Source of the DNA: Candidatus Omnitrophota bacterium
Lineage (GTDB): Bacteria > Omnitrophota > Gorgyraeia > JAUYCX01
Length of the DNA stretch: 64,000 bases
Reading direction: 5' to 3'
Assembly: GCA_030692045.1 (NCBI GenBank)
Contig: JAUYCX010000049.1
Span: 106,643-170,642, forward strand
Part shown: positions 1 through 64,000 of the stretch, piece by piece
How the letters are laid out: each line of letters starts with the position of its first letter
Numbering within the stretch: the stretch's first letter is position 1
Translations under genes and position numbers: made by a program
The notes under the pieces: model-generated
The model's input: only the letters and a program-made list of their open reading frames with translations
Told to the model about the DNA's origin: nothing
Databases searched by the model: none

Positions 1-18
1 TTTATTGTTTTTCTGCCA

Positions 19-1104
19 GTGATAATTTTGGATAAAACCAAAAGAAAAAAATCGTCAAATTTTTACAATATCCTAATAATTGAATTATGGGGCATCGGAG
101 ATTTGGTAATGATGAGCCCTATTTTAAAATCACTGAAATCGGGTTTTCCACAAGCTAGGATTACTTTACTTTCAAAGAATTTCGGAAAAGATTTATTAGG
201 TAATTGCGAATATGTCGACAAGTTTGTTGAATTTGATTTCCCCTGGACTCGTTTCAAAGGAAAATATAGATTATGGGATTGGGATTGGAAATCTCTAATT
301 AGAATAATTAAAAAACTAAAAAAAGAAAAATTTGATTTGGTGTTGGATGCGCGCGGAGATATCAGGAATAATTTATTATCTTTTTTAGTCGGAACAGAGA
401 AAAGAGTCGGCTATGGTTGGAGAGGCGCAGGTTATTTTTTAACAGATATAGGAAGTCCTGATTTTAAGCTTCAGCACAGATCAAAGGCATGGATTAATTT
501 GTTATTTCATTTAGGCATAAAAGAAATTAGCGATAAGCCGTTTATATCCATTGAAAGAAAGGCAGCCGATGGTGCAACAGACTTCCTAAGAAATCAGGGT
601 ATAAGAGATGGCGAGCTCGTAATAGGCATTCATCCCGGAGCAGGAGTAAAAACAAGATGCTGGCCTCTTGATAGATTTGCAAAGGTTGCAGAGTATATCA
701 GAGACAATTACCATGCAAAGATACTTGTTTTTGTTGAGCCAGGGGGTTACGCAAATGATATCCCTGTAAAAGGAGAAATTCTGAAGGTTAAGCTGGTTTT
801 AAGGGAATTGATAACTTTGATCAGTAAATTAGACCTGTTAATTTGTAATGATTCCGGGGTTATGCATATTGCAAGCGCTGTCGATACTCAAACTATAGCA
901 ATATTTGGCCCCGGAGATATAACTAAGATAGGGCCTATTGGAGACAAGTGCAAAGTAGTTATGAAGCAAAATGTTTCTTGCCGCCCTTGTTTTGATAATT
1001 GTAAATTTGATAGGCCTTTTTGTTTAGATGCGATAAAAGTCGTGGAAGTTATTGAGGCAGTCGATAGTGTTGTAGGAAAAGATAACGTGAGATTATCTGT
1101 TTAA
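19..1104 (+). CDS. Glycosyltransferase family 9 (LPS heptosyltransferase-like)
   Basis: 361-aa ORF. The N-terminal block IIELWGIGDLVMMSPILKSLK and the C-terminal block LICNDSGVMHIASAV..IAIFGP match the two signature regions of RfaF/RfaC-type GT9 enzymes. GTG start at 19; the frame stays open back to position 1, so the true start may lie upstream of the window. Confidence 0.8.
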   Translation: MIILDKTKRKKSSNFYNILIIELWGIGDLVMMSPILKSLKSGFPQARITLLSKNFGKDLLGNCEYVDKFVEFDFPWTRFKGKYRLWDWDWKSLIRIIKKLKKEKFDLVLDARGDIRNNLLSFLVGTEKRVGYGWRGAGYFLTDIGSPDFKLQHRSKAWINLLFHLGIKEISDKPFISIERKAADGATDFLRNQGIRDGELVIGIHPGAGVKTRCWPLDRFAKVAEYIRDNYHAKILVFVEPGGYANDIPVKGEILKVKLVLRELITLISKLDLLICNDSGVMHIASAVDTQTIAIFGPGDITKIGPIGDKCKVVMKQNVSCRPCFDNCKFDRPFCLDAIKVVEVIEAVDSVVGKDNVRLSV

Positions 1105-1139
1105 TTAGTTGGCTGTAGGCCGTTAAAAGGATTTTAAAA

Positions 1140-2678
1140 TTGAAAGTAGTTCTTATAAGCACAGATGAAAGTCCGGTAGCCATGGGTGTTAAGGCCCTGT
1201 CGTCAAACTTGATTAAGCATGGCTTTAAGACTGCAATAGTGATTATGTCCAGTTGGAGAAAGGACTTTGGAAATTTTTGTTGGGAAAACTTGGAGGAAGT
1301 CTGTAAAGATGTTAAATTAATAGGAATTTCTTGCATGACCCACGGAGTCTTAAAAGCCATTGAGGTAAAAAATAGGCTTCAAAGAAAAACAAAAGCCCAT
1401 TTTATAATCGGAGGGATTCACGCCACCTTGTCTGCGGAGAGCCTTTTGGATAATTTTGAATTAATTTGTTTAGGGGAGGGCGAAGACGTAGTGGTTGAAT
1501 TAGCCAAGCGCCTTAGCAGCAACGAACCTTTTTATGATATTCCCGGGTTGTGGGCGAAATTTGATGGGAAAATCTTTAAAAATCAATGCCAGCCATTAAG
1601 TAAAGATTTAAACGATTATCCTTTTCCTGACTATGATTTAAGCCATCAATTTATTTTGGAATCAGATAGGCTTGTGCCGATGGAGGGCTCGCATATTATT
1701 TGTGATTATTTTGAAGTTATGGGTGCTCGAGGGTGCCCCCATAACTGTGCATTTTGCTCAAACTATAAGATTAAACAGGATTTTCCGTGGAGAAAGATTG
1801 TAAGGCAATATTCCATTGATTATTTTATCAACCATTTAAAAGAAATTTGCAGGGTTTATCCGCAGGTGAGGAGTTTTTGGCTGGAAGACGATACTTTTTT
1901 TGCCAAGGAATATAATCATATTCAAGAATTTGCTCAGAGATATAAGAAAGAAATTAATAAACCTTTCTGTATTCTTATTTCTCCCTGGACGTATGATGAA
2001 GAAAAGGTAAAGCTTCTCATTGAAGCAGGCATGGATAGGATAATTTTTGGCATACAAAGCGGTAGTGAAAATACAAATTACAATATTTATAGTCGAAGAA
2101 TATCCAATAAAAAGATTTTAGAAATAACCCATTCACTTAATAAATTTAAAGGCATGCTGCCTTATTATGATTTTATCGGAATGAATCCTTTTGAAACAAG
2201 AGATGATTTAATAAGCACTATCCAGCTTGTCAAGAAGTTTCCCGCGCCGTTTTTCATATTCAGTAATAATTTAGCTTTTTATCCCGGCACTAAAATTCGC
2301 GAACTCGCTGTGAAAGCGGATTTAGATATGAGTAGGAGAGATAGGCATACAGACGCAAAACACGGTTATTCAATCTTAAAAAATGAAAAAATTGAGCATA
2401 AACTTTTCCATCTTTTATTTTTAATGATGGGAGGTAAGGCCAATAACTTTAAAATTGGGCTTATACCCAGATTTCTTATTTCTGACTATGCAATTAAATT
2501 TTATTGCTTTCTTGATGAAAAGTTAAGTTGTTTAGTGAATAAAATTATTTCATTATTTAGTACAGCTTTAATGTATACTGATTGGAAAGCGTTTTTAAGA
2601 AAACATCTTAGACGTAAGCAGATCGCTATGCTTAAGTCAATTTATTATAAAGTTTTTTTGGAAAGGGTTGATAAATGA
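1140..2678 (+). CDS. B12-binding-domain radical SAM protein (paralogue 1)
   Basis: 512-aa ORF with a TTG start. N-terminal cobalamin-binding-type Rossmann region (IIGGIHATL, CLGEGEDVVVEL), LNDYPFPDYDL linker, and 4Fe-4S motif GARGCPHNCAFCSN (CxxxCxxC). Confidence 0.85.
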   Translation: MKVVLISTDESPVAMGVKALSSNLIKHGFKTAIVIMSSWRKDFGNFCWENLEEVCKDVKLIGISCMTHGVLKAIEVKNRLQRKTKAHFIIGGIHATLSAESLLDNFELICLGEGEDVVVELAKRLSSNEPFYDIPGLWAKFDGKIFKNQCQPLSKDLNDYPFPDYDLSHQFILESDRLVPMEGSHIICDYFEVMGARGCPHNCAFCSNYKIKQDFPWRKIVRQYSIDYFINHLKEICRVYPQVRSFWLEDDTFFAKEYNHIQEFAQRYKKEINKPFCILISPWTYDEEKVKLLIEAGMDRIIFGIQSGSENTNYNIYSRRISNKKILEITHSLNKFKGMLPYYDFIGMNPFETRDDLISTIQLVKKFPAPFFIFSNNLAFYPGTKIRELAVKADLDMSRRDRHTDAKHGYSILKNEKIEHKLFHLLFLMMGGKANNFKIGLIPRFLISDYAIKFYCFLDEKLSCLVNKIISLFSTALMYTDWKAFLRKHLRRKQIAMLKSIYYKVFLERVDK

Positions 2679-4189
2679 AAGTTTTATTTTTCCACAGAAA
2701 TGCTGAATGGATCGGGATAGAATATCTTTCCAGCATTCTAAAGAAAGCTGGCCATGAAACTGAATTAATATTTGATCCCGGCGCCGGAGATGTGGAGTAT
2801 AAATTCAGATTTATTGAGAAAATTTTTGACGTCACAGAAAAGATGATTAAAATGGCCAAGGCATACAAGCCGGACCTGATTGCCTTTTCATGTTTAACTA
2901 ATTTATATCCATGGGTAAATAAAATGTCCCGCTTGATAAAAGAGGTTATGGATGTGCCTATTATCGTAGGGGGGCTTCATCCCACGCTCCTTCCCGAATA
3001 CGTGATAAAAAACCCTTACATTGATATGATATGCATTGGCGAAGGAGAAGAGGCGCTTTTGGAATTGGTGGAAAGCATGCAGAGCGGTTGTATAAATTAT
3101 TCCACAAAAAATATCTGGTTCAAAAGGAATGGAGAGGTTATAAGAAATCCCGTAAGGCCGCTTATCCAAAATTTAGATTCTTTGCCTTTCCCGGATAAAT
3201 CTCTTTTCAGGAAATACGGTTGTTTTTCTGAAAGGATTTATGTTATGACTACACGGGGTTGCCCCTATCAATGCTCATATTGTTACAATTCTTATTACAA
3301 AAAATTATTAAATTTCCCCGGTTTTTCGTATTTGCGACGTCGCAGCGTTAGAAATGTTATAGATGAACTCAAATTTTTTAAATCTCAATATCCTATTAGG
3401 GAAGTATTTTTTTGCGATGATATATTTACCATAGACGATAAGTGGATTAAAAATTTTTGTATTATTTATAAAAAAGAAATAAATCTACCTTTTAAAGCCT
3501 TTGTTCATCCAAAAACCGTTAAAAGAGAGATTATGAAACTTTTAAAAGATGCAGGGTGTATTTATGTAGATATCGGCATAGAATCCGGCAGCGAGGAAGT
3601 AAGAAGAAAGATATTAAAAAGGCATATGAGCAATCAGGATATTATCAATGCCGCCAAAATATTAAAAGAAGTTGGGATTAAATTTTGCACTCTAAACATG
3701 GTAGGGCTTCCTACCGAGACAGCACAACAGATGCGAGAGACTTATGAGTTGAATAAGATTATAAAACCAGACGGTGCCATTGTTTCAATTTTTTATCCGT
3801 ATCCCAAGACAGAACTTGCGGATTTTTGTTTAGAAAACAAACTAATTGCCCCAGAAGAATATGAAAAAATTTGCAATGGAGAAGGCGGCGGGTATAAGGA
3901 CAGTTGCATTATTATCAAAAATACAGATTTAAAAGAAGCTAAAAGACAGCTAATTTTAATTCCTTTTTTGACCAGAACACCTGCTTTTCTTCATCCCATA
4001 ATTAAAGCTTTGCCAATTAATAATTTTACGAGAATTCTTTCAATACCTTTTCTTTCTATACCGAGAAATAATTATATCCGCACAAAAGAATCTTTGACTA
4101 TGTTTATGAAATCCAATTTTTTGTATTTTTTTAGCAAAAAATTTCCTTTTAACATTTCTGATAAGGAACAATCTTGCGCCACAAAATAA
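2675..4189 (+). CDS. B12-binding-domain radical SAM protein (paralogue 2)
   Basis: 504 aa; the ATG overlaps the upstream stop (ATGA). Blocks IVGGLHPTL and CIGEGEEALLEL, linker LDSLPFPDKSLF, cluster motif TTRGCPYQCSYCYN. Confidence 0.88.
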   Translation: MKVLFFHRNAEWIGIEYLSSILKKAGHETELIFDPGAGDVEYKFRFIEKIFDVTEKMIKMAKAYKPDLIAFSCLTNLYPWVNKMSRLIKEVMDVPIIVGGLHPTLLPEYVIKNPYIDMICIGEGEEALLELVESMQSGCINYSTKNIWFKRNGEVIRNPVRPLIQNLDSLPFPDKSLFRKYGCFSERIYVMTTRGCPYQCSYCYNSYYKKLLNFPGFSYLRRRSVRNVIDELKFFKSQYPIREVFFCDDIFTIDDKWIKNFCIIYKKEINLPFKAFVHPKTVKREIMKLLKDAGCIYVDIGIESGSEEVRRKILKRHMSNQDIINAAKILKEVGIKFCTLNMVGLPTETAQQMRETYELNKIIKPDGAIVSIFYPYPKTELADFCLENKLIAPEEYEKICNGEGGGYKDSCIIIKNTDLKEAKRQLILIPFLTRTPAFLHPIIKALPINNFTRILSIPFLSIPRNNYIRTKESLTMFMKSNFLYFFSKKFPFNISDKEQSCATK

Positions 4190-4207
4190 AGAGGAAGAAG
4201 TATACCT

Positions 4208-4969
4208 ATGAAATTATCTATTATTATGCCGGTTTATAATGAGATTGAAAGTATCGAGCATATACTAAGAAGAGTTTCGGAAGTAAAGTATGACAAGGAA
4301 ATTATAATAGTTGATGATGGCTCTAAGGATGGAACGCGCGAGTTCTTAAAAAATAACAAAGCTGATTTTGATGGCGTAAAGGTTTTCTACCACGATGTAA
4401 ATTCAGGCAAGACTGCGGCTATCCGCACAGCGCTTAAGTATATTACAGGCGATATTGTTATTATCCAAGACGCAGATTTAGAATATAATCCAACTGACTA
4501 TAAGCAATTAATTGAACCCATAATTTCTGGTGAATTTGAGGTTGTTTACGGCTCAAGATTTTTAAATTTAGATAAACGTTTTGTTATTTGGCATTGGTTC
4601 CTTAATAAATTTTTAGGCAGGCATTATGAAGTTATTTATTTATCGCATTTCTTTGGGATACTGTTTTTAAATCTGTTAGCGTTTTTGCTTTATGGCGTGA
4701 AGATAACAGACATTGCCACCGGCTACAAGGTGTTTAAATCCGAGATAATAAAGGAAATATGGCTTGATACTAACCGTTTTGAATTTTGTTATGAAATAAC
4801 CGCAAAAATAGCCAAAAGAAATATTAGGATAAAAGAGGTGCCCATAAAATACCATCCCCGTTCAATTCTTAAGGGAAAGAAGATTACATGGAAAGATGGT
4901 ATCAGGGCTGCGCTGACACTTATAAAATATAAATTTAAAAACATTAAAAATGAAAGCCATACTTATTAA
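4208..4969 (+). CDS. GT2 glycosyltransferase, DPM1/GtrB/ArnC-like (probable polyprenyl-phosphate sugar synthase)
   Basis: 253 aa. The series LSIIMPVYNE .. IIIVDDGSKDGT .. IIQDADLEYNP .. YGSRF is the GT-A fold series typical of the DPM1-like clade. A hydrophobic stretch sits mid-protein and an SD-like GAGGAAG lies upstream. Confidence 0.75.
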   Translation: MKLSIIMPVYNEIESIEHILRRVSEVKYDKEIIIVDDGSKDGTREFLKNNKADFDGVKVFYHDVNSGKTAAIRTALKYITGDIVIIQDADLEYNPTDYKQLIEPIISGEFEVVYGSRFLNLDKRFVIWHWFLNKFLGRHYEVIYLSHFFGILFLNLLAFLLYGVKITDIATGYKVFKSEIIKEIWLDTNRFEFCYEITAKIAKRNIRIKEVPIKYHPRSILKGKKITWKDGIRAALTLIKYKFKNIKNESHTY

Positions 4970-6377
4970 TCCGTATCCCTATTATGCAAGAGGAGTGGAG
5001 GGGATTGTTTATCCTCCCTTAGGGCTTATCTATTTAGCTTCAGTTGCTAAGAATCGTAATTTAGGCGATATGAGAGTATTAGATGCCAATATTATGAAAT
5101 TGGAGAATAAAGGAGTGATTGCCCAGATATTGGATTACAACCCAGATATAATCGGTATTTCCAGTAATATCGTAACACACAGATCTGCATTAGAATTGGC
5201 AAAATTAATAAGGCTAAATGGAATGAAACAACTTTTATTAGTAGGCGGTCCGTACCCAGTTTTATTTCCAGACAAGTATTTAGAATATTGCGATATCATA
5301 GTAAACGGAGAAGGCGAAGAAACCTTTTGCGATATCCTCGAAGCGTGCAGATATAAAAAGGAGATTTTTTCGCTCAAGGGTATATTATATAAGAAGGACA
5401 ATTCTATTTTCCACAATAAAAATAGAGAATTCATGGATAATCTCGACGATATTCCGTTTCCAGACTACACATTACTTAAGCCCTCAATTGACTATTACAG
5501 CAAACGCGCAAGGATTATTAAGAATATAATGGCGCCGGTAATGACTTCAAGAGGCTGCCCTTACCAGTGCACCTACTGTAATAAAAGCGTATTTGGCTCG
5601 ACATTTAGATGCCGCACTCCAGAAAACATTTTAATGGAGATAGAATGGTTGCATAAAAATTTTAAGGTTGATCAGATTGATATATTAGACGATAATTTTA
5701 ATCTTATTCCAGAAAGAGCAGAAAAGCTTTTGGATAAGATAATCGATACGGATTTAAATATAGCCATAAGCTGCCATAATGGATTGCGCGCTGATAAAAT
5801 TTCAGATAGCTTTGCAGAAAAACTCAAGAAAAGCGGTGTATTCAAAGTAGGCTTAGGTATAGAAACTGCGGATTTTAAATTGATGCAGACCATAAAGAAA
5901 AATTTAGATTTGAATAAAGTTAAAGATGCGATAACCGCATTGCGAAAACAACGGATTACCGTACACGGGTATTTTATTTTTGGCTTGCCAGGTGATACAC
6001 CTTCCAGTATGAAGCGTACTATAGAATTTGCCAAAGATGTTAATCCTCATTTCTGTAACTTTGCTACTTGTATTCCGTTTCCAGGGACAGAGGTGTACAA
6101 TATCGTAAGAAAAGAAGGGACTTTCTTGGAAGATGTGGATAATGGCGTTTCTTCAGGATTCTTCGATGGGAAGGTTTTTTTTGAGATAAATGGGACAAAA
6201 GCTAAAGATGTATCTTACTATTGCAAAAAGGCTTATAAGGATTTTTATTTTAATGCCGAGAAAATCTTAGATATTGCTTTTACAATTAAGAATTTTAGAG
6301 AACTAAAATGGGTGCTTTCAACATCTTTGTCACTGGTAAAAAATATGCTGTTTAGCTTAGGCAAAAAGCAGTCATGA
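4950..6377 (+). CDS. B12-binding-domain radical SAM protein (paralogue 3)
   Basis: 475 aa with an MKAILINPYP start. Blocks LVGGPYPVL and VNGEGEETFCDI, linker LDDIPFPDYTLL, cluster motif TSRGCPYQCTYCNK. Overlaps the upstream GT2 by 20 nt. Confidence 0.88.
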   Translation: MKAILINPYPYYARGVEGIVYPPLGLIYLASVAKNRNLGDMRVLDANIMKLENKGVIAQILDYNPDIIGISSNIVTHRSALELAKLIRLNGMKQLLLVGGPYPVLFPDKYLEYCDIIVNGEGEETFCDILEACRYKKEIFSLKGILYKKDNSIFHNKNREFMDNLDDIPFPDYTLLKPSIDYYSKRARIIKNIMAPVMTSRGCPYQCTYCNKSVFGSTFRCRTPENILMEIEWLHKNFKVDQIDILDDNFNLIPERAEKLLDKIIDTDLNIAISCHNGLRADKISDSFAEKLKKSGVFKVGLGIETADFKLMQTIKKNLDLNKVKDAITALRKQRITVHGYFIFGLPGDTPSSMKRTIEFAKDVNPHFCNFATCIPFPGTEVYNIVRKEGTFLEDVDNGVSSGFFDGKVFFEINGTKAKDVSYYCKKAYKDFYFNAEKILDIAFTIKNFRELKWVLSTSLSLVKNMLFSLGKKQS

Positions 6378-7825
6378 AGATTAAAAAAGCTTTTCTAATT
6401 TATCCTCCTACAGGTCTATATATGAGAGATGATAGGTGCCAGGCGCCTGTAAAAGGGATGGCAGCTCAACCCATTCGCACTCCCTTAGATTTGGCATATA
6501 TCGCATCTACTTTGGAGAATGTTGGTGTAGAGTGTAAAATAAAAGACTATCCATCTGAGAAGCAAGGTTGGCCAAACTTCGAAGAAGATTTAAAAAAGTT
6601 TAAACCAGATGTCCTTGTAATAAGCGTAACTACTCCAACTCTTGTCGCTGATTTAACTGCTGCTAGCTTAGCTAAAAGATTTAAAAATGATATCCTGGTT
6701 ATATCTAAAGGTGCGCATTATCTCGTAGAGGATGAAGAGGTGCTTAAAAAGTTTCAGGATTTGGATATCATAATTAGAGGAGAATCTGAATTTACTGTTG
6801 CCGAAATCGTCTCCTCAGACAATCTTGAGAATGTTCTAGGAATTACTTTTAGAAAAAATGGGCTTATTAAAAGAACCCCTAATAGGCCTTTGCTGGAGAA
6901 TTTGGACAGTTTACCTTTTCCTGCCCGGCACCTTTTGAATAATGAATTATACTTAACTCCCGATACAAAAGAGCCGATAACTCTCATTTATACCGGACGG
7001 GGATGTTTTCACCAGTGTGTTTTTTGCGCAGTTCCTTTTGTAGCGGGTCACAAAGTAAAACTTCGCTCACCCCAGATTATAGTTTCAGAGATTGAAGAAT
7101 GTATCAAGAAGTATAATATTAGAAACTTTTTCTTCAGAGCAGATACATTTACTTGGGATGAAAAGTGGGTTATTGAGATATGTAAGCTAATTATTGATAA
7201 GGATATACAGATACGTTGGGGAACTAACAGCAGGGTTGATACTATAAATGAGAACAGACTGCATTGGATGAAAAAGGCAGGATGTTGGGTTATCGGATTT
7301 GGGGTTGAAAGCGGTAATCAGGAATCTTTAGACCTGATGAAAAAGAAAACCAAGGTTAAAGATGCTTTCAGGGCAATATCGCTTTGCAAGAGATATGGAA
7401 TAAAAACATACGCTTTATTTGTTATAGGATTTCCTTGGGAGAAACGCTCAGATATAAAAGATACAATTAGGTTGACTAAAGCATTAAATCCCTCTTTTAT
7501 TGATATAAATATTGCCTATCCTTTACCCGGTACAGAATTATTCAGATTAGCAAAAAAAGAGAATCTCTTTAACGAGAAAGATCTCCATGGCTATGATTAC
7601 GCCAAGCCGCTTATAAGAACCAAATATTTAACTACAAAGGAACTGATAAATCTGAGACGCTGGGCATTATTAAGTTTTTATTTAAGGCCAAGCTATATCG
7701 CAAGGACACTTTTATCTATAAGGTCGCCTAAAATTTTGTTTAGTTATATAACATCAGGTATACAGCTTATTTACAAAACTTTCAGCAGCGAATTACACGT
7801 TGAGGAATTCAGAGAGGAGATGTGA
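6374..7825 (+). CDS. B12-binding-domain radical SAM protein (paralogue 4)
   Basis: 483 aa with an ATGA overlap. Blocks ISKGAHYLV and IRGESEFTVAEI, linker LDSLPFPARHLL, cluster motif TGRGCFHQCVFCAV. Confidence 0.85.
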   Translation: MKIKKAFLIYPPTGLYMRDDRCQAPVKGMAAQPIRTPLDLAYIASTLENVGVECKIKDYPSEKQGWPNFEEDLKKFKPDVLVISVTTPTLVADLTAASLAKRFKNDILVISKGAHYLVEDEEVLKKFQDLDIIIRGESEFTVAEIVSSDNLENVLGITFRKNGLIKRTPNRPLLENLDSLPFPARHLLNNELYLTPDTKEPITLIYTGRGCFHQCVFCAVPFVAGHKVKLRSPQIIVSEIEECIKKYNIRNFFFRADTFTWDEKWVIEICKLIIDKDIQIRWGTNSRVDTINENRLHWMKKAGCWVIGFGVESGNQESLDLMKKKTKVKDAFRAISLCKRYGIKTYALFVIGFPWEKRSDIKDTIRLTKALNPSFIDINIAYPLPGTELFRLAKKENLFNEKDLHGYDYAKPLIRTKYLTTKELINLRRWALLSFYLRPSYIARTLLSIRSPKILFSYITSGIQLIYKTFSSELHVEEFREEM

Positions 7826-7835
7826 GCCGCTAAAT

Positions 7836-8891
7836 ATGGAAAAAGATAAAAACAGAGCATTATTAAAAAATTCTAACAAAAAGAGAAATATAGTCGAAGC
7901 ATTAGTTATTTTCTTTTTATTTTTAAGCGCGGCTTTTTCAATTTCCTATTGGGCAATTGCTAAATACGATGTTTATAGTGACTATACTGCTTGCGGTGAT
8001 GCCCAACAATACATAAAAATGAGTAGGCATGATTATTCTAACGTACAGCAAAGATACAGAAATAGGCCATTAATGCCATTTATAGTTTCTTTGCTTAATG
8101 ACCATTTGAAAATTGATAACTTTTTAAATAAATATTATGAAAATGTAGAAAATAAGATTATCCAGTTAAATTTTGGTATTGTGAATATATTAGCCATTGC
8201 ACTAACGGCATTGTTGTTTTTTTATTACTGCATTTATTTAAATTTCTCTAAATGGGAAAGTTTAGTTGGTTCATTTCTCTTTTTAACTTCTTTTTTTGTG
8301 GTGACATATTTTACAATTCCTATGGTTGACTCCTTATCTGCATTTTTCATAATGGCTGGATTTTATGCGGTTTTGCGTAGTTCATTATTAGGTTTATCCT
8401 TATCATTTTTATTGGGCGTGTTTACGAAAGAGACAACCTTTGTTATTTTGCCTTTGATATTATTAGAGGAAAGAAGATTGTTTACAAAAAAACTTTTAGT
8501 CTGCTTACCGGGCATTATTTCTTATATTATTTTTGTTATCTTCTTTCAGGACAAAGCCGATGCTACTTTTTATATCTTCAAAGATGTTGTTAAAATATTA
8601 AAAGGGAATTTTATTCAAGTAAGTATGCGTGAATTTAGTTTCTACACCCTAATAGAAAATATACAGATATTTATGTTTCTTTGGATTTTATTTATATATG
8701 CGCTATTTAAGTGTAAGAAACCGGTTTTCTTAAAACGGGTAGTTTGGTTGCTTATTATTCCTGTTTTCACACCATTACTGCCAGGTGCAGTAGTGGGTAG
8801 AGCGGTTTTTTACCTTTTTCCGATTGTTATCCCATTTGCCTTATTGGCACTTAGAGATATTTTAGTCTCAAAAGTAAAAGAAAATTATTAA
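7836..8891 (+). CDS. Polytopic integral membrane protein (possible GT-C-type transferase or polymerase)
   Basis: About 350 aa with roughly 9-10 hydrophobic helices by eye. An acidic GDAQQY segment follows the first helix. I prefer the ATG at 7836 to the TTG at 7800, which overlaps the upstream gene. No soluble catalytic motif was recognised. Confidence 0.4.
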   Translation: MEKDKNRALLKNSNKKRNIVEALVIFFLFLSAAFSISYWAIAKYDVYSDYTACGDAQQYIKMSRHDYSNVQQRYRNRPLMPFIVSLLNDHLKIDNFLNKYYENVENKIIQLNFGIVNILAIALTALLFFYYCIYLNFSKWESLVGSFLFLTSFFVVTYFTIPMVDSLSAFFIMAGFYAVLRSSLLGLSLSFLLGVFTKETTFVILPLILLEERRLFTKKLLVCLPGIISYIIFVIFFQDKADATFYIFKDVVKILKGNFIQVSMREFSFYTLIENIQIFMFLWILFIYALFKCKKPVFLKRVVWLLIIPVFTPLLPGAVVGRAVFYLFPIVIPFALLALRDILVSKVKENY

Positions 8892-8905
8892 TTTCGCCTT
8901 CAAAA

Positions 8906-10390
8906 ATGGATAAGCATAATATTCATAATTTAAATAAAAAAATAAATTATCTGGGAATTACGCTATTAGGATTATTTTCTTTGGGGTATTGTATATTTGA
9001 AAATTTATTTGCTGAGATAAATATACAACTTAATTTTCTGGATTTTCCCATATTCATAGGAGAGATATTATTTTTTTTCTGCTTAATCTTATTACTTATA
9101 AAATGGGCCATTAATAAAGAAAAAAATGTTTTTTTTAATTATGTCATATTTATTTACTTTTTATTTGTTCTGGTTAAGGCTTATGGAGGATATTTGGTGT
9201 GGGGGCCATTAGCCTTAAGGCACTCGGCTTTATTTTATTACCCTTTATTTGCTGTTTTTGGCTATTCATTTTTTAGGCTTGATTATTTCAGAGATAAAAG
9301 AAAATTAGCTTTAGTTTTAATTTTATTATTTATTTCCATTATTTTTACTATTAACTCGAGTTATAAGTTTATCTGTTTTATCTTGGCTTTTGTGCTTATA
9401 AAAACTTTCCCCAAAGGTTTATTAAAGTATCTGTTTTTATTTCTTTTTGTTGCTTTTGTTCCTTATAAAGATTTCTTGTCAGGTAAGAGAACAATGTGGA
9501 TAAGCAATATTGTATCCGGGATATTTTTGATAGTTACTTTAAATTTTATTTTTAAAATAAAAAGGTCTCATCGTTTGGTTTTGTATGGAATTCTGTGTCT
9601 GTTCTTTAGTATTGGTTTAATTAAGTTTGCAGATAAAAATGCCTTAAGCACTATTATAAATTTGAAAGAGAATTTCAGTCGCTTTAAGGTCTTGAATGAT
9701 ATGATTTTGGCACAAAAGGAAAATTTTATAATGAGTAACTTAGGAAAGCCTCGGCTTTATAACAAAGGCATAGAAACAGAGCCTCATATATATACAGAGC
9801 TTTCTAAAGAAAGTCCGGCTAAGCCGATATTGGAACAATCTTTACAAAAGCAACAGGATGAAACCCATGAATTTCTTCAACCTACCCTTCTTCAACCCAC
9901 CACTCCTATTGAACAAAAAACTAAAAATCTCGGAAAATTAGATACAAGTTATCTCAATAATTCTTTTCGAATATTTATCTGGCAGGATTTATTGGAGGCG
10001 CTTATTACTGAAAAACCAATCTTTGGATTTGATTTTGGCAAGCCCTTTCGCTCTAAAAGCATTGAAATTTTAAATATAGCTCACGGCGAATGGACAAGGG
10101 ATGGTTGGATAGCTGTTCACAATTCTTATTTAGAGATGATATATAGGGCCGGAATAATAGGCATTTTATTGGTAGTAACTACTTTTGTAATTTTGTTTAA
10201 AATGATTATGATTTCAATAAAATTAAAATTAATAAATGGGGTTTTACTTTGTGCAGTGCTTATAAATTGGATAATATCAGCCAGTTTTATGCCAGTTTTG
10301 GAATTACCATACAAGGCAATTCCATTTTGGATTTGTTTTGGGATGACTTTGTGTTATTTAAAGAATTATAAGAAAATCGCTTCGCGATAA
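8906..10390 (+). CDS. O-antigen ligase/polymerase family membrane protein (Wzy_C-type)
   Basis: 494 aa with many TM helices and a large hydrophilic loop. After the loop comes HGEWTRDGWIAVHNSYLEMIYRAGIIGILL, which resembles the conserved H..N.yLe...e.GiiG block of the Wzy_C domain. Confidence 0.65.
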   Translation: MDKHNIHNLNKKINYLGITLLGLFSLGYCIFENLFAEINIQLNFLDFPIFIGEILFFFCLILLLIKWAINKEKNVFFNYVIFIYFLFVLVKAYGGYLVWGPLALRHSALFYYPLFAVFGYSFFRLDYFRDKRKLALVLILLFISIIFTINSSYKFICFILAFVLIKTFPKGLLKYLFLFLFVAFVPYKDFLSGKRTMWISNIVSGIFLIVTLNFIFKIKRSHRLVLYGILCLFFSIGLIKFADKNALSTIINLKENFSRFKVLNDMILAQKENFIMSNLGKPRLYNKGIETEPHIYTELSKESPAKPILEQSLQKQQDETHEFLQPTLLQPTTPIEQKTKNLGKLDTSYLNNSFRIFIWQDLLEALITEKPIFGFDFGKPFRSKSIEILNIAHGEWTRDGWIAVHNSYLEMIYRAGIIGILLVVTTFVILFKMIMISIKLKLINGVLLCAVLINWIISASFMPVLELPYKAIPFWICFGMTLCYLKNYKKIASR

Positions 10391-10434
10391 GAAGCTATCT
10401 TTGGCGTAGACTACCAATAGGACATAGTACTATT

Positions 10435-11766
10435 ATGAATTTCTCAAAAGGATTTATAAAATATGCAAAAAATACAGGTTATTTATTAGTCGGAAAGATT
10501 ATTAAACTATTTGTTACATTTACTGTTGGTGTATGTCTTATTAGGTATTTAGGGCCTACACAATATGGGCTTCTTAGCTATGCGATAAGTTTTACGCTTT
10601 TATTCAATGTATTATCCGACTTAGGATTAGATTACATTATTGTTAGAGATTTAGTAAAAAGCAAAGGGGAAAATGAGAGAAATGAGATGTTGATTTCGGC
10701 TTTTTTGTTGAAATTATTAGGGGCCGTGCTCGTTGTTGTGATTATACTGATAGCAATTAATGTTTTATCCTTTAGTTCATATACAAAGGTACTTATTTTT
10801 ATCATATCCTTAGGGATGTTGTTTGAGCCGTTCAATGTTATAGACCTTTATTTTCAATCAAAGGTGCTTGCTAAGTTTATAGTTTATCCTCAGATATTTT
10901 CTCTGGCTATAGCATCTTCTCTGAATTTGTTATTTATTTATCTCAAACTACCCTTGATATATCTTGCCTGTATTGTAATTCTTGAGACCATAATCACGGG
11001 TATCGGTTTATATATTTCCTTTAAACTTAATAAACAAAAGATTTTTGTATTAAAATGGAGAGTTATCTTAGCGAAAATGAGGCAATTATTAAGAGACTCT
11101 TGGCCGTTAATTATATCTTGTATTGCGATTTCAATATATATGCATATAGACCAGGTAATGATTAAGGCGATGTTAAATACTGCCGAAGTTGGGTATTATG
11201 CTGTCGCGGTAAAAATATGTGAAATTTTTTATACTATCCCGATGATCTTGACTGCTTCTTTATTCCCGGCAATTATAAATGCAAAATTAAAAGATAAAGA
11301 GCTATATTATGACAGATTGCAGAAATTATTTAGGTTTCTTTTTTGGACTGCTGTAGCCATATCGATATCGATAACTATAGCCGCCAAGCCAATGATAAAT
11401 ATCTTATACGGCCATGAATTTTCTGCTGCTGCAAAAGTATTAAGCATATACATATGGGCAAGCGTATTTATTTTTCTGGGCGTAGCAAGCGGAAAATGGG
11501 TTATTAATGAAAATTTACAGGTATATATTATGTTTTATACGATAATCGGAGCAGTTGTAAACGTAATTTTAAATTTACTATTAATACCTGCGATGGGTAT
11601 AAATGGTGCGGCAATTGCCGCCGTTATTTCTCAACTTATTTCTGCTGTGTTCTGTAATTTGCTGAACAAAAAAACAAGAATAATTTTTTTACTCCAAATG
11701 AAATCGTTTAATGCAATAACAGCATGGAGACTATGTAGGAAATATATTTTTGAATCAAGCACATAA
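10435..11766 (+). CDS. wzx: Wzx-type polysaccharide flippase (MOP/PST family)
   Basis: 443 aa with about 12 TM helices. It shows the typical PST-family N-terminus (KNTGYLLVGKIIKLFVTF..RYLGP..YGLLSYA) and a C-terminal half with GINGAAIAAVISQ. Confidence 0.75.
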   Translation: MNFSKGFIKYAKNTGYLLVGKIIKLFVTFTVGVCLIRYLGPTQYGLLSYAISFTLLFNVLSDLGLDYIIVRDLVKSKGENERNEMLISAFLLKLLGAVLVVVIILIAINVLSFSSYTKVLIFIISLGMLFEPFNVIDLYFQSKVLAKFIVYPQIFSLAIASSLNLLFIYLKLPLIYLACIVILETIITGIGLYISFKLNKQKIFVLKWRVILAKMRQLLRDSWPLIISCIAISIYMHIDQVMIKAMLNTAEVGYYAVAVKICEIFYTIPMILTASLFPAIINAKLKDKELYYDRLQKLFRFLFWTAVAISISITIAAKPMINILYGHEFSAAAKVLSIYIWASVFIFLGVASGKWVINENLQVYIMFYTIIGAVVNVILNLLLIPAMGINGAAIAAVISQLISAVFCNLLNKKTRIIFLLQMKSFNAITAWRLCRKYIFESST

Positions 11767-11786
11767 CATGTGCGCATAGTTTATTT

Positions 11787-12974
11787 ATGAAAAACAGGAT
11801 TAATAAATTAATAAATATAATAACTGTCGTTGTTCTATTAGCCAGTGGGGTTGTTTTATTAGAAATGATGGCCAGACTTGCTTGGCATTATAAATATAAC
11901 AAATGGCTGGAAAAAGAGTTGCATGGATTTGAGCGCATAGATTATAGAAGGGGAATTATCATCCCTAAAGAGAATACCATAGAAACAGTAAAGAGCTACA
12001 AAGAAGACTTAATGAAATTTGGGAAGACTCTTGGTTTGAAATATTTTTATGAAACAGCCCCATATCTCACTTCACAAGATGATTCAACAGTACTCTTTAG
12101 TAACAATAAATATGGTTTTAAGGGGCCAGAAATTTCTATGCCGAAGCCGGATTCGGTTTTTAGAATTTTAACTATTGGGGATTCATGTACATGGGGGCCG
12201 CCGAGTGATTATTATTCTTATCCGCGAATTATGGAAAGGGAATTGAGTCGTTTAATTGATAATAAATTTAGAATAGAAGTAGTCAATGCTGGAGTTTACG
12301 GATATAATTTTGAACGCGTTATAAAAAGAATAGATGAGTTTTTAGCTATCGACCCAGATTTAATTATAATATATCTTGGGTGGAATAGAACTATTTTTAG
12401 GGCGGATATTCAAAAAAATATGTTTCTGTATCGTAATCTTGCATTATATAAAATTTTTTACCATCTTGTAGTAAATCGAAAAGATACAGGCTTAAATGAA
12501 GATTATAGTAAAACTACCTTTTATAATACTCGAGCAATTGAAAATAACAAGTTTCAAGCCTATAATTTTAACTATGATATCAATGATCTTGATGTAATTA
12601 TAAGAAAAATAAAGGATAAGAATAAATCCATAAAGGTTATGCTAATTACTTTAGCGGGATTATTTGATTTGAGAGTAAATCCTGATCAGCGTAGTTTGGA
12701 CATCGGATATCCAATAGCATCTACCAATAATTTATACATATTGTCGTTATTAACCGCAAAGTTCAATAGCGAGTTGAGAAATTACGCTCGAAGTGAAGGG
12801 TTGCCTATAATCGATTTCGAACTATATGCACTTGAGAATTTTGTACCAAGAAGCAGATATTTTTTTGATTCTGTTCATCCCACGATTGAAGGTTATCTAA
12901 AGATGGGCAGATTTTTCGCAAATGAGATTATAAGAATTCTTAATTTGCAAAAGGTAAAAGAAGGGCATTATTAG
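11787..12974 (+). CDS. Membrane-anchored SGNH/GDSL hydrolase-type esterase
   Basis: 395 aa with an N-terminal hydrophobic anchor. Block I is ILTIGDSCTWG, a GxND-like block is NAGVYGYN, and block V is FDSVHPT (DxxH). Confidence 0.7.
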   Translation: MKNRINKLINIITVVVLLASGVVLLEMMARLAWHYKYNKWLEKELHGFERIDYRRGIIIPKENTIETVKSYKEDLMKFGKTLGLKYFYETAPYLTSQDDSTVLFSNNKYGFKGPEISMPKPDSVFRILTIGDSCTWGPPSDYYSYPRIMERELSRLIDNKFRIEVVNAGVYGYNFERVIKRIDEFLAIDPDLIIIYLGWNRTIFRADIQKNMFLYRNLALYKIFYHLVVNRKDTGLNEDYSKTTFYNTRAIENNKFQAYNFNYDINDLDVIIRKIKDKNKSIKVMLITLAGLFDLRVNPDQRSLDIGYPIASTNNLYILSLLTAKFNSELRNYARSEGLPIIDFELYALENFVPRSRYFFDSVHPTIEGYLKMGRFFANEIIRILNLQKVKEGHY

Positions 12975-12980
12975 AGAATT

Positions 12981-14876
12981 ATGTGCGGAATATGCGGAAT
13001 TTATAATTTTAATAAAAAAGCTCAGGTTAATCCTGAGCATTTACGGCAGATGTGTGAAGTGATGCGCCACCGTGGGCCGGATGACCAAGGTTTTTATGTA
13101 AACCAAAACCTTGGATTAGGGCATCTACGCCTAAGTATTATTGATATTGTCGGCGGACATCAGCCGATGTTTAACGAAAACAATTCTATTTTAATTGTTC
13201 ATAATGGCGAAATTTATAATTTTTTAGAACTAAGAGAAGAGCTTCTTTCGCACGGGCACATTTTTAAAACTAATTCAGACACCGAGGTCATTATTCATGC
13301 CTACGAAGAATATGGAAAAGAATGTGTGAATAAATTCAACGGGATGTGGGCTTTTGTTATCTGGGATAAAAATGAAGAAACTTTATTTTGTTCGCGCGAT
13401 AGGTTTGGAATAAAGCCTTTCTATTATTACTATGATGGTAATAAATTTATATTCGCCTCTGAAATAAAAACATTTTTCGTGTTAGTTGATATAGAAAAAC
13501 TTGAGAATTTTAAAAAAACTTATGAATATATTGTGTATGGAAACCAGGACAGCTTTGAAGAAACAATGTTTAGGGGTATATATCAGCTAAAAGCTGGCCA
13601 CAACTTAATTTTAAAAAATAAGCGAATTAATATATATCGTTACTGGGATTTAAAAGATAGCCCGAATAATTATGACTTAGAATTTAAGAACAAGGAAAAA
13701 CTGTATAGCCAGTTTAGGGATTTATTATTTAGTTCGGTATTGTTACATAGGCATAGCGATGTTGATGTTTGGACCTTATTAAGCGGGGGGCTGGATTCTT
13801 CAGCATTGGTCTGCGTTCAGAAACAGATGAAAGAGCAGGGCCTTATTAATTCCCCAATAAAAACCATATCCATTGTTCACGAGCAAAAAGAAATTAACGA
13901 ATATGAATATGTAAAAGAGGTGCTTGATAGTGATAATATAATAAATTATGCAATTAATTGCGATGAAGGCGATGTTGTTAGTTCGCTTGAAAAAGTTGTT
14001 TATATCCAAGACGAGCCCTTTTCTCAAATGATTACTTTTAATCATTATTTTTTAATGAAGAAACTTTCAGAAAATAGAATAAAAGTTGTTTTAAGCGGTC
14101 AAGGCGCGGATGAATGTTTAGCCGGATACCTTCCGTTATTATCCAGTTACTATTTTGCTGATTTATTAAGATCATTTAAGATTTTAAAATTGCTAGAAGA
14201 AATGAAACATTGTATAAAAAGAAATAACCCGGTTTTTTACCCCATGCCTTTACTTTTGATGCAGATGATAAAAAGCATAGTTTCAAGAAGGCTGGCAAGT
14301 TTTATTAAAGCAAAATTTGTTGAGAAAAGTTTAGGTTTTATTTCTAAAGAATTCAATAAATTTGAAAGAAATATCTCACTGTTTATTCAAACCAAAAAAA
14401 ACTTTAGTATTCTTAATAACAATTTGTATCGAATGTTAATGAACGATTCTTTGCCGCGCATTTTACGCCTGGAAGACCGAAATTCAATGTCTTTTTCTAT
14501 CGAAGAGAGGGTTCCTTTTTTAGATTATCGCCTTGTGGAATTTTTCTTTTCGCTTTCAAATTCTCAAAAAATAGATAATGGTGTATCAAAGAAAATTCTT
14601 AGAGAAAGTTTAAAAGGTATTTTACCTGAAAAAATACGCACGAGAATAACCAAATTGGGTTTTAATGCGCCGGAAAAAGAATGGTTAAGATCAGAAAAAT
14701 TATTTTCATATTTACAGGATATTAATTATAAGCAAATTCTTTCAACGGGGCTTATAGATAGAAATTTATTTGAAACTGAATTTAAAAAATTTCGAGAAGG
14801 GACTTCGCCTTACAGACCGGTTATTTGGCGCGCTGTTAATTATATTATTTGGAAAAAAGTTTATGGCATTGCTTAA
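12981..14876 (+). CDS. Asparagine synthase-family glutamine amidotransferase (AsnB-like, copy 1)
   Basis: 631 aa. MCGICGI supplies the N-terminal nucleophile Cys2 of class II glutaminases. LLSGGLDSSALV is the PP-loop of the synthetase domain. Confidence 0.9.
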   Translation: MCGICGIYNFNKKAQVNPEHLRQMCEVMRHRGPDDQGFYVNQNLGLGHLRLSIIDIVGGHQPMFNENNSILIVHNGEIYNFLELREELLSHGHIFKTNSDTEVIIHAYEEYGKECVNKFNGMWAFVIWDKNEETLFCSRDRFGIKPFYYYYDGNKFIFASEIKTFFVLVDIEKLENFKKTYEYIVYGNQDSFEETMFRGIYQLKAGHNLILKNKRINIYRYWDLKDSPNNYDLEFKNKEKLYSQFRDLLFSSVLLHRHSDVDVWTLLSGGLDSSALVCVQKQMKEQGLINSPIKTISIVHEQKEINEYEYVKEVLDSDNIINYAINCDEGDVVSSLEKVVYIQDEPFSQMITFNHYFLMKKLSENRIKVVLSGQGADECLAGYLPLLSSYYFADLLRSFKILKLLEEMKHCIKRNNPVFYPMPLLLMQMIKSIVSRRLASFIKAKFVEKSLGFISKEFNKFERNISLFIQTKKNFSILNNNLYRMLMNDSLPRILRLEDRNSMSFSIEERVPFLDYRLVEFFFSLSNSQKIDNGVSKKILRESLKGILPEKIRTRITKLGFNAPEKEWLRSEKLFSYLQDINYKQILSTGLIDRNLFETEFKKFREGTSPYRPVIWRAVNYIIWKKVYGIA

Positions 14877-14914
14877 AAGATATTGGTTGTAACTTGGCAA
14901 GTATTGGATCTAAT

Positions 14915-16075
14915 ATGCAAAAGAAAGTAACATTTGTTACTCATGTATGCACTCATTATACGATAAAGCTTTTTGAACTCCTATCAGAAAAGCATAAGTT
15001 TAAGTTTTATTTTACCGGAAGCGGTAGAAATTATAGGGATAAGAATAACGAAGTTCCTTGTGGGAATTTTGACGGTAAGTATCTTAAGGGGGTCTTTATA
15101 TTCCCTAAGTTTGGAATGACATTTGGTTTATTTAAAATATTATTTGAAAAACAGGATATTTTTATCAAGACTATTGTTGATAGGTTTGCCTTGCCTTTTG
15201 TTTTTTTGGTTGCAAAAATTTTAATAAAGCCTTTTATTTTATGGACAGGCATGTGGATGCATCCTAACACATTTTTTCATAAGATATCATATGGTTTTAC
15301 GAAGTTCATCTATCGACATTCTGACGCTATAATCGTGTATGGCGAGCATGTGAAGCGGTATCTTGTTGGGCTGGGTATTGATACAGAGAAAATATTTATT
15401 GCTCCACATTCAGTAGACAATACTCTTTTTGATTTGACGGCGAGTGATGTAGAAAAGTCTCAACTGAAGAAGAATTTAGGTCTTAACGGAGGCAAGATTA
15501 TCCTTTGCGTAGGTCGCTTAGAAGAATGCAAAGGACATAAGTATCTAATTGAAGCTATTGCGATGATTAAAGATATACCTGTAACTTTGCTTCTAATCGG
15601 CCGAGGTTCAAAAAAAGACGCTCTAGAACAACAGTGTAAGTCATCCTCTATTAAGTATCGATTTTTAGGCTATGTCCCCAACGATCAACTTTACCGATAT
15701 TTTTCTATAGCCGAGATTTTCGTGCTACCTTCAATTACGACTAAAGATTTTAAAGAACCTTGGGGTTTAGTCATTAATGAGGCCATGAATCAAGGTTGTC
15801 CTATTATTGCTACAGATGCTGTTGGAGCTGCGGCCGGAGGTTTGGTTGAAAACGGGAAAAATGGCTTAATTGTTCCTGAGAAGAATAGTTTAGCTTTAAA
15901 AGAGGCAATAGAAGCTTTGTTAAGAGACCAGAAGTTGAGAGATCAGATGAGCCAGTCTTCCAGAGAAAGAATAAAAAAATGGTCAATAGAAAAAATGGTT
16001 ACAGGGTTTATTAGTGCAATTGATTTTGTTAGTCAGCCACCACAAAAGGATTCGGTTGGGCTTTTTCAATCATAA
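14915..16075 (+). CDS. GT4 (GT-B fold) glycosyltransferase
   Basis: GRLEECKGHKYLIEA .. LLLIGRGSKK .. EPWGLVINEAMNQGCPIIATDAVG..GLVENGKNGLIV is the GT4 E-x7-E region. I prefer the ATG at 14915 (MQKKVTFVTH) to the track start at 14849, which overlaps the asnB-like gene. Confidence 0.85.
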   Translation: MQKKVTFVTHVCTHYTIKLFELLSEKHKFKFYFTGSGRNYRDKNNEVPCGNFDGKYLKGVFIFPKFGMTFGLFKILFEKQDIFIKTIVDRFALPFVFLVAKILIKPFILWTGMWMHPNTFFHKISYGFTKFIYRHSDAIIVYGEHVKRYLVGLGIDTEKIFIAPHSVDNTLFDLTASDVEKSQLKKNLGLNGGKIILCVGRLEECKGHKYLIEAIAMIKDIPVTLLLIGRGSKKDALEQQCKSSSIKYRFLGYVPNDQLYRYFSIAEIFVLPSITTKDFKEPWGLVINEAMNQGCPIIATDAVGAAAGGLVENGKNGLIVPEKNSLALKEAIEALLRDQKLRDQMSQSSRERIKKWSIEKMVTGFISAIDFVSQPPQKDSVGLFQS

Positions 16076-16102
16076 TTTGGACATGAGTGAGTAGCAGTAT
16101 AA

Positions 16103-17065
16103 ATGAAAACGAATTCTAAAAAAACATTAATTTCAATTGTAGCTACCTTTTTCAACGAAGAAGGGAATCTAGGGCCCTTATATTCTAAGGTTAAAGAAGT
16201 TTTTGAGAATATTGACTATGAATTCGAATTAATCTTAATCGATGATGCTAGCGAAGATGATTCGCTTGAAATTGCCAGGAAATTGCGCCTAAAAGATCCT
16301 CGGGTAAAAATTTTGTCGCTTACCCGGCGTTTCGGACATCAGGCATCGCTATCTGCCGGCATAGATTATGCTGAGGGTGATGCAGTGATTTTAATGGATT
16401 CTGATTTACAGCATCCGCCCGAAGTCATTCCAGAACTGCTTAAGAAATGGCGCGAGGGTTATGAAAATGTCTATACTATTCGTAAGGTTACAAAGAACAA
16501 TCCCTTCTTTAAAAAGTTTTGTTCCGTTATTTTTTATCGAATTTTTCGCGCCTTAACAAAGATAGACCTGCCTATGAACAGCGCTGATTTTCGGCTGTTG
16601 GATAGAAAAGTAGTTTTGCAGCTTAGAAAAATCCAAGAAAGAAATCGTTTTTTAAGAGGAATCATTGCTTGGACAGGGTTTAGGTCGGTTGGCATAGATT
16701 ATCAAGATGCACCGCGGCATAGCGGAGAGATAAAGTATGGCTTCAAAAAGAAGCTTTTTTTAGCCATAGATGCCGTTACTTCTTTTAGCATCAAGCCTCT
16801 TTATTTAGGAGTTGTTATTGGTTTTATTTTTGCGGTTTTGGGTTTTGTCTATTTTGTCTATGTACTATATATTTCAATTTTTACTGATACAGATATCCCT
16901 GGTTGGGCCTCCGTAGCTTCCTTATTATCTATATTAGGCGGCATTCAATTAATTGTTGTGGGATTAATCGGAATTTATATAGGTAAAATTTTTGAGGAGG
17001 TTAAACAGCGCCCGCTATACTTAATTCGCTATGCTAAAGGTTTTGACAAAAAAATACTTGAGTAA
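16103..17065 (+). CDS. GT2 polyprenyl-phosphate glycosyltransferase (GtrB/ArnC-like)
   Basis: 320 aa. The series ISIVATFFNEEGNL .. LILIDDASEDDS .. ILMDSDLQHPPE, plus two C-terminal TM helices (LYLGVVIGFIFAVLGFV, LLSILGGIQLIVVGLIGIYI), is the architecture of bactoprenol-phosphate sugar synthases. Confidence 0.8.
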   Translation: MKTNSKKTLISIVATFFNEEGNLGPLYSKVKEVFENIDYEFELILIDDASEDDSLEIARKLRLKDPRVKILSLTRRFGHQASLSAGIDYAEGDAVILMDSDLQHPPEVIPELLKKWREGYENVYTIRKVTKNNPFFKKFCSVIFYRIFRALTKIDLPMNSADFRLLDRKVVLQLRKIQERNRFLRGIIAWTGFRSVGIDYQDAPRHSGEIKYGFKKKLFLAIDAVTSFSIKPLYLGVVIGFIFAVLGFVYFVYVLYISIFTDTDIPGWASVASLLSILGGIQLIVVGLIGIYIGKIFEEVKQRPLYLIRYAKGFDKKILE

Positions 17066-17090
17066 TAATTTAGAAGTATTAGAAAAGGTT

Positions 17091-17166
17091 TGAGTGAGTA
17101 AAGGTAAGAGAGTAAATAATAAAAAACATTAGTTTCAATTGTGGCCGTTTTTCAATAGTGAGCCCT
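17091..17166 (+). repeat. Decayed copy of the RBS/5' end of the GtrB-like GT2 gene (source 16084-16178)
   Basis: TGAGTGAGTA .. AAAAAACATTAgTTTCAATTGTgGC .. TTTTTCAA .. GCCCT at 17091-17166 parallels TGAGTGAGTA .. AAAAAACATTAaTTTCAATTGTaGC .. TTTTTCAA .. GCCCT at 16084-16178. The downstream copy has an in-frame stop and indels. Confidence 0.6.
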
Positions 17167-17208
17167 AAAAAATAAGAAGTAAAATAACAATGTGGATAGT
17201 TGAATATT

Positions 17209-18615
17209 ATGAGTATTAAGGTTCTGCTTCTAAATCCCATTAAGCCAGGGCAGGATTTTAATGTTAATGTAGACCCTGTTATTATAAGACATACCGGCGC
17301 GCAAACGAAAGCAGGTATTTTTTCTCCATTGGGGCTTATGTATATCGCATCTATTTTACGCAATAATAAGATAGAGGTAAAAATAATTGACCCTGTACCA
17401 GAGGGCCGTTCTTTCGAATCCGTACTTGATATAGGGAAAGAATTCGATATTATAATTGTGCCGCTTGCTACCTCAAACATAAGTGGAACAATTAAATTAT
17501 TTGATAATCTTAAAGGCAAGATACGAGTATTAATCGGTACGTACGCTACTGTGATATCCGACCAGTTGCTTCGGGAAAATAAATGTGACATTGTTGTAAA
17601 CGGTGAAGCAGAGATGACGCTACTGGAATTGTGCAAAGCGGAAGGCAGTCCGAAAGATATCATAGGGTTAAGTTATATAAAGGACTATAAGGTCATCAAA
17701 AACTCCGACAGGCCACTTATAGAAGATCTTGATTCATTGCCTTTTCCCGCCAGAGATCTTATCGATAATAATCTTTATTCAGATATTTTTTTTGGAAAAC
17801 CTACCGCATTAGTCTTAACTAGTCGGGGTTGTCCTTATGAATGTAGCTTTTGCTCTGTAAAGTTTGTATATGGAAGGCGTTTAAGAGTAAGAAGCGTTAA
17901 GAATATTATAGAAGAGCTAGAGGAGATAGTTTTTAAGTACTGTATAAAGAATATTTTTTTTATTGATGATATATTCCCAGTAAACGAAGATAGAGTTATC
18001 CAGATATGCGATGCGATAATTAAACATAATTTGAAAATAAGCTGGGTTTGCAACTGCCACATTAATCTTATTACCAAAAGAATGCTTGAGCATATGGAAA
18101 AAGCGGGATGCAAAGAAATCCGTTATGGCATAGAATCTGCCTCAGCCGATATACTTAAAGGAATGAAAAAGAATATAACTCCTCAACAAGCAATTAAGGT
18201 AATCCGAATGACAAAAGAAGTCGGCATTATTCCATCGGGTTTCTTTATGATTGGTTTTCCTGGGGAAACAGTTGAGATGATAAGAGATACGGTTAATTTT
18301 GCTAAAATGCTTAACCCACTTTATGCCGTATTTACTATAACGATACCTGCGCCGGGTTCTGAGCTTTATTACTCTTTGCCGTTTTCCAAGAGGACTGAGT
18401 TAGTTGATAAGTTTGACACAGTAAATTCAGATACAACAAATATATGCGGTATTGAGCCGTATATCCTCACAAGAGAGCTTAAAAGGGCATATATTTCTTT
18501 TTATTTATCTTGGCGCTTCTTTTGTAATTTTATGTCGCAAGCAATACAGAGGCCTTCTGCGGCAGTCTCCGTTTTACGAATGTTATTACAGGGAGGCATT
18601 AAGATTTTTAACTAA
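17209..18615 (+). CDS. B12-binding-domain radical SAM protein (paralogue 5)
   Basis: I prefer the ATG at 17209 (MSIKVLLLNP) to the TTG at 17200. Blocks LIGTYATVI and VNGEAEMTLLEL, linker LDSLPFPARDLI, cluster motif TSRGCPYECSFCSV. Confidence 0.88.
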   Translation: MSIKVLLLNPIKPGQDFNVNVDPVIIRHTGAQTKAGIFSPLGLMYIASILRNNKIEVKIIDPVPEGRSFESVLDIGKEFDIIIVPLATSNISGTIKLFDNLKGKIRVLIGTYATVISDQLLRENKCDIVVNGEAEMTLLELCKAEGSPKDIIGLSYIKDYKVIKNSDRPLIEDLDSLPFPARDLIDNNLYSDIFFGKPTALVLTSRGCPYECSFCSVKFVYGRRLRVRSVKNIIEELEEIVFKYCIKNIFFIDDIFPVNEDRVIQICDAIIKHNLKISWVCNCHINLITKRMLEHMEKAGCKEIRYGIESASADILKGMKKNITPQQAIKVIRMTKEVGIIPSGFFMIGFPGETVEMIRDTVNFAKMLNPLYAVFTITIPAPGSELYYSLPFSKRTELVDKFDTVNSDTTNICGIEPYILTRELKRAYISFYLSWRFFCNFMSQAIQRPSAAVSVLRMLLQGGIKIFN

Positions 18616-18625
18616 GCGACGTTAT

Positions 18626-19657
18626 ATGAAAAATAAGATTCTTTCGGTTTGTGTGGTAGGGGCAGGTTCCGTAGCGGTAAATCACATTAAAGCATATAAA
18701 AGAAATGCTCATGTGAAACTTGTAGCTGTTGCGGCTAGGGAAGAGGAAAAGCTGAAACGTTTCTGTCGTTATTTTAAGGTCAACAAATATTATACGGACT
18801 ACAGGAAAATGCTGGCAGCTGAAAAACCCGAAGCAGTAAGTGTTTGTACTCCTCCCCATACACATGCCCAGATTTCTATTGACGCTCTTAAGGCTGGTTG
18901 CCATGTATTATGCGAGAAGCCAATAGCTAATACATTATCCGAGGCCGATCGGATGATCGCCGTGTCAAAAGAGACAAATAGATTACTTCTGATAAGTTTT
19001 CCTTTAAGGTTTATGAAGGAATATATGCAGGTTAAGGAAGTTATTAAATCAGGAATTTTGGGGCAGGTGAAGATTATTTGGTTTAGACGAGGTAGGGGAT
19101 TGCCTAGTCAGGAGTGGTATTTGGATAAGAGTAAATCGGGAGGCGTTATGTGCGAATTAGCAATCCACGGGATCGATTTGATAAGGTGGCTATCTGATTC
19201 TCCTGTTATTTCAGTGACCGCTGAGGCGATAGACGGTGTTTATAACTTGGGTAAAGAAGATAATGCATGGATTATTGTTAAATTTAAAAATGGCGCTATG
19301 GGTGTAGTGGGTAGTTCTTATAGTTATCCCTTTTTCGAGGCGGATTTTGGTGTTTGCGGCGATAAAAAGGCATTAAGGTTATTCAGGGGAAAGACGCTTA
19401 TTGAAGATTTAAAAAAAAGACACACTTTATTATCAACTTTTATAAGGTATTGCATGGAATCATTTATATTGCCTTACAGAATTATTATGGAGAAGCCATT
19501 CGAGAGAGAGGTAGAACATTTTATCAATTGTACACAGGGTAAGTGTAATTCGCTTTTAAGCGCAGAGAATGCAAGAACAAATTTAGATATAATTCTTAAA
19601 GCATTAGATTCTGTAAATAATGGGAAAAGAATATATCTAAATGAAATCGGTAACTGA
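18626..19657 (+). CDS. Gfo/Idh/MocA-family NAD(P)-dependent oxidoreductase
   Basis: The N-terminal Rossmann block is KILSVCVVGAGSVAVNHIKAY, followed by VLCEKP. I prefer the ATG at 18626; the track start at 18452 would overlap the rSAM gene by more than 160 nt. Confidence 0.8.
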   Translation: MKNKILSVCVVGAGSVAVNHIKAYKRNAHVKLVAVAAREEEKLKRFCRYFKVNKYYTDYRKMLAAEKPEAVSVCTPPHTHAQISIDALKAGCHVLCEKPIANTLSEADRMIAVSKETNRLLLISFPLRFMKEYMQVKEVIKSGILGQVKIIWFRRGRGLPSQEWYLDKSKSGGVMCELAIHGIDLIRWLSDSPVISVTAEAIDGVYNLGKEDNAWIIVKFKNGAMGVVGSSYSYPFFEADFGVCGDKKALRLFRGKTLIEDLKKRHTLLSTFIRYCMESFILPYRIIMEKPFEREVEHFINCTQGKCNSLLSAENARTNLDIILKALDSVNNGKRIYLNEIGN

Positions 19658-19729
19658 TGTTGATATTGTCGGTGTTGTATTCATTTTTTTCATAAGTTCG
19701 CCTGATAGTTGATTTATGGTTCGAATAAT

Positions 19730-21001
19730 ATGAAACCATTATTAATCTGTTTCTTAATCTTTATTGCGGTTATTTCATCGGTATTATCGTGGCATAACAT
19801 GATTTATCAGGCAGACAGCCTTCCTTCTTTTTATAAAGACGAGGTTGCCAATGTTCAAGATGCTGTTTCTTTCTTTGCAAATGGAGTTTATAAGAATGAC
19901 AGGTATGGTTTGGCTTACACCAGTGGTATTGCAGTAACTTGGCCAAGTGCTATTGGTTGGTATATTGGCCACAATATGCTTGCATCCAGACTTGCATGCG
20001 CATTTTTTTCTTGGCTTTTTGGCATTTTGCTGGGATTTTGGTTCTTCAGGCGCAATAAATACACTTCGTTAGAGTCGATAACAGCTGCCGTTTGTCTTTG
20101 GGGATTGACTATTACTACACCATTTGCTCTGCCATACTGGTTTGGGTTTATGTATAATCTGGGAGAATTAAATACCATTATTTTGATTGTTTTTGGTCTC
20201 TTCTTACTTTCAAAACATCCAATGCTAAGTACATTTATTTTTGGCATTTCTTTATGGCAGGGAAAATTTATTTATTCTCCTTTAGTGTGGGCCATATTAT
20301 TAGGAAATATTTTCTCTCAGAAATTGTCTACGAAGAGAATGCTGACTAGTTTTTTGGTGCATATAGTTGTCTTTCTGTTGCCATTATTTATCTGGATGGG
20401 ATGGATTTTTTTGAGGTTTGATATTTTAATGATAAAACAGTGGTTGTTTGATGAGCTAAGTTGGTTGAACAGTAATAAAGCTGTTCATGCGCCAGCCGTA
20501 TCATCGATGAAATTTTCATTAGGAGCACTCAAAGAGCGACTAAGTTCGTCGGATTTTGAATGGGTAAGTTACACATTAGGGACTAAGATGAAAAATTTAT
20601 GGTTTTCATTTGGTGCTATAGGTGCAACACTTATGGGGTTGATTATGGCGAAGAAGAAAATATTGAGTATTTCAGATAGAGAAAAGTGGATAAGTATTAT
20701 GGCTAGTATCGGTATTGGGTTTTATAGTGTGTTGTATTTCTTTATTCGTCCATATATGTGGCAAAGGTATTTTCATCCGGCTATTTATACTGGTTTTGGA
20801 CTTTTTGTATTTTGGTTTTTAAAATGGATAAGAAAGAGCTCGCTTAATCTTAAACCTTTATTTTATGCAGCCGCATTTTTTTTAATCATTCTACAGGGAA
20901 TTAGTGCAGTTAAACATCCTATTCTCCAGCCTAAAACATCTTATGCTCGCTCATGTACGGATTTGTATAGCGCCAAATGCGATCCCACTCTGTACAAATG
21001 A
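19730..21001 (+). CDS. Polytopic membrane protein, GT-C-like (tentative)
   Basis: About 423 aa with more than 10 hydrophobic helices. An acidic FYKDEVANVQDA segment directly follows the first helix, where GT-C enzymes carry their catalytic D/E motif. I prefer the ATG at 19730 to the TTG at 19709. Confidence 0.4.
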   Translation: MKPLLICFLIFIAVISSVLSWHNMIYQADSLPSFYKDEVANVQDAVSFFANGVYKNDRYGLAYTSGIAVTWPSAIGWYIGHNMLASRLACAFFSWLFGILLGFWFFRRNKYTSLESITAAVCLWGLTITTPFALPYWFGFMYNLGELNTIILIVFGLFLLSKHPMLSTFIFGISLWQGKFIYSPLVWAILLGNIFSQKLSTKRMLTSFLVHIVVFLLPLFIWMGWIFLRFDILMIKQWLFDELSWLNSNKAVHAPAVSSMKFSLGALKERLSSSDFEWVSYTLGTKMKNLWFSFGAIGATLMGLIMAKKKILSISDREKWISIMASIGIGFYSVLYFFIRPYMWQRYFHPAIYTGFGLFVFWFLKWIRKSSLNLKPLFYAAAFFLIILQGISAVKHPILQPKTSYARSCTDLYSAKCDPTLYK

Positions 21002-21120
21002 TAGGAATATTCATATCATATTAGCTCGTCATTCATACTGATATTTGTAATAACGAGAGAGATATGCATTGAAAATAACAAAAATTGAATTATTAGAGTA
21101 AGATGACTATTGGATAAAAA

Positions 21121-22323
21121 ATGCATTTTAAAAGGAAATATTTATTTGTTATTTTATCAATTTTTTGGGGATGTATTCTAACCATCATAACGACGGAAAT
21201 CTTATTACATTTGATTGGTCCAGATTGGCTTAAACAACGAATGAAAGAAGTGGGTGTAAACAATATAACTGGTGCCGATCCTAAATCTTTTGGTTCAGAT
21301 AAAGGTTGGCCGATAGTACGGGACAAAGAAAAATTCATTAAATTCGTTCCATTTAGTCATTTCCATATTCGACACTATGAATATGATGTAGAGGCAAGTA
21401 TCGATAAATGGGGAGGAAGGCGTACGGCCCAATCTTGCAATAAACATAGCGGAGAAATTATCCCTTTTCTTGGAGATTCTTTTGTTTTTGGCGTAGGCGT
21501 AAAAGATGAAGAAACTTTCGTAAGTCTAATATCACAGAAATTGCCGTACTGTTTTATTAATTTAGGAACTCCTGGATCGTCTCTGCCTAGACAATTGGAT
21601 ATTATTGAGCAAAGACACCAAGAGTTAAATACTCCCTCCGTTTATATTTTTAATTTTTTTATTGGAAATGATTTTACCAATTTATTCGATAAAAATGTTT
21701 TAATAAATAGCAAGAATAAGCCCACAAAATTATTTCCTTTAAGGGGAAAGAAATCTACGCAAATGTTGGAAGCAGTTAATGATTTTGTTCGCCAGAATTC
21801 TCTATTGCGAAAGTGCTATCTTATTCAATTTATTAAGGCTAAATTACTCGTTCTTTACAATGATTTCTTGGCATCTAGGGGAGTGATTAAGCGTACAGAT
21901 GATGAAATATTCCATGTGATTCAGGACAGTAGGCATTTTAGGAAAATGCAGTATATTTTGGATGAAGAACTGAGGCGCTTAGATAAGTTGGCGAAAGAAT
22001 TAAATTTTAAAGCCGTTTTTATTCTAATACCTGATAGGCATCAGGTTGAAAAAGAACGCCTGTTGCTTAAATTGAAATATTATGGAATAAATAGGCAAAA
22101 CATAGATATTAGATTGCCTAATCGAGTTATGAAGGAAAAATTAAGCAACTTTAATATCCCTTTTATTGACCTTTTGGAGTGTTTAGAAGAAAAACATCGC
22201 ATCTCTCCAAATGTTCGTTTATATTATATTTTAGATAACCATTTAACAGCTAAAGGGCATAAAGCTGTAGCTGATTGTATCTTTTACCCGTTAAATTCCA
22301 TTATTTCTAAATATTGGAAATAG
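21121..22323 (+). CDS. Membrane-anchored SGNH-like hydrolase/acyltransferase (AlgJ/AlgX/DltD-like)
   Basis: 400 aa with an N-terminal anchor helix. Block I is IPFLGDSFVFGVG. The C-terminal LDNHLTAKGH resembles the D-x-H(W/L)T motif of AlgJ-type SGNH proteins. Confidence 0.6.
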   Translation: MHFKRKYLFVILSIFWGCILTIITTEILLHLIGPDWLKQRMKEVGVNNITGADPKSFGSDKGWPIVRDKEKFIKFVPFSHFHIRHYEYDVEASIDKWGGRRTAQSCNKHSGEIIPFLGDSFVFGVGVKDEETFVSLISQKLPYCFINLGTPGSSLPRQLDIIEQRHQELNTPSVYIFNFFIGNDFTNLFDKNVLINSKNKPTKLFPLRGKKSTQMLEAVNDFVRQNSLLRKCYLIQFIKAKLLVLYNDFLASRGVIKRTDDEIFHVIQDSRHFRKMQYILDEELRRLDKLAKELNFKAVFILIPDRHQVEKERLLLKLKYYGINRQNIDIRLPNRVMKEKLSNFNIPFIDLLECLEEKHRISPNVRLYYILDNHLTAKGHKAVADCIFYPLNSIISKYWK

Positions 22324-22348
22324 TTTTTTATATTGGAAATAGTTTTTT
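22311..22348 (+). repeat. Perfect 19-bp tandem duplication spanning a stop codon
   Basis: ATATTGGAAATAGTTTTTT occurs at 22311-22329 and again at 22330-22348. The first copy contains the last codons and the TAG stop of the SGNH-like gene. Confidence 0.9.
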
Positions 22349-22354
22349 TAAATT

Positions 22355-23056
22355 ATGAAAGTAGTAATTTTGTGCGGTGGAAAAGGTACTCGGATGGGCA
22401 ATGAAGAATTGCCCAAGGCGCTTTTTTTGGTTGGTGATAAGCCAATTCTATGGCATATTATGCGCATTTACGCTCATTACGGACTCAAGGATTTTGTATT
22501 ATGCTTAGGATACAAAGCTAACAATATAAGGAAGTATTTTTCAGATGTAAAAAGTTGGAAGATAAATTTTGTAGATACTGGATTAGGTACTAACACTGGC
22601 GGCAGAATAAGAATGATTAGAAATTATATCAATGATGACTATTTTTTGGCAACTTATGGAGACGGATTAGCAGATGTAAATATTCTTGATATAATAAAAT
22701 TTCACAAAAATCATAAGAAAATCGCAACCCTTACAGCGGTTAAGCCTCGTTCTCCATTTGGTATTGTAGGTATAGATTCCCATACAAAGGCAGTAACTCA
22801 TTTTGAAGAGAAACCCATTTCAGACCATTGGATAAATGGGGGTTTTTTTGTTTTTAATAAAGAAATTTTTAATTACTTAAGAGATGATGATGTGTTAGAA
22901 AGAGATACATTTAGAAGGTTAGTTAAAGATAAAAATTTAGTTGCATTTAAACACAATGGTTTTTGGGAATGTATGGATACATATAAAGATAATTTAAGGT
23001 TAAATGAACTTTGGTCAAATAACAATGCGCCTTGGGCAATTTGGAAAGGAAAATGA
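22355..23056 (+). CDS. rfbF: Glucose-1-phosphate cytidylyltransferase
   Basis: MKVVILCGGKGTRMG..LPKALFLVGDKPILWHIM .. ATYGDGLADVNI .. GFWECMDTYKDNLRLNELW..NAPWAIW is collinear with RfbF-type CDP-glucose pyrophosphorylases. Confidence 0.8.
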   Translation: MKVVILCGGKGTRMGNEELPKALFLVGDKPILWHIMRIYAHYGLKDFVLCLGYKANNIRKYFSDVKSWKINFVDTGLGTNTGGRIRMIRNYINDDYFLATYGDGLADVNILDIIKFHKNHKKIATLTAVKPRSPFGIVGIDSHTKAVTHFEEKPISDHWINGGFFVFNKEIFNYLRDDDVLERDTFRRLVKDKNLVAFKHNGFWECMDTYKDNLRLNELWSNNNAPWAIWKGK

Positions 23057-23059
23057 GCA

Positions 23060-24049
23060 ATGGATAATTTCTGGCGAAATAAACGCGTATTAATCACAGG
23101 AGCAAATGGCTTTTTAGGTTCGCATTTGTCAATTGCACTTTTAAAAAAAGAAGCTTTTATTATAGGTATTATCAAAGAAGATCCTAAATATGCTTATTTA
23201 AAAATTGCTTTAAATGAATTATTTAATCCAAAGATAAAATTAATAAAATCTGATATTGTCAATTTTAAATCACTTTCTAAAATATTTAAAGACCATAAAC
23301 CCGATATATGTATGCATGTTGCTGCACAGCCGATAGTAGGAATTGCAAATAAATCACCCCTGTCTACCTTTGAAGCTAATATCAAAGGGACCTGGAATAT
23401 TTTAGAGTTAGCGCGACTTTACAAAACAAAAGCAGTAATTGTTGCCTCAAGTGATAAGGCATATGGCGAGCATAAAAAATTGCCTTATAAAGAAGATGCA
23501 GCTCTTTTAGCTTTACACCCGTATGATGCTTCAAAAGCCTGCGCAGATATGCTTACTCGATGCTACGCTCATACCTATAGTTTAAATACGGCAGTTACAC
23601 GCTGTGCTAATATTTATGGGCCAGGAGATTTTAATTTTTCCAGAATTATACCAGACACTATACGTTTAGCTATTTTAAACCAAAATCCTGTTATCCGCAG
23701 TGACGGGACTCCTTTAAGAGATTATATTTTTATAAATGATATAGTTGATGGCTATCTTATTTTTTCGGAAAAGCTATATTGCAACAAGATTAAGCCAGGT
23801 GAGGTTTTTAATTTTGGAACAGGTAGACCCATTAGCGTTTTAAATTTGGTAAACAAAATTCTTCTAATAGCAAAAAAACAAAAATTAAAACCTAAAATCT
23901 TAAGTAAAGGAAAGATTAAAGGCGAAATCGATAAACAATATTTGTCAAGTAGCAAGGCAAAAGCACTGCTTGGCTGGAAATGTCGAAAATCTTTAACCGA
24001 AGGCTTAAAGATTACTTATACTTGGTATGCTAATCATTTGAAACATTAA
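23060..24049 (+). CDS. Extended SDR, CDP-glucose 4,6-dehydratase-like
   Basis: NFWRNKRVLITGANGFLGSHL, HVAAQPIVG, SSDKAYG, YDASKACAD (YxxxK) and NIYGPGDFNFSRIIPD parallel the RfbG pattern. It sits directly downstream of rfbF. The exact substrate cannot be determined from sequence. Confidence 0.6.
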   Translation: MDNFWRNKRVLITGANGFLGSHLSIALLKKEAFIIGIIKEDPKYAYLKIALNELFNPKIKLIKSDIVNFKSLSKIFKDHKPDICMHVAAQPIVGIANKSPLSTFEANIKGTWNILELARLYKTKAVIVASSDKAYGEHKKLPYKEDAALLALHPYDASKACADMLTRCYAHTYSLNTAVTRCANIYGPGDFNFSRIIPDTIRLAILNQNPVIRSDGTPLRDYIFINDIVDGYLIFSEKLYCNKIKPGEVFNFGTGRPISVLNLVNKILLIAKKQKLKPKILSKGKIKGEIDKQYLSSSKAKALLGWKCRKSLTEGLKITYTWYANHLKH

Positions 24050-24067
24050 TTATTAAAATGTTGAAAT

Positions 24068-24829
24068 ATGGCAGATACATTAAAACGCTTTGATATCTTA
24101 GGAGTAAAGGTTTCAGCAATCAATATGGAAGATGCTTGTTCATTTATTAATGAAGCTATTATTAAAAATAAAAAAATATATGTTTGTGTATGTCCGGTAA
24201 GCACAATTATGGAATGTTACAGAAATAAAAATATATTAAAAAGTGTTAATTTAGCAGATTTAGTTACTCCTGACGGGATGCCGGTTGTTTGGATGGGAAA
24301 GATAAAAGGGCACAATAATATCCGCAGGGTTTATGGCCCAGATTTAATGTTAGAAACTTGCAAACTATCCCAGAAGAGTGGTTATAGAAATTATTTTTAT
24401 GGCTCTACCGATTATTGCTTAGGTAAGCTTCAAAATAGGCTAAAACAAATTTTCCCAAATTTGATAATATCAGGTGTATTTTCCCCGCCTTTTAGTGAAT
24501 TATTCTTTGAAGAAGATGGCAGAGATATAGAAATAATAAATCAAAGCAAATCTCATATATTGTGGGTGGGCTTAGGTTCGCCAAAACAAGACATTTGGAT
24601 GAGTAAATTTAGAGATAAATTAAATGTTCCTGTAATAATCGGAGTTGGAGCGGCATTTGATTTTTTAGCAGGGACTAAAATCCAGGCACCCCGTTGGATT
24701 AGAGATAGTGGTTTCGAATGGTTTTTTAGATTAATCACTGAGCCAAAAAGGCTATGGCGTAGATACTTGGTAGATGGCAGCCTTTTTATATATTATGCGG
24801 CAAGGGAATTGATTTTTAAAGGTTTTTAA
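24068..24829 (+). CDS. WecB/TagA/CpsF family glycosyltransferase (GT26)
   Basis: 253 aa. ILGVKVSAINMEDA .. LVTPDGMPVVW .. ILWVGLGSPKQDIWM .. IGVGAAFDFLAG..QAPRW are the diagnostic GT26 blocks. Confidence 0.85.
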   Translation: MADTLKRFDILGVKVSAINMEDACSFINEAIIKNKKIYVCVCPVSTIMECYRNKNILKSVNLADLVTPDGMPVVWMGKIKGHNNIRRVYGPDLMLETCKLSQKSGYRNYFYGSTDYCLGKLQNRLKQIFPNLIISGVFSPPFSELFFEEDGRDIEIINQSKSHILWVGLGSPKQDIWMSKFRDKLNVPVIIGVGAAFDFLAGTKIQAPRWIRDSGFEWFFRLITEPKRLWRRYLVDGSLFIYYAARELIFKGF

Positions 24830-24899
24830 CTTTAACTGCAAAAAAGACTTACCACAAAAAATAAATCTAAAACAAAACTCCTTCCTATAAATTATCGTC

Positions 24900-24929
24900 T
24901 TGCCAATTGAATAAAAATTATGGTATAAT
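24900..24929 (+). promoter_or_regulatory. Candidate sigma70-type promoter with extended -10 upstream of the phosphoglycosyltransferase gene
   Basis: TTGCCA lies at 24900-24905, followed by an 18-nt spacer and TGgTATAAT, with TATAAT at 24924-24929. This is one of only three intergenic gaps longer than 100 nt. The ATG at 24938 is 8 nt downstream of the -10 and has no SD, which suggests a leaderless transcript. Confidence 0.35.
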
Positions 24930-24937
24930 TCATTTCT

Positions 24938-26335
24938 ATGTATTATCAAGATAGAAGGCGAATACATACTATTTATTTAATTCTAGATATCATTCTAATA
25001 AGCATTTCTTTTTATTTACCTTGTAAAATTAATCCTGATTCAATTCCTCAGAGTTTGGTAGAATTTAAACCCTATTTTTCTGTATTTGCTATCTGGACCC
25101 TTAGTTTAATATTTCTTTTGAATAATTTGCATCTTTATGCAACTGACCGCTCACTAAGCATTTCTAAAGAGTGGGGGCAGGTAGTCAAATGTGTTTTATT
25201 CTCTTCTGTTTTAGCTGCGCTTTTCATTTTCGCGCTTAAGGCAGTTATCTTTTCGCGTTTAGTTTTTATAGAGTCAACATTTTTACTGGCATTAAGCCTT
25301 TCGTCCTTTCGCACAGTAAAAAGAATCTGGGTAAGGTACCTAATTCGAAATGGTTATTCTAATCTTAATATTTTAATTGTAGGTTCTGGTAATACAGGTT
25401 CAGCATTATCTGAAGAAATTCAAAATAATCCATATTTGGGATTAAGAATTGTAGGCTTTCTTGATGATAATAATACGCATAACACTCTTGGTTGTAAAGT
25501 CTTAGGCAAGATTAAGGATTTAGAGGATGTGGTGAAGAAGAATTTTGTTGATGAAATTTATGTAACTATACCTTCAGAGCGCAAGATAACTTCTGAAGTG
25601 CTTCTTCAAGCAATGAAGATGGGTAAGACAGTTAGGGTAGTAGCAGAACGATTTGACCTTCCTTATCAGCAAGTAGGTCTAAATTATATTGGCTTTATAC
25701 CCTTACTGACTTATTTTGAAAAGAACTTACACGGAACAGAGCAAGCTATCAAGCGCTTTTTAGATATTATTGTTTCAGTTATGCTTCTAATATTATTTTT
25801 GCCCTTACTTTTGATTATTGCTTTTTTAATAAAACTCGAAAGTCCAGGATCCGTATTTTATGTTTCAAAACGTAGCGGTAAAAAAGGAAAGATTTTCAAT
25901 TTTTATAAGTTCCGTTCAATGGTCCACGGTGCAGAAAATCATAAAGAAGCTTTACGACATAAATCTGAGGTCAAGGGTCCGATATTTAAAATAAGAAAGG
26001 ACCCGCGCATTACAAGCTTAGGAAGGTTTTTACGAAAATATAGCTTGGATGAGTTGCCTCAGCTAATTAATGTTTTGAAAGGGGATATGAGTTTAGTTGG
26101 TCCCCGGCCATTTCCTGTTGATGAGAGTCAGAAATTAGAAAATAGGCATATGCCAAGATTAAATATTACACCAGGAATAACGGGATTAGCTCAAATTAAA
26201 GGCCGTTCAGATTTATCTTTCCGTAAATGGGCAAAATGGGATTTATGGTATTTTAATCATTGGTCTTTAGGATTGGATTTAAAAATTTTATGGTGGACAC
26301 TACCGGCTGTTTTGAAGGGAAAAGGGGCTTATTGA
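24938..26335 (+). CDS. Polyprenyl-phosphate sugar-1-phosphate transferase (WbaP/EPS-type initiating PGT)
   Basis: 465 aa with N-terminal TM helices and a central Rossmann-like ILIVGSGNTGSAL. The C-terminal Bac_transf domain contains FYKFRSM and DELPQLINVLKGDMSLVGPRP. Confidence 0.9.
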   Translation: MYYQDRRRIHTIYLILDIILISISFYLPCKINPDSIPQSLVEFKPYFSVFAIWTLSLIFLLNNLHLYATDRSLSISKEWGQVVKCVLFSSVLAALFIFALKAVIFSRLVFIESTFLLALSLSSFRTVKRIWVRYLIRNGYSNLNILIVGSGNTGSALSEEIQNNPYLGLRIVGFLDDNNTHNTLGCKVLGKIKDLEDVVKKNFVDEIYVTIPSERKITSEVLLQAMKMGKTVRVVAERFDLPYQQVGLNYIGFIPLLTYFEKNLHGTEQAIKRFLDIIVSVMLLILFLPLLLIIAFLIKLESPGSVFYVSKRSGKKGKIFNFYKFRSMVHGAENHKEALRHKSEVKGPIFKIRKDPRITSLGRFLRKYSLDELPQLINVLKGDMSLVGPRPFPVDESQKLENRHMPRLNITPGITGLAQIKGRSDLSFRKWAKWDLWYFNHWSLGLDLKILWWTLPAVLKGKGAY

Positions 26336-26841
26336 AGATTAGAGTCTCGAAAACAACTGCTGTTATAGCGATATTTATAATTATCTCTGCTTCCTTTGCA
26401 AGACAGGTAATGAATTATATAAAGGCTAACTTTGGCGAGAAAGGCTTCGCGGTTTTGATTGGCTCAGTTTTTATTATTTCTTTTTCATTATTTTTATTTT
26501 TCATTATAAAAAACAGTTTTAATTTTTTAAAAACATTGCTCGAAATATCATTATTATTTCTAGGTTTAATTTTGACTTGGCAAATAAAACTCCCTGAAGA
26601 GAAAATACATATTTTAGAATATGCAGTTTTGGGTTGGTTTTCTTGCAGAGATTTAATTAAGGTGAATTTGAGAACCAAAGGAACTATTTTAGCAAGTGTA
26701 TTTTGCATTGCAATTGGCCTCCTAGATGAGATATTCCAGGCAATTCTGCCATATCGTTTTTTTCAGTTTCGGGATATAGCGTTAAATAGTTTGGGTGGGT
26801 CGTGGGGAGTAATTTTGTATTCTCTTAGGTTAAAAAAGTGA
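26332..26841 (+). CDS. VanZ-like small membrane protein
   Basis: Four hydrophobic helices, and LLDEIFQAILPYRFFQFRDIALNSLGG resembles the VanZ family signature. The start is uncertain. A TTG at 26332 overlaps the upstream stop, while the track start at 26260 would overlap the PGT gene by 76 nt. Confidence 0.5.
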   Translation: MKIRVSKTTAVIAIFIIISASFARQVMNYIKANFGEKGFAVLIGSVFIISFSLFLFFIIKNSFNFLKTLLEISLLFLGLILTWQIKLPEEKIHILEYAVLGWFSCRDLIKVNLRTKGTILASVFCIAIGLLDEIFQAILPYRFFQFRDIALNSLGGSWGVILYSLRLKK

Positions 26842-27701
26842 AAGCATTTAGGATTTTTATAATTTTTGTCTTTTTAATTTTTAGCAAAGATTTGGTTTTC
26901 TGCGAAACTAAATGTTTAAAAATACATTTTCTTGATGTTGGTGAAGGAGATTCTGTTTTTATTGAAACGCAAGAAGGTAAGACTGTACTTGTAGATGGAG
27001 GTAACCTTATCAGCGGATTTGAAGTCGTTAAATTTTTAAAGAAAAAGAATATTCAGAGTTTAGATTATCTTATTTTTACTCACCCGGATTTAGACCACAT
27101 AGGAGGCGCTTTTTTCATACTACAGTTGCTTAATGCAAAAAATATTTATGATAATGGTGAGAAGTTAATTAAGGAAAACAAATTTTCTGATGTATATCGT
27201 TGGTATGATAAATTGGTTAGACAAAATAAGAATTACAGAATGCTTAAAGCCGATGATATGCTTTCCTTTGACGGTGTAGTTTTAAATGTGCTTTGGCCAC
27301 CAAAACCGCTCCCTTTTTCAGATTTTAATGCCAACTCTATAGTAATTATGCTTGAATACAAAGAATTCCATTGTCTTTTAACTGGTGATTTGACCGCTGA
27401 AGTAGAAAGGAAGCTTTTGGAACAAGAAATAAATTTGAAGGCAGATGTATTAAAAATAGGACATCATGGAGCAAATGACGCGAATTGCGAAGAGTTTATA
27501 AAAAGCGTTGCTCCAAAAATAGCAATTTTAAGTGTAGATAGTGAAAATTTCCGAGGATATCCCGCGCAAGAATCTATCGAGAGATTTGAGAAAGCAGGCG
27601 CAAGTTTATATAGAACAGACAAGGATAAAAATATTGTTTTAAGTATTTGCCAGAATAAAGATGGAAAACCCGTCATCAAAGTTACTAAAAATGTTAGATA
27701 A
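26838..27701 (+). CDS. Exported metallo-beta-lactamase-fold hydrolase (ComEC C-terminal-domain-like)
   Basis: 287 aa with a GTG start overlapping the upstream stop and an N-terminal signal-like helix. LDVGEGDSVFI and LIFTHPDLDHIGG (HxDxDH) plus KIGHHG match the ComEC/Rec2-type MBL domain. Confidence 0.7.
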   Translation: MKAFRIFIIFVFLIFSKDLVFCETKCLKIHFLDVGEGDSVFIETQEGKTVLVDGGNLISGFEVVKFLKKKNIQSLDYLIFTHPDLDHIGGAFFILQLLNAKNIYDNGEKLIKENKFSDVYRWYDKLVRQNKNYRMLKADDMLSFDGVVLNVLWPPKPLPFSDFNANSIVIMLEYKEFHCLLTGDLTAEVERKLLEQEINLKADVLKIGHHGANDANCEEFIKSVAPKIAILSVDSENFRGYPAQESIERFEKAGASLYRTDKDKNIVLSICQNKDGKPVIKVTKNVR

Positions 27702-28902
27702 AAAAACGCTGAAAGATAAATGGATAAATATTGCCGATATAATTGTAGAATATTGTTTATACGGGGCAATATTTTTCATTCCTAAGTCCAAAGCTGCAAT
27801 TGAGATATTTGTTTGTTTAGCAATCTTTTTCTTTTTGATAAAGAAAATACTAAAGCCAGATTTTAAATTTCTTAAGTCAATATCTTGCCTTTTTCTTTTA
27901 TTGTTTATTGTGTTTAGCGCTTTATCAATTTTTAATAGTCACATATATATTAAAAAAGGTCTACGGGCTTTAATTGGAAAGTGGATGGAATATGCCATAA
28001 TCTTTTTATTAGTGAAGGATACATTAAAAAACAAAATCCGTTTTCGCAATGCGATTTTTATTTTATTAATTTTTGGTGTAGTAGTTGGAATTGATGGTTT
28101 TATTCAAGGTTTGTCTGGGGTAGAACTTCTGTGGGATAACCCAATGGGTGTTACCAATAACGGTTTAGCTGCGATTACAGGGCCATTTCGACACCACAAT
28201 GATTTTGGTGCCTATTTATTAGTGATAATAGCTTTAATGATAGGGATATGGTTATCAGATAATTTAAAATTTATAAATAAAATTTTGTTAGCCTTTTGTA
28301 TAGGTTTATTATTACTTTCAATGTTATTAGCATATTCTCGGGGAAGCTGGTTAGGTTTTATCTTTGCATTGATTTTAATGTTAGCGTTATCTCGCAGGTT
28401 TAAGCTAATAATTCCTCTTTTAAGTATTTTTATTCTTTTATTATTTTTTCTTCCGGGCGTAAAAGGAAGAAGCATCCTTACCTTTCAGTTTAACTCGCCT
28501 AATTTACTTATATGGAATGATGCAGATAGGTTTAGGGTATGGGGAGTTGCTTTTAGAATGATTAGAGAAAATCCTTTTTTAGGCAAAGGTTTAGGAACAT
28601 TTATGGATTATTTTTCCAAGTACAAACCGAATATAGTTGTGCAGTATGCGCATAACTGCTTTTTACAAATTTGGGCAGAGGCAGGAATATTTAGCTTAGT
28701 CAGTTTTTTGGCATTTGCGGCTTCAGTTTTATTTGAGGGTATTAATAAATTTAAGCAGAATAATGATTTTGTGTTGTTAGGTTTAGTTGCGAGTATGTTT
28801 GCTTTTTTGGTTCATAGCTTTTTTGATACAAATCTGTACTCATTACAGCTTTCTATATTATTCTGGTTGTGTATGGGTTTGGTTTCTGCGAAAGCAAGAT
28901 AG
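27661..28902 (+). CDS. O-antigen ligase/polymerase family membrane protein (Wzy_C-type, second copy)
   Basis: 413 aa and polytopic. It carries AYSRGSWLGFIFALILM and YAHNCFLQIWAEAGIFSLVSF (the H.N..Lq...e.Gi block). An alternative ATG at 27691 would reduce the overlap with the upstream gene. Confidence 0.7.
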   Translation: MENPSSKLLKMLDKKTLKDKWINIADIIVEYCLYGAIFFIPKSKAAIEIFVCLAIFFFLIKKILKPDFKFLKSISCLFLLLFIVFSALSIFNSHIYIKKGLRALIGKWMEYAIIFLLVKDTLKNKIRFRNAIFILLIFGVVVGIDGFIQGLSGVELLWDNPMGVTNNGLAAITGPFRHHNDFGAYLLVIIALMIGIWLSDNLKFINKILLAFCIGLLLLSMLLAYSRGSWLGFIFALILMLALSRRFKLIIPLLSIFILLLFFLPGVKGRSILTFQFNSPNLLIWNDADRFRVWGVAFRMIRENPFLGKGLGTFMDYFSKYKPNIVVQYAHNCFLQIWAEAGIFSLVSFLAFAASVLFEGINKFKQNNDFVLLGLVASMFAFLVHSFFDTNLYSLQLSILFWLCMGLVSAKAR

Positions 28903-28921
28903 AATTTATGAAAATTATTAA

Positions 28922-29962
28922 TTGCTGATGTTGAATAGAATTCATGATTTACCGTCTATTTCTATAGTTATACCTACGCTAAATTCCAGCAAGACTATAA
29001 AAAATTGCTTAGATAGTATATTAATGCAAGATTATCCTTCAGATAAAATAGAAATAATTATTGCTGATGGAGGTTCTGCTGATAATACAATTAGTATTGT
29101 TAAAGACTTAAGTCAATCGCCCAATTTAAGAATAAATCTGATTTACAATAAGTTAAGGACGGGTGAATCAGGCAAGGCAGAAGGCATTAAATGTACAAAT
29201 AATGAAATTTTGGCTTTTATAGATAGTGATAATGTTTTGCCTGAGCCAGACTGGTTTAGAAAAATGGTTGAACCATTTCATAACCCAAGCATAGTTGCGT
29301 CAGAACCGCTTTATTATACTTATCGTAGAGAAGATGGTTATATAACAAGATATTGTTCTTTGATTGGAATGAATGACCCTATTTGTCTTTTTTTAGGAAA
29401 TTATGACCGTTACTGTTTGTTGACGAACAAATGGACTGAAGTAGCTATTGAGCAGATTGATAAAGCATCCTATAAAGAAGTGCGTTTCTTGAAAAACGAA
29501 ATGCCAACCATAGGTGCAAATGGTTTTTTTATTAGAAGGAATAAATTGCTAAATTATCCTATCAGAGACTATTTTTTTGATATCGATATCATACAGTTTT
29601 TATATTCCATAAATCCAAAAATAAAGATTGCTAAGGTAAAAAACGGCATTATTCATATCTTTTCCAATAATATATTTGAATTTATTTCTAAACAGATTAG
29701 ACGATTTACTGATTATACATATTATAATAGCTTGGGGCTACGTCGTTACAATTGGTATGCAATTCCAAAGAAAAAGTTTTTAAAATTTATTTTTTATACT
29801 TTGTTATGCATACCCCTTTTTTTCCAGGCAGTCAAGGGCTATCTTTTAAAAAGAGATCTTGCATGGTTCTTTCATCCTATAGCCTGTTGGATAACACTTT
29901 GTGTTTATTCTTTTCTATTTTTTAGAAATCTATTTTTTCCTTTAAAACCAAAAAAAAGATAA
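28922..29962 (+). CDS. GT2 glycosyltransferase
   Basis: ISIVIPTLNSSKTIKNCLDSILMQDYP .. EIIIADGGSADNT .. FIDSDNVL, with a C-terminal hydrophobic region. TTG start at 28922 or ATG at 28928. Confidence 0.8.
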   Translation: MLMLNRIHDLPSISIVIPTLNSSKTIKNCLDSILMQDYPSDKIEIIIADGGSADNTISIVKDLSQSPNLRINLIYNKLRTGESGKAEGIKCTNNEILAFIDSDNVLPEPDWFRKMVEPFHNPSIVASEPLYYTYRREDGYITRYCSLIGMNDPICLFLGNYDRYCLLTNKWTEVAIEQIDKASYKEVRFLKNEMPTIGANGFFIRRNKLLNYPIRDYFFDIDIIQFLYSINPKIKIAKVKNGIIHIFSNNIFEFISKQIRRFTDYTYYNSLGLRRYNWYAIPKKKFLKFIFYTLLCIPLFFQAVKGYLLKRDLAWFFHPIACWITLCVYSFLFFRNLFFPLKPKKR

Positions 29963-29966
29963 AGTT

Positions 29967-30191
29967 ATGTATGTACTTGGAATTAACTGCGGCCGTCATT
30001 CAACTGCCGCTTTGCTTAAAGATGGAAAGATTATCGGATGTGTAAGTGAAGAGAGATTTAAGAGGATTAAGAATTATTCTGGGTATCCAGATAAAAGTAT
30101 TAAGTATTTATTAGAATATGCAGGTATTAAGCCTTGGCAGTTAGATCTTGCGGCATTAGGCAATTTTCTTATTTCCAAAGAGAGGAGTTAA
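29967..30191 (+). pseudogene. N-terminal remnant of a NodU/CmcH-family carbamoyltransferase
   Basis: This 74-aa ORF begins MYVLGINCGRHSTAALLKDGKIIGCVSEERFKRIKNYSGYP. That is collinear with the first ~65 aa of the full-length carbamoyltransferase at 51912 (MNILGISCFYHDSAACLVRDGEIMGAVQEERFTRKKHDFNFP), after which it terminates. Full-length family members are about 600 aa. Confidence 0.7.
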
Positions 30192-30194
30192 AAA

Positions 30195-31532
30195 TTGTTA
30201 ACCAGAGAAAAAGTTATTTCTGTTATTGGTTTGGGAAAATTAGGTTTATGTATGGCAGCCTGCTTTGCAAGCAAGGGATACACGGTAATTGGTGTAGATA
30301 TCGATGAAATTAAAATTGATAGGGTAAATAAAGGAGTCTGTCCCATTAATGAAACGGGTTTAAGCGAGCTTATAAAAAAGTATAAAAATAGAATTCATGC
30401 CACCTATGATTATAAATTTGCGATTGAAAATTCACAAGTAACATTTATAGTTGTTGCCACACCCAGTAATGAAGATGGCAGTTATTCTAACGCTCAACTG
30501 GAAGCAGCTTGTATTGAAATTGCAGAAGTTTTAAAAAACAAAAGAGGATTTCATGTTATCTCAATTACAAGTACTGTTACGCCAGGTACTTTAGATAAAT
30601 TAGTTAAGCCATTATTTGAAAGGATAACAAATAAAAGATGCGGCAGAGATTTTGGTTTAGCATACAATCCTGAATTTATTGCCTTAGGTAGTGTAATAAA
30701 AGATTTTAGAAATCCTGATTTTATCTTAATTGGTGAATCGGATAAAAAAACCGGAGATGTCCTATCAACACTCTATAGAATCACTTGCGATAATAATCCT
30801 TATTTTGCCAGAATGAATTTTATTAATTCAGAAATTGCAAAATTAGCTCTCAATTGTTATGTGACTATGAAGATAAGTTTTGCTAATACCCTTGCTGAAG
30901 TTTGCGAAAAAGAGCCCGGAGCAAATGTCGATGTTATAACAAAAGCTATAGGCTTTGACAGAAGGATTGGTGAAAAATATTTAAAAGGAGGCTTAGGGTT
31001 TGGAGGCCCGTGTTTTCCTCGGGATAATCGGGCATTTATTGCCTTTGCCAAAGACATAAATTCTCAGGCGGAATTGTCAAAAACAGTTGATAATATAAAC
31101 AAACATCAGCTTGAAAGAATAACATCTTTGATTAAGAAAAAAATAAAAAAAGCAACTAAGGTAAGTATTTTGGGTCTATCCTATAAACCAAATACTGAAA
31201 TTATTGAAGATTCTCAGTCCGTTGATATAGCTTCAATAATAAAAGAATTGGGCGCAGAAGTTTTTGTTTATGACCCTCAAGCTAATTCAATTACTCAACG
31301 AATATATGGAAGCAGGTTTAAATATGCTTTGAGTGCCAAAGAGTGTTTAAAGAATTCTAAGATTTGTCTTATCACTACTGCCTGGGATGAGTTTAAGAAA
31401 ATTAAACCAACAGAATTCGAGAGATTAATGAGAAAGGATGCAATTTTAATTGATTGTTGGAGGTTATACGATAAAAGTAAATTTAAGAAGATTAATTATG
31501 TGTGTTTAGGTTTATTTAATTTGGGAAAGTAA
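30195..31532 (+). CDS. Nucleotide-sugar 6-dehydrogenase (UDP-glucose/GDP-mannose dehydrogenase family)
   Basis: 445 aa. TTG start 7 nt after an AGAGGAG SD. N-terminal VIGLGKLGLCMAACFASKGYTVIGVDID, catalytic-Cys block GLGFGGPCFPRDN, and a C-terminal UDP-binding region ILGLSYKPNT. Confidence 0.85.
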   Translation: MLTREKVISVIGLGKLGLCMAACFASKGYTVIGVDIDEIKIDRVNKGVCPINETGLSELIKKYKNRIHATYDYKFAIENSQVTFIVVATPSNEDGSYSNAQLEAACIEIAEVLKNKRGFHVISITSTVTPGTLDKLVKPLFERITNKRCGRDFGLAYNPEFIALGSVIKDFRNPDFILIGESDKKTGDVLSTLYRITCDNNPYFARMNFINSEIAKLALNCYVTMKISFANTLAEVCEKEPGANVDVITKAIGFDRRIGEKYLKGGLGFGGPCFPRDNRAFIAFAKDINSQAELSKTVDNINKHQLERITSLIKKKIKKATKVSILGLSYKPNTEIIEDSQSVDIASIIKELGAEVFVYDPQANSITQRIYGSRFKYALSAKECLKNSKICLITTAWDEFKKIKPTEFERLMRKDAILIDCWRLYDKSKFKKINYVCLGLFNLGK

Positions 31533-31566
31533 ATTGCCAGCACCCTAATTACAGAAAGGGGAATTT

Positions 31567-32592
31567 ATGGCTTTTGAGATCAGCGGTAAGAGAGTTTTAG
31601 TTACAGGAGGGGCTTCTTTTATTGGCTCTCATTTGGTAGATACATTAATTAAGCGAGGAGTTTCATTCATAAGGGTTGTTGATAATTTAAGTAGCGGGAA
31701 ATTGGAAAACATTATTGAACATATTAATGCAGGCAGAATAGAATTTCACAAAAGAGACCTTTTAGAGCCTGGCCTCGCTGACGAGATGGTTAAAGGTATA
31801 GATATTGTTTTTCATTTGGCAGCTGACCACGGTGGACGCGGTTATGTTGATTTGCACCAGTCAGCTTGTAGCACTAATTTAATTTTGGATGGGATTATGA
31901 TTAAGGCTTCTTACGAAGCAAAGGTGGATAAATTTATATTTGCTTCATCAGGTTGTGTATATCCTAATTTTAAACAAACAAATCCTAAGGAAATATTATA
32001 TCTTACAGAGGATATGGTTGGTCCTCCATATGATGCGGATAATATGTATGGTTGGGCAAAACTTATGGCTGAATTGTCGCTAAAGGCATACTATAAAGAT
32101 TTTGGAATGAAATCTGCTTCATGTCGGTTTTTTACTGTATACGGTGAACGAGGCATTGAAAATCATGCAGTTATAGCTATGATTGCTCGGGCCCTTATTA
32201 AGCAAAATCCTTTTCAAGTCTGGGGAACAGGAGAGCAAATTCGTAATTGGACGCATGTTAGTGACATCGTAAGCGGTATGATATTAGCGGCAGAGAAATT
32301 AGACGATGCGACTGCTATCAATTTGGGAACAATGGAAAGAACCACTGTTATAGAGGCAGTAAAAGAAGTTTTAAGATACACTGGCCACAAAGCGCAGATT
32401 GAATTTCATCCTGAAATGCCCACAGGCCCTTATAACAGGGTAGCAGATAATTCTTTGGCTAAGAGACTTTTGGGGTGGGAGCCGAAAATTAGATTTATGG
32501 ACGGTTTACATAAAACTATTGATTGGTATTTTACTCATAAGAATAAGGAGAAAGTGGCAAAAGAATTAGATGTAATGCTTACAGAAAGGTAG
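31567..32592 (+). CDS. Extended SDR NAD-dependent epimerase/dehydratase
   Basis: KRVLVTGGASFIGSHLVDTL and YGWAKLMAE (YxxxK). Its position next to the sugar dehydrogenase is compatible with a UDP-uronate decarboxylase or epimerase, but the specificity cannot be determined from sequence. Confidence 0.75.
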   Translation: MAFEISGKRVLVTGGASFIGSHLVDTLIKRGVSFIRVVDNLSSGKLENIIEHINAGRIEFHKRDLLEPGLADEMVKGIDIVFHLAADHGGRGYVDLHQSACSTNLILDGIMIKASYEAKVDKFIFASSGCVYPNFKQTNPKEILYLTEDMVGPPYDADNMYGWAKLMAELSLKAYYKDFGMKSASCRFFTVYGERGIENHAVIAMIARALIKQNPFQVWGTGEQIRNWTHVSDIVSGMILAAEKLDDATAINLGTMERTTVIEAVKEVLRYTGHKAQIEFHPEMPTGPYNRVADNSLAKRLLGWEPKIRFMDGLHKTIDWYFTHKNKEKVAKELDVMLTER

Positions 32593-32612
32593 TATAGAGG
32601 CGGATTTAATTT

Positions 32613-33506
32613 GTGAGGTTGTTTATGGGAAGAATTTTTAAATCTTTGTTTCTAATTTTAAGGCCAAAACATTGGATTAAAAATCTTTTTATTTTTGCAG
32701 GACCGTTTTTTTCTCTCAATTTCTTTGTTTATGACAATATCAAAAAGCTTTCTTTGGGATTTATCTGCTGGTGTGGAATTTCCAGCGCAACTTATATTTT
32801 CAATGACATAATTGATAGAAAAGAGGATGCGTTTCATACACTTAAAAAAAGACGACCGATTTCTTCTGGCTTAATAAGCACAAACTTAGCATGGATTGTT
32901 TTTATACTTCTAAGTTTATTTTTCTTTTTAATTGCCTTCTGCATTAAGACCTCTTTTGGGTATCTAATTTTAGCTTATTTTTTAATTAATCTACTCTATT
33001 CATTATATTTAAAGCATGTTTTTATTTTAGATGTGATGTGCATTTCATTTGGTTTTATCTTAAGAGTAATTTCTGGAGCGATGCTGATAAATGTGGGATT
33101 TTCTGAATGGCTTATAATGTGTACCTTACTTCTTTCACTTTTACTTGGTTTTGGCAAGCGTCAAGAAGAGATAACTTCTTTAGAAAAGGTTGCAATGCAT
33201 CACCGTAGAGTTTTAAAAGATTATGACGTGGGTTTTTTGCAGCATATCCCATATGTTTTAGTATCTTCTACAATTGTTTGCTACATGCTTTATACAGTTT
33301 CGCAAGAGGCGGTTAGGAAATTTGGAACTAAAAATCTTATCTATACAACAGTTTTTGTGATTTATGGACTTTTTAGATATGTTTATGTAGTTAATGAAAA
33401 GAAAAAGGGTGCAGATCCAACTCAAATTATATTCCAGGATTTGCCCAGTGTAATAAACATCTTATTATGGATTATGGTTTCAGGGTTTATTATTTACCTA
33501 TTATAA
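32613..33506 (+). CDS. UbiA-superfamily polyprenyl-phosphate phosphoribosyltransferase-like (decaprenyl-phosphate 5-phosphoribosyltransferase family)
   Basis: LRPKHWIKNLFIFAGPFFS, SATYIFNDIIDRKEDAFHTLKKRRPISSG, YLKHVFILDVMCISFGFILRVISGA and GFGKRQEEI are collinear with the mycobacterial Rv3806c-type enzyme as I recall it (RPRQWVKN, NDxxDxxxDxxHPxKxxRP). About 8-9 TM helices. GTG start at 32613 or ATG at 32625. Confidence 0.75.
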   Translation: MRLFMGRIFKSLFLILRPKHWIKNLFIFAGPFFSLNFFVYDNIKKLSLGFICWCGISSATYIFNDIIDRKEDAFHTLKKRRPISSGLISTNLAWIVFILLSLFFFLIAFCIKTSFGYLILAYFLINLLYSLYLKHVFILDVMCISFGFILRVISGAMLINVGFSEWLIMCTLLLSLLLGFGKRQEEITSLEKVAMHHRRVLKDYDVGFLQHIPYVLVSSTIVCYMLYTVSQEAVRKFGTKNLIYTTVFVIYGLFRYVYVVNEKKKGADPTQIIFQDLPSVINILLWIMVSGFIIYLL

Positions 33507-33519
33507 AGGAGAATGAAAA

Positions 33520-34536
33520 ATGAGGATATTAATAACAGGTGTTCCTGGATGGTTAGGCGGGAGATTCTTAGAGATTTTAATTAAGGGGTTTGAAAATGAG
33601 GGCCCTATAAATGATTGGAAGATAAGATGCCTTGCTTTAGACGCCATAGACTTAAGTTTCATAAATAACCTTTCTCAATATAAGAAAATTGAGGTTATTT
33701 TGGGAGATATAACAAAAAAAGATACTTTAAAGAATGCAGTCAAAGATATAGATATAATTTTTCATATTGTGGGAATAATCCATCCTAAAAAAATAAAAGA
33801 ATTGTATCAAGTTAATACATTAGGAACTCTTAATTTAATTTCTGAAGCATTTTATGCAGGGGTTAAGAGATTTATTCATATAAGCAGTAATTCTGTGGCT
33901 GGAACTAATCTTAAGCGTCATATTTTAATGAAAGAAGAGGATGAACCAATGCCCTATTTGAATTATGGGTTAAGCAAATACTATGCAGAGTGCATTGTAA
34001 AAGGTTTTCAAGAATCTGGCAAGATTGAAACAGTGATACTGCGCCCTTGCTGGTTCTATGGGCCCAATCAGCCTAAAAGGCAGACAAAATTTTTTAAAAT
34101 GATTCAAAAAGGAAACCCAATTGTTTTTGGTAATGGATTAAATTTTAGAAGTATGAGTTATGTTGATAATACAATATTAGCAATGATTTTAGCTGTCGAG
34201 ACTAAGGAAGCTGTGGGACAAACCTATTGGATAGCAGACTCTCGTCCATATACTACATTGGAGATATATCAGACCGTTGCTGAGCTTCTTGAGGTAAAAA
34301 ACTTTAAACCCAAATTTCTTCCTAATTTTTCTTCGGAAATTTTTTTAATGGCGGATAAACTCTTTCAGTCATTAGGTATATATCAGACAGAAATCCATGT
34401 TGCTGGAGAGATGAATAAAGATATTGCCTGTAGTATTGATAAGGCACGCTTAGAACTCGGTTACGAACCAAAGATAGAACTAAGAGAAGGGATGCGGCGT
34501 TCCATAGAATGGTGCCGAAAACAAGGATTGTTGTAA
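33520..34536 (+). CDS. Extended SDR NAD-dependent epimerase/dehydratase/reductase
   Basis: MRILITGVPGWLGGRFLEIL and YGLSKYYAE (YxxxK). 338 aa. It starts 13 nt downstream of the UbiA-like gene. Confidence 0.75.
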   Translation: MRILITGVPGWLGGRFLEILIKGFENEGPINDWKIRCLALDAIDLSFINNLSQYKKIEVILGDITKKDTLKNAVKDIDIIFHIVGIIHPKKIKELYQVNTLGTLNLISEAFYAGVKRFIHISSNSVAGTNLKRHILMKEEDEPMPYLNYGLSKYYAECIVKGFQESGKIETVILRPCWFYGPNQPKRQTKFFKMIQKGNPIVFGNGLNFRSMSYVDNTILAMILAVETKEAVGQTYWIADSRPYTTLEIYQTVAELLEVKNFKPKFLPNFSSEIFLMADKLFQSLGIYQTEIHVAGEMNKDIACSIDKARLELGYEPKIELREGMRRSIEWCRKQGLL

Positions 34537-34539
34537 GTA

Positions 34540-35937
34540 ATGAGAATTTTATTAATTGCACCCATAAAAGATAGCTACTCTGGATTAGCTCAATATCCAC
34601 CTGTTGGCTTGGGTTATCTTGCCACTAGCGTTAGAAAATCTGGACATAGCGTAAGGATACTTGATTGCGTTAAAGAACAAATGGATTTTCTTAAATTTGA
34701 ATATTTTATTAAAAATAATAATTTTGATGTTATTGGTATTACAGTTTGGTCGTTATCTTTAAGAGAGGTAAAAAATAGTTTGGAAATAATTAAGAGAAAT
34801 AACCCTAAGGCAATTACGGTTATAGGTGGTCCTCATCCATCAGCTTTACCCGAAGATTCATTAAGATTCTTCAGGGAAGTTGATTTTGGTTTTAAAGGTG
34901 AAGCAGAGATAGGGTTTGCGCGTTTTATTGACCTACTTAACCATGGCGGATGTAATTTTCAAGATATTCCTGGTTTAATCTGGCGTAGTAGAGATAAGGT
35001 TATCTCTAACGCACCTATATGGGCAGATAATTTAGATGAATTAGGATTTCCCAGCTGGGATTTGATTAATCCACGGGATTATTTTATGCCAGGCGCTTTA
35101 GTAAGCAAAGACACAGCTGTGCTTACTTGCACAAGAGGTTGTCCTTATCAATGCACTTTTTGTTCTGCATGGATAACTGCCGGAAGAAAAATAAGGTGCC
35201 GCTCCATAAAACACATACTCAGCGAAATAGAATATCTTAGTTCTAATTTTGGCATTAGAATTTTTGATATTCCCGACGAGAATTTCACTTTTGATAAAAA
35301 ATATGTTATGGATTTTTGTGAAGCGGTTATGCAATATAATGGAAAGTTTGAGTTCTTCTTGCCAAATGGCATTAGGTTAGATTCTTTAAATAGAGAATTA
35401 CTTATTACGATGAGAAAGGCAGGTTTCAGAAGAGAAGTTGCGGTGGGAATTGAATCTGGCTCGGAAAGGGTGCTTAAATTAATGAAGAAAAATCTTTCAC
35501 TTGATAAAGTAAAGGAGAAGATAAAATTACTTAATCAGGCTGGATTTAGGCCAATTGGTTATTTTATTGTGGGTTTTCCCGGAGAGTCGAGAGAGGATTT
35601 AAGAAAAACCTTAAGGTTAGCGCTCAATCTTAAATTATATGCCGCAGCATTTACGCCGTTTGCGCCTATGCCTGGCACAGAGGCAACAGATTATATTCTG
35701 AAAAACAAAGAATTGCCAGAGGATTTTGATTTTACTTCTATAACAACTGATAAGGTTGCCTATGCCCCAGTTGGTATGACAAAACAAGAATTGAATAAGT
35801 TTAGAAAATATGCCCTTCTAAGATTTAATCTTAGACCACGCCCTTTGTTTTATTACCTATCAAATTATAATAGCTTTCGCTTCGCATTTGTAAAATTTTT
35901 GAATTTATTTTTCAAAAACGGACAAGTGGATTCCTAA
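34540..35937 (+). CDS. B12-binding-domain radical SAM protein (paralogue 6)
   Basis: 465 aa. Blocks VIGGPHPSA and FKGEAEIGFARF, linker LDELGFPSWDLI, cluster motif CTRGCPYQCTFCSA. The gap to the upstream SDR gene is 3 nt. Confidence 0.88.
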   Translation: MRILLIAPIKDSYSGLAQYPPVGLGYLATSVRKSGHSVRILDCVKEQMDFLKFEYFIKNNNFDVIGITVWSLSLREVKNSLEIIKRNNPKAITVIGGPHPSALPEDSLRFFREVDFGFKGEAEIGFARFIDLLNHGGCNFQDIPGLIWRSRDKVISNAPIWADNLDELGFPSWDLINPRDYFMPGALVSKDTAVLTCTRGCPYQCTFCSAWITAGRKIRCRSIKHILSEIEYLSSNFGIRIFDIPDENFTFDKKYVMDFCEAVMQYNGKFEFFLPNGIRLDSLNRELLITMRKAGFRREVAVGIESGSERVLKLMKKNLSLDKVKEKIKLLNQAGFRPIGYFIVGFPGESREDLRKTLRLALNLKLYAAAFTPFAPMPGTEATDYILKNKELPEDFDFTSITTDKVAYAPVGMTKQELNKFRKYALLRFNLRPRPLFYYLSNYNSFRFAFVKFLNLFFKNGQVDS

Positions 35938-35942
35938 GAAAA

Positions 35943-37811
35943 TTGAGAAAATTAATGGAAATCAAGAATAAAATTACTCTTGTCTTGGTTTTTATCTTAT
36001 TTTTTGGTTTTCTGCTACGTTTATGGGGTATAGGATTTGGTCTTCCTTATCTATCACATCCTGACGAAACAAGGGTTATTTTAGATACGCTTTCAATGGG
36101 CCATAGATTTAGTTTAATACCCCAGCGTCCGGATTATTCACTGCTTTATAGATATTTGCTTTTAGGATTATATGGTTGTTATTTTGTCGTGGGAAAATTG
36201 CTTGGCATATTTAGAGATTTGAATGATTTTGCATTTAAATTTATGGTTAATCCCACAGCCATCTATATTATTTCACGAATGGTTAGTGTAATCTTCGGAA
36301 CTCTAACTGGACTATTTTCTTATTTATTAGCAAAAAGGTTCTTTGATAAAACAACCGCTTTTGTAACAATGTTATTTGTTCTTTTTGAATTTCAGCTGCT
36401 TCAACATTCACAATGGGCAATATATCCAGCCGTATTTAGCTTTACTACATTGTTAGCTATTTATTCTATGTTTAGAGTTATTAAAGAACCTTCTTTAAAA
36501 AATTTTATTTTGATGGGAGTTTTTAATGGTATTTCGATTTCAACTCAGAATCATGGAATATTTTTACTGCCACCCCTAGCGATAACAGTTTTATTTCATT
36601 TTTTTGATAACAAAAATATTTTAGACAGAAAAGTTTTCTTTAAGAATTATTCTGCTTTAATTTTGAGTTTGGTAATTTTTAGTCTTTTAGGAAATTTTTA
36701 TTGGTTTTTTATCTTTAAAAAAACTTTTCTTAAATACTCTGAACTTATAGGAGTAACTAAGGTTGGCTTTGCCTCGAAGCCGCCTTATGCTAATAATATT
36801 TTCAGTTTGGTTTTTTGGTTTGTTAGTGAGCTTATAAGACAAGATGGGATCTTGGGAATTTTTTTAGTATTAGGTTTAATCTATTCAATAATTAAGCATA
36901 CTAAATTCGATATTGTTTTTTTAGCTTATGTAGTTACCAATTTATTTATATTCTCGGGTTGGGGTTTTAGGTTGCTACATGATATGTTAGGGGTAATGCC
37001 TATAATTTGTGTTTTTGGGGCTCGAGCGCTGGTTGACTTATTAAAAAAAATAAGATTTAAGGAGGCTTCGATAGGCATGGTCGCTTGTTTAATTTCCCTT
37101 CCATTGATATGCGATTCAGTTATTGTTGACATAAAAAAGAACAATCTTGATACAAGGCAACTAACAAAAGATTGGATTGAGCAAAATATTCCCAGTACCC
37201 AAAAGATAGCTATTGATTGGTACGTCTTTAGCGTAGCGTTAAATAGCGACATTCCATTGTATTTTAGAAATCCTGTTGCAAGAAAATATTATGAAGAGAA
37301 TATTCCTGATAAGATAAAAGAGTTATATGTTGATTATCTGAAAAATAAACCTGTTTATGACATAATCGAGATTATGGAATCAAGTGATAAGCCACACTGG
37401 CCTTCTGATATGCCACTTGAAGCCGTGAAAGAAGCTAATAGGCATGCCTTCTATAGAGACATATACAGCAAATTTAATTTTAGGTCTTTAGAATATCTCA
37501 AGAAAGAAAACGTTAAATATATCATTATTTCAAGTTACCTTTATGGCTTCTTTTTGTTAGATTCAGACTATAATAAAAGAGACCTCTTCAATCCCTTTAT
37601 AAAAGATAGGCCTTGGATAAATTTCAGTCAGTCAAACTATTATATAGATGATAAGAGATATGGATTATTATATTTTATAAGTCGAGATGCAAGAAATTTT
37701 TATCTTCCTCTTTTAAAAAATGAGCTTAAAGGCGTAGTCTTGATAAAAGAATTTAAACCGGATAACTGGCATTTAGGACCGATAATTAAAATTTATAAAG
37801 TAACACGATGA
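35943..37811 (+). CDS. GT-C glycosyltransferase, ArnT/PMT-like (GT39/GT83-type)
   Basis: 622 aa. GLPYLSHPDETRVILDTLSM follows the first helix and matches the PDETRY-type acidic loop motif of ArnT-like enzymes. There are about 11-13 TM helices and then a ~220-aa soluble C-terminal domain. TTG start at 35943 or ATG at 35955. Confidence 0.7.
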   Translation: MRKLMEIKNKITLVLVFILFFGFLLRLWGIGFGLPYLSHPDETRVILDTLSMGHRFSLIPQRPDYSLLYRYLLLGLYGCYFVVGKLLGIFRDLNDFAFKFMVNPTAIYIISRMVSVIFGTLTGLFSYLLAKRFFDKTTAFVTMLFVLFEFQLLQHSQWAIYPAVFSFTTLLAIYSMFRVIKEPSLKNFILMGVFNGISISTQNHGIFLLPPLAITVLFHFFDNKNILDRKVFFKNYSALILSLVIFSLLGNFYWFFIFKKTFLKYSELIGVTKVGFASKPPYANNIFSLVFWFVSELIRQDGILGIFLVLGLIYSIIKHTKFDIVFLAYVVTNLFIFSGWGFRLLHDMLGVMPIICVFGARALVDLLKKIRFKEASIGMVACLISLPLICDSVIVDIKKNNLDTRQLTKDWIEQNIPSTQKIAIDWYVFSVALNSDIPLYFRNPVARKYYEENIPDKIKELYVDYLKNKPVYDIIEIMESSDKPHWPSDMPLEAVKEANRHAFYRDIYSKFNFRSLEYLKKENVKYIIISSYLYGFFLLDSDYNKRDLFNPFIKDRPWINFSQSNYYIDDKRYGLLYFISRDARNFYLPLLKNELKGVVLIKEFKPDNWHLGPIIKIYKVTR

Positions 37812-38812
37812 ATCAATCCCCCTTAGTTAGTGTTATCATCACCAATTTTAATGGAATCAAATATTTGAGGAATTGTTTTGAATCGTTATATGCAGGTTCA
37901 TACAAGAATATAGAAATTATTTTTGTAGATAATGGCTCAGCAGATGGTAGTTTGGAATTTGTGCATCAGGCATTTAAAAATATAAAAACAATAGATAATA
38001 AAGACAATTTAGGCTTATCCATCGCCTCCAATAGGGGCGCAGAAATTGCAGATGGTAAATATTTGTTTTTTTATAATAATGATACGATTGCAGATACGGA
38101 TTTAATTAGTAATTTAGTGAAGGCTATGGAAAATGATTCTAAAATAGGTATTGCTGGTTGTAAAACTTATACTTATGATGGGAAGTATTTAATCAATGCT
38201 GGGGTTGCTTGCGATATTTTTGGTTATCCATATGGAAAGGGTAAGCCATTTTATGTGGATGCAGGAATTTTCATAAGAAAAGACTTATTTTATAAAATAG
38301 GCAAGTTTGATGAGAAGATGTTTCTTTATGGAGAAGACAGAGACATTTGTTGGAGGTGTTGGTTGTATGGGTATAAAGTTGCGGTAATTGAGAATGCAAA
38401 ATTTTTACATAACAGTGCCTGTATAACAAGGGATTTAAAGCAGTATCGTACTAATATAAATAAACGCTTTTGGGGAGAGCTTAATTCGTTGCGTTCAATA
38501 TTAAAGAATTATAGCGTTGGATTTATTTTTTTTATTTTATTACTTTTTATGCTGATGAATTTAGTCGAGATATTGGCATTTTTTATCAAAGGAAAATTTA
38601 AAATAATTAAGTATGTTTATATCAAATCTTATATTGAGAATCTAAAAAGCATAGAAGATACTTTAAGAAAAAGAAAAACGATTCAGCAAGAAAGAAGGGT
38701 TTCTGATTTTAAAATAGTCAATCATATGTCAAAAATTAGCGGCAAATTAAAATTATTTCTGGATATGGGGATACCGAAGTTTAGCGAAAATGTAAAATAC
38801 GGTAATGCTTAA
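37808..38812 (+). CDS. GT2 glycosyltransferase
   Basis: VSVIITNFNGIKYLRNCFESL .. EIIFVDNGSADGS .. FFYNNDT .. LYGEDRDICWR, with a C-terminal TM helix. ATGA overlap with the GT-C gene. Confidence 0.85.
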   Translation: MNQSPLVSVIITNFNGIKYLRNCFESLYAGSYKNIEIIFVDNGSADGSLEFVHQAFKNIKTIDNKDNLGLSIASNRGAEIADGKYLFFYNNDTIADTDLISNLVKAMENDSKIGIAGCKTYTYDGKYLINAGVACDIFGYPYGKGKPFYVDAGIFIRKDLFYKIGKFDEKMFLYGEDRDICWRCWLYGYKVAVIENAKFLHNSACITRDLKQYRTNINKRFWGELNSLRSILKNYSVGFIFFILLLFMLMNLVEILAFFIKGKFKIIKYVYIKSYIENLKSIEDTLRKRKTIQQERRVSDFKIVNHMSKISGKLKLFLDMGIPKFSENVKYGNA

Positions 38813-40019
38813 GAATAATTTATCAAAAAATGATGTATTATTATGCGGGCTTGCCTTTACCAGCAGGACAGAAACCTTAGAGGAATACCTTAAAGATAAG
38901 GTAAGGTCGTTGACGGTAGTCGCAATTTCCAGCTGTTTTTTAAAAGAGAATTTAAGTTATTGCCGGGTATATGAAAATGGTATTTTGGCCGATAAATTCA
39001 AGATACCCAATCTTCGAATTAAGGATTATAAATGGTACCGTCAGCCGTTAATTTTGTTAGTGTTTATTATAAACTGGTTATCAATTGCTCTCGTTGTCTT
39101 GAAGCTTAAAAAAAGGTTTGATTTGTGTATAGGCATATCTCATTCTTTTACTTTTATGGGAGTGATATTCAAAAAGTTTAGAATAGTAAGAAAACTCTTA
39201 TATTATTGCATCGATTACTATATACCACAGGACAAGATTAATTTTAATTCCTTATTTGTGAGGATGATAAATTTTATAGAACGCTTTATAGTAAAGAATT
39301 CAGATTACGTATGGGATATTTCTCCAAACATTGCTGAATACAGGGCAAAAGTTGGCGGAGTTAAAAAATTCTCTTATAAAAATATGATTGTCCCTTTAGG
39401 ATATGCAAGTCATTTAAAGAGGTTCGAGTCTATAGAAAATATTAACCGTTGGGATATAGGTTTTGTCGGTACCATTACTGTCAGCCAAGGATTACAGCTT
39501 TTAATAGAGTCATTACCGGATATTGTGAAGGAATTTCCTTTGGTTAGAGTAAAAATTATTGGAGATGGCCCTTTTTTAAAAGAATTGAAAGCAAATGTTC
39601 ATCAAAGAGGATTGAAGGATTATTTTAATTTTCTTGGTTTTATAAAAGAAGAAAAAAAGATGCTTGATATACTTTCTAAGTGTGCAATTGGAGTAGCGCT
39701 GTGGAATCATTCAATTGACGATAAGAATATTATTTGTGCCGATCCTGGTAAAACTAAATTATATGCTTTGTGTGGATTGCCGATGATTGTAACTAAAGTT
39801 GCCTCTATTGCTGATGAGGTTAAAAGGCGAAAAGCGGGATTAGTTATTGAGTATGATCTTAAAGCATTGATTGAGGCATTCGATTATTTATTAAAGAGTG
39901 ATGAGACTCTACGTTTATATAGAGAGAATGCTGCATCCCTTGGTAGGAAATACACATCAGAGCATATCTTTGATTGCGCATTTAAAGAAGCATTTAATAT
40001 TTTTAACATTTTAGAATAA
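38805..40019 (+). CDS. GT-B fold glycosyltransferase (GT4-like)
   Basis: 404 aa. GFVGTITVSQGLQLLIESLPDIV..VRVKIIGDGP and ADPGKTKLYALCGLPMIVTK resemble the GT4 C-terminal domain. The N-terminal half is divergent and includes a hydrophobic segment. Confidence 0.6.
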   Translation: MLKNNLSKNDVLLCGLAFTSRTETLEEYLKDKVRSLTVVAISSCFLKENLSYCRVYENGILADKFKIPNLRIKDYKWYRQPLILLVFIINWLSIALVVLKLKKRFDLCIGISHSFTFMGVIFKKFRIVRKLLYYCIDYYIPQDKINFNSLFVRMINFIERFIVKNSDYVWDISPNIAEYRAKVGGVKKFSYKNMIVPLGYASHLKRFESIENINRWDIGFVGTITVSQGLQLLIESLPDIVKEFPLVRVKIIGDGPFLKELKANVHQRGLKDYFNFLGFIKEEKKMLDILSKCAIGVALWNHSIDDKNIICADPGKTKLYALCGLPMIVTKVASIADEVKRRKAGLVIEYDLKALIEAFDYLLKSDETLRLYRENAASLGRKYTSEHIFDCAFKEAFNIFNILE

Positions 40020-40028
40020 GAATATTTT

Positions 40029-40730
40029 ATGAGAGATAAAGGATTGATGTTTGATATTAATGTATCTGCCTTACAAGAGTTTATTACTGAACCTTGGAAG
40101 CACGGTCCCCATTTTAAGGCTTTAAAATATATTCTATCTGATTCCAAAGTCTTAGATGTTGGTTGCTCGAAGGGTTATATAGCAGATTTGCTTAAGTTTA
40201 AGAAATGTTATGTAGTGGGAATAGAAAAAGATAAACCTACATCTAATATAGCGAGAAAATATTGTAATGAAGTAATCACAACCGATATTGAAAATTTTGC
40301 TGAATTGCCCTATCCTGATGGTTTTTTTGATTTTATTTTATGTTTAGATGTGTTGGAACATATCGCAAGGCCGGATATTATTTTAGATAAATTGAGAAAC
40401 TATTTATCAAATAATGGTAGTATTATAGTTTCATTACCCAATATAGCCCGTTTTGAAAATCGTCTAAAATTACTTTTTGGAAAGTTTGATTATAACGAAA
40501 AAGCAAGCGCCTTTAATAAGGGTCATCTTAGATTCTTCACTTTAAAGACCGCAAAAGACTTAGTCCAATCTGCTGGTTTTAGAATTATAAAGATTGAGTA
40601 TACAGGCTTATGTTCGATTGTAAAGGTTTTTCCCGCGTTAACTGCTTTTCAATTTTTATTAGTAGCAAAGAAAAATATTTTATTTGAGTGTACTAAGAAA
40701 GACAAGAAGGAGATATCGTGGACGAGATAA
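40029..40730 (+). CDS. Class I SAM-dependent methyltransferase
   Basis: Motif I is KVLDVGCSKGYIADLL. The post-I and motif II regions are VVGIEKD and FDFILCLDVLEHIARPD. 233 aa. Confidence 0.8.
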   Translation: MRDKGLMFDINVSALQEFITEPWKHGPHFKALKYILSDSKVLDVGCSKGYIADLLKFKKCYVVGIEKDKPTSNIARKYCNEVITTDIENFAELPYPDGFFDFILCLDVLEHIARPDIILDKLRNYLSNNGSIIVSLPNIARFENRLKLLFGKFDYNEKASAFNKGHLRFFTLKTAKDLVQSAGFRIIKIEYTGLCSIVKVFPALTAFQFLLVAKKNILFECTKKDKKEISWTR

Positions 40731-41686
40731 CTAATAAAGTAAAAAAAATGTATGAATCGTATCCATTTCCTAGTTGTAATATGATTAATGTTGCATACGG
40801 CAATCGTGTTAAGGATGATTTAAGTAAAAGAGGATATGTTGTTAATAAACTAAAAATTTTAGAAGCTGGCTGCGGAACAGGAGAAAAGGCAATTTCTTTA
40901 GCCAAGGTTTTCTGTGACTCTGAAGTGATAGGCTGGGATGTTTCTAAGGTGAGCGTAGAAAAAGCTGATCAGCTGGCAAAAAAAGAAAAAGTCAATAATA
41001 TGAAATTTGAAAATGTCGATTTGTTAAATGTAGATTTATACAAATATGAGGGATATTTTGATTTAATTATTTCTTGGGGCGTAATTCATCATCTGTCAGA
41101 TACTGTTAAGGGATTAGAAAATTTAGGGTTATGTTTAAAGCCAACTGGATTGATTTATGTTTGGGTATATGCCTTGCATTCTTTGCAAAGAATAGAAACT
41201 CGACTCTGTAGAGAGACGATTAAAATTTTACTTAAAAAAGATGGATTCTCTTACGAAAAAGGTATCAAGATTGCCAATGCCATAAAAGGACTTTTGAAGA
41301 CCCTTAACTATTCTGGCAAGAAAGATTTTCTAATGCGCTTAAAATGGTTTTTTAATAAAGATGTAAACAAGAAACAAGTGATTTTACATATTTTAAAGAA
41401 TATACGAAAAATAAAACTTAGCTTAGATTATGATGCAAATATAGTGGATGCCTTTTTACATGCGAATGAAAAGGATTATAGTGTAAGAATGGTCTTTGAT
41501 GAAGCAGAAAAAGCTGGTCTTGAGGTAGTTGATTTTATTGAACCTACTTCAAAAATAGAGGACTTTGTAAAATCTGATTTCGTTAGGAGGCTTTACTATG
41601 GTCTAGATTTAATTGATAGATTAGAAGTTATGGAGCGTATAGTTAATCCCGGAAATCTCATATTTTTAGCAAAAAGAAAAATATAA
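40718..41686 (+). CDS. Class I SAM-dependent methyltransferase
   Basis: GTG start 6 nt after an AAGGAG SD. Motif I is KILEAGCGTGEKAISLA, followed by VIGWDVS and FDLIISWGVIHHLSD. 322 aa with a C-terminal extension. Confidence 0.8.
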   Translation: MDEITNKVKKMYESYPFPSCNMINVAYGNRVKDDLSKRGYVVNKLKILEAGCGTGEKAISLAKVFCDSEVIGWDVSKVSVEKADQLAKKEKVNNMKFENVDLLNVDLYKYEGYFDLIISWGVIHHLSDTVKGLENLGLCLKPTGLIYVWVYALHSLQRIETRLCRETIKILLKKDGFSYEKGIKIANAIKGLLKTLNYSGKKDFLMRLKWFFNKDVNKKQVILHILKNIRKIKLSLDYDANIVDAFLHANEKDYSVRMVFDEAEKAGLEVVDFIEPTSKIEDFVKSDFVRRLYYGLDLIDRLEVMERIVNPGNLIFLAKRKI

Positions 41687-43600
41687 ATGTGTGGAATTTG
41701 TGGATTTATAGGTTTTAAAGACGAAAAGCTTCTTAAGGAGATGACAGATACAATTTCCCATCGTGGTTTGGATGATGAGGGATATTATTCAACGGATGAG
41801 ATAAATTTAGGTTTTAGGCGTCTAAGTATTATAGATTTAAAAGGTGGTAATCAACCTCTTTGTAATGAAGAAAAAAGTATTTGGAGTGTTTGCAATGGTG
41901 AAATATATAATTTTAAAGAAATAAAAGAAGAACTGATTAAATATGGTCATATTTTTAATACTGATACAGACACAGAAATTTTACCACATTGTTATGAACA
42001 GTGGGGGATAGATTTTGTAACTCGAATTAATGGTATGTTTGCTTTTGCTCTTTGGGATGGAAATATAAAGAAATTATTTTTAGTGAGAGATAGATTAGGC
42101 ATAAGGCCTTTGCATTATACATTTGATGACAGAAAGTTGGTGTTTGCTTCTGAAGTGAAGGCAATTTTGAAATACGATAATTTTAGAAAAGAATTAGACT
42201 ATAATGCTATAGATGATTTTTTAACTTTTCGTTATATCCCTGGAGATGTGACATTCTTTAAAAATATAAAGATTTTAGAACCGGCACATATATTAATTTA
42301 TCATAACGGTGCAATTGATATTAAGAAATACTGGGATATTACGATGGAAGAAGACTTTAGTATTCAAAGACAAGAATACATTCAGCGCTTTTCTTCTCTG
42401 TTGGATTCTTCTGTAAAAAGATGTCTTTTAAGTGATGTGCCTTTGGGTGTTTATTTAAGCGGAGGATTAGATTCTTCTGTGATAGCAGGCCTTGTAAAAA
42501 AGAATTATGGAGAAGATTTGGTAGTTTTTTCTCATGGATTTGATGGAGAGGAAGATGAGTTAAGATTTGCTAGAAAAGTTGCCAAATTCTTAAATGCAAA
42601 AAATTATGAAATATTTATCGAGGAGAAACATTTAGAGTTATTGCCTGATATTATCTATCATTTGGATATGCCAATTGCCAATTCTGATATTATCGGATTT
42701 TTTCTTTTGGCAGGATTAGCGCAAAAACATGTCAAGGTTATCCTTACAGGAGAAGGTTCCGATGAATTATTCGGTAGTTACGTACATCAAGAGATGCTTT
42801 ATTATGGATACAAGTTAAAGCGGTTGTTGCCTAAAAATGTGATTAAAAATGTATTACCTTGGTTTATTAAGCAAAGCCCTTTATGGTTAATAAATAAATT
42901 CTTTCGATATCCAGGATATTCTTTAGATAATGAGTCGCGTCTTAAGTTATTAGATTATTTCGAATCTTCAAATTTGGCTTCAGACTATTTCTGTATAAAT
43001 TCTCTTTTTAATCAGAGGCAGAAAGAAAGTTTATATTCAGATGATTTTAAAAATAAAGTGAAATATTCTAACTCTCCAGCAAAAAAAGTTTTGCAAGATA
43101 TACTTTACGATGAAAACATAAAACATATTTTTAACCGCTTAATTTATCTTGAATTTAAATATTGGCTGCCTACTTATCATTTGATGAAAGAAGATAAGAT
43201 TGCCATGTCATTTTGCTTAGAATCTCGTTATCCCTATTTAGACCATGAGATTGTTGAATTTATGGGAAGTCTGCCTGTTAGTTTAAAGAAAAAGGGTCTG
43301 AAGAGAAAATATCTCTTAAGAAAGATATCAAAAAATTTGGTGCCGGAAGAGATTAGAAATCGGCCAAAAGGACCCATACTGGTTCCTATTAATAAATGCT
43401 TTGACAAATCTTTTGAGCAAAAGTTAAGAGAATTATTTACGCCTGAAAAAGTAAAAAAAAGAGGAATTTTTCATTATGAATATTTAAAAAATCTAATCAA
43501 TAATCGAAAACAAAATCCTTTTTTATATGATCGGCAATTATTCGCATTACTTACTTTGGAAATTTGGTTTAATCTTTTTGTAGACAAAAATGGAAGATAA
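41687..43600 (+). CDS. Asparagine synthase-family glutamine amidotransferase (AsnB-like, copy 2)
   Basis: 637 aa. MCGICGF supplies the Cys2 nucleophile and YLSGGLDSSVIA is the PP-loop. The ATG directly abuts the upstream stop. Confidence 0.9.
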   Translation: MCGICGFIGFKDEKLLKEMTDTISHRGLDDEGYYSTDEINLGFRRLSIIDLKGGNQPLCNEEKSIWSVCNGEIYNFKEIKEELIKYGHIFNTDTDTEILPHCYEQWGIDFVTRINGMFAFALWDGNIKKLFLVRDRLGIRPLHYTFDDRKLVFASEVKAILKYDNFRKELDYNAIDDFLTFRYIPGDVTFFKNIKILEPAHILIYHNGAIDIKKYWDITMEEDFSIQRQEYIQRFSSLLDSSVKRCLLSDVPLGVYLSGGLDSSVIAGLVKKNYGEDLVVFSHGFDGEEDELRFARKVAKFLNAKNYEIFIEEKHLELLPDIIYHLDMPIANSDIIGFFLLAGLAQKHVKVILTGEGSDELFGSYVHQEMLYYGYKLKRLLPKNVIKNVLPWFIKQSPLWLINKFFRYPGYSLDNESRLKLLDYFESSNLASDYFCINSLFNQRQKESLYSDDFKNKVKYSNSPAKKVLQDILYDENIKHIFNRLIYLEFKYWLPTYHLMKEDKIAMSFCLESRYPYLDHEIVEFMGSLPVSLKKKGLKRKYLLRKISKNLVPEEIRNRPKGPILVPINKCFDKSFEQKLRELFTPEKVKKRGIFHYEYLKNLINNRKQNPFLYDRQLFALLTLEIWFNLFVDKNGR

Positions 43601-44654
43601 TTTCTGGAAGAATAAAAAAGTTTTAATAACCGGCGGAACGGGATTTTTGGGAAAACATCTTGCAGATGCCTTGTTAAAAAAAGATGCCATTTTACGTATT
43701 TTAGATTTTCGTAAACCTGTTGAAGAAATTAAAGGAATTGAATTTTTTGAAGCTGATATTAGAGATAAGAATAAGATAAATGAACTTTGTAGGGGCTCTG
43801 ACCTAATATTTCATTTGGCTGCTATGCCCTCAATTGCAAAGGGAAAATTTAAACAGTATTATGAGGTTAATGTTTTGGGAACCAACAATATTCTTGAAGG
43901 TGCACATAATTATGGAATAAAAAAGGTCGTACATGTATCAAGCAGCACAGTTTATGGTATGCCTCGTGAGTTTCCTTTAAAAGAAACCAGCCCTACACAA
44001 CCGCTGGGAAAATATAGCAGCACTAAATTAGAAGCAGAACGACTTTGCAATGAGTTTATGAATAAAGGAATAAGTATCTCAATTATTCGCCCACGGGTTA
44101 TTATCGGTCCTGGGCGTATCGGCATTTTTAGTATTCTGTTTGAGCGTATCATAAACAACAAGCCAGTGTATATTTTGGGGAAAGGGGATAATGTATTTCA
44201 GTTTACGAATGTATTTGATATGGCATCGGCATGTATTAAAGCAGCAGAATATGAAAAATCAGATTTATTCAATATTGGCTGCGAGGAAGTTTCGCCTGTT
44301 AAAGAAGAATTGAAAGGTTTGATAAGTTATGCAAAAAGTAGTTCGCAAATTATTTCTCTTCCAGCAAACTTGACAAAGGCAGGTCTTTGGGCACTATCTT
44401 TTCTTGGTATGTCTCCTTTGGTAGAGGAACAATTTATGATTGCGGATAAAAATTTTAAACTCGACACAACATACGCAAAAGAGAAATTGGACTGGTTTCC
44501 GATATATAGTAATTTGGATTCGTTAATTCAGGCATATGATTGGTATGCAAAGAATGAAAATTTAGCATCGAGACAGTATAAAAGTTTATTTAGCGTGCTG
44601 GGAAAATTTAGGCATAGCCACTTGGGCGGTTTTCAAAATCAAAAACGTGGATAA
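43590..44654 (+). CDS. Extended SDR NAD-dependent epimerase/dehydratase (3beta-HSD-like)
   Basis: KKVLITGGTGFLGKHLADALL and YSSTKLEAE (YxxxK). 354 aa. Overlaps the upstream gene by 11 nt. Confidence 0.75.
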   Translation: MEDNFWKNKKVLITGGTGFLGKHLADALLKKDAILRILDFRKPVEEIKGIEFFEADIRDKNKINELCRGSDLIFHLAAMPSIAKGKFKQYYEVNVLGTNNILEGAHNYGIKKVVHVSSSTVYGMPREFPLKETSPTQPLGKYSSTKLEAERLCNEFMNKGISISIIRPRVIIGPGRIGIFSILFERIINNKPVYILGKGDNVFQFTNVFDMASACIKAAEYEKSDLFNIGCEEVSPVKEELKGLISYAKSSSQIISLPANLTKAGLWALSFLGMSPLVEEQFMIADKNFKLDTTYAKEKLDWFPIYSNLDSLIQAYDWYAKNENLASRQYKSLFSVLGKFRHSHLGGFQNQKRG

Positions 44655-45438
44655 TAAAGATTCTAAATTTAAAAAAGAAATACAAAATTATTGGACTAAA
44701 AATGTTCCTGGATTGGAGATTACCTCCCGCAAATTTAAGACAGATGAAAAGGAGTTTTATATAGATGTTGATAACTTCCGTTATAAATATGATTCCTACG
44801 TTATTCCTTTAATTGATTCCTTTACAAAAGCAGGAAGTTGCATTTTAGAAATTGGTTGTGGTTTGGGCTCTGACAGCCGTTATATGGCTAAAAAGGAAGC
44901 CAATGTTATAAGCCTTGATTTATCTTGGCAAAATGTTTTTTTTACTTTGAAAGGACTGAGTTTATTAAATTTAGATGGTAATGGCATTTGCGCTGACGCA
45001 GAAAATTTACCCTTTAAAGACAGTACCTTTGATGTGGTTTACTCGTTCGGAGTTTTGCATCATACGCCAAATACAGAAAAAGCAATCGAAGATATTTATA
45101 GAGTGCTAAAGCCAAATGGAAAATGCACAATAATGCTTTATCATAAAGGTTATGCTTATTATCTACTTTTGTTGTTGCATGGGTATAAGCAACTTTTAGG
45201 GATTTATAATAAAGAAAAATTGATGAGTGAATATGACCATACACCACTTTCAAAATTATATTCCAAAAAAGAAATAAATTTATTATTTCGGAAATTTAAA
45301 GATTTAAATTTAGAGATTACAACTTATGGGGGAATACAGGCGCATCCTTTCTTAAAATTTATCTACAAGTTATTTAGACATAATGAATTTTTGCTGCGTA
45401 ATTTTGGTTCTTTCGTTATCGTTAAATGCAGAAAATGA
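44647..45438 (+). CDS. Class I SAM-dependent methyltransferase
   Basis: GTG start. Motif I is ILEIGCGLGSDSRYMA, followed by VISLDLS and FDVVYSFGVLHHTPN. Confidence 0.8.
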   Translation: MDNKDSKFKKEIQNYWTKNVPGLEITSRKFKTDEKEFYIDVDNFRYKYDSYVIPLIDSFTKAGSCILEIGCGLGSDSRYMAKKEANVISLDLSWQNVFFTLKGLSLLNLDGNGICADAENLPFKDSTFDVVYSFGVLHHTPNTEKAIEDIYRVLKPNGKCTIMLYHKGYAYYLLLLLHGYKQLLGIYNKEKLMSEYDHTPLSKLYSKKEINLLFRKFKDLNLEITTYGGIQAHPFLKFIYKLFRHNEFLLRNFGSFVIVKCRK

Positions 45439-46136
45439 ATATTCTTGTTTCGATATTTAGATTAAGTGCATATCTTCATTCATCATTTTTTTATAAACGA
45501 AAGGTCGCTTCTATTTTAGGACATAGTCTTAAAGAAATAAATTTAATTTATAAAGAGGTTAGCAGTTCGCAGTGGTTCAAGGAAATTGCCCAAAAAAAGA
45601 ATATTAAGCAAGGGCTTTTTGATTTCAGTATGTTATCTCCCTTGAGGGCACAAACATTATATGTTCTTTGTAGGATAGCGAAGCCAGAAATAGTGGTTGA
45701 GACAGGCGTTTCTGAAGGTTTTTCTTCAACTTTTATTCTGCAGGCGTTAGAGAAAAATAATAAAGGTCATCTTTATTCCATAGATTTGCCTAATCAGCCA
45801 GGACAAAAGTTGCCAGAGAATAAGACAACCGGTTGGCTTATTCCCGAAGACCTTAAGAAAAGATGGATGCTTATCTTAGGTTCATCACGAGAGAAACTGT
45901 CTGCGCTTTTAAATGATTTAAAAAATATCGATATTTTCTTTCATGATAGCGACCACAGTTATGAAAATATGATGTTTGAATTTGAATCAGCTAAATCATA
46001 TCTTAAAAGTGGAGGGTTTTTACTTTCTGATGATATCACTGACAATAATTCCTTCAGGGATTTTTGTAACTTTAACAAATGCAATTATGTAAGATTATTT
46101 AAGTTGGGTATAATAAAAAAGATTAGCATTTTATGA
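45426..46136 (+). CDS. Class I SAM-dependent methyltransferase (Methyltransf_24/CmcI-like, tentative)
   Basis: IVVETGVSEGFSSTFILQAL .. LYSIDL .. IFFHDSDHSYENM resembles the CmcI/O-methyltransferase-type fold. 236 aa. Confidence 0.6.
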   Translation: MQKMNILVSIFRLSAYLHSSFFYKRKVASILGHSLKEINLIYKEVSSSQWFKEIAQKKNIKQGLFDFSMLSPLRAQTLYVLCRIAKPEIVVETGVSEGFSSTFILQALEKNNKGHLYSIDLPNQPGQKLPENKTTGWLIPEDLKKRWMLILGSSREKLSALLNDLKNIDIFFHDSDHSYENMMFEFESAKSYLKSGGFLLSDDITDNNSFRDFCNFNKCNYVRLFKLGIIKKISIL

Positions 46137-47611
46137 ATAAGAAAGTTGATGTAGTTTTATTCGGTTCAATTTTACCACCAGCTGATTTTAGAATTACCCC
46201 AGGTAGTTTCCCTTTAGGGTTATTGGCCCTGGCTCCAATTTTAAAACAGAAAGGATTATCTGTTGAGGTCATTAGTGGTGCTTTTAGGGATGCCCATCAG
46301 AGGTTAGAAGATACCATTAAACGTTGCAGATATTTCGGCGTTTCTTCTATGACTGGGCCATATTTAAAGATGGCAATTGATGTTTCAAAAGCAGTAAAAA
46401 GAAAATATCCTCATATTCCTATTATTTGGGGAGGAGTGCACGCTACATTATTATACGAAGAGACGATTAAAGAAGATTATGTTGATGTGATAGTAAGAGG
46501 CATGGGGGAAGATACGCTTTGGAGCTTAATAGAAGCATTGGAGAAAGGGCTGCCATTGAGTAATATTAAAGGAATTACATATAAAATTAACGGAAGAATA
46601 ATCTCTAATTCCGATATAGATATACCCGATATAAATAAATTTCCCAGTTTTGATTACAGTGACTTTTTGTCATATCGAGATGATATAAGTGAACTTCCTT
46701 ATATTTCAAGCAGAGGCTGTCCCTATGGCTGCACTTTTTGTGTGGCAAGCAAACTATATAATCGCAAATATTATTTTTATTCTGCAGAGAGAATGTTTGA
46801 GGATATAAGTGGACTTGTTGATGCATTTGGCTGCAATAGATTTACTTTTTGGGATGATAATCTTTTTGTTATAAAAGATAGATTAAAAAATTTCTGCCGG
46901 TTGCTGGTAGACAACGATATTAAGATTAAATGGTCGGCTTTTTGTCATTGTGATTTATTTCTAAAATATGATGATGAAATGGTAAGGCTAATGAAAGAAG
47001 CGGGCTTGGAGAATATTAGTTTTGGAGCCGAATCGGGTTCTCTCAAAATCCTAAATTTGATTAAGAAAAAGATAACACCTGAACAGATAGTCTCTTGTGT
47101 TTTAAGGACAAAGGAATTTAATATAGATGCTGATTTTACATTTATGACTGGTTTTCCGCAGGAAACAATGGATGATTTTAAACAAACGCTCTCACTTTTT
47201 AAAGAAATGCTAAAGATAAATCCTGATATTAGTATTAGGCTGTTTGCTTTTACTCCCTATCCTAAAATTCCAATTTTGGAGCAGGAACCGAGTCTTGCGC
47301 AATACTTTCCAAATACTATAGACAGCTGGGCTATTTTAACCTATCAAAATTATATTCCACAATGGTTAGATAAGGGTCGCCAAAAATTAATCGATAATAT
47401 CGTTTGGATGGTAAATTTTCTTTCCCGCAAGCAAAGACCAAAGACCCAGAACATTTTTTTTAATCTTTTACTTTACCTATATCATCTTAGCGCTTTATTC
47501 AGGCTAAAAATTAATTTCTTATCCTATGCTTTTGAATGGAAATTATTTAAATTCGCTTATAAAATTAACGCAAGGCTTATAGTGCAAAAAACTACAGAAT
47601 GGAAACTGTAA
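46133..47611 (+). CDS. B12-binding-domain radical SAM protein (paralogue 7)
   Basis: 492 aa with an ATGA overlap. Blocks IWGGVHATL and VRGMGEDTLWSL, linker INKFPSFDYSDF, cluster motif SSRGCPYGCTFCVA. Confidence 0.85.
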   Translation: MNKKVDVVLFGSILPPADFRITPGSFPLGLLALAPILKQKGLSVEVISGAFRDAHQRLEDTIKRCRYFGVSSMTGPYLKMAIDVSKAVKRKYPHIPIIWGGVHATLLYEETIKEDYVDVIVRGMGEDTLWSLIEALEKGLPLSNIKGITYKINGRIISNSDIDIPDINKFPSFDYSDFLSYRDDISELPYISSRGCPYGCTFCVASKLYNRKYYFYSAERMFEDISGLVDAFGCNRFTFWDDNLFVIKDRLKNFCRLLVDNDIKIKWSAFCHCDLFLKYDDEMVRLMKEAGLENISFGAESGSLKILNLIKKKITPEQIVSCVLRTKEFNIDADFTFMTGFPQETMDDFKQTLSLFKEMLKINPDISIRLFAFTPYPKIPILEQEPSLAQYFPNTIDSWAILTYQNYIPQWLDKGRQKLIDNIVWMVNFLSRKQRPKTQNIFFNLLLYLYHLSALFRLKINFLSYAFEWKLFKFAYKINARLIVQKTTEWKL

Positions 47612-49059
47612 AATCGGAGAGAAAAGATATCCATAAGATTATTCTTTTTAATGTAAACGATGCTTTTCCTGCAGGAGAAATATTTCAGGAACCTGCTCTG
47701 GGTTTGGGTTATATAAAGTCATATTTTGATATGTACTCTCATTTAAAAGACAAAATCAATATAACAATTTTAAAAAAAGATATTTGGCAGACGCTTGTAA
47801 TAGAGAAACCCGATGTCATTGGCATATCTTCTGTTACTCAAGATTATACCAACGCCATAAAATATGCCAAGAAAATTAAGCAGGCTGGTTCCAAGGCCTT
47901 AATAATAATTGGCGGAATACATATAAGTAATCTACCTGAATCATTCAATGATGTTTTTGATATTGGAGTAACAGATGAGGGAGAACAAACCTTTAAAGAA
48001 TTAATTGAATCAATCTATGAATTTGGTTTTGACAAAGAAAGATTAAGAACGATAAAAGGCCTGCTTTATAAAGAAGGAGAGGAGCTGGTAATGACAGGCA
48101 GAAGGGCCTTGATTGATGATTTAGATTCCATTCCGCCGCCATATAGAAAGTATCTAAAATTTAATACCCTTTTACACATCCTTACTGCAAGGGGCTGTCC
48201 TTACAAATGTGCTTATTGCTCATCGAGTGCTTTTTGGGGATATAAAGTAAGATTTCATTCGCCCAAAAGAATAATAGATGAGATGATAGAGTTAATTAAA
48301 GAATACCACCTTATGCACATTTCTATTTGGGATGATTTATTTGCCATTAACAAAAAGAGACTAAGAGAAATTGTTAATTTAATTAAAGATAATAGAGCAG
48401 TTTTTAAAGATATTACCTTCGGCGTTACAGCTAGGCCAAATGTTGTGGATGAGGAATTATGCGAATTATTAAGAGAGATGAATGTAACCCGTGTTTCTTT
48501 AGGCATCGAATCTGGGTCCGATAAAATGCTTAAAGTTTTGAATCGCAATATTACTGTTGAACAAAACCACAAGGCAGTCAAGGTACTTAAAAAATATAAG
48601 TTTACAGTTAACGGGGGAGTTATTGTCGGTTCACCTCAAGAGTCATTGGATGATTTAGAGAAGACCTATGACTTTGTATTAAGTTCTGAATTGGATGGAG
48701 GAGGAATTGGACTGGCGCTTCCCTATCCAAATACAGAATTCTGGAATTTCGCTAAGAAAAGAAATTTAGTGAGTGCCGATATGGACTTTTCAAAATTGGT
48801 TTTAATTCAGGATCCCACCAAATTAAAGGCAGAAGATGATTTTATATTTTTAAATGATACATTAAGCCGAAAGGATTTTCTTGAAATAGCCATAAAAATT
48901 CATAAATTATTTGTTAAAAAGAATGCTCTATCTTTTTTTAACCGCAAGAATTTTAATTTAAGAAATGTCAGAATGTCACTAAGTAATCCAAAATTATTTT
49001 TTCCATTCATAATGTATAATTTTAAAAAATTAATTAGGAGCTTATGTTTTCATGGCTAA
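47599..49059 (+). CDS. B12-binding-domain radical SAM protein (paralogue 8)
   Basis: 486 aa. Blocks IIGGIHISN and VTDEGEQTFKEL, linker LDSIPPPYRKYL, cluster motif TARGCPYKCAYCSS. Confidence 0.85.
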   Translation: METVKSERKDIHKIILFNVNDAFPAGEIFQEPALGLGYIKSYFDMYSHLKDKINITILKKDIWQTLVIEKPDVIGISSVTQDYTNAIKYAKKIKQAGSKALIIIGGIHISNLPESFNDVFDIGVTDEGEQTFKELIESIYEFGFDKERLRTIKGLLYKEGEELVMTGRRALIDDLDSIPPPYRKYLKFNTLLHILTARGCPYKCAYCSSSAFWGYKVRFHSPKRIIDEMIELIKEYHLMHISIWDDLFAINKKRLREIVNLIKDNRAVFKDITFGVTARPNVVDEELCELLREMNVTRVSLGIESGSDKMLKVLNRNITVEQNHKAVKVLKKYKFTVNGGVIVGSPQESLDDLEKTYDFVLSSELDGGGIGLALPYPNTEFWNFAKKRNLVSADMDFSKLVLIQDPTKLKAEDDFIFLNDTLSRKDFLEIAIKIHKLFVKKNALSFFNRKNFNLRNVRMSLSNPKLFFPFIMYNFKKLIRSLCFHG

Positions 49060-50092
49060 TTTTATTACTAGGTTCAGAAATTTAATAGTTGATTCATACC
49101 GAGGCAAGAAGATTATGCATTATTTATTAAAATCATTTATTTTTACTAAGAATCCAGTGTATAGATATTTGTGCCTTAAAGATATCCGTAATAAAATACC
49201 TTCTTTGGAAAAATTACCTGTTTTTGTCACAATCGAAAATACAAATTTGTGTAATCTTTCTTGCATTTTTTGCGCTAATGAGCAGATGGCAAGAAAAAGA
49301 GGTTTTATGGATGATAATTTATTCAAATCAATAATTGACCAATGCGTTTATCACGGAATTCCTAATGTATTAGTTCAAGGTTTTGGAGAACCGCTATTAG
49401 ATAAAGATTATGTTTCTAAAATAAGGCTTGCAAAGGAAAAGGGAATAAAATTTGTGCATTGTGTAACGAATGGAGTTTTGCTAAACAAGGCTCTTTCAGA
49501 AGAACTAATCAATGCAGGATTAGATTATATTTATATAAGCATTGATGCGGCAACCCCTGAAGTTTATAGCCAGGTACATCATTTACCTTCCAAGCAAATA
49601 CCCAGCGACGATTTTTTCACCATTGTTGAAAATATAGAACAGCTCATTAATATTAAGAAAAAAAATAGAACAAAAAAGCCTTTTATTGAAGTTCGGTTTA
49701 AAGATTTCGAACTAAATAAAAAAGACCTAATTTGTTTTATGGATAAGTATCGTGGAAGAGTAGATAAAGTAAACATTTACATGAATATTACTAATTGGCC
49801 CGGAAGCACTATCAGAAATAATTTACCCAGAGTAAGAATGCTGAAATTTCCCTGCTTTAATCTTTGGTCAACTTTATATGTTAGTTATGAAGGAAAGGTT
49901 TCACTTTGTTGTCAGGATTATGAATGTAAAGTTGTGATAGGGGATGTAAAAAAAGAGTCTCTTATAGAAATATGGAATGGGCATAAATTAAAAAATTTTC
50001 GCACTTTGCATTTAGAAAATAAGTTTGATGAAATTTCGATTTGTGGAGATTGTGTGGTAAATACTCATCTAGTTACTCCTTGGTGGCAATAG
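49052..50092 (+). CDS. Radical SAM protein with SPASM/twitch-type C-terminal auxiliary-cluster domain
   Basis: 346 aa. The N-terminal cluster motif is NTNLCNLSCIFCAN. The C-terminal region CFNLWSTLYVSYEGKVSLCC fits C-x13-G-x4-C, and ICGDC follows. Confidence 0.8.
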   Translation: MANFITRFRNLIVDSYRGKKIMHYLLKSFIFTKNPVYRYLCLKDIRNKIPSLEKLPVFVTIENTNLCNLSCIFCANEQMARKRGFMDDNLFKSIIDQCVYHGIPNVLVQGFGEPLLDKDYVSKIRLAKEKGIKFVHCVTNGVLLNKALSEELINAGLDYIYISIDAATPEVYSQVHHLPSKQIPSDDFFTIVENIEQLINIKKKNRTKKPFIEVRFKDFELNKKDLICFMDKYRGRVDKVNIYMNITNWPGSTIRNNLPRVRMLKFPCFNLWSTLYVSYEGKVSLCCQDYECKVVIGDVKKESLIEIWNGHKLKNFRTLHLENKFDEISICGDCVVNTHLVTPWWQ

Positions 50093-50097
50093 AAAAT

Positions 50098-51915
50098 ATG
50101 ACAAAAAAGAAAATATTTTTTGTTCTGATTTTTTTTATTATACTTGAAATGATTATGACTTATCCACTTATTTTTAAAATAAATAGCCATATTCCTGGTT
50201 TTTTTTCAACCGATGAGCCTTATTCAGTCTTATGGAACGCTTGGTTTACAAAATACTCTTTAAAGCACGATCTTTCTATTAAAAAAACAGATTTTTTGGC
50301 ATATCCATTTGGAATAGATTTTTTTACTAATAAGCCAATAAATTATTTATGGTTTCTTATTAATTATTCTTACTCTATTTTGACAAATCCAGCATTAACC
50401 TACAATTTACAGATTATTTTTAATTTTTTATGTGCTGCTTTATTTACTTTCTTAGTAGTCTATCAACTTACCAAGAATGCCTTTTCTTCATTTTTATCAG
50501 GCATTGTCTTTAGTTTTTGTCCATATCTATTTGTGCGTTCTTGGCAGCATCTGGGTGAAACTTATCTTTGGACTATGCCTTTTGCTTTATGGGGTTTATT
50601 TCTTTTAAAAGATAAGTTATCGAACGGAAGAAAAACATTATTCATTTTAGGATTAGTCCTTACCACAATTGGTTTTAATTTCTATTATGTCGGGATTATT
50701 TTATTTACATTTTTTGTCTACTTTTTCCTAAATTATTTAAGGAATAACTCTTTTAAAAAAAAGAATGAGATGAGTTTCATTAAGAATGTTATCTTTTTAG
50801 GTTTTTTTGCTTTTTTAATTCTGCTGTTTCAGTTTCTCCCTGTAGTTAAAGGTATTATTAATGCATCTAGTTCCATTGCCTCAGCTCAAAATCCTTATCG
50901 CAGGCCATTTGAAGATTTATTTCTTTATTCAGCTAAGCCCTTGAGTTATTTTTTGCCTCCTGCTGTTCATCCCATATTTGGCAAGTTTACAGAGCAATTT
51001 ATAGGTTCTCCTTTTTATGGAGTTAGTTTTACTGAGCATGCGCTTTTTTTAGGTTGGGTGCCGCTTATTTTGGCTTTTATCGCAGTGCGAAGATATTGGA
51101 AAAATAAGAAACTCCTAACTCCTAACTCTGAACTACGAACTAACGAAGATTTTTATATTGGCTTTTTCATATTTCTGGCAATCGCGGCTTGGTTTTTCTC
51201 TCAGCCACCCTGGTGGAAAATAGGTCAATTCAAAATTTATTTACCTTCATTATTTATGTATAAACTACTTCCTATGTTTCGCGCTTATTGCAGATTTGGA
51301 ATTGTGGTAATGTTAGCTGTCGCAGTTTTAGCAGGGTTTGGTCTAAAGTTTATTTTAGATAAATTTAAAACTCAAAAAACAAAAATTATTATAACTTCAA
51401 TTTTTTGTGGTTTAATTCTCTTTGAATTTTGGAATTATCCGCCTTTTAAGGTGATTGATGTTAGCAAGGTGCCCCAAGTTTATTATTGGCTTAAACAACA
51501 GCCTAAAGATATTGTCATTGCAGAGTATCCTTTAGACGACAAAGGGCCAAATGAGATGTACAAATTTTATCAAACAAAACATGAAAAGAAAATTATTAAC
51601 GCCACTATACCTGCTACTTATGCTAATAAAGTTACAAAAGCAATTATTAAATTATCTGACCCATATTCAGCTGGGATTTTGAAATGGCTGGGAGTAAAAT
51701 TTGTGCTTGTGCATAGAGAAGACTATTTAAGATCAGAACTGGTTGAACAACACGATGAATTAAATAAGATTCCTAAAAACCCGGGTCTTAAATTAGTTAA
51801 AAATTTTCCTTCCCAAGTTTGTCCACAAAAGGACATAATGTGTGTTCAGAAAACTGGAATAATTGATGTTTATGAAGTAATAGCAAAGCCTATAAGGCCA
51901 GAAGCAAAAGAATGA
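50098..51915 (+). CDS. Large polytopic membrane protein with C-terminal soluble domain (GT-C/YfhO-like, tentative)
   Basis: About 605 aa from the ATG at 50098 (MTKKKIFFVL). After the first helix comes MTYPLIFKINSHIPGFFSTDEPYSVLWNAWF, which contains an acidic DE motif. There are more than 11 TM helices and then a ~170-aa hydrophilic tail. Confidence 0.45.
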   Translation: MTKKKIFFVLIFFIILEMIMTYPLIFKINSHIPGFFSTDEPYSVLWNAWFTKYSLKHDLSIKKTDFLAYPFGIDFFTNKPINYLWFLINYSYSILTNPALTYNLQIIFNFLCAALFTFLVVYQLTKNAFSSFLSGIVFSFCPYLFVRSWQHLGETYLWTMPFALWGLFLLKDKLSNGRKTLFILGLVLTTIGFNFYYVGIILFTFFVYFFLNYLRNNSFKKKNEMSFIKNVIFLGFFAFLILLFQFLPVVKGIINASSSIASAQNPYRRPFEDLFLYSAKPLSYFLPPAVHPIFGKFTEQFIGSPFYGVSFTEHALFLGWVPLILAFIAVRRYWKNKKLLTPNSELRTNEDFYIGFFIFLAIAAWFFSQPPWWKIGQFKIYLPSLFMYKLLPMFRAYCRFGIVVMLAVAVLAGFGLKFILDKFKTQKTKIIITSIFCGLILFEFWNYPPFKVIDVSKVPQVYYWLKQQPKDIVIAEYPLDDKGPNEMYKFYQTKHEKKIINATIPATYANKVTKAIIKLSDPYSAGILKWLGVKFVLVHREDYLRSELVEQHDELNKIPKNPGLKLVKNFPSQVCPQKDIMCVQKTGIIDVYEVIAKPIRPEAKE

Positions 51916-53729
51916 ATATTTTAGGAATTTCCTGTTTTTATCATGATAGCGCAGCTTGTCTTGTGCGAGACGGAGAGATTATGGGTGCAGTTCAGGAAGA
52001 ACGCTTTACCCGTAAGAAGCATGATTTTAATTTCCCCATAAACTCAATTAACTGGTGTTTAAAAGAAGGCGGTATTTGTGCTAATGATTTAGATTTTGTT
52101 GTCTTTTATGAAAAACCTTTTATAAAATTTGAAAGGATTTTAGAGACATATCTTACCTATGCGCCAGTAGGAATAAAGCAGTTTCTTCAGTCTTTGCCTT
52201 TATGGTTAAAACAGAAACTTTGGATTCCAGAGTTTATCTCTAAAGAGTTAAATTATAAAGGCAAAATTCTTTTTACTGGTCATCATGAGTCGCACGCTGC
52301 CTCTGCATTTTATCCATCGCCATTTAAAGAAGCCGCTTTTTTAACTATGGATGGCGTGGGAGAATGGGATACAGCAAGTTTTGGAATAGGCAAAGACAAT
52401 GATATTGAAATCTTATACACGCTTAAATTTCCCCATTCATTAGGATTGCTTTATTCTGCTTTTACTTATTATACAGGTTTTAAGGTAAATTCAGGAGAAT
52501 ATAAACTGATGGGCTTAGCTCCTTATGGAGAACCAAAATATGTAGATGTAATTTTAAATAAATTGATTGATATTAAAGAGGATGGTTCATTTAGGCTAAA
52601 TATGGAATATTTTGAATATTGTTATGGTTTTAGGATGATTAACTTCCGATTTGAAAAGTTATTTGGAGGGCCTGCCAGAAAGCCAGAAACGAAAATTACC
52701 CAAAAAGATATGGATATCGCTGCCTCAATCCAAAAAGTAACTGAGGAGATAATGCTTAGGATGGCTGGCCATGTCTATAAAATTACTGGTTTAGATAGTC
52801 TTTGTTTAGCCGGGGGTGTTGCTTTAAACTGTGTAGGTAATGGCAAAATTCTTCGAGAATGTCCTTTTAAGAATATCTGGATTCAACCAGCCTCAGGGGA
52901 TGCAGGAGGAGCTTTAGGAGCCTCTCTTTTTATTTGGTATAAATATTTAGATAACAAAAGAATTTGCGATAATAAAAATGATAAACAAAAGGCTTCTTTA
53001 TTGGGCCCATATTTTAGCGACAATTATATCCAAGATTTTCTTATAAAGGAGGGGGTTACTTATAAGAAATTATCTTGCTTGGAAATACCCAATATAGTTT
53101 CTGATTTGATTATTAGTGGCAATATCATTGGCTGGTTTCAGGGCCGTTTAGAATTTGGTCCTCGAGCATTAGGTGCAAGAAGTATTATTGGTGATGCTAG
53201 AAATCCCGAAATGCAATCCCGCATGAACTTAAAAATAAAATATCGCGAATCTTTTCGACCGTTTGCACCCACAGTTTTAAAGGAATATGTTTCAAGTTGG
53301 TTTGATTTGGATAGAGAAAGTCCTTATATGCTTTTGGTAGCTCCTGTTGAAGAAGGTAAAAGAGTAAAGGTAGAAAATCCCGCTACTAATCTGCAAGGAT
53401 TTGATAAATTAAAGGTAGTTCGCTCTAAAATCCCGGCAGTTACGCATGTTGATTATTCAGCCAGAATCCAAACAATTAAAAGAGAAGACTTACCTCTTTA
53501 TTATGATATGATTAATTTATTTTTTAAAAAAACTGATTGCCCTGTTATAATAAATACTTCATTTAATGTCCGGGGAGAACCGCTTGTATGTACACCCGAA
53601 GATGCTTTTAAATGTTTTATGAGGACAGAAATGGATTATTTGTTAATTGGAAGTTTCTTGTTGGATAAAAAGGAACAAAAACCTTTTGAGAAAGATATTA
53701 AATGGAAAGAAGTTTTTGAATTGGATTGA
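51912..53729 (+). CDS. Carbamoyltransferase (NodU/CmcH family)
   Basis: 605 aa. MNILGISCFYHDSAACL, GHHESHAASAF, LAGGVALNCV, GPRALGARSIIGD and NTSFNVRGEPLVCTP are the canonical N- and C-domain blocks. Confidence 0.9.
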   Translation: MNILGISCFYHDSAACLVRDGEIMGAVQEERFTRKKHDFNFPINSINWCLKEGGICANDLDFVVFYEKPFIKFERILETYLTYAPVGIKQFLQSLPLWLKQKLWIPEFISKELNYKGKILFTGHHESHAASAFYPSPFKEAAFLTMDGVGEWDTASFGIGKDNDIEILYTLKFPHSLGLLYSAFTYYTGFKVNSGEYKLMGLAPYGEPKYVDVILNKLIDIKEDGSFRLNMEYFEYCYGFRMINFRFEKLFGGPARKPETKITQKDMDIAASIQKVTEEIMLRMAGHVYKITGLDSLCLAGGVALNCVGNGKILRECPFKNIWIQPASGDAGGALGASLFIWYKYLDNKRICDNKNDKQKASLLGPYFSDNYIQDFLIKEGVTYKKLSCLEIPNIVSDLIISGNIIGWFQGRLEFGPRALGARSIIGDARNPEMQSRMNLKIKYRESFRPFAPTVLKEYVSSWFDLDRESPYMLLVAPVEEGKRVKVENPATNLQGFDKLKVVRSKIPAVTHVDYSARIQTIKREDLPLYYDMINLFFKKTDCPVIINTSFNVRGEPLVCTPEDAFKCFMRTEMDYLLIGSFLLDKKEQKPFEKDIKWKEVFELD

Positions 53730-54145
53730 AGGTTAAAGCTTATATGGATAAACTAAATTTAGAGAAAGAAAATTTGAGAAAATTCGGGCTAACAATGGGC
53801 GTTGTTTTTCTTATTATTACATTATTTATTCTATTCAAACATAAAAATTATAACTTAACTACTTTGATCGTCTCTGCAGTATTTTTTGTTATTACTTTAA
53901 CTGTGCCGATATTTTTAAAACCCATATATGTAATTTGGATGAGGTTAGCATATGTGTTAAGTTGGATTAATACGAGATTAATTCTATTCTTACTTTTTTA
54001 CCTTATCTTTACTCCCATTGGGCTAATAATGAAGCTATTTGGGGCTGATTTATTAGAAAGAAAGATTGATAAATCCCAGGATTCCTATTGGATAAAGCAG
54101 GACAAAAAGGCATTTGTTAAACGGCAGTATGAAAGACAATTCTAA
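53726..54145 (+). CDS. SxtJ-like small membrane protein
   Basis: 139 aa with three hydrophobic helices. It begins LRKFGLTMGVVFLII. It sits immediately after, and overlaps, the carbamoyltransferase gene, as sxtJ homologues do. TTG start at 53726 or ATG at 53744. Confidence 0.55.
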   Translation: MKVKAYMDKLNLEKENLRKFGLTMGVVFLIITLFILFKHKNYNLTTLIVSAVFFVITLTVPIFLKPIYVIWMRLAYVLSWINTRLILFLLFYLIFTPIGLIMKLFGADLLERKIDKSQDSYWIKQDKKAFVKRQYERQF

Positions 54146-54156
54146 AAGGGGTGAAT

Positions 54157-54315
54157 ATGAGTAAGCTCTATATATTGAAAGAATTCTGGTATTTTTTAAA
54201 AGAGAGAAAAAAATGGTGGCTTATGCCAATAGTTATAATGCTTTTGCTTCTGGGTTCTTTAATCTTTTTTACTCAGTCTTCGGCAGTTGCGCCTTTTATT
54301 TATACGCTTTTTTGA
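54157..54315 (+). CDS. Small membrane protein, SxtK/DUF5989-like (not in supplied ORF track)
   Basis: My own translation gives MSKLYILKEFWYFLKERKKWWLMPIVIMLLLLGSLIFFTQSSAVAPFIYTLF, 52 aa, ending at a TGA at 54313-54315. An AAGGGG SD-like sequence lies just upstream. The basic KERKKWW segment followed by a single TM helix matches the tiny proteins that accompany carbamoyltransferase/SxtJ pairs. Confidence 0.6.
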   Translation: MSKLYILKEFWYFLKERKKWWLMPIVIMLLLLGSLIFFTQSSAVAPFIYTLF

Positions 54316-54363
54316 AGATATGCTGCTAATTATTTGAATTGTAAACTTTGACAAAGGAGAAAG

Positions 54364-55146
54364 ATGTTTAAAAAAATAGTTAAATTTACTTTGTTGCTGG
54401 TTTTAATTTTTTGCATTATTTTTTCTATAATTGAGATAAATTCTCAAAGGCCTGTTCAAGTACTAAAAAGTTTGTTAAAGAAAGATGGTTTAAGCAGTCA
54501 AGGCTTCAAACTTAAACTTAACTTTTTGTTAGTAATTCCTGTTGGTGAGGCAAAAATTGAAAATTTAGGCATAGAGACATTTAGGAATAGAGAATTAATT
54601 CATATTAGGGCACAAGCAGAGTCTTTAAATTATTTTAAAAGCTTATTTTATGCTAAGGCAAACATAAATTCTTATATCGAACCCAAAGAATTAGATTCAA
54701 TTTATTTTATGCAGCATCTTGAGATATCAAATAAGCCAAATGATGATAGAGAGATTAGCTATGACCAAAAAAGGCACATAATGAGATATCAAGGGCTTAG
54801 GGGTGTGGAAGAACGAGTAATTGATGAACACGCACAGGACCCGCTCTCAGCGATTTTTTATATTCAAAATAAGGTTTTTAACATAAATGAAGAATTCAAA
54901 TTGAGTATGAACACAAATCAGAAGAATTATATTCTTAAAGCAAGGGTTATAGCAAAGGAATCTATCCAAGTTGCACATAAGAATTATGAACTTTGGGTTA
55001 TTCAGGCAAGCGTTGCAAGAAAAGATAAAAATCCGCGGCATAAAACAAGCTTTAAAATTTGGTTTCTAGATAATGGCAGCCAGAAAATACCCCTTCTAAT
55101 TAAAGCAACGACAAATATTGGACCAATTGTGGCAAAAGCAAATTAG
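54364..55146 (+). CDS. Hypothetical exported/anchored protein (DUF3108-like, tentative)
   Basis: 260 aa with an AAGGAG SD and an N-terminal hydrophobic signal or anchor. The remainder is hydrophilic with an alternating, beta-rich pattern. I recognised no catalytic motif. Confidence 0.4.
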   Translation: MFKKIVKFTLLLVLIFCIIFSIIEINSQRPVQVLKSLLKKDGLSSQGFKLKLNFLLVIPVGEAKIENLGIETFRNRELIHIRAQAESLNYFKSLFYAKANINSYIEPKELDSIYFMQHLEISNKPNDDREISYDQKRHIMRYQGLRGVEERVIDEHAQDPLSAIFYIQNKVFNINEEFKLSMNTNQKNYILKARVIAKESIQVAHKNYELWVIQASVARKDKNPRHKTSFKIWFLDNGSQKIPLLIKATTNIGPIVAKAN

Positions 55147-55154
55147 AGATTAAA

Positions 55155-56222
55155 ATGAAAATCGGCATTGATATTCGTTCAACCTTAAAACAAAGAACCG
55201 GCATTGGTCAATACATCTTAAGCTTGATAAATCATCTTGCTAAAATTGATTTAGAAAATAAATATTTTCTTTACAGCAAAAAAAAGATAATTGATAGAAA
55301 AAGAAAGCTTCCTAAATTGCCAGGTCAAAATTTCTCACATCGAATAGATTATTTTTCATTTGGGCCTGATAAGTTGTTAAAGGATGTTGATATTTATCAT
55401 ACCTCAAGCTTTGACCTGAAACCGCCTCAGCGTTGCCAACTTGTGTTGACTGTTCAAGACGTTATAAATAAAGCTTATCCCAAAGGCCATACGCAGGATA
55501 CAATTAAAACAATAGATAGACAGCTAAAAGAAGTGTTGCCGCTTGCCAAAAGGATTGTTGTTGACTCAGAATGCACAAAAAGAGATCTTCTAAAGTGGTA
55601 TCCAGTAGATGAAAGAATAGTTAGAATTGTTTATCCTGGAGTTAATCCATGGTTTTCTTGGCAGGATGTTAAAAAACAAGATATTATACTATTTGTTGGG
55701 ACTATTGAGCCGAGAAAAAATATTGAAAATTTAATCAGGGCATTTGATATTTTGAAAAAGCAATACCATATTGCACACAAACTAATGATTATTGGCATGA
55801 AGGGATGGATGTGTGAGGGAGTTTTTAGTTTAGTTAAAGAATTGAAATTGACACAAGAAGTTATCTTTAAAGATTTTATTGCAAATGAGAATTTAGCCGC
55901 ATGGTATTCTCAGGCACAAGTTTTTGTTTATCCATCATTTTATGAGGGTTTTGGTTTTCCAATTGTGGAAGCATTTGCAAGCGGAGTTCCAGTTGTAACC
56001 TCAAATGTTTCTTCTTGCCAAGAGATAGCCGGTGAAGCCGCTTTATTAGTTGACCCACAAAGTGTAGAACAATTAAAAGATGCTATTTTAAGATTATTAG
56101 AAGATAAATCTTTGAGAGAGTCCTTAATAAATAAAGGTTTTGTGAGGGCAAAATCATTTTCCTGGGAAAGGGCGGCAAAAGAAGTGTTCTCTGTTTATAA
56201 GGAGGCCCTTGGTGCTGGTTAG
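55155..56222 (+). CDS. GT4 (GT-B fold) glycosyltransferase
   Basis: MKIGIDIRS .. FVGTIEPRKNIENLIRAF .. PSFYEGFGFPIVEAFASGVPVVTSNVSSCQEIAGEAALLVDP is the classic GT4 E-x7-E region. Confidence 0.88.
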   Translation: MKIGIDIRSTLKQRTGIGQYILSLINHLAKIDLENKYFLYSKKKIIDRKRKLPKLPGQNFSHRIDYFSFGPDKLLKDVDIYHTSSFDLKPPQRCQLVLTVQDVINKAYPKGHTQDTIKTIDRQLKEVLPLAKRIVVDSECTKRDLLKWYPVDERIVRIVYPGVNPWFSWQDVKKQDIILFVGTIEPRKNIENLIRAFDILKKQYHIAHKLMIIGMKGWMCEGVFSLVKELKLTQEVIFKDFIANENLAAWYSQAQVFVYPSFYEGFGFPIVEAFASGVPVVTSNVSSCQEIAGEAALLVDPQSVEQLKDAILRLLEDKSLRESLINKGFVRAKSFSWERAAKEVFSVYKEALGAG

Positions 56223-57057
56223 TGGTTTTACAATTGTTAGAAATGCTATAAAATTCAATTATCCAGTTGTGGAATCGATAAAGTCAATTCTTCCTATTTG
56301 TGATGAGTTTATCGTTAATGTAGGAGACTGCGAAGATAATACTTTAGAACTTATTCAATCAATTAAAGACCCCAAACTAAAGATTATTCGTAATAATTGG
56401 GATTTTTCTAAGGGAGAATTGGTTTTGTCTCAACAGTCAAATATCGCTTTATCGCAATGTAAAGGAGATTGGGCAATTTACCTTCAGAGCGATGAAGTAA
56501 TACATGAAAAAGATTTACCGCGTTTAAAAAAAATTATGCAAAAGTTTTTAAGCGAAGCTAATATAGATGCACTTCGATTTAAGTGGCTGCATTTTTATGG
56601 CAGCTTCTACCGGTATAGAATAGACAGCGGTTGGTTTCAGAAGGAAGATAGAATTATCAGAAATAATGGGCAGATACATTTGTATAGCGGTGCTTTTGGT
56701 TTTGAAAGGAAAGATAAAAAGCCTTTAAGAAGAATAAAAACAGGATGCTTTATTTATCATTATGGTTGGGTTCAGCCACCTGATACTATGACCAAGCGAA
56801 GAATAAATGCCGAAAGCATAGGTTTTACTCAACTTTTCAAAGAAGAACGAGTTCAAAATTATGATTACGGCAACTTAGAAAGGTTCCCCATATATTTTGG
56901 TACGCACCCTAATGTAATGAATGAGCGTATTTTATCCCACCAATTAAGCCGAGAAGATTGTGCAAAGATTAGTCGCAAATATTGGTGGTCTCCATTTAGG
57001 ATATTTCGAGTTAGATATAAGACATTTAAGAGGGTAGACATAAGGATATGTAGATGA
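56209..57057 (+). CDS. GT2-like glycosyltransferase (divergent)
   Basis: 282 aa. TTG/GTG start directly after a strong AAGGAGG SD. SGFTIVRNAIKFNYPVVESIKSILPICDEFIVNVGDCEDNT and YLQSDEV resemble a GT-A nucleotide-binding region and DxD-like motif. Confidence 0.55.
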   Translation: MVLVSGFTIVRNAIKFNYPVVESIKSILPICDEFIVNVGDCEDNTLELIQSIKDPKLKIIRNNWDFSKGELVLSQQSNIALSQCKGDWAIYLQSDEVIHEKDLPRLKKIMQKFLSEANIDALRFKWLHFYGSFYRYRIDSGWFQKEDRIIRNNGQIHLYSGAFGFERKDKKPLRRIKTGCFIYHYGWVQPPDTMTKRRINAESIGFTQLFKEERVQNYDYGNLERFPIYFGTHPNVMNERILSHQLSREDCAKISRKYWWSPFRIFRVRYKTFKRVDIRICR

Positions 57058-58472
57058 ATGAATCTATGAGAAATAATTTATATGCGGTTATCTTAGCCGG
57101 AGGAGTGGGAAGCCGATTTTGGCCCTTAAGCCGAGAACAAGAACCAAAGCAGTTCTTAAATGTCTTTGGAAGCCAGACTCTTCTGCAAGACACAATTTGG
57201 CGCATAAGAACAAAAATTAGAAAAGAAAATATTTATTTAGTTACTAACTCTATGTATATCCATGATATCAAAAAACAAATTGCAAAATTTAATATCCCCC
57301 AAAAAAATATTCTTCTTGAGCCAGAAGGCAAGAATACTGCACCGGCTATCGGTTTAGTTGCAATGCAGCTACTTTTTCAAGATAAAGATGCAGTTATGTT
57401 AGTTTTACCTTCTGATCATTTAATATTAAGACCAAAAGCTTTTCTAAGAGTTATTGATAGGGCTGTTAACTTAGCGAAGAAAAATTTTTTGGTTACGTTA
57501 GGGATTATTCCAAATAGACCAGAAGTTGGTTATGGATATATAAAGGTTGTTAAAAAACGGCTTGGCAAAATAAGGGTTGGCTGTGTAGAAAAGTTTATTG
57601 AGAAGCCATCTCTAGAAAAGGCTGTAGGATTTCTTAAAAGCAAGAATTATGTTTGGAATAGTGGAATTTTTATTTGGAAGGCGAGTTTAATTCTGGAAGA
57701 AATAAAAAAATATCTGCCGGAATTATATAAGAGTTTAGAAGAAATTAAAAATATGCAAGAAATTTATCCAATTTGGAAGACTATAAAGCCTATTTCCATT
57801 GATTATGGCGTCTTGGAAAAGTCAAAACGATTAATCACAATTCCCGCCAATATTAGTTGGACAGATTTAGGCAGTTGGGATGCCTTATTAGGAGTTCTAA
57901 AAAAGGATAAAAACTCAAATGTGTTTAAGGCAGATTCTTTGGATATCGGAAGCAAAAATATTTTTGTTTGGGGAGGAAAAAGACTTATTGCTACTGTTGG
58001 ACTTGAAGATTTAATTTTGATAGATACCCCTGATGCGCTACTTGCTTGTCGGCGTGAATTATCCCAAAATGTAAAAAATATAGTTGAGCTATTAAAAAAA
58101 CATAAGCGCGAAGAAAGAATTCTGCATAAAACTGTTAAAAGACCGTGGGGCTCTTACACAATACTAGATACAGGCACGGGCTATAAGATAAAAATAGTTG
58201 AGATAGAGCCAAGACAGCGCCTAAGCCTACAGCTTCATAAAAGGCGCGCCGAACACTGGGTAGTTGTTGAAGGAAAAGCAAAAATCCAAAAGGGTAGAAA
58301 AAATTTCTATGTTAATCAAAATGAAAGTATTTATATTCCTGCCAATAAATTACACCGTTTGGAAAATCCCCTAAAGGTGCCTTTAAAGATTGTTGAAGTT
58401 CAAACAGGAAAACTCCTGCAAGAGGATGATATCGTGCGTTTTAAAGACGATTATGAAAGAATTAAGCCATAA
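57054..58472 (+). CDS. manC: Mannose-1-phosphate guanylyltransferase / mannose-6-phosphate isomerase (type II PMI-GMP)
   Basis: 472 aa. The N-terminal block is AVILAGGVGSRFWPLSRE..PKQFL. The C-terminal cupin region is RPWGSYTILD..YKIKIVEIEPRQRLSLQLHKRRAEHWVVVEGKA. Confidence 0.88.
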   Translation: MNESMRNNLYAVILAGGVGSRFWPLSREQEPKQFLNVFGSQTLLQDTIWRIRTKIRKENIYLVTNSMYIHDIKKQIAKFNIPQKNILLEPEGKNTAPAIGLVAMQLLFQDKDAVMLVLPSDHLILRPKAFLRVIDRAVNLAKKNFLVTLGIIPNRPEVGYGYIKVVKKRLGKIRVGCVEKFIEKPSLEKAVGFLKSKNYVWNSGIFIWKASLILEEIKKYLPELYKSLEEIKNMQEIYPIWKTIKPISIDYGVLEKSKRLITIPANISWTDLGSWDALLGVLKKDKNSNVFKADSLDIGSKNIFVWGGKRLIATVGLEDLILIDTPDALLACRRELSQNVKNIVELLKKHKREERILHKTVKRPWGSYTILDTGTGYKIKIVEIEPRQRLSLQLHKRRAEHWVVVEGKAKIQKGRKNFYVNQNESIYIPANKLHRLENPLKVPLKIVEVQTGKLLQEDDIVRFKDDYERIKP

Positions 58473-59550
58473 GAAAATATTAATTATAAATCCATTCGGC
58501 ATAGGCGATGTGTTATTTACATTCCCCGTTATTAGAGCTATAAAAGAAAAAGGCGAAGATATTTTTGTTGGTTTCTGGTGCAATGAGAGGGTAGAGCCAA
58601 TCTTAAAAAATAATCCCTATATTGATAAAATATTTGCAATGTCAAAAGGAGATATCAAAAAAATTTATTCTAAATCTAAGATTAAAGGAATGGTTGAATC
58701 TCTAAAACTTTTATCCAGCATTAGAAAGGAACATTTCGATATGTCCTTTGATGTTTCTTTAGATTATCGTTATAATTTAATCTCTCAATTAGCTGGAATA
58801 AAAAGACGCGTAGGATTTAACTATAAAAACCGCGGCAGATTTCTTACTGAAAGAATAGATATTGACGGGTTTAATGGTAAGCATGTGGTGGAATATTACT
58901 TAGATGCATTAAAACTTTTCAATATTGAAGTTAAAAATAAGCCAATGATGGAGTTATTTTTGTCAAAGGAAGACACAGATTGGGCAGATAATTTTTTAAA
59001 AGGTTTCAAGGTAACAGATAATGACCTATTGATTGGAATTGCTCCTGCAGGGGGCTTAAGCTGGGGAGGGAGTGCCTTTTATTTACGCTGGAGCGAAGAG
59101 AAATTTGCTTATTTATGCCAAGCCTTGATAAATAAATATAATGCTAAAATAATTCTTTTTGGTTCTTTTGATGAAATAGGCATCTGCAAAAACATAGAAT
59201 CTTCATTAATAGAATCTTCTTTAAAGGGAAATATTATAAATACGGCAGGCGTATTAACATTAGCTCAATTTGCCGCTTTATTAAAAAAATGCAAAATAGC
59301 TATTTGTAATGATGCCGGTCCTTTACATGTAGCGGTTGCCTTGGGTTTAAAAACAGTTTGTATTTGTGGACCAGTTGACGAAAAAGTTTACGGCCCTTAC
59401 CCAAATAATGAGAATACTCGCATAGTTAAAGCAGGCTTAAGCTGTCAGCCCTGTTATCAAAGATTTAAGATGTCTAATTGCCAAGATAAAAAATGCCTTG
59501 AAGATTTAGAAGTAGACGCTGTATTTGAAAAGGTCAGGGAATTATTATGA
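58453..59550 (+). CDS. Glycosyltransferase family 9 (heptosyltransferase-like, second copy)
   Basis: I prefer the ATG at 58453 (MKELSHKKILIINPFGIGDVLFTFPVIRAIK). The C-terminal block is IAICNDAGPLHVAVALGLKTVCICGP. The track start at 58390 lies deep inside manC. Confidence 0.8.
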   Translation: MKELSHKKILIINPFGIGDVLFTFPVIRAIKEKGEDIFVGFWCNERVEPILKNNPYIDKIFAMSKGDIKKIYSKSKIKGMVESLKLLSSIRKEHFDMSFDVSLDYRYNLISQLAGIKRRVGFNYKNRGRFLTERIDIDGFNGKHVVEYYLDALKLFNIEVKNKPMMELFLSKEDTDWADNFLKGFKVTDNDLLIGIAPAGGLSWGGSAFYLRWSEEKFAYLCQALINKYNAKIILFGSFDEIGICKNIESSLIESSLKGNIINTAGVLTLAQFAALLKKCKIAICNDAGPLHVAVALGLKTVCICGPVDEKVYGPYPNNENTRIVKAGLSCQPCYQRFKMSNCQDKKCLEDLEVDAVFEKVRELL

Positions 59551-60656
59551 AGGTGGAATTTACAAATTTAAAACAGCAATATCTAGAAATTAAATCTGAG
59601 GTCGATGCTGGCTTAAAGAAGCTTTTCTCTAAATCAAATTTTATTTTAGGCAAAGAAGTAAAAGATTTTGAGAAAGCTTTTTCTCATTACTGCGGGTCTA
59701 AATTTGGCGTGGGGCTAAATTCCGGAACAGATGCCTTATTTTTAGGTTGTTTAAGTTTAGGAATTGGGCAGGGTGATGAGGTAATTGTTCCTGCCTTTAC
59801 ATTTATTGCAACAGCCTTTGCAGTTACTTATACAGGTGCAAAGGTGGTATTTGTAGATATTGATGAAAAAACCAAAACAATCGATGTTAAAAAAATCGAA
59901 AAGGCAGTTACTAAAAAAACTAAGGCAATTATTCCAGTCCACCTCTATGGACAGAGCGCTGACATGGATGAGATAATTGCAATTGCTAAAAGACATAAAT
60001 TGAAGATAATCGAAGATGCCGCACAGGCGCACGGTGCACAATACAAAGGAAGGTCTTGCGGTTCAATGTCAGATGTGGGTTGTTTTAGTTTTTATCCTAC
60101 TAAAAATTTAGGTGCTTTTGGCGATGGTGGAATGGTTGTAACTGACAATAAAAAGATATATGAGAAATTAACCATGCTTAGGGACTGTGGACGATTAGGA
60201 AGATACAAACATACAATCAAAGGATATAACTCTCGTCTGGACACAATGCAGGCAGTTATGCTGACTGCAAAACTAAAACATCTTGATAAATGGAATAAAA
60301 TGCGTCAAGAAAATGCTTCCCTTTATAATAGTCTTTTAAAAGACGAAGAAAAGATAATAACTCCCTTTCAGGCTGAAAATAGAAACCACATTTTTCATAT
60401 CTATGCAGTGAGGGTTAAAAAAAGAGATTTTATTATTGAAAGTATGCTCAAAAAAGGCATCAATGCACTTATTCACTATCCTTTTCCTTTACACTTGCAA
60501 GAGGCATATCAGGAATTAGGATATAAAAAGGGTGACTTCCCGATAGCAGAAAAAGTTGCCTCAGAAATAATTTCTCTACCCATGTCGCCTCATTTAAGCA
60601 AGGAAAAGATAAAATTCGTAGCCAAGATTCTTAAGGACTTAATAGATGGCAGATAA
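59547..60656 (+). CDS. DegT/DnrJ/EryC1/StrS-family PLP-dependent sugar aminotransferase
   Basis: 369 aa. GVGLNSGTDALFL, IIEDAAQAHGA and SFYPTKNLGAFGDGG, with the Schiff-base Lys retained. That argues for a transaminase rather than an E1-type 3-dehydrase. Confidence 0.88.
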   Translation: MKVEFTNLKQQYLEIKSEVDAGLKKLFSKSNFILGKEVKDFEKAFSHYCGSKFGVGLNSGTDALFLGCLSLGIGQGDEVIVPAFTFIATAFAVTYTGAKVVFVDIDEKTKTIDVKKIEKAVTKKTKAIIPVHLYGQSADMDEIIAIAKRHKLKIIEDAAQAHGAQYKGRSCGSMSDVGCFSFYPTKNLGAFGDGGMVVTDNKKIYEKLTMLRDCGRLGRYKHTIKGYNSRLDTMQAVMLTAKLKHLDKWNKMRQENASLYNSLLKDEEKIITPFQAENRNHIFHIYAVRVKKRDFIIESMLKKGINALIHYPFPLHLQEAYQELGYKKGDFPIAEKVASEIISLPMSPHLSKEKIKFVAKILKDLIDGR

Positions 60657-61419
60657 GCTTGCCTTAACAGTAGTTGTTTTAACCAAGAATGAGCAAGATA
60701 ATATTGCTGAATGCTTAAATAGCGTTTTTGGCTGGACAGACGAGATTATCGTGGTCGATGATGAGAGTAGTGATAAGACTAGAGAAATTGCCAATAATTT
60801 TACAGATAAGGTTTTTATAAGAAAAATGGATGTGGAAGGCATTCAACGTAACTGGGCTTACTCCCAGGCAAAAAATGAGTGGGTTCTAAGTTTGGATGCC
60901 GATGAAATGGTAAGTGCCCAATTACAAGAAGAAATCTCCTTGGTACTTAAAAATAATACAATGTATAATGGTTTTTCTATTCCTTTAAGAAATTATATTG
61001 GTAATTATTGGGTTAAGCATAGTGGTTGGTATCCTGCCAGTAAACTACGTTTATTTAAGAAAGACAAGTTTCAATATGAAGAGGTTGAGGTTCACCCTCG
61101 TGCATTTTTAGAAGGCAAGGAGTCTCGTTTAACCAAAGATATTATCCATAAAGGTTATCCTAATTTAGAGCATTTTTTTGCCAGCCTAAACCGCCAAACT
61201 ACGCTGGAGGCAAAAAAATGGATAACTACAAATAGACATATGAGTTTAGGAAGAGCAATCTGGCGGACAATTGATAGATTTATCCGCTCTTTTTTTGTGA
61301 AAAAAGGTTACAAGGATGGTTTTGTAGGTTTTATGATTGCATTTTTTGCCAGTTTGTATCAGGTGATAAGTTTCGTTAAATATCGCGAAATGCAAAGTTA
61401 TCTTAAAGGAGATGATTAA
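60646..61419 (+). CDS. GT2 glycosyltransferase (LPS-core-type)
   Basis: LTVVVLTKNEQDNIAECLNSV .. EIIVVDDESSDKT .. LSLDADE. 257 aa and apparently soluble. Confidence 0.82.
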   Translation: MADKLALTVVVLTKNEQDNIAECLNSVFGWTDEIIVVDDESSDKTREIANNFTDKVFIRKMDVEGIQRNWAYSQAKNEWVLSLDADEMVSAQLQEEISLVLKNNTMYNGFSIPLRNYIGNYWVKHSGWYPASKLRLFKKDKFQYEEVEVHPRAFLEGKESRLTKDIIHKGYPNLEHFFASLNRQTTLEAKKWITTNRHMSLGRAIWRTIDRFIRSFFVKKGYKDGFVGFMIAFFASLYQVISFVKYREMQSYLKGDD

Positions 61420-62457
61420 ATGAAGATATTAATTACCGGTGGCGCAGGTTTGGTTGGCTCGCATTGTGCAGAATACTTTGCATTAAAGAATGATAGGGTC
61501 GTGATTCTGGATAATTTGATGCGTTCAAAGATTTTTGGTTTTGACAAAGAAACAGTGAAATACAACTGGAATTATCTTAAGAGGTATAAAAATATAATTC
61601 GTATTAAGGGAGATGTGCGAAACGAAAGAGATGTTTTCAAGGCATTAGGCAAAGGTGTTGATGCGGTGATTCATACTGCTGGCCAGCCGGGAGTTCCTTC
61701 TTCGGTGAGGATACCCAAAGAAGATTTTAGCATTAATGCCTTTGGCACACTCAATGTCTTAGAATGCACACGTAAAGTCAACCCAAAAGCAGCCTTTGTT
61801 TATTGTTCCACAAACAAAGTCTATGGAGAAAATGTGGATAAAATACCTTTAAAGGAATTGAAAAGCCGTTATGCTTACGATGGTGTTCGTGGAGTTTCTG
61901 AGGCAATGTCTACAGATTTAACAGGACATACCCCTTATGGAGTCAGCAAGCTTACAGGTGATTTATACGTCCAGGAATACGCCCACATATATAAAATGAA
62001 GACAGCTGTGTTTAGGATGTCCTGTATTTATGGGACACGGCAATTTGGTTTTGAGGACCAAGGGTGGGTAGCTTGGTTTATTATTGCCACACTCTTTAAA
62101 AAACCAATTACAATTTATGGCAATGGCAAGCAGGTAAGAGACCTATTGTATGTTACAGATTTGGTTGAAGGCTTTGATAAATTTATTAAATCCAAATCCA
62201 AGTTTGAATTATTTAATATCGGTGGCGGCAAGAATAATACCATTTCACTTTTAGAATTTTTAGAAGAGATTGAGAGGCAGACTTGTAAAAGACCAAAGGT
62301 AAGATTTGCCTCTTGGCGGCCTTCTGACCAAAAGGTTTATATCTCAGACATTTCAAAAATTAGAGAAAGGCTTAATTGGCAACCAACAATTGGCGTTAAG
62401 GAAGGGATAATCAGACTTCTTAGATGGGTAAGATGCAATGAAAATTATTTTTCTTGA
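61420..62457 (+). CDS. Extended SDR epimerase (CDP-paratose 2-epimerase-like)
   Basis: MKILITGGAGLVGSHCAEYF, YGVSKLTGD (YxxxK) and FGFEDQGWVAWF resemble the RfbE/CDP-tyvelose epimerase subgroup. The specificity cannot be determined from sequence. Confidence 0.65.
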   Translation: MKILITGGAGLVGSHCAEYFALKNDRVVILDNLMRSKIFGFDKETVKYNWNYLKRYKNIIRIKGDVRNERDVFKALGKGVDAVIHTAGQPGVPSSVRIPKEDFSINAFGTLNVLECTRKVNPKAAFVYCSTNKVYGENVDKIPLKELKSRYAYDGVRGVSEAMSTDLTGHTPYGVSKLTGDLYVQEYAHIYKMKTAVFRMSCIYGTRQFGFEDQGWVAWFIIATLFKKPITIYGNGKQVRDLLYVTDLVEGFDKFIKSKSKFELFNIGGGKNNTISLLEFLEEIERQTCKRPKVRFASWRPSDQKVYISDISKIRERLNWQPTIGVKEGIIRLLRWVRCNENYFS

Positions 62458-63037
62458 TAGGGATGGAGTAATTAACCGTTATCCCGGAAGAAAAAAATAT
62501 GTTACTAAATTAAGGGAATTTCATTTTCTACCCGGAAGCTTAGAGGCGATTAAGAAATTAAGCCAGGCAAAATTTAATATCTTTGTTATTTCCAATCAGG
62601 CTGGCGTCAACAAAGGAATTTTTACTAAAAATAAATTACAACATATTACTAAAAATATGCTTGAGAAAATACGCCTTGGCAAAGGGAGAATAAGATCTGT
62701 TTTGTATTGTATACATCAAGAGGCTGATAACTGTTCCTGCAGAAAACCCAAGTTAGGGCTTATTGAAAAGGCATTAAGAATTTTAGGAAATAAAAAAATA
62801 ACCAAAAAAAATGCCTTTTTTGTAGGTGATAGTATTTTGGATATGGCAACAGGAAAAAATGCAGGTTGTTCAACCATGTTAGTGCTTTCTGGAAAGGAAC
62901 GGCAACACAATAAGAGAAATTGGAAAGTTAAGCCCGATTATATTGTCAAAGACTTATTAACTGCCTCAAAAATAATCCTCAATGAAAATTTTGATTATCC
63001 ATGCCTCAGCCGGTCAAGGACACAAACGCGCTGCTGA
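62438..63037 (+). CDS. gmhB: D-glycero-D-manno-heptose 1,7-bisphosphate phosphatase (HAD family)
   Basis: IIFLDRDGVIN (DxD nucleophile), ISNQAGV, the Zn-site-like CIHQEADNCSCRKP, and FVGDSILDMATGKNAG. Confidence 0.8.
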   Translation: MKIIFLDRDGVINRYPGRKKYVTKLREFHFLPGSLEAIKKLSQAKFNIFVISNQAGVNKGIFTKNKLQHITKNMLEKIRLGKGRIRSVLYCIHQEADNCSCRKPKLGLIEKALRILGNKKITKKNAFFVGDSILDMATGKNAGCSTMLVLSGKERQHNKRNWKVKPDYIVKDLLTASKIILNENFDYPCLSRSRTQTRC

Positions 63038-64000
63038 GGCAATTTTCAATATCATAAGGCAAGAAACTTGCCATAATGTTGCAATCATTGATTCCTTTGA
63101 TTTCACAAATAGCTTATTTAAATTCTTATATAAAAAAGGTTATGCCTTTTTAGTAACTCACTTTCCGTCGGTTTGGGGTTTTTTTTATCGCCACACAGAT
63201 AAACCTCGCCATACATTTCTTAATTCATTTTTTAGTTTTTTTAATAATAATTTAAATTCTCCTAAGTTAAGAACTTTTCTTATGAAGGAAAAGCCTGATG
63301 TAATAATCTCAACCCATTTTTTTGCAAATGAAGTTATTTCAGAATTAAAAAAGAAAAATTTAGTTGAAGCAGAGCTTATTTGCATTATCACAGATTTCTT
63401 GGTGCACCATTATTGGTTGTCAGATGGCGTAGATAAATATTTAGTTGCTTGCTGGAAGACAAAGGAGCAACTGCTGTCATTAGGCGTTGTAGAAGAGAAG
63501 ATTAGGATTACAGGCATTCCTATAGATTCTAAGTTTTTTTTAGAGACTGATAGAAATGATATTTGCCAAAGATTAAATTTAAATCCTAATAAATTCAGCG
63601 CGCTTGTTGCAACCGGCACTTTTGGATTTAAGATAATTGAGCAAGTGGTCAACCTACTAAGAGATGAAGTACAACTATTAATTGTTTGTGGAAATAATAA
63701 AAGGCTATTTCAAAAGTTAAGCTCAATTAATCATGAAAACTTAAAGGTATTTGGATTGATTACGAATATGCATGAGCTTATGTCTGTGGTAGATGTAATT
63801 GTTACAAAACCGGGGGGATTAACTATCTCTGAAGCATTGGTTAAAAATTTACCGATGATTTTTATTTCACCAATTCCTGGTCAGGAAACGAATAATGCAA
63901 AGTTTTTTCAAGATAACGGATTGGCTGTGAATGCAAAAAATTTATTTCAAATAAAAGAAATAATTACCCAGTTTAAAAATAATAAAGATTCTTTAGAGCA
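62982..64000 (+). CDS. GT28-type glycosyltransferase (MGDG synthase/UgtP/MurG-like), 3' partial
   Basis: This ORF is absent from the track because it runs off the window. My own translation begins MKILIIHASAGQGHKRAAEAIFN .. PDVIISTHFF .. ITDFLVHHYW and ends with VIVTKPGGLTISEALVKNLPMIFISPIPGQETNNAKF. Overlaps gmhB by 56 nt. Confidence 0.7.
   Translation, partial: MKILIIHASAGQGHKRAAEAIFNIIRQETCHNVAIIDSFDFTNSLFKFLYKKGYAFLVTHFPSVWGFFYRHTDKPRHTFLNSFFSFFNNNLNSPKLRTFLMKEKPDVIISTHFFANEVISELKKKNLVEAELICIITDFLVHHYWLSDGVDKYLVACWKTKEQLLSLGVVEEKIRITGIPIDSKFFLETDRNDICQRLNLNPNKFSALVATGTFGFKIIEQVVNLLRDEVQLLIVCGNNKRLFQKLSSINHENLKVFGLITNMHELMSVVDVIVTKPGGLTISEALVKNLPMIFISPIPGQETNNAKFFQDNGLAVNAKNLFQIKEIITQFKNNKDSLE

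Follow-up and report, generated by a model that had tools for sequence, protein, structure and literature searches.

Systems that combine a PPPRS, a flippase and a GT-C for the handling of pentofuranose have already been described (Kelly et al. 2024, PMC11127046), and all characterised members of the UbiA-type phosphoribosyltransferase (PRT) family produce a glycan donor (PMC11127046). The Citrobacter youngae O1/O2 system consists of ORF15 (PPPRS-PRP), ORF14 (MATE flippase), ORF12 (GT-C/GT136) and ORF13 (SDR epimerase) (PMC11127046). In C. youngae O2, ORF13 is a single SDR in place of DprE1/DprE2 that takes the side chain from Ribf to Xylf (Kelly et al. PNAS 2024, PMC11127046), and its conversion of polyprenyl-P-ribofuranose is backed by genetics and glycan NMR (PMC11127046). 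CP032687.1 (Rhizobium sp. CCGE531) has been put forward as a candidate three-component pentofuranose system for an unknown glycan (PMC11127046, SI Fig. S12). Further comparisons are offered by the mycobacterial decaprenyl-phospho-arabinose pathway (Rv3806c, Rv3807c, DprE1, DprE2, Emb/Aft) and the Pseudomonas aeruginosa PA7 pilin Araf system.

The window analysed here, by which we mean the whole 64-kb stretch of DNA, is a surface-glycan locus with all genes on one strand and is best explained as a very large LPS/O-antigen-type locus, with Omnitrophota as its probable source, and an operon-like stretch around a cassette of four co-directional + strand ORFs. The ORF listing places these at 32613-33506 (UbiA superfamily PPPRS/DPPRS, 297 aa, GTG start), 33520-34536 (extended SDR, type A, 338 aa, Pfam 3Beta_HSD/Epimerase), 34540-35937 (B12-binding radical SAM enzyme, 465 aa, Pfam B12-binding and Radical_SAM) and 35943-37811 (PMT_2/GT39-like GT-C-fold glycosyltransferase, 622 aa, TTG start), with spacers of 13, 3 and 5 nt. 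On L001, a public contig of the same sequence, a separate annotation starts the UbiA gene at ATG 32625 and the GT-C gene at ATG 35955, each 4 codons further downstream, so that the last spacer becomes 17 nt. The tight spacing described in an earlier, sequence-only reading of this DNA thus holds for both start calls (3-17 nt), and such short spacers suggest co-translation. The GT-C stop in turn overlaps the start of a GT2 gene (ATGA, 37808-37811).

The first gene is predicted to encode a polyprenyl-phosphate 5-phosphoribosyltransferase. The protein, which has multiple TM segments, reaches 267 bits against NCBIfam NF008977 ‘decaprenyl-phosphate phosphoribosyltransferase’ (cutoff 234) and 50 bits against the best non-PRT prenyltransferase model in NCBIfam, and its sole PDB sequence matches are the Mtb DPPRS (Rv3806c) entries 8j8j and 8j8k (E 5e-31, aa 14-292). 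It keeps loop II (N64-D65-x2-D68-x3-D72) and loop IV (R183-x2-E186), whose motif residues are required for PPPRS activity (PMC11127046). The motifs quoted in the sequence-only reading are all there (RPKHWIKN at aa 17-24 and NDIIDRKEDAFHTLKKRRP at aa 64-82 in UbiA, PDETR from aa 40 in the GT-C), and its assignment of the enzyme to the Rv3806c-type clade, not to the quinone/haem prenyltransferases, is borne out by HMM scores, PDB matches and intact motifs.

Taken together, UbiA, SDR and GT-C look like the pentose-adding system described in 2024. As in C. youngae O1/O2, there is a UbiA-family phosphoribosyltransferase with identical catalytic motifs, a cytoplasmic SDR with GxxGxxG and YxxxK instead of DprE1/DprE2 (ORF13 being compared by motifs and description only) and a GT-C-fold transferase, all in an O-antigen-type locus. 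Unlike in C. youngae, the PPPRS stands alone, without a HAD phosphatase (PRP) domain fused to it, neither a phosphatase nor an SMR, MATE or GtrA flippase adjoins the cassette, the GT-C is of the PMT_2/GT39-like kind, a second SDR type is found in the locus, and a B12-binding radical SAM gene is inserted between SDR and GT-C. With the mycobacterial and PA7 systems the locus shares a full-length homologue of the first committed enzyme (E 5e-31 to 8j8j) and, as we propose, the use of a lipid-linked pentofuranose by a GT-C outside the cytoplasm. It differs from them in having extended SDRs instead of DprE1 and DprE2: the window ORFs of at least 150 aa include neither a DprE1-type protein (FAD_binding_4/ALO) nor one of the DprE2 type (classical adh_short), confirming at this scale the lack of DprE1 suspected before, and a PAP2 phosphatase is likewise missing from the 64 kb. 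Outside Actinobacteria, a neighbourhood of the canonical DprE1/E2 type is present in Chondrinema (L175), for instance. The DprE1-independent route proposed in the sequence-only reading is not new, since SDR-based conversion was already shown by Kelly et al. 2024 (PMC11127046).

The type-A SDR carries GVPGWLG (aa 7-13) and YGLSK (aa 149-153), its top PDB sequence matches are UDP-sugar 4-epimerases and dTDP-glucose 4,6-dehydratases, and we propose that it acts as an epimerase or oxidoreductase on polyprenyl-P-ribofuranose. Homologues lie directly downstream of UbiA in the closely related loci L162, L163-165 and L166, in L167 and in the P0227 locus, the last with the arrangement UbiA-SDR-SDR. The same pair occurs on plasmids of Rhizobium sp. 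CCGE531, S. fredii NGR234 (pNGR234a) and Mesorhizobium in the order HAD-UbiA, type-A SDR, 658-aa protein, with 39-43% identity to our SDR over the full length (E 4e-85). The 658-aa protein has no Pfam match and an apparently hydrophobic N-terminus; going by what Kelly et al. say of loci of this kind, we infer a GT-C role for it, and no BLAST similarity is detectable between it and our PMT_2/GT39-like GT-C. The rhizobial module further differs by the N-terminal HAD domain of its UbiA, a GMC oxidoreductase, an SMR transporter and the absence of a radical SAM gene. The transporter lies in an adjacent operon together with another SDR, of type B, which our locus has as well. Judged by this recurrent gene order, which agrees with the partnership suspected earlier, the phosphoribosyltransferase has the type-A SDR as a conserved partner in Omnitrophota and on rhizobial symbiosis plasmids. 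The occurrence of this SDR with UbiA but without an adjacent radical SAM gene (L167, the P0227 locus, rhizobial plasmids) indicates a role independent of the latter. A type-B SDR outside the cassette (43590-44654, + strand) is a possible auxiliary enzyme of the pentose pathway: homologues lie directly upstream of the UbiA-PRT in L167 (41%), in rhizobial modules L170, L171 and L180 (32-33% in L170 and L171, within the SMR-transporter operon) and beside a UbiA-type PRT in haloarchaeal L176 (32%, E 1e-61).

That the last gene encodes a GT-C was well founded. It passes the Pfam cutoffs for PMT_2 (44.7 bits) and PMT (37.1 bits), the D-E of its PDETR motif (aa 40-44) follows TM1, and its AF2 model (pLDDT 93.5) retrieves exclusively GT-C enzymes at Foldseek ranks 1-42 (STT3, AglB, ALG9/12, ArnT, Pmt4, DPY19, PglB, AftA, Emb). 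Pairing of DPPRS with a PMT/GT39-type GT-C is known from three other phyla, such GT-Cs adjoining DPPRS in Chondrinema, Legionella, Halostagnicola and the archaeal locus L021. We propose that our GT-C is a periplasmic transferase using a polyprenyl-P-pentofuranose donor, an assignment left short of proof by a 34% homologue in a UbiA-less Acidobacteria locus (L173) and by the fusion of GT-C and GT2 into a single 977-aa ORF in L163.

The B12-binding radical SAM enzyme (CPYQCTFC at aa 201-208) scores far under the cutoff of every NCBIfam model that it matches. In its AF2 model (pLDDT 91) a Rossmann-like domain of the B12-binding type at the N-terminus precedes a radical SAM barrel with the CxxxCxxC motif, an architecture that it shares with its nearest structures MgmA/QCMT (9CCB), TsrM, TokK, CysS, OxsB and AprD4 (6FD2), at Foldseek E-values of 1e-18 to 4e-25, TM-scores of 0.63-0.77 and 15-23% identity. 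AprD4, whose related domain does not bind cobalamin, has the top TM-score (0.76/0.78); it is a sugar diol-dehydratase of apramycin biosynthesis with AprD3 as partner ketoreductase. Neither substrate nor cobalamin binding can be read from the sequence of our enzyme. Homologues accompany UbiA, SDR and GT-C only among close syntenic relatives (66-80% identity). Seven more distant ones (P0018 58%, L082 53%, L172 50%, L173 48%, L174 45%, L002 and L083 43%) have no UbiA or type-A SDR within 10 kb or, for P0018 on its 3.6-kb contig, among the immediate neighbours. Five of these seven (L082, L172, L173, L174, L002) carry homologues of other window genes, namely of the GT2 (37808-38812), GT4 (38805-40019) and UDP-glucose 6-dehydrogenase (UGDH; 30195-31532, TIGR03026, 360 bits), and/or of the methyltransferases 40029, 44647 and 45426. 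The GT2 and GT4, both on the + strand like the UGDH, are recurrent neighbours in such UbiA-less clusters: GT2 homologues adjoin the radical SAM gene in L172 (53%) and L002 (47%), GT4 homologues are present in L002 (45%), L173 (39%), L082 (38%) and L174 (37%), and UGDH homologues in L172 (53%), L002 (52%) and L173 (39%).

From the protein families, conserved motifs and gene neighbourhoods observed we infer the chemical steps, the final pentose and the substrate of the radical SAM enzyme in a model that we hold to be somewhat probable, in which two functional units are interleaved. UbiA, type-A SDR, GT-C and possibly type-B SDR would form a pentofuranose side-chain system of the Kelly et al. 2024 kind. 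The UbiA-family enzyme would transfer ribose-5-phosphate from PRPP to polyprenyl phosphate, and a phosphatase, for which no candidate gene was identified, would remove the 5-phosphate. One or more NAD-dependent extended SDRs would then invert one ring hydroxyl by way of a keto intermediate, and the resulting donor of Xylf, Araf or another pentofuranose would be flipped to the other side of the membrane for the GT-C to put the pentofuranose on the glycan at the periplasmic face. The radical SAM enzyme would belong with the surrounding GT2, GT4, UGDH and methyltransferase genes; its most likely role is the tailoring of a different sugar in this glycan, probably as a C-methyltransferase, and most likely it has no dedicated part in modifying the lipid-linked pentose.

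The sequence-only reading had instead let the radical SAM enzyme act on the polyprenyl-phospho-pentofuranose before GT-C transfer, for example by C-methylation. A further version of the idea, which the top TM-score to AprD4 would favour, is AprD4-like dehydration of the ribose 2',3'-diol followed by SDR ketoreduction to a deoxy-pentofuranose. The gene is indeed wedged tightly between SDR and GT-C, a position it holds in each of the four related loci where the cassette is retained, and the UbiA-SDR-radical SAM order of L162, L163-165 and L166 survives surrounding insertions, the block remaining intact in L166 with GDSL genes on both sides. DPANN archaeal loci L003 and L021 independently combine a B12-binding radical SAM gene (39%; 29-31%), UbiA-PRT (36%), DUF362 and a candidate GT-C (a PTPS_related membrane protein in L003, PMT_2-type in L021), with a PHP phosphoesterase alongside in L003 only. 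Two short contigs appear to pair a type-A SDR (81%, 67%) with a subfamily member at only 50-51%. However, the co-occurrence is confined to one syntenic clade (radical SAM identity at least 66%), and the UbiA-less distant homologues and the UbiA-SDR pairs lacking the gene speak against the idea, as does the AprD4 family model (97 bits, cutoff 500). Nine UbiA-PRT loci (L167, the P0227 locus, L170, L180, L175-L179) were sampled without regard to the radical SAM gene, and in none of them does a B12-binding radical SAM gene adjoin the cassette; L167 has an unrelated one (25%) some 7 kb upstream, with unrelated genes between. Moreover, eight of the about 53 window genes encode divergent enzymes of this class (23-35% pairwise identity), so that one beside any given gene is unsurprising (about 15% per neighbouring slot), and UbiA is present in only 2 of about 160 loci of these paralogues. 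Comparison with other loci thus does not connect the gene functionally with the pentose pathway, and we consider action on the lipid-linked pentose quite unlikely; of the earlier interpretation, the UbiA clade, the GT-C fold, the DprE1/DprE2 absence in the window and the SDR partnership stand, whereas the novelty of the route and the proposed role of the radical SAM gene, which lacks co-conservation beyond the one syntenic clade, find no support.

The GT-C might also serve a different lipid-linked sugar, made with the GT2 or with a GtrB/ArnC-type synthase from another part of the locus and perhaps derived from UDP-GlcA via UGDH and the extended SDR directly upstream of UbiA (31567-32592, + strand), the UbiA-SDR product being left to another polytopic protein (candidates at 50041-51915, 19709-21001 and 7800-8891). 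This is compatible with the GT-C/GT2 overlap and the L163 fusion, with the Arn-like set in L173 (GT-C and radical SAM homologues, GT2, two DegT aminotransferases, SDRs and UGDH), with the presence in the window of 16103, a PgfS/ArnC-like synthase of full length (256/162 bits), and of three more uncharacterised polytopic proteins, and with L167, where no GT-C lies near UbiA-SDR. We regard it as unlikely, given that the GT2 has no full-length ArnC, GtrB or DPMS-type match, that DPPRS neighbours in other phyla are usually PMT/GT39-type GT-Cs, and that a GT-C is found near UbiA-SDR in 4/4 syntenic loci (adjoining in three, with one GDSL gene between in L166). The fusion may also be an assembly artefact, since in L164, with the same radical SAM sequence, the GT-C has an ORF of its own (647 aa). 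That the product of UbiA and SDR is an isoprenoid lipid or cofactor of the envelope with a phosphoribosyl group or some other modification, the glycan-locus position being incidental, would suit the housekeeping surroundings of the L167 pair (miaA, hflX, clpB, hrcA-grpE-dnaK, no glycosyltransferase nearby) and the conservation of the type-A SDR (55-83%), far above that of UbiA (40-66%) or GT-C. It is highly improbable, however, in view of the PRPP chemistry indicated by motifs and HMM placement, the glycan donors made by all characterised members, the GT-C-annotated or polytopic membrane proteins adjoining homologues in rhizobia, Bacteroidota, Legionella and haloarchaea, and the SMR flippase beside the rhizobial ones.

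Next to the interleaved pentofuranose and sugar-tailoring units that we favour, the UGDH and the SDR at 31567 are companions of the radical SAM subfamily more often than of UbiA.

The four genes of the cassette at 32613-37811 were recovered where the sequence-only reading had placed them, in the order UbiA (32613-33506), type-A SDR (33520-34536), radical SAM enzyme (rSAM, 34540-35937) and GT-C (35943-37811), with spacers of 13, 3 and 5 nt, and the motifs quoted in that reading were found again in the translated ORFs. In the gene call of an identical public contig (L001), the UbiA and GT-C genes start at ATG codons four codons later, giving a last spacer of 17 nt. Because gene callers take the later ATG, an exact look-up of the 297-aa UbiA protein among public proteins returned no match. 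The gene that follows, a GT2 (37808-38812), has its start overlapping the GT-C stop.

The UbiA protein matches PF01040 and, over its full length, the NCBIfam model NF008977 ‘decaprenyl-phosphate phosphoribosyltransferase’ with 267 bits, the cutoff being 234, while UbiA-, CyoE- and ChlG-type models score at most 50 bits. Its sole sequence matches in the PDB are the M. tuberculosis DPPRS entries 8j8j/8j8k (E 5e-31, aa 14-292 versus 19-297). The loop II motif N-D-x2-D-x3-D (N64, D65, D68, D72) and the loop IV motif R-x2-E (R183, E186) align with the residues of the M. tuberculosis enzyme, and mutagenesis has shown these to be needed for activity in both DPPRS and ORF15 of Citrobacter youngae (PMC11127046). 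In view of the curated HMM, the PDB matches and the conserved motifs, we place the protein, as originally proposed, inside the phosphoribosyltransferase (PRTase) clade. It is a predicted polyprenyl-phosphate 5-phosphoribosyltransferase of the DPPRS/PPPRS type, which would transfer ribose-5-phosphate from PRPP to polyprenyl phosphate.

The gene at 33520 encodes an extended SDR (Pfam 3Beta_HSD/Epimerase) with GxxGxxG and YxxxK motifs; judged by eye, the stretch around its catalytic Ser/Thr (‘ISSNSVAG’) lacks the adjoining Asp-Glu pair that a 4,6-dehydratase would be expected to have. Orthologues are numerous (55-83% identity), and UbiA lies directly upstream of the type-A SDR in the comparison loci L162, L163-165 and L166, as well as in L167, where the pair is surrounded by housekeeping genes with no adjacent rSAM or GT-C. 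The locus of protein P0227 has the order UbiA-SDR-SDR. An exception is L168, where the gene ahead of the SDR encodes an uncharacterised 11-TM protein and the one after it another rSAM paralogue. Among annotated plasmids, the best matches by a wide margin were rhizobial NAD(P)-dependent oxidoreductases (39-43% identity, 99% coverage, E 1e-64 to 2e-70). In the neighbourhoods that we checked, those of Rhizobium sp. CCGE531, of NGR234 and, by coordinates, of two Mesorhizobium plasmids, the homologue comes immediately after a UbiA gene, whose product in CCGE531 is HAD-fused and ~480 aa long. In CCGE531 and NGR234 it is followed by a gene for a 658-aa protein without a Pfam match; the operon adjoining the UbiA-SDR pair encodes an SMR transporter, a GMC oxidoreductase and a second SDR. 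The SDR of Mesorhizobium sp. AR07 (L171) is preceded by an IS21 element, and no UbiA is annotated on that side.

A precedent for such a gene set exists in C. youngae, for which Kelly et al. established a widespread pathway to pentofuranose side chains (PNAS 2024, PMC11127046). There, undP-Ribf is made from PRPP by a polyprenyl phosphoribose synthase, a UbiA-like protein that also has a phosphatase domain. Export is by a MATE or SMR flippase, and a GT-C (GT136) attaches the residue in the periplasm. One cytoplasmic SDR (ORF13), to which the authors assigned epimerisation of undP-Ribf, is required for Xylf rather than Ribf side chains, and Araf-adding systems are accompanied by DprE1/E2 homologues (PMC11127046). 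Rhizobium sp. CCGE531 (CP032687.1) is among the candidate systems in their Fig. S12 (PMC11127046), and 33520 resembles the SDR of this candidate three-component system, its homologue there. Neither a DprE1-type FAD_binding_4/ALO flavoenzyme nor a DprE2-type classical SDR of ~250 aa is present among the ORFs of at least 150 aa in the 64-kb window, in line with the earlier remark that no DprE1-like flavoenzyme is visible. The UbiA-SDR pairing, together with the SDR precedent of Kelly et al., makes a DprE1-independent route plausible in this locus. Of the earlier proposal, the SDR as conserved partner of UbiA stands and the route is a plausible one; its novelty does not stand, such a route having been described in 2024 (PMC11127046).

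A second SDR of the window, type B (43590-44654), also has homologues beside UbiA-type PRTases: in L167 (7054-8081, directly upstream of UbiA, 41% identity), in the rhizobial modules (for instance L170 13398-14444, minus strand; 32-33% across modules) and on a haloarchaeal plasmid (L176 5341-6432, minus strand, 32%, E 1e-61), where it adjoins a DPPRS, a PHP phosphoesterase and a PMT-type GT-C. Types A and B occur together in L167 and the rhizobial modules, and type B occurs without type A in the haloarchaeon. These neighbourhoods point to two SDR families that recur with the UbiA-type PRTase and could act as an oxidation/reduction pair or carry out two epimerisations, e.g. towards a lyxofuranose donor; to our knowledge, no glycan has been reported to contain lyxofuranose. 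The type-B gene of L167 is split into ORFs of 97 and 245 aa, by a frameshift or a sequencing error. In L179 (Burkholderia multivorans), a HAD-UbiA is present with no SDR resembling those of the window.

The last gene of the cassette had been described as GT-C-like, and this was upheld: it matches Pfam PMT_2/PMT above cutoff, and with its AF2 model (pLDDT 93.5, pTM 0.92) Foldseek ranks 1-42 are all GT-C enzymes (STT3, AglB, ALG9/12, ArnT, Pmt4, DPY19, PglB, AftA, Emb), at TM-scores of ~0.4-0.57 that single out no one closest family. A GT-C adjoins the UbiA-SDR cassette in L162 and L163-165, and in L166 one GDSL gene lies between; the annotated neighbours of DPPRS genes in Chondrinema, Legionella and Halostagnicola are likewise GT39/PMT-type GT-Cs, the Chondrinema locus also having canonical DprE1/E2-like genes. 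A 34% GT-C homologue without UbiA is found in an acidobacterial locus (L173), within an Arn-like gene set. The most parsimonious assumption is that the GT-C uses the UbiA product. As an alternative source of its donor, we rejected the GT2 at 37808, which has no full-length ArnC/GtrB/DPMS-type match in HMM and PDB sequence searches, in contrast to the PgfS/ArnC-like polyprenyl-P-sugar synthase at 16103-17065, a full-length profile match. A further, AglJ/PpgS-like synthase lies at 4208-4969, and three uncharacterised polytopic membrane proteins (7800-8891, 19709-21001 and 50041-51915) have no significant Pfam match, 7800-8891 showing a weak, sub-threshold PMT match only; all five genes are on the plus strand. 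Given these two extra synthases and three polytopic proteins, the locus may support more than one distinct branch of periplasmic glycosylation. In L163 (4031-6964), the GT-C and GT2 homologues form one 977-aa ORF, which may be a genuine fusion or may stem from misassembly; in L164, with an rSAM protein identical to that of L163, the GT-C is a separate 647-aa ORF.

As in the three-component system of Kelly et al., the GT-C is encoded with the PPPRS, but the cassette here has no phosphatase. The 297-aa UbiA is without a fused HAD domain, no PAP2 or PHP phosphatase was detected by Pfam/NCBIfam scan of the window ORFs, and the sole HAD protein of the window (62438-63037) lies 29 kb from the cassette, beside heptose-type genes; a cassette-associated phosphoribose 5-phosphatase of the Kelly type, fused or PAP2/other, was thus not found in the window, and one may be encoded elsewhere in the genome. 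Nor does the window encode an SMR-, EamA- or GtrA-like small membrane protein, its only small 4-TM ORFs being a VanZ-like one (26260-26841) and 53726-54145, which we rejected as a flippase since it is the SxtJ-family partner of the adjacent carbamoyltransferase. A Wzx/MOP-type flippase with a weak MATE match (10435-11766) is encoded 22 kb upstream of the cassette.

Pfam and NCBIfam scans of window ORFs of at least 150 aa show a giant LPS/O-antigen-type locus, AT-rich (G+C ~33%) and with all substantial ORFs on the plus strand. The scans identified GT9 heptosyltransferases at both window ends, a Wzx-like flippase, two Wzy-like proteins, an initiating phosphoglycosyltransferase, many GT2 and GT4 enzymes, five extended SDRs, UGDH (30195-31532), two AsnB-type amidotransferases, carbamoyltransferases and six SAM methyltransferases. 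They also revealed eight B12-binding radical SAM genes (1140-2678, 2675-4189, 4950-6377, 6374-7825, 17200-18615, 34540-35937, 46133-47611 and 47599-49059) and one SPASM radical SAM gene (49052-50092), all on the plus strand. The eight B12-rSAMs share 23-35% pairwise identity and make up 8 of ~53 window genes, so that one is expected in ~15% of neighbouring slots beside any given gene. Several such genes also occur in each of the related loci from Omnitrophota, Planctomycetota and Elusimicrobiota. In the literature searched, we came across no account of B12-rSAMs that tailor surface polysaccharides in bacteria, and nothing relevant on rSAM together with DPPRS or on B12-rSAMs in O-antigen/polysaccharide clusters.

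The cassette rSAM has PF02310 (B12-binding, 68 bits) and PF04055 (Radical_SAM, 100 bits) domains and the motif CPYQCTFC at aa 201-208, indicating a putative cobalamin-dependent enzyme of class B architecture. The fold alone is not proof of cobalamin binding, as AprD4 shows, which has a related domain and does not bind cobalamin. Curated subfamily models (BchE, ApyD, P-methylases, MgmA, HpnJ/R, AprD4) all score far below cutoff; the AprD4 model NF033070 reaches 97 bits against a cutoff of 500, over aa 143-387 only, which leaves the protein outside that family. Its AF2 model (pLDDT 91) resembles the methylases MgmA, TsrM, TokK and CysS and also OxsB, and the best TM-score, 0.76-0.78, is with the sugar diol-dehydratase AprD4, a likeness that is not AprD4-specific. 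Because both methylases and a diol-dehydratase resemble the model, its fold appears compatible with methylation and other chemistry alike.

The rSAM subfamily comprises more than 100 clusters at 41-80% identity; genome and metagenome contig scans seeded with it were dominated by the generic CxxxCxxC motif and returned mostly paralogues at ≤43%, only L082 and L002 being useful. The order UbiA-SDR-rSAM-GT-C is retained in L162 (rSAM 80%), L163-165 (70%) and, with a GDSL gene inserted ahead of the GT-C, L166 (66%), and these three 66-80% loci are syntenic with the window from UGDH to the methyltransferases. In all seven loci at 43-58%, UbiA and the type-A SDR are absent (within 10 kb in six, among the immediate neighbours on a 3.6-kb contig in P0018). 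Two of these place the rSAM beside a FAD amine-oxidase-type protein and another rSAM (P0018, 58%) or beside other rSAM paralogues and AsnB (L083, 43%). In the other five, genes homologous to those of the window recur around the rSAM, namely GT2 37808 (47-53%), GT4 38805-40019 (37-45%), UGDH 30195 (39-53%) and the methyltransferases 40029, 44647 and 45426: methyltransferases and a GT4 in L082 (rSAM 53%), a compact rSAM-GT2-GT2-NTP-transferase-SDR-EamA-UGDH set in a complete Omnitrophota genome (L172, 50%), UGDH, SDRs, DegT, the GT-C homologue and a GT4 in L173 (48%), methyltransferases and GT4s in L174 from Elusimicrobiota (45%), and GT2-rSAM-UGDH-SDR-GT4-MT-rSAM-MT-MT in L002 from Planctomycetales (43%). 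We sampled nine PRTase neighbourhoods independently of the rSAM, and in no case does a B12-rSAM adjoin the cassette; the B12-rSAM of L167, ~7 kb upstream with unrelated genes between, is itself unrelated (25% identity). With seven of seven such rSAM loci UbiA-less and no adjoining rSAM in the nine PRTase loci, co-conservation of the rSAM with the UbiA/GT-C pair breaks down outside one narrow clade (66-80%).

The co-transcribed B12-rSAM is more probably part of the neighbouring GT2/GT4/UGDH/methyltransferase tailoring set. The sequence-only reading had it act on the lipid-linked pentose itself. It might then tailor a polyprenyl-phosphate-linked pentofuranose by C-methylation, or by AprD4-like diol dehydration then SDR reduction, leaving a branched or deoxy pentofuranose for the GT-C to install. 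We consider this unlikely: the UbiA-less rSAM loci and the PRTase loci do not favour it, and rSAM-UbiA co-conservation is confined to a narrow syntenic clade. In its favour, the UbiA-SDR-rSAM block of L166 stays contiguous despite insertions on its flanks, and an indirect contig cross-match between three protein searches suggests that two short contigs may pair the type-A SDR with a 50-51% rSAM. The same cross-match, weak evidence in either direction as it misses known co-occurrences (the window, L162, L163), returned contigs of 714469, 126302 and 23864 nt with SDR and GT-C and no rSAM. Two DPANN archaeal loci (L003 7031-16323 and L021 9833-14930) also combine a B12-rSAM (39% and 29-31%), a UbiA-PRT (36%), DUF362 and a candidate GT-C, PMT_2-type in L021 and a PTPS_related membrane protein in L003, which alone has a PHP phosphoesterase, together with a flavin amine oxidase; they are the only loci outside the window's clade with rSAM and UbiA, 2 of ~160 paralogue loci examined. 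Were the rSAM to modify the pentose, radical SAM chemistry on a lipid-linked glycosyl donor would be seen here for the first time, with L003/L021 as a second instance.

The names of close homologues point to Candidatus Omnitrophota, an uncultivated phylum without characterised surface glycans. UbiA, SDR and GT-C are best read as a known type of lipid-linked pentofuranose side-chain system with SDR epimerisation in this little-studied phylum, although we infer all the chemistry in this scheme. If correct, the PRPP-derived pathway with SDR epimerases extends into Omnitrophota, with a stand-alone PPPRS paired with PMT/GT39-type GT-Cs and two recurrent SDR families, which is useful for annotation even though the concept was already published in 2024. 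We believe that the more interesting question is which roles the locus has for its eight B12-radical SAM enzymes, the cassette one included.

The phage and viral collections searched held no relevant loci. The seven-gene cluster of L172 (10001-16891, CP070797.1; rSAM 50%, GT2 53%, UGDH 53%, small EamA transporter) is flanked by unrelated genes and may represent the minimal functional context of the rSAM subfamily; it recalls an Arn-type lipid-linked pentose branch from UDP-GlcA, although its GT2 is without an ArnC-type match. Finally, a 74-aa ORF at 29967-30191 corresponds to the N-terminal fragment of a carbamoyltransferase and looks like a gene remnant, the matching position in L162 holding a full-length 590-aa carbamoyltransferase; an intact paralogue is present in the window at 51912-53729, followed by the small 4-TM SxtJ-family gene at 53726-54145.

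Follow-up and report, generated by a model that had tools for sequence, protein, structure and literature searches.

What does a dense run of modifying enzymes that holds no glycosyltransferase contribute to a surface-glycan locus, and does it form one pathway? The question arises from a stretch of 64,000 nt (the window, meaning the whole DNA analysed) of a Candidatus Omnitrophota bacterium (GTDB lineage Bacteria; Omnitrophota; Gorgyraeia; JAUYCX01), which spans positions 106,643-170,642 on the forward strand of contig JAUYCX010000049.1 in assembly GCA_030692045.1. Within it, an earlier note had delimited a block of six genes (methyltransferase, methyltransferase, AsnB amidotransferase, SDR, methyltransferase, methyltransferase) followed by three radical SAM genes. 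Here, we explain the six-gene block, with moderate confidence, as a composite in which an AsnB/SDR sub-module, part of a side-branch system for polyprenyl-phosphate pentofuranose, is accompanied by variable tailoring genes. The case for this reading is drawn from gene neighbourhood in metagenomic contigs.

Organization of the glycan module

The window covers a 64-kb LPS/O-antigen-type locus on one strand that encodes Wzx, two Wzy_C proteins, a Bac_transf initiating transferase and GT9 heptosyltransferases. Its largest intergenic gap, 232 nt, lies directly 5' of the UGDH gene at 30195. We regard the genes at 30195-55146 as a tightly packed surface-glycan module of about 24 kb, with the six-gene block in its cytoplasmic tailoring slot:

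30195..31532, +, UDP-glucose/NDP-sugar 6-dehydrogenase (UGDH); Pfam UDPG_MGDP_dh N, central and C domains
31567..32592, +, extended SDR, NDP-sugar epimerase/dehydratase type; Pfam Epimerase 2e-47
32613..33506, +, UbiA-family polyprenyl-phosphate 5-phosphoribosyltransferase (Rv3806c/PPPRS type); NCBIfam NF008977
33520..34536, +, 3-beta-HSD-type extended SDR; Pfam 3Beta_HSD 1.4e-31, GxxGxxG and YxxxK present
34540..35937, +, B12-binding radical SAM (rSAM_a); Pfam B12-binding and Radical_SAM, CPYQCTFC motif
35943..37811, +, PMT_2/ArnT-like GT-C glycosyltransferase; Pfam PMT_2 44.7 bits (cutoff 26.1), about 8 TM segments
37808..38812, +, GT2 glycosyltransferase, ordinary nucleotide-sugar GT-A type; Pfam Glycos_transf_2
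38805..40019, +, GT4 glycosyltransferase; Pfam Glycos_transf_1
40029..40730, +, class I SAM methyltransferase MT1; Pfam Methyltransf_23 1.6e-20, also Methyltransf_11
40718..41686, +, class I SAM methyltransferase MT2; Pfam Methyltransf_31 1.7e-20, also Methyltransf_25/12
41687..43600, +, AsnB-type glutamine- and ATP-dependent amidotransferase; Pfam GATase_7 and Asn_synthase
43590..44654, +, extended SDR, invariant AsnB neighbour; Pfam Epimerase 2e-43
44647..45438, +, class I SAM methyltransferase MT3; Pfam Methyltransf_11 5e-22, also Methyltransf_25
45426..46136, +, O-methyltransferase-like MT4; Pfam Methyltransf_24 1.7e-20, CmcI/RMNT 4e-5
46133..47611, +, variable B12-binding radical SAM (rSAM_b); Pfam, CPYGCTFC motif
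47599..49059, +, variable B12-binding radical SAM (rSAM_c); Pfam, CPYKCAYC motif
49052..50092, +, SPASM radical SAM; Pfam Radical_SAM and SPASM
50098..51915, +, predicted GT-C fold glycosyltransferase, YfhO/DUF6311-like; AF2 model and Foldseek, no Pfam match of its own
51912..53729, +, NodU/CmcH-type carbamoyltransferase; Pfam Carbam_trans_N 8e-101, Carbam_trans_C 4e-70
53726..54145, +, SxtJ-family small membrane protein; Pfam SxtJ 2e-11, three TM-like segments
54157..54315, +, DUF5989 (SxtK-like) membrane peptide of 52 aa, shorter than the length limits of ORF listings; Pfam DUF5989 3.6e-25
54364..55146, +, DUF3108 protein; Pfam DUF3108 1e-19

An ORF check of the window recovered the six + strand genes at 40029-46136 with the same coordinates and, in order, the same junctions (13, 0, 11, 8 and 13 nt) as before; Pfam domains agreed with the assignments and divided the three downstream radical SAM genes into two B12-binding proteins and one SPASM protein. 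The overlapping starts of the block are the sole plausible ones. MT2 begins with GTG behind an AAGGAG Shine-Dalgarno sequence, a later start of the SDR at 43590 would remove part of its GxxGxxG motif, and the alternative MT4 start at 45435 gives an overlap of 4 nt. Nearly all junctions overlap, as pointed out earlier, but this is not special to the block: 28 of the 54 junctions in the window overlap or abut (46% outside the block). The block stands out only in that the longest unbroken series in the window, of eight such junctions, extends from 40730 to 49052.

That 40029-50092 contains no transferase is literally true, but the absence follows from the choice of boundaries, as the GT4 gene ends at 40019 (10 nt 5' of the block, with GT2 before it), a GT-C gene starts at 50098 (6 nt beyond the last radical SAM gene) and the PMT_2-like gene lies 2.2 kb upstream. 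The PDB relatives of the GT2 are GalT1 and chondroitin/heparosan synthases, not GtrB/DPMS. Orthologues of the PMT_2-like protein are 42-52% identical in 8 distinct loci, and those of the GT4 51-61%, including L010. The true start of the YfhO-like gene is 50098, not 50041 (the deposited gene call has 605 aa). Its model (pLDDT 79.5, pTM 0.83) predicts a GT-C fold, the top 20 Foldseek matches in the PDB all being GT-C enzymes at probability 1.0, and D39-E40, between predicted helices one and two, is invariant. It has 488 homologues, some with PF19830 or PF09586; all those with an organism name come from Omnitrophota.

Gene sets with different partners

The four methyltransferases, assigned by Pfam HMM, are indeed different class I enzymes, with pairwise identities of at most 30% and no detectable similarity between MT4 and the other three; they are not recent duplicates. 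A TylF-like type had been suggested; MT4 does match Methyltransf_24, but the TylF family (PF05711) is not among the Pfam matches listed, and MT4 has no NCBIfam match. MT1 has counterparts of 34-38% identity in L002 (common to L003 and L012), L008, L010 and L013, and is absent from L001, L004 and L016 in the locus comparison. MT4 occurs in L008, L009, L010, L013 and L027; the copy in L002 (common to L003 and L012) has about half the length, and L001 has none in the same comparison. Both are variable accessory genes. For MT3, phosphoethanolamine N-methyltransferases are the closest proteins of solved structure (1e-15); its counterparts are 59-63% identical within a close Omnitrophota group, and L010, a locus without AsnB, has one of 48% identity. 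MT2, with motif I ILEAGCGTG and a C-terminal extension of about 170 aa, is a semi-conserved AsnB partner: L001, L004 and L008 have orthologues of 64-66% identity, those of L002 and L016 are truncated, and the other related loci have none.

The CxxxCxxC motif is intact in all radical SAM proteins. Orthologues of rSAM_a are 66-69% identical in L002, L004 and L013, counterparts of rSAM_b 73% in L017, 37% in L008 and 30% in L010, and the best counterpart of rSAM_c 44% in L016; the SPASM gene has a counterpart in no related locus and is unique to the window among the loci sampled. Further downstream, the carbamoyltransferase is 55-85% identical in L001, L004, L005, L013 and L016, the carbamoyltransferase-SxtJ-DUF5989 trio also occurs in L001 and L005, and the DUF3108 gene is a recurrent downstream partner of the YfhO-like GT-C (downstream in L001, directly after it in L011).

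The amidotransferase keeps Cys2, SGGLDS and GEGSDE, and its glutaminase and adenylation motifs do not vary within the orthogroup; its nearest solved relative is the hydroxyamidotransferase 7ylz, and it scores below the NCBIfam cutoff of the XrtA/PEP-CTERM amidotransferase family. AsnB and SDR are adjacent in 21 of 21 distinct loci with flanking DNA. The GxxGxxG and YxxxK motifs of this SDR are intact, and its solved relatives include the UDP-GlcA 4-epimerases 6zl6 (1.8e-24) and MoeE5 (6kv9, 1.1e-23). The catalytic S/T-Y-K of 6zl6 is conserved, with the carboxylate-binding Arg185 and Thr178 aligned to Ile and Val. Only residues 10-240 of the SDR align with NDP-sugar 4-epimerases and the C-terminal substrate domain is unaligned, so that its substrate may be of this or another class.

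Wherever the flanks are long enough, UbiA is linked to AsnB: in 13 of 13 loci, comprising the window, 11 from the main locus comparison and one further locus, down to an AsnB identity of 35% and over a GC range of 25 to 52%. In distant loci (35-39% AsnB identity, 25% GC), SDR, AsnB and UbiA are contiguous or overlapping, and DPPR-synthase models are the best match of the UbiA proteins. The UbiA of the window scores 267.1 bits against NF008977 (decaprenyl-phosphate phosphoribosyltransferase; curated cutoff 234), and in the PDB it is related to M. tuberculosis DPPR synthase alone (entries 8j8j/8j8k; full-length match at E 4.7e-31). Next to it lies the 3-beta-HSD-type SDR (39-82% identical in related loci), a candidate auxiliary epimerase/oxidoreductase for a lipid-linked pentose; counterparts of the SDR at 31567-32592 are only 25-34% identical. 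A GMC oxidoreductase adjoins UbiA in L004, L005, L021, L022, L028 and one further locus, and L005 additionally carries GtrA-like and HAD genes. Counting against a pentofuranose system, the window has neither a 5'-phosphatase (HAD or PAP2) nor a GtrA/SMR/MATE flippase beside UbiA; the sole candidates are an HAD protein at 62438 and Wzx at 10435. UGDH (360 bits against TIGR03026, cutoff 190) is syntenic in L001, L004, L010 and L016.

The nine-gene string, for which the earlier note had proposed a search, recurs in none of the related loci, and its genes are gained, lost, truncated and reordered independently. L001 has AsnB, SDR, MT2 and MT3, and is missing MT1, MT4 and all three radical SAM genes of the slot. 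L010 carries GT2, UGDH, epimerase, GT4, MT1, MT3, B12-radical SAM, MT4, another methyltransferase and GT-C genes, without UbiA, PMT, AsnB, SDR or MT2. The supposed unit thus falls into two sub-sets: MT1, MT3, MT4 and a B12-radical SAM travel with the GT2/GT4/YfhO-like GT-C genes and occur without AsnB or UbiA (L010), and MT2-AsnB-SDR travels with UbiA, the 3-beta-HSD-type SDR and the PMT-like GT-C. The expected glycan context was borne out in all 26 related AsnB-bearing loci compared, none of which showed a polyketide/NRPS or housekeeping setting.

Relation to described systems

No described pathway had been recognised for this composition, but two precedents exist: pentofuranose systems built on polyprenyl-phosphoribose and GT-C enzymes (PMC11127046), and moenomycin biosynthesis, in which a lipid-linked galacturonate is tailored. 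The former come closest; they are three-component systems for extracytoplasmic glycosylation with pentofuranose side chains, such as ORF12-15 of Citrobacter youngae O1/O2, and their cytoplasmic SDR epimerases act on undP-Ribf before GT-C transfer (Kelly et al., PNAS 2024, PMC11127046). The window shares with them a UbiA-type polyprenyl-phosphoribose synthase in an O-antigen-type locus, GT-C enzymes with a lipid-linked donor, cytoplasmic SDR "auxiliary epimerases" that alter the pentose before export, and antigen diversification by gain and loss of auxiliary genes. In contrast, the window has an AsnB-type amidotransferase tied to SDR and UbiA, two SDRs, two GT-Cs (PMT_2-like and YfhO/DUF6311-like), a UbiA without fused HAD phosphatase or adjacent MATE flippase, and a module with methyltransferases, B12-radical SAMs and the carbamoyltransferase trio. 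PMC11127046 and its supplement make no mention of an amidotransferase.

The mycobacterial decaprenyl-phosphoryl-arabinose pathway (Rv3806c, Rv3807c, DprE1/DprE2, Rv3789 and the Emb/Aft GT-Cs) shares a phosphoribosyltransferase of the same family, GT-C transfer and, in the distant loci, redox tailoring of lipid-linked ribose by a flavoprotein and an SDR, the GMC oxidoreductase beside UbiA being a parallel to DprE1/DprE2; AftD and AftA are among the fold matches of the YfhO-like protein (Foldseek). However, the flavoprotein is of the GMC type rather than the VAO type of DprE1 and is absent from the window, the SDRs are extended whereas DprE2 is classical, an amidotransferase is present, and the hosts are Omnitrophota and marine lineages instead of Actinobacteria.

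In moenomycin biosynthesis, MoeF5 is an AsnB-type amidotransferase and MoeM5 a carbamoyltransferase. Likened by class, MoeE5 (epimerase), MoeF5/MoeH5 (AsnB-type amidotransferases), MoeM5 (carbamoyltransferase) and MoeK5 (B12-radical SAM C-methylase) represent the same kinds of enzyme acting on a sugar on a lipid phosphate, with a uronate bearing carboxamide, carbamoyl and C-methyl groups as product, and MoeE5 is among the solved relatives of the SDR; yet the anchor there is prenyl-phosphoglycerate made by MoeO5 rather than polyprenyl-P-ribose made by UbiA, no GT-C takes part and the product is a secreted actinomycete antibiotic. WbpS (P. aeruginosa O6) and WbtH (Francisella) are uronamide-forming AsnB-type amidotransferases of O-antigen clusters. 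Likened by description, they too are glutamine-dependent AsnB homologues whose O-antigen-type loci encode an NDP-sugar 6-dehydrogenase and an SDR epimerase, and the presumed product is likewise a sugar carboxamide. They are not known to have a UbiA or GT-C partner, whereas the AsnB-UbiA linkage is the most conserved feature here.

Alternative readings and the proposed side branch

A less probable account is a conventional hexuronamide route, in which UGDH forms UDP-GlcA, the SDR at 43590 converts it to UDP-GalA, GT2 or GT4 transfers this to a lipid-linked unit and AsnB amidates the uronate like the WbpS/WbtH-type enzymes or MoeF5/MoeH5, with methyl, C-methyl and carbamoyl groups added afterwards; UbiA and GT-C would then be a distinct side-branch system that happens to lie in the same operon. 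UGDH within the operon of the window, L001, L004 and L016 fits this route, as do the SDR relatives 6zl6 and 6kv9 and the conserved catalytic triad; MoeH5 provides a precedent for amidating a galacturonate carboxyl on a lipid-linked glycan (PMC8778134) and MoeK5 for a cobalamin-radical SAM C-methylase (PMC9204698), and the locus has a carbamoyltransferase and B12-radical SAMs. However, SDR-AsnB-UbiA is contiguous in the distant loci L005, L021, L022 and L028 with no UGDH visible within the flanks, the SDR has Ile and Val for Arg185/Thr178 of 6zl6 besides its unaligned C-terminal domain, and L010 has UGDH, GT4 and methyltransferases but no AsnB. In the Omnitrophota loci, the position of UGDH just upstream of UbiA makes this route equally possible.

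It is improbable that the nine enzymes of 40029-50092 turn one nucleotide sugar into a heavily methylated and amidated sugar for use by a distant transferase. The eight consecutive overlapping junctions would fit co-translation, and the enzymes are probably cytoplasmic because nearly no TM segments are predicted (one weak hydrophobic stretch in AsnB), but tight junctions are common throughout the window, transferases abut both ends, and the independent variation and separate backbones of the two halves argue against one pathway. A secreted moenomycin-like phosphoglycolipid rather than a cell-surface glycan, with amide, carbamoyl and C-methyl groups on a lipid-phosphate-sugar scaffold, is highly improbable despite the parallel SDR, AsnB, carbamoyltransferase, B12-radical SAM and glycosyltransferases (PMC3814723, PMC8778134, PMC9204698), given the setting among Wzx, Wzy_C, Bac_transf and GT9 genes, the failure to find a MoeO5-type prenyl-phosphoglycerate synthase and two GT-C enzymes that imply periplasmic transfer to a macromolecular acceptor.

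The favoured composite is close to the second option of the earlier note, in which a dedicated pathway supplies a substituent of the glycan. Gene content, domain identities, intact active sites, the GT-C fold and the co-occurrence patterns are observed; from them we infer the substrates of all tailoring enzymes, the order of steps and the acceptor. MT2, AsnB and the SDR at 43590 would form part of the polyprenyl-phosphate pentofuranose side branch, although MT2 is assigned more weakly since many AsnB-SDR-UbiA loci lack it. The extended SDRs would re-tailor the lipid-linked pentose, joined in other lineages by the GMC flavoprotein, and AsnB would use glutamine hydrolysis and ATP to convert a carboxylate on the lipid-linked intermediate into a carboxamide, AsnB and SDR acting on the pentose donor or on a uronate built on it. 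The pentose reading leaves the AsnB substrate unexplained because polyprenyl-P-ribose has no carboxyl group; tentatively, the carboxylate could lie at C5 of the pentose, and a place in a UGDH-derived hexuronate is an equally tentative option. The modified sugar would then be flipped and transferred to its acceptor on the periplasmic side by one or both of the GT-C enzymes, PMT_2-like and YfhO-like. MT1, MT3 and MT4, together with the B12- and SPASM-radical SAMs that follow them, may constitute a strain-variable O-, N- or C-methylating set, tied to the GT2/GT4/YfhO-like backbone and the carbamoyltransferase-SxtJ-DUF5989 trio, that diversifies the surface glycan; Omnitrophota polysaccharide cassettes vary within populations (bioRxiv 10.64898/2026.06.07.730766). 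It is still sensible to expect a sugar with amide and methyl groups as the class of product, and the locus points to a not-yet-described surface sugar that carries an amide, in a phylum of uncultured bacteria.

Gene content of the block and its surface-glycan setting

The window is a Wzx/Wzy-type surface-glycan locus in which 56 open reading frames (ORFs) of at least 120 aa, all on the + strand, were taken as genes; two other listed ORFs, both on the − strand, fall within + strand genes. It encodes two GT9 heptosyltransferases, one Wzx and two Wzy_C proteins, a Bac_transf initiating transferase, a WecG/TagA transferase, several GT2 and several GT4 enzymes, and nucleotide-sugar genes. Two polytopic membrane proteins (7800-8891 and 19709-21001) lack a significant Pfam match, the former giving no more than a weak one to PMT (E 0.0018); they are candidates for additional GT-Cs or polymerase-like proteins. 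The genes around the block of four methyltransferases (MT1 to MT4), an AsnB-type amidotransferase and an SDR are as follows.

Features of the block and its flanks (families from Pfam, except for the first and the last)
32613-33506, + strand: UbiA-family protein
from 33520, + strand: 3-beta-HSD-type SDR
35943-37811, + strand: PMT_2-type GT-C, preceding the GT2 gene
37808-38812, + strand: GT2, directly upstream of the block, before the GT4 gene
38805-40019, + strand: GT4, directly upstream of the block
40029-46136, + strand, first gene: MT1, Methyltransf_23/11
second gene: MT2, Methyltransf_31/25/12
third gene: AsnB, GATase_7 and Asn_synthase
fourth gene, from 43590: extended SDR, Epimerase family
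fifth gene: MT3, Methyltransf_11/25
sixth gene: MT4, Methyltransf_24
3' of the block to 50092, + strand: two B12-binding radical SAM proteins and one SPASM radical SAM protein
50098-51915, + strand: YfhO-like GT-C, predicted by fold

The six ORFs of the block lie exactly where the earlier note had placed them, the gene order MT-MT-AsnB-SDR-MT-MT is borne out by Pfam, and the overlaps of 13, 0, 11, 8 and 13 nt were reproduced, the overlapping start codons being the sole plausible starts. Tight junctions are a general property of the window, which is 97.8% coding with 28 of 54 junctions overlapping or abutting (46% outside the block), and the block stands out only by the longest unbroken run of them. 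Longest-ORF starts at 50041, 18452, 26260 and 58390 are probably too early; they give apparent overlaps of 52, 164, 76 and 83 nt, respectively. Counts in a promoter and terminator scan of 29500-49400 were at or below shuffle expectation, and operon boundaries are therefore not claimed from it. The description of the block as free of transferases holds inside the chosen coordinates but fails at both flanks, with the GT4 upstream and a GT-C downstream.

The four methyltransferases are at most 30% identical in pairs and thus not recent duplicates. MT4 matches Methyltransf_24 (1.7e-20), CmcI/RMNT (4e-5) and Methyltransf_3 (7e-5) in Pfam; a TylF-like enzyme had been suggested, and no PF05711 match is listed for MT4 at E<=0.01. 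PDB relatives of MT2, MT3 and MT4 range from protein-lysine and phosphoethanolamine N-methyltransferases through generic O-methyltransferases and have the Rossmann core alone in common, and thus favour neither O- nor N-methylation. NCBIfam returned no above-cutoff family for any methyltransferase, SDR or radical SAM protein, and AsnB, the SDRs and every radical SAM protein keep their active-site motifs. The 64 kb hold eight B12-binding radical SAM proteins and one SPASM protein (1140-7825, 17200-18615, 34540-35937 and 46133-50092), which at 23-35% mutual identity are not recent duplicates either; their abundance points to sugars that are extensively C-methylated, or altered by other radical chemistry, in this Omnitrophota lineage.

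Pfam has no match for the gene that follows the three radical SAM genes. Its start is set at 50098, 6 nt past the SPASM gene, by the deposited gene call and by homologues, and an AlphaFold model based on 30 homologues (pLDDT 79.5, pTM 0.83) identifies the predicted protein as a GT-C by fold: its top 20 structural matches in the PDB are without exception GT-C glycosyltransferases at probability 1.0 (STT3/OST, DPY19, AftD, AglB, PglB, ArnT, AftA and ALG9). D39-E40, between predicted helices 1 and 2, is invariant in the 30 aligned homologues. This YfhO/DUF6311-like GT-C has 488 homologues at identities of at least 52%, and those named by organism are all Candidatus Omnitrophota/Omnitrophica. Downstream of it (51912-54315) lie a NodU/CmcH-type carbamoyltransferase, SxtJ and a DUF5989 (SxtK-like) ORF of 52 aa (54157-54315) that falls under the length limit of the ORF listings, a saxitoxin SxtI/J/K-like trio here within a glycan locus; three related loci (L001, L004 and L005) contain parts of the trio. 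The presence of two small membrane proteins suggests a membrane site of action for the carbamoyltransferase.

Predicted chemistry of UbiA, AsnB and the SDRs

The UbiA protein scores 267.1 bits against the NCBI decaprenyl-phosphate phosphoribosyltransferase model NF008977 (curated cutoff 234), and among solved structures it is related only to the M. tuberculosis DPPR synthase entries (8j8j, E 4.7e-31, full length); UbiA proteins of distant loci have the same models as their best, but below the cutoff. A PDB sequence search with the PMT-like GT-C gave a spurious match only. The solved relatives of the GT2 are ordinary GT-A enzymes with nucleotide-sugar donors, and a role as a GtrB/ArnC-type polyprenyl-phosphate glycosyltransferase was rejected on this ground; since the GT2 is unlike GtrB/DPMS, UbiA is the likely source of a lipid-monophosphate donor for the GT-C.

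AsnB carries MCGICG (with Cys2), SGGLDS at 258 and GEGSDE at 355, all invariant in 21 orthologues, and reaches 456 bits against TIGR01536 (cutoff 267). Because Cys2, the PP-loop and GEGSDE are kept, ATP-dependent amidation of a carboxylate is the chemistry expected from these motifs, and reductive amination, with ammonia placed onto a keto-pentose, is disfavoured by the strict conservation of the ATP/adenylation motifs. The nearest solved relative is an AsnB-type hydroxyamidotransferase; assignment as an XrtA/PEP-CTERM amidotransferase was rejected, with 472.3 bits against a TIGR03108 cutoff of 816.9. A second AsnB-type amidotransferase in the window (12981-14876), 34% identical to that of the block, is without the exact GEGSDE motif and is followed by GT4 and GT2 genes.

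Both SDRs are extended (338-354 aa) with GxxGxxG and YxxxK motifs; neither has a transmembrane segment or signal peptide, and they adjoin UbiA and AsnB. Solved relatives of the SDR next to AsnB include a GDP-sugar 4-epimerase, 8rdg (PMC12171764), and the UDP-GlcA 4-epimerases 6zl6 and MoeE5. It aligns with 6zl6 over residues 10-240 only, residues 241-354 not aligning, and the catalytic S/T-Y-K triad is conserved. The carboxylate-holding residues of 6zl6, Thr178 and Arg185 (PMC12338863), align with Val and Ile, an Arg standing one residue before the latter.

A conserved AsnB-SDR-UbiA association and a variable tailoring slot

We compared the window proteins by tblastn with 26 related loci anchored on AsnB, obtained by exact-protein lookups, a GTDB scan and a metagenome scan, the last added because the GTDB scan yielded 4 loci only; one further locus consisted of gene calls without DNA. 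The exact sequence of the window AsnB had no match in the lookup, and the GTDB loci nearest to it are Omnitrophota MAGs. The string of nine genes formed by the block and the three radical SAM genes, for which the earlier note had proposed a search, is repeated as a unit in none of the related loci.

AsnB and its SDR neighbour are adjacent in all 21 distinct loci with flanking DNA, and a UbiA-family gene is linked to the pair wherever there was enough flank (13 of 13). Even where AsnB identity falls to 35-39%, SDR, AsnB and UbiA stay contiguous or overlap, in marine contigs of 25% GC where a GMC flavoprotein, a polytopic membrane protein of ~720 aa (DUF6044 in one case) and a B12-binding radical SAM gene adjoin them. 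The AsnB loci span 25 to 52% GC, and several lineages are therefore involved. Four marine loci of ~25% GC (L021, L022, L025 and L028) share a compact cassette conserved in a low-GC marine lineage, in the order polytopic membrane protein (DUF6044), SDR, AsnB, UbiA and GMC oxidoreductase, with an AsnB/UbiA overlap of 4-25 nt and with NeuB, CMP-sugar, SPASM radical SAM and Methyltransf_24 genes as neighbours.

The fuller Omnitrophota module opens with an NDP-sugar 6-dehydrogenase (UGDH), an epimerase, UbiA, the 3-beta-HSD-type SDR and an optional B12-binding radical SAM gene, continues with the PMT GT-C, GT2, GT4, optional MT1 and MT2, AsnB, SDR and MT3, and ends with optional MT4 and radical SAM genes, the YfhO-like GT-C, the carbamoyltransferase, SxtJ, DUF5989 and DUF3108. 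A locus from a named Omnitrophica MAG (L010) has counterparts of MT1 (38% identity), MT3 (48%), MT4 (55%) and the YfhO-like GT-C (56%) together with GT2, UGDH, epimerase, GT4, B12-binding radical SAM and additional methyltransferase genes; no UbiA, PMT, AsnB, SDR or MT2 was found in it. In another locus (L011), different genes occupy the same slot.

Taken together, these patterns show the block to be a composite and not, as had been proposed, one pathway. MT2-AsnB-SDR belongs with UbiA and the PMT GT-C, the assignment of MT2 being weaker than that of the SDR, and MT1, MT3, MT4 and the radical SAM genes form a variable tailoring slot upstream of the YfhO-like GT-C. We infer this grouping, like the pathway below, from gene neighbourhood in metagenomic contigs. 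A DUF3108 protein (54364-55146) recurs downstream of the YfhO-like GT-C, and the two appear to serve as a phylum-wide anchor, directly preceded by a hypervariable tailoring slot. Population-variable polysaccharide cassettes have been documented in Omnitrophota (10.64898/2026.06.07.730766). In one close relative (L002, L003 and L012; ~7477-8513 and 13766-14327), the counterparts of MT1 (81 + 110 aa), MT2 (135 aa) and MT4 (65 + 94 aa) are split or truncated and a B12-binding radical SAM gene is inserted ahead of AsnB, which looks like ongoing decay and replacement of tailoring genes.

A possible amidated lipid-linked sugar

Among described systems, the three-component extracytoplasmic pentofuranose pathway comes closest. 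In it, a UbiA-type synthase is responsible for the donor, a flippase for its export and a GT-C for its transfer, with an optional cytoplasmic SDR epimerase converting undP-Ribf to undP-Xylf (PMC11127046). Its authors pointed to "more elaborate systems", as yet unexplored, that have multiple epimerases or GT-Cs, and no amidotransferase, carbamoyltransferase or radical SAM protein appears in the text or supplement (PMC11127046). In the window, UbiA matches the polyprenyl-phosphoribose synthase, two proteins are predicted GT-Cs (by Pfam at 35943-37811, by fold at 50098-51915), and the two extended SDRs near UbiA and AsnB are candidates for the optional epimerase. For the phosphoribose 5'-phosphatase, which can be a HAD PRP domain fused to the synthase or a separate protein, the one candidate in the window is distant: UbiA (297 aa) is without a HAD domain, and the sole HAD protein (62438-63037) lies 29 kb away. 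No phosphatase or flippase gene (MATE, GtrA/SMR) adjoins UbiA in the window, where the only flippase candidate is the Wzx/MatE-like protein at 10435-11766; one related locus (L005) has a HAD gene within the cassette and a weak GtrA-like match.

Two other systems offer parallels. The mycobacterial DPA pathway combines Rv3806c, DprE1/DprE2 and Emb/Aft GT-Cs, and the GMC and SDR pair of the distant loci mirrors DprE1/DprE2, the flavoenzyme of these loci being of the GMC and not the VAO family. No flavoprotein oxidase was found in the window, and its SDRs are extended, whereas DprE2 is a classical SDR. In moenomycin biosynthesis, MoeF5 is an amidotransferase and MoeM5 a carbamoyltransferase. Likened by enzyme class, moenomycin tailoring would be a close functional analogy to the window module, with the epimerase MoeE5, AsnB-type amidotransferases a carbamoyltransferase and the cobalamin radical SAM C-methylase MoeK5, which work on a uronate carried by a lipid phosphate (PMC3814723, PMC8778134, PMC9204698); no gene for a MoeO5-like lipid anchor synthase was recognised in the window.

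We propose that UbiA would supply a lipid-monophosphate pentose donor for the GT-C, that SDR-AsnB, perhaps with MT2, would act as auxiliary modifiers of this donor, and that the remaining methyltransferases, the radical SAM proteins and the carbamoyltransferase trio would add variable decorations. Polyprenyl-P-ribose itself offers no carboxylate to AsnB. AsnB may amidate the pentose once its C5 has been oxidised, whether by the GMC enzyme, UGDH or an SDR; about equally likely, AsnB amidates a UGDH-derived hexuronate, as would the hexuronate-amidating enzyme WbpS or MoeF5/MoeH5, and the locus would then be an ordinary, richly decorated O-antigen-type cluster. It is a tentative and rather doubtful reading that SDR, AsnB, the UbiA-type phosphoribosyltransferase, GMC or UGDH and a polytopic GT-C-like protein form an undescribed, taxonomically broad cassette for a novel type of lipid-linked donor, polyprenyl-P-pentofuranuronamide (a pentofuranose with C5 oxidised to the uronate and then amidated), whose sugar GT-Cs would add, on the outer side of the membrane, to surface glycans, the Omnitrophota sugar being further methylated, C-methylated and carbamoylated. 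An amidated C5-oxidised pentose would be a new sugar. The amidated, methylated sugar predicted in the earlier note is plausible in this glycan context, but the view of the block as one pathway, and as free of transferases, does not hold.

What stands as observed is a conserved association of SDR, AsnB, UbiA (PPPRS) and GT-C across lineages, of which we found no description in the literature, and the observation of many methyltransferases is thereby reduced to a three- to five-gene cassette. Lipid-linked pentofuranose donors have, to our knowledge, been thought to vary only by epimerisation of ribose to arabinose or xylose. With an obligate amidotransferase partner, antigenic diversification by the recently recognised pentofuranose route would gain a new kind of chemistry. 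The Omnitrophota are mostly uncultured, possibly host-dependent ultrasmall bacteria, and we know of essentially no studies of their envelope chemistry. For these organisms, the slot upstream of the YfhO-like GT-C marks a hot spot of surface-glycan variation, and an obligate amidotransferase partner would predict an amide-bearing sugar on the cell surface.
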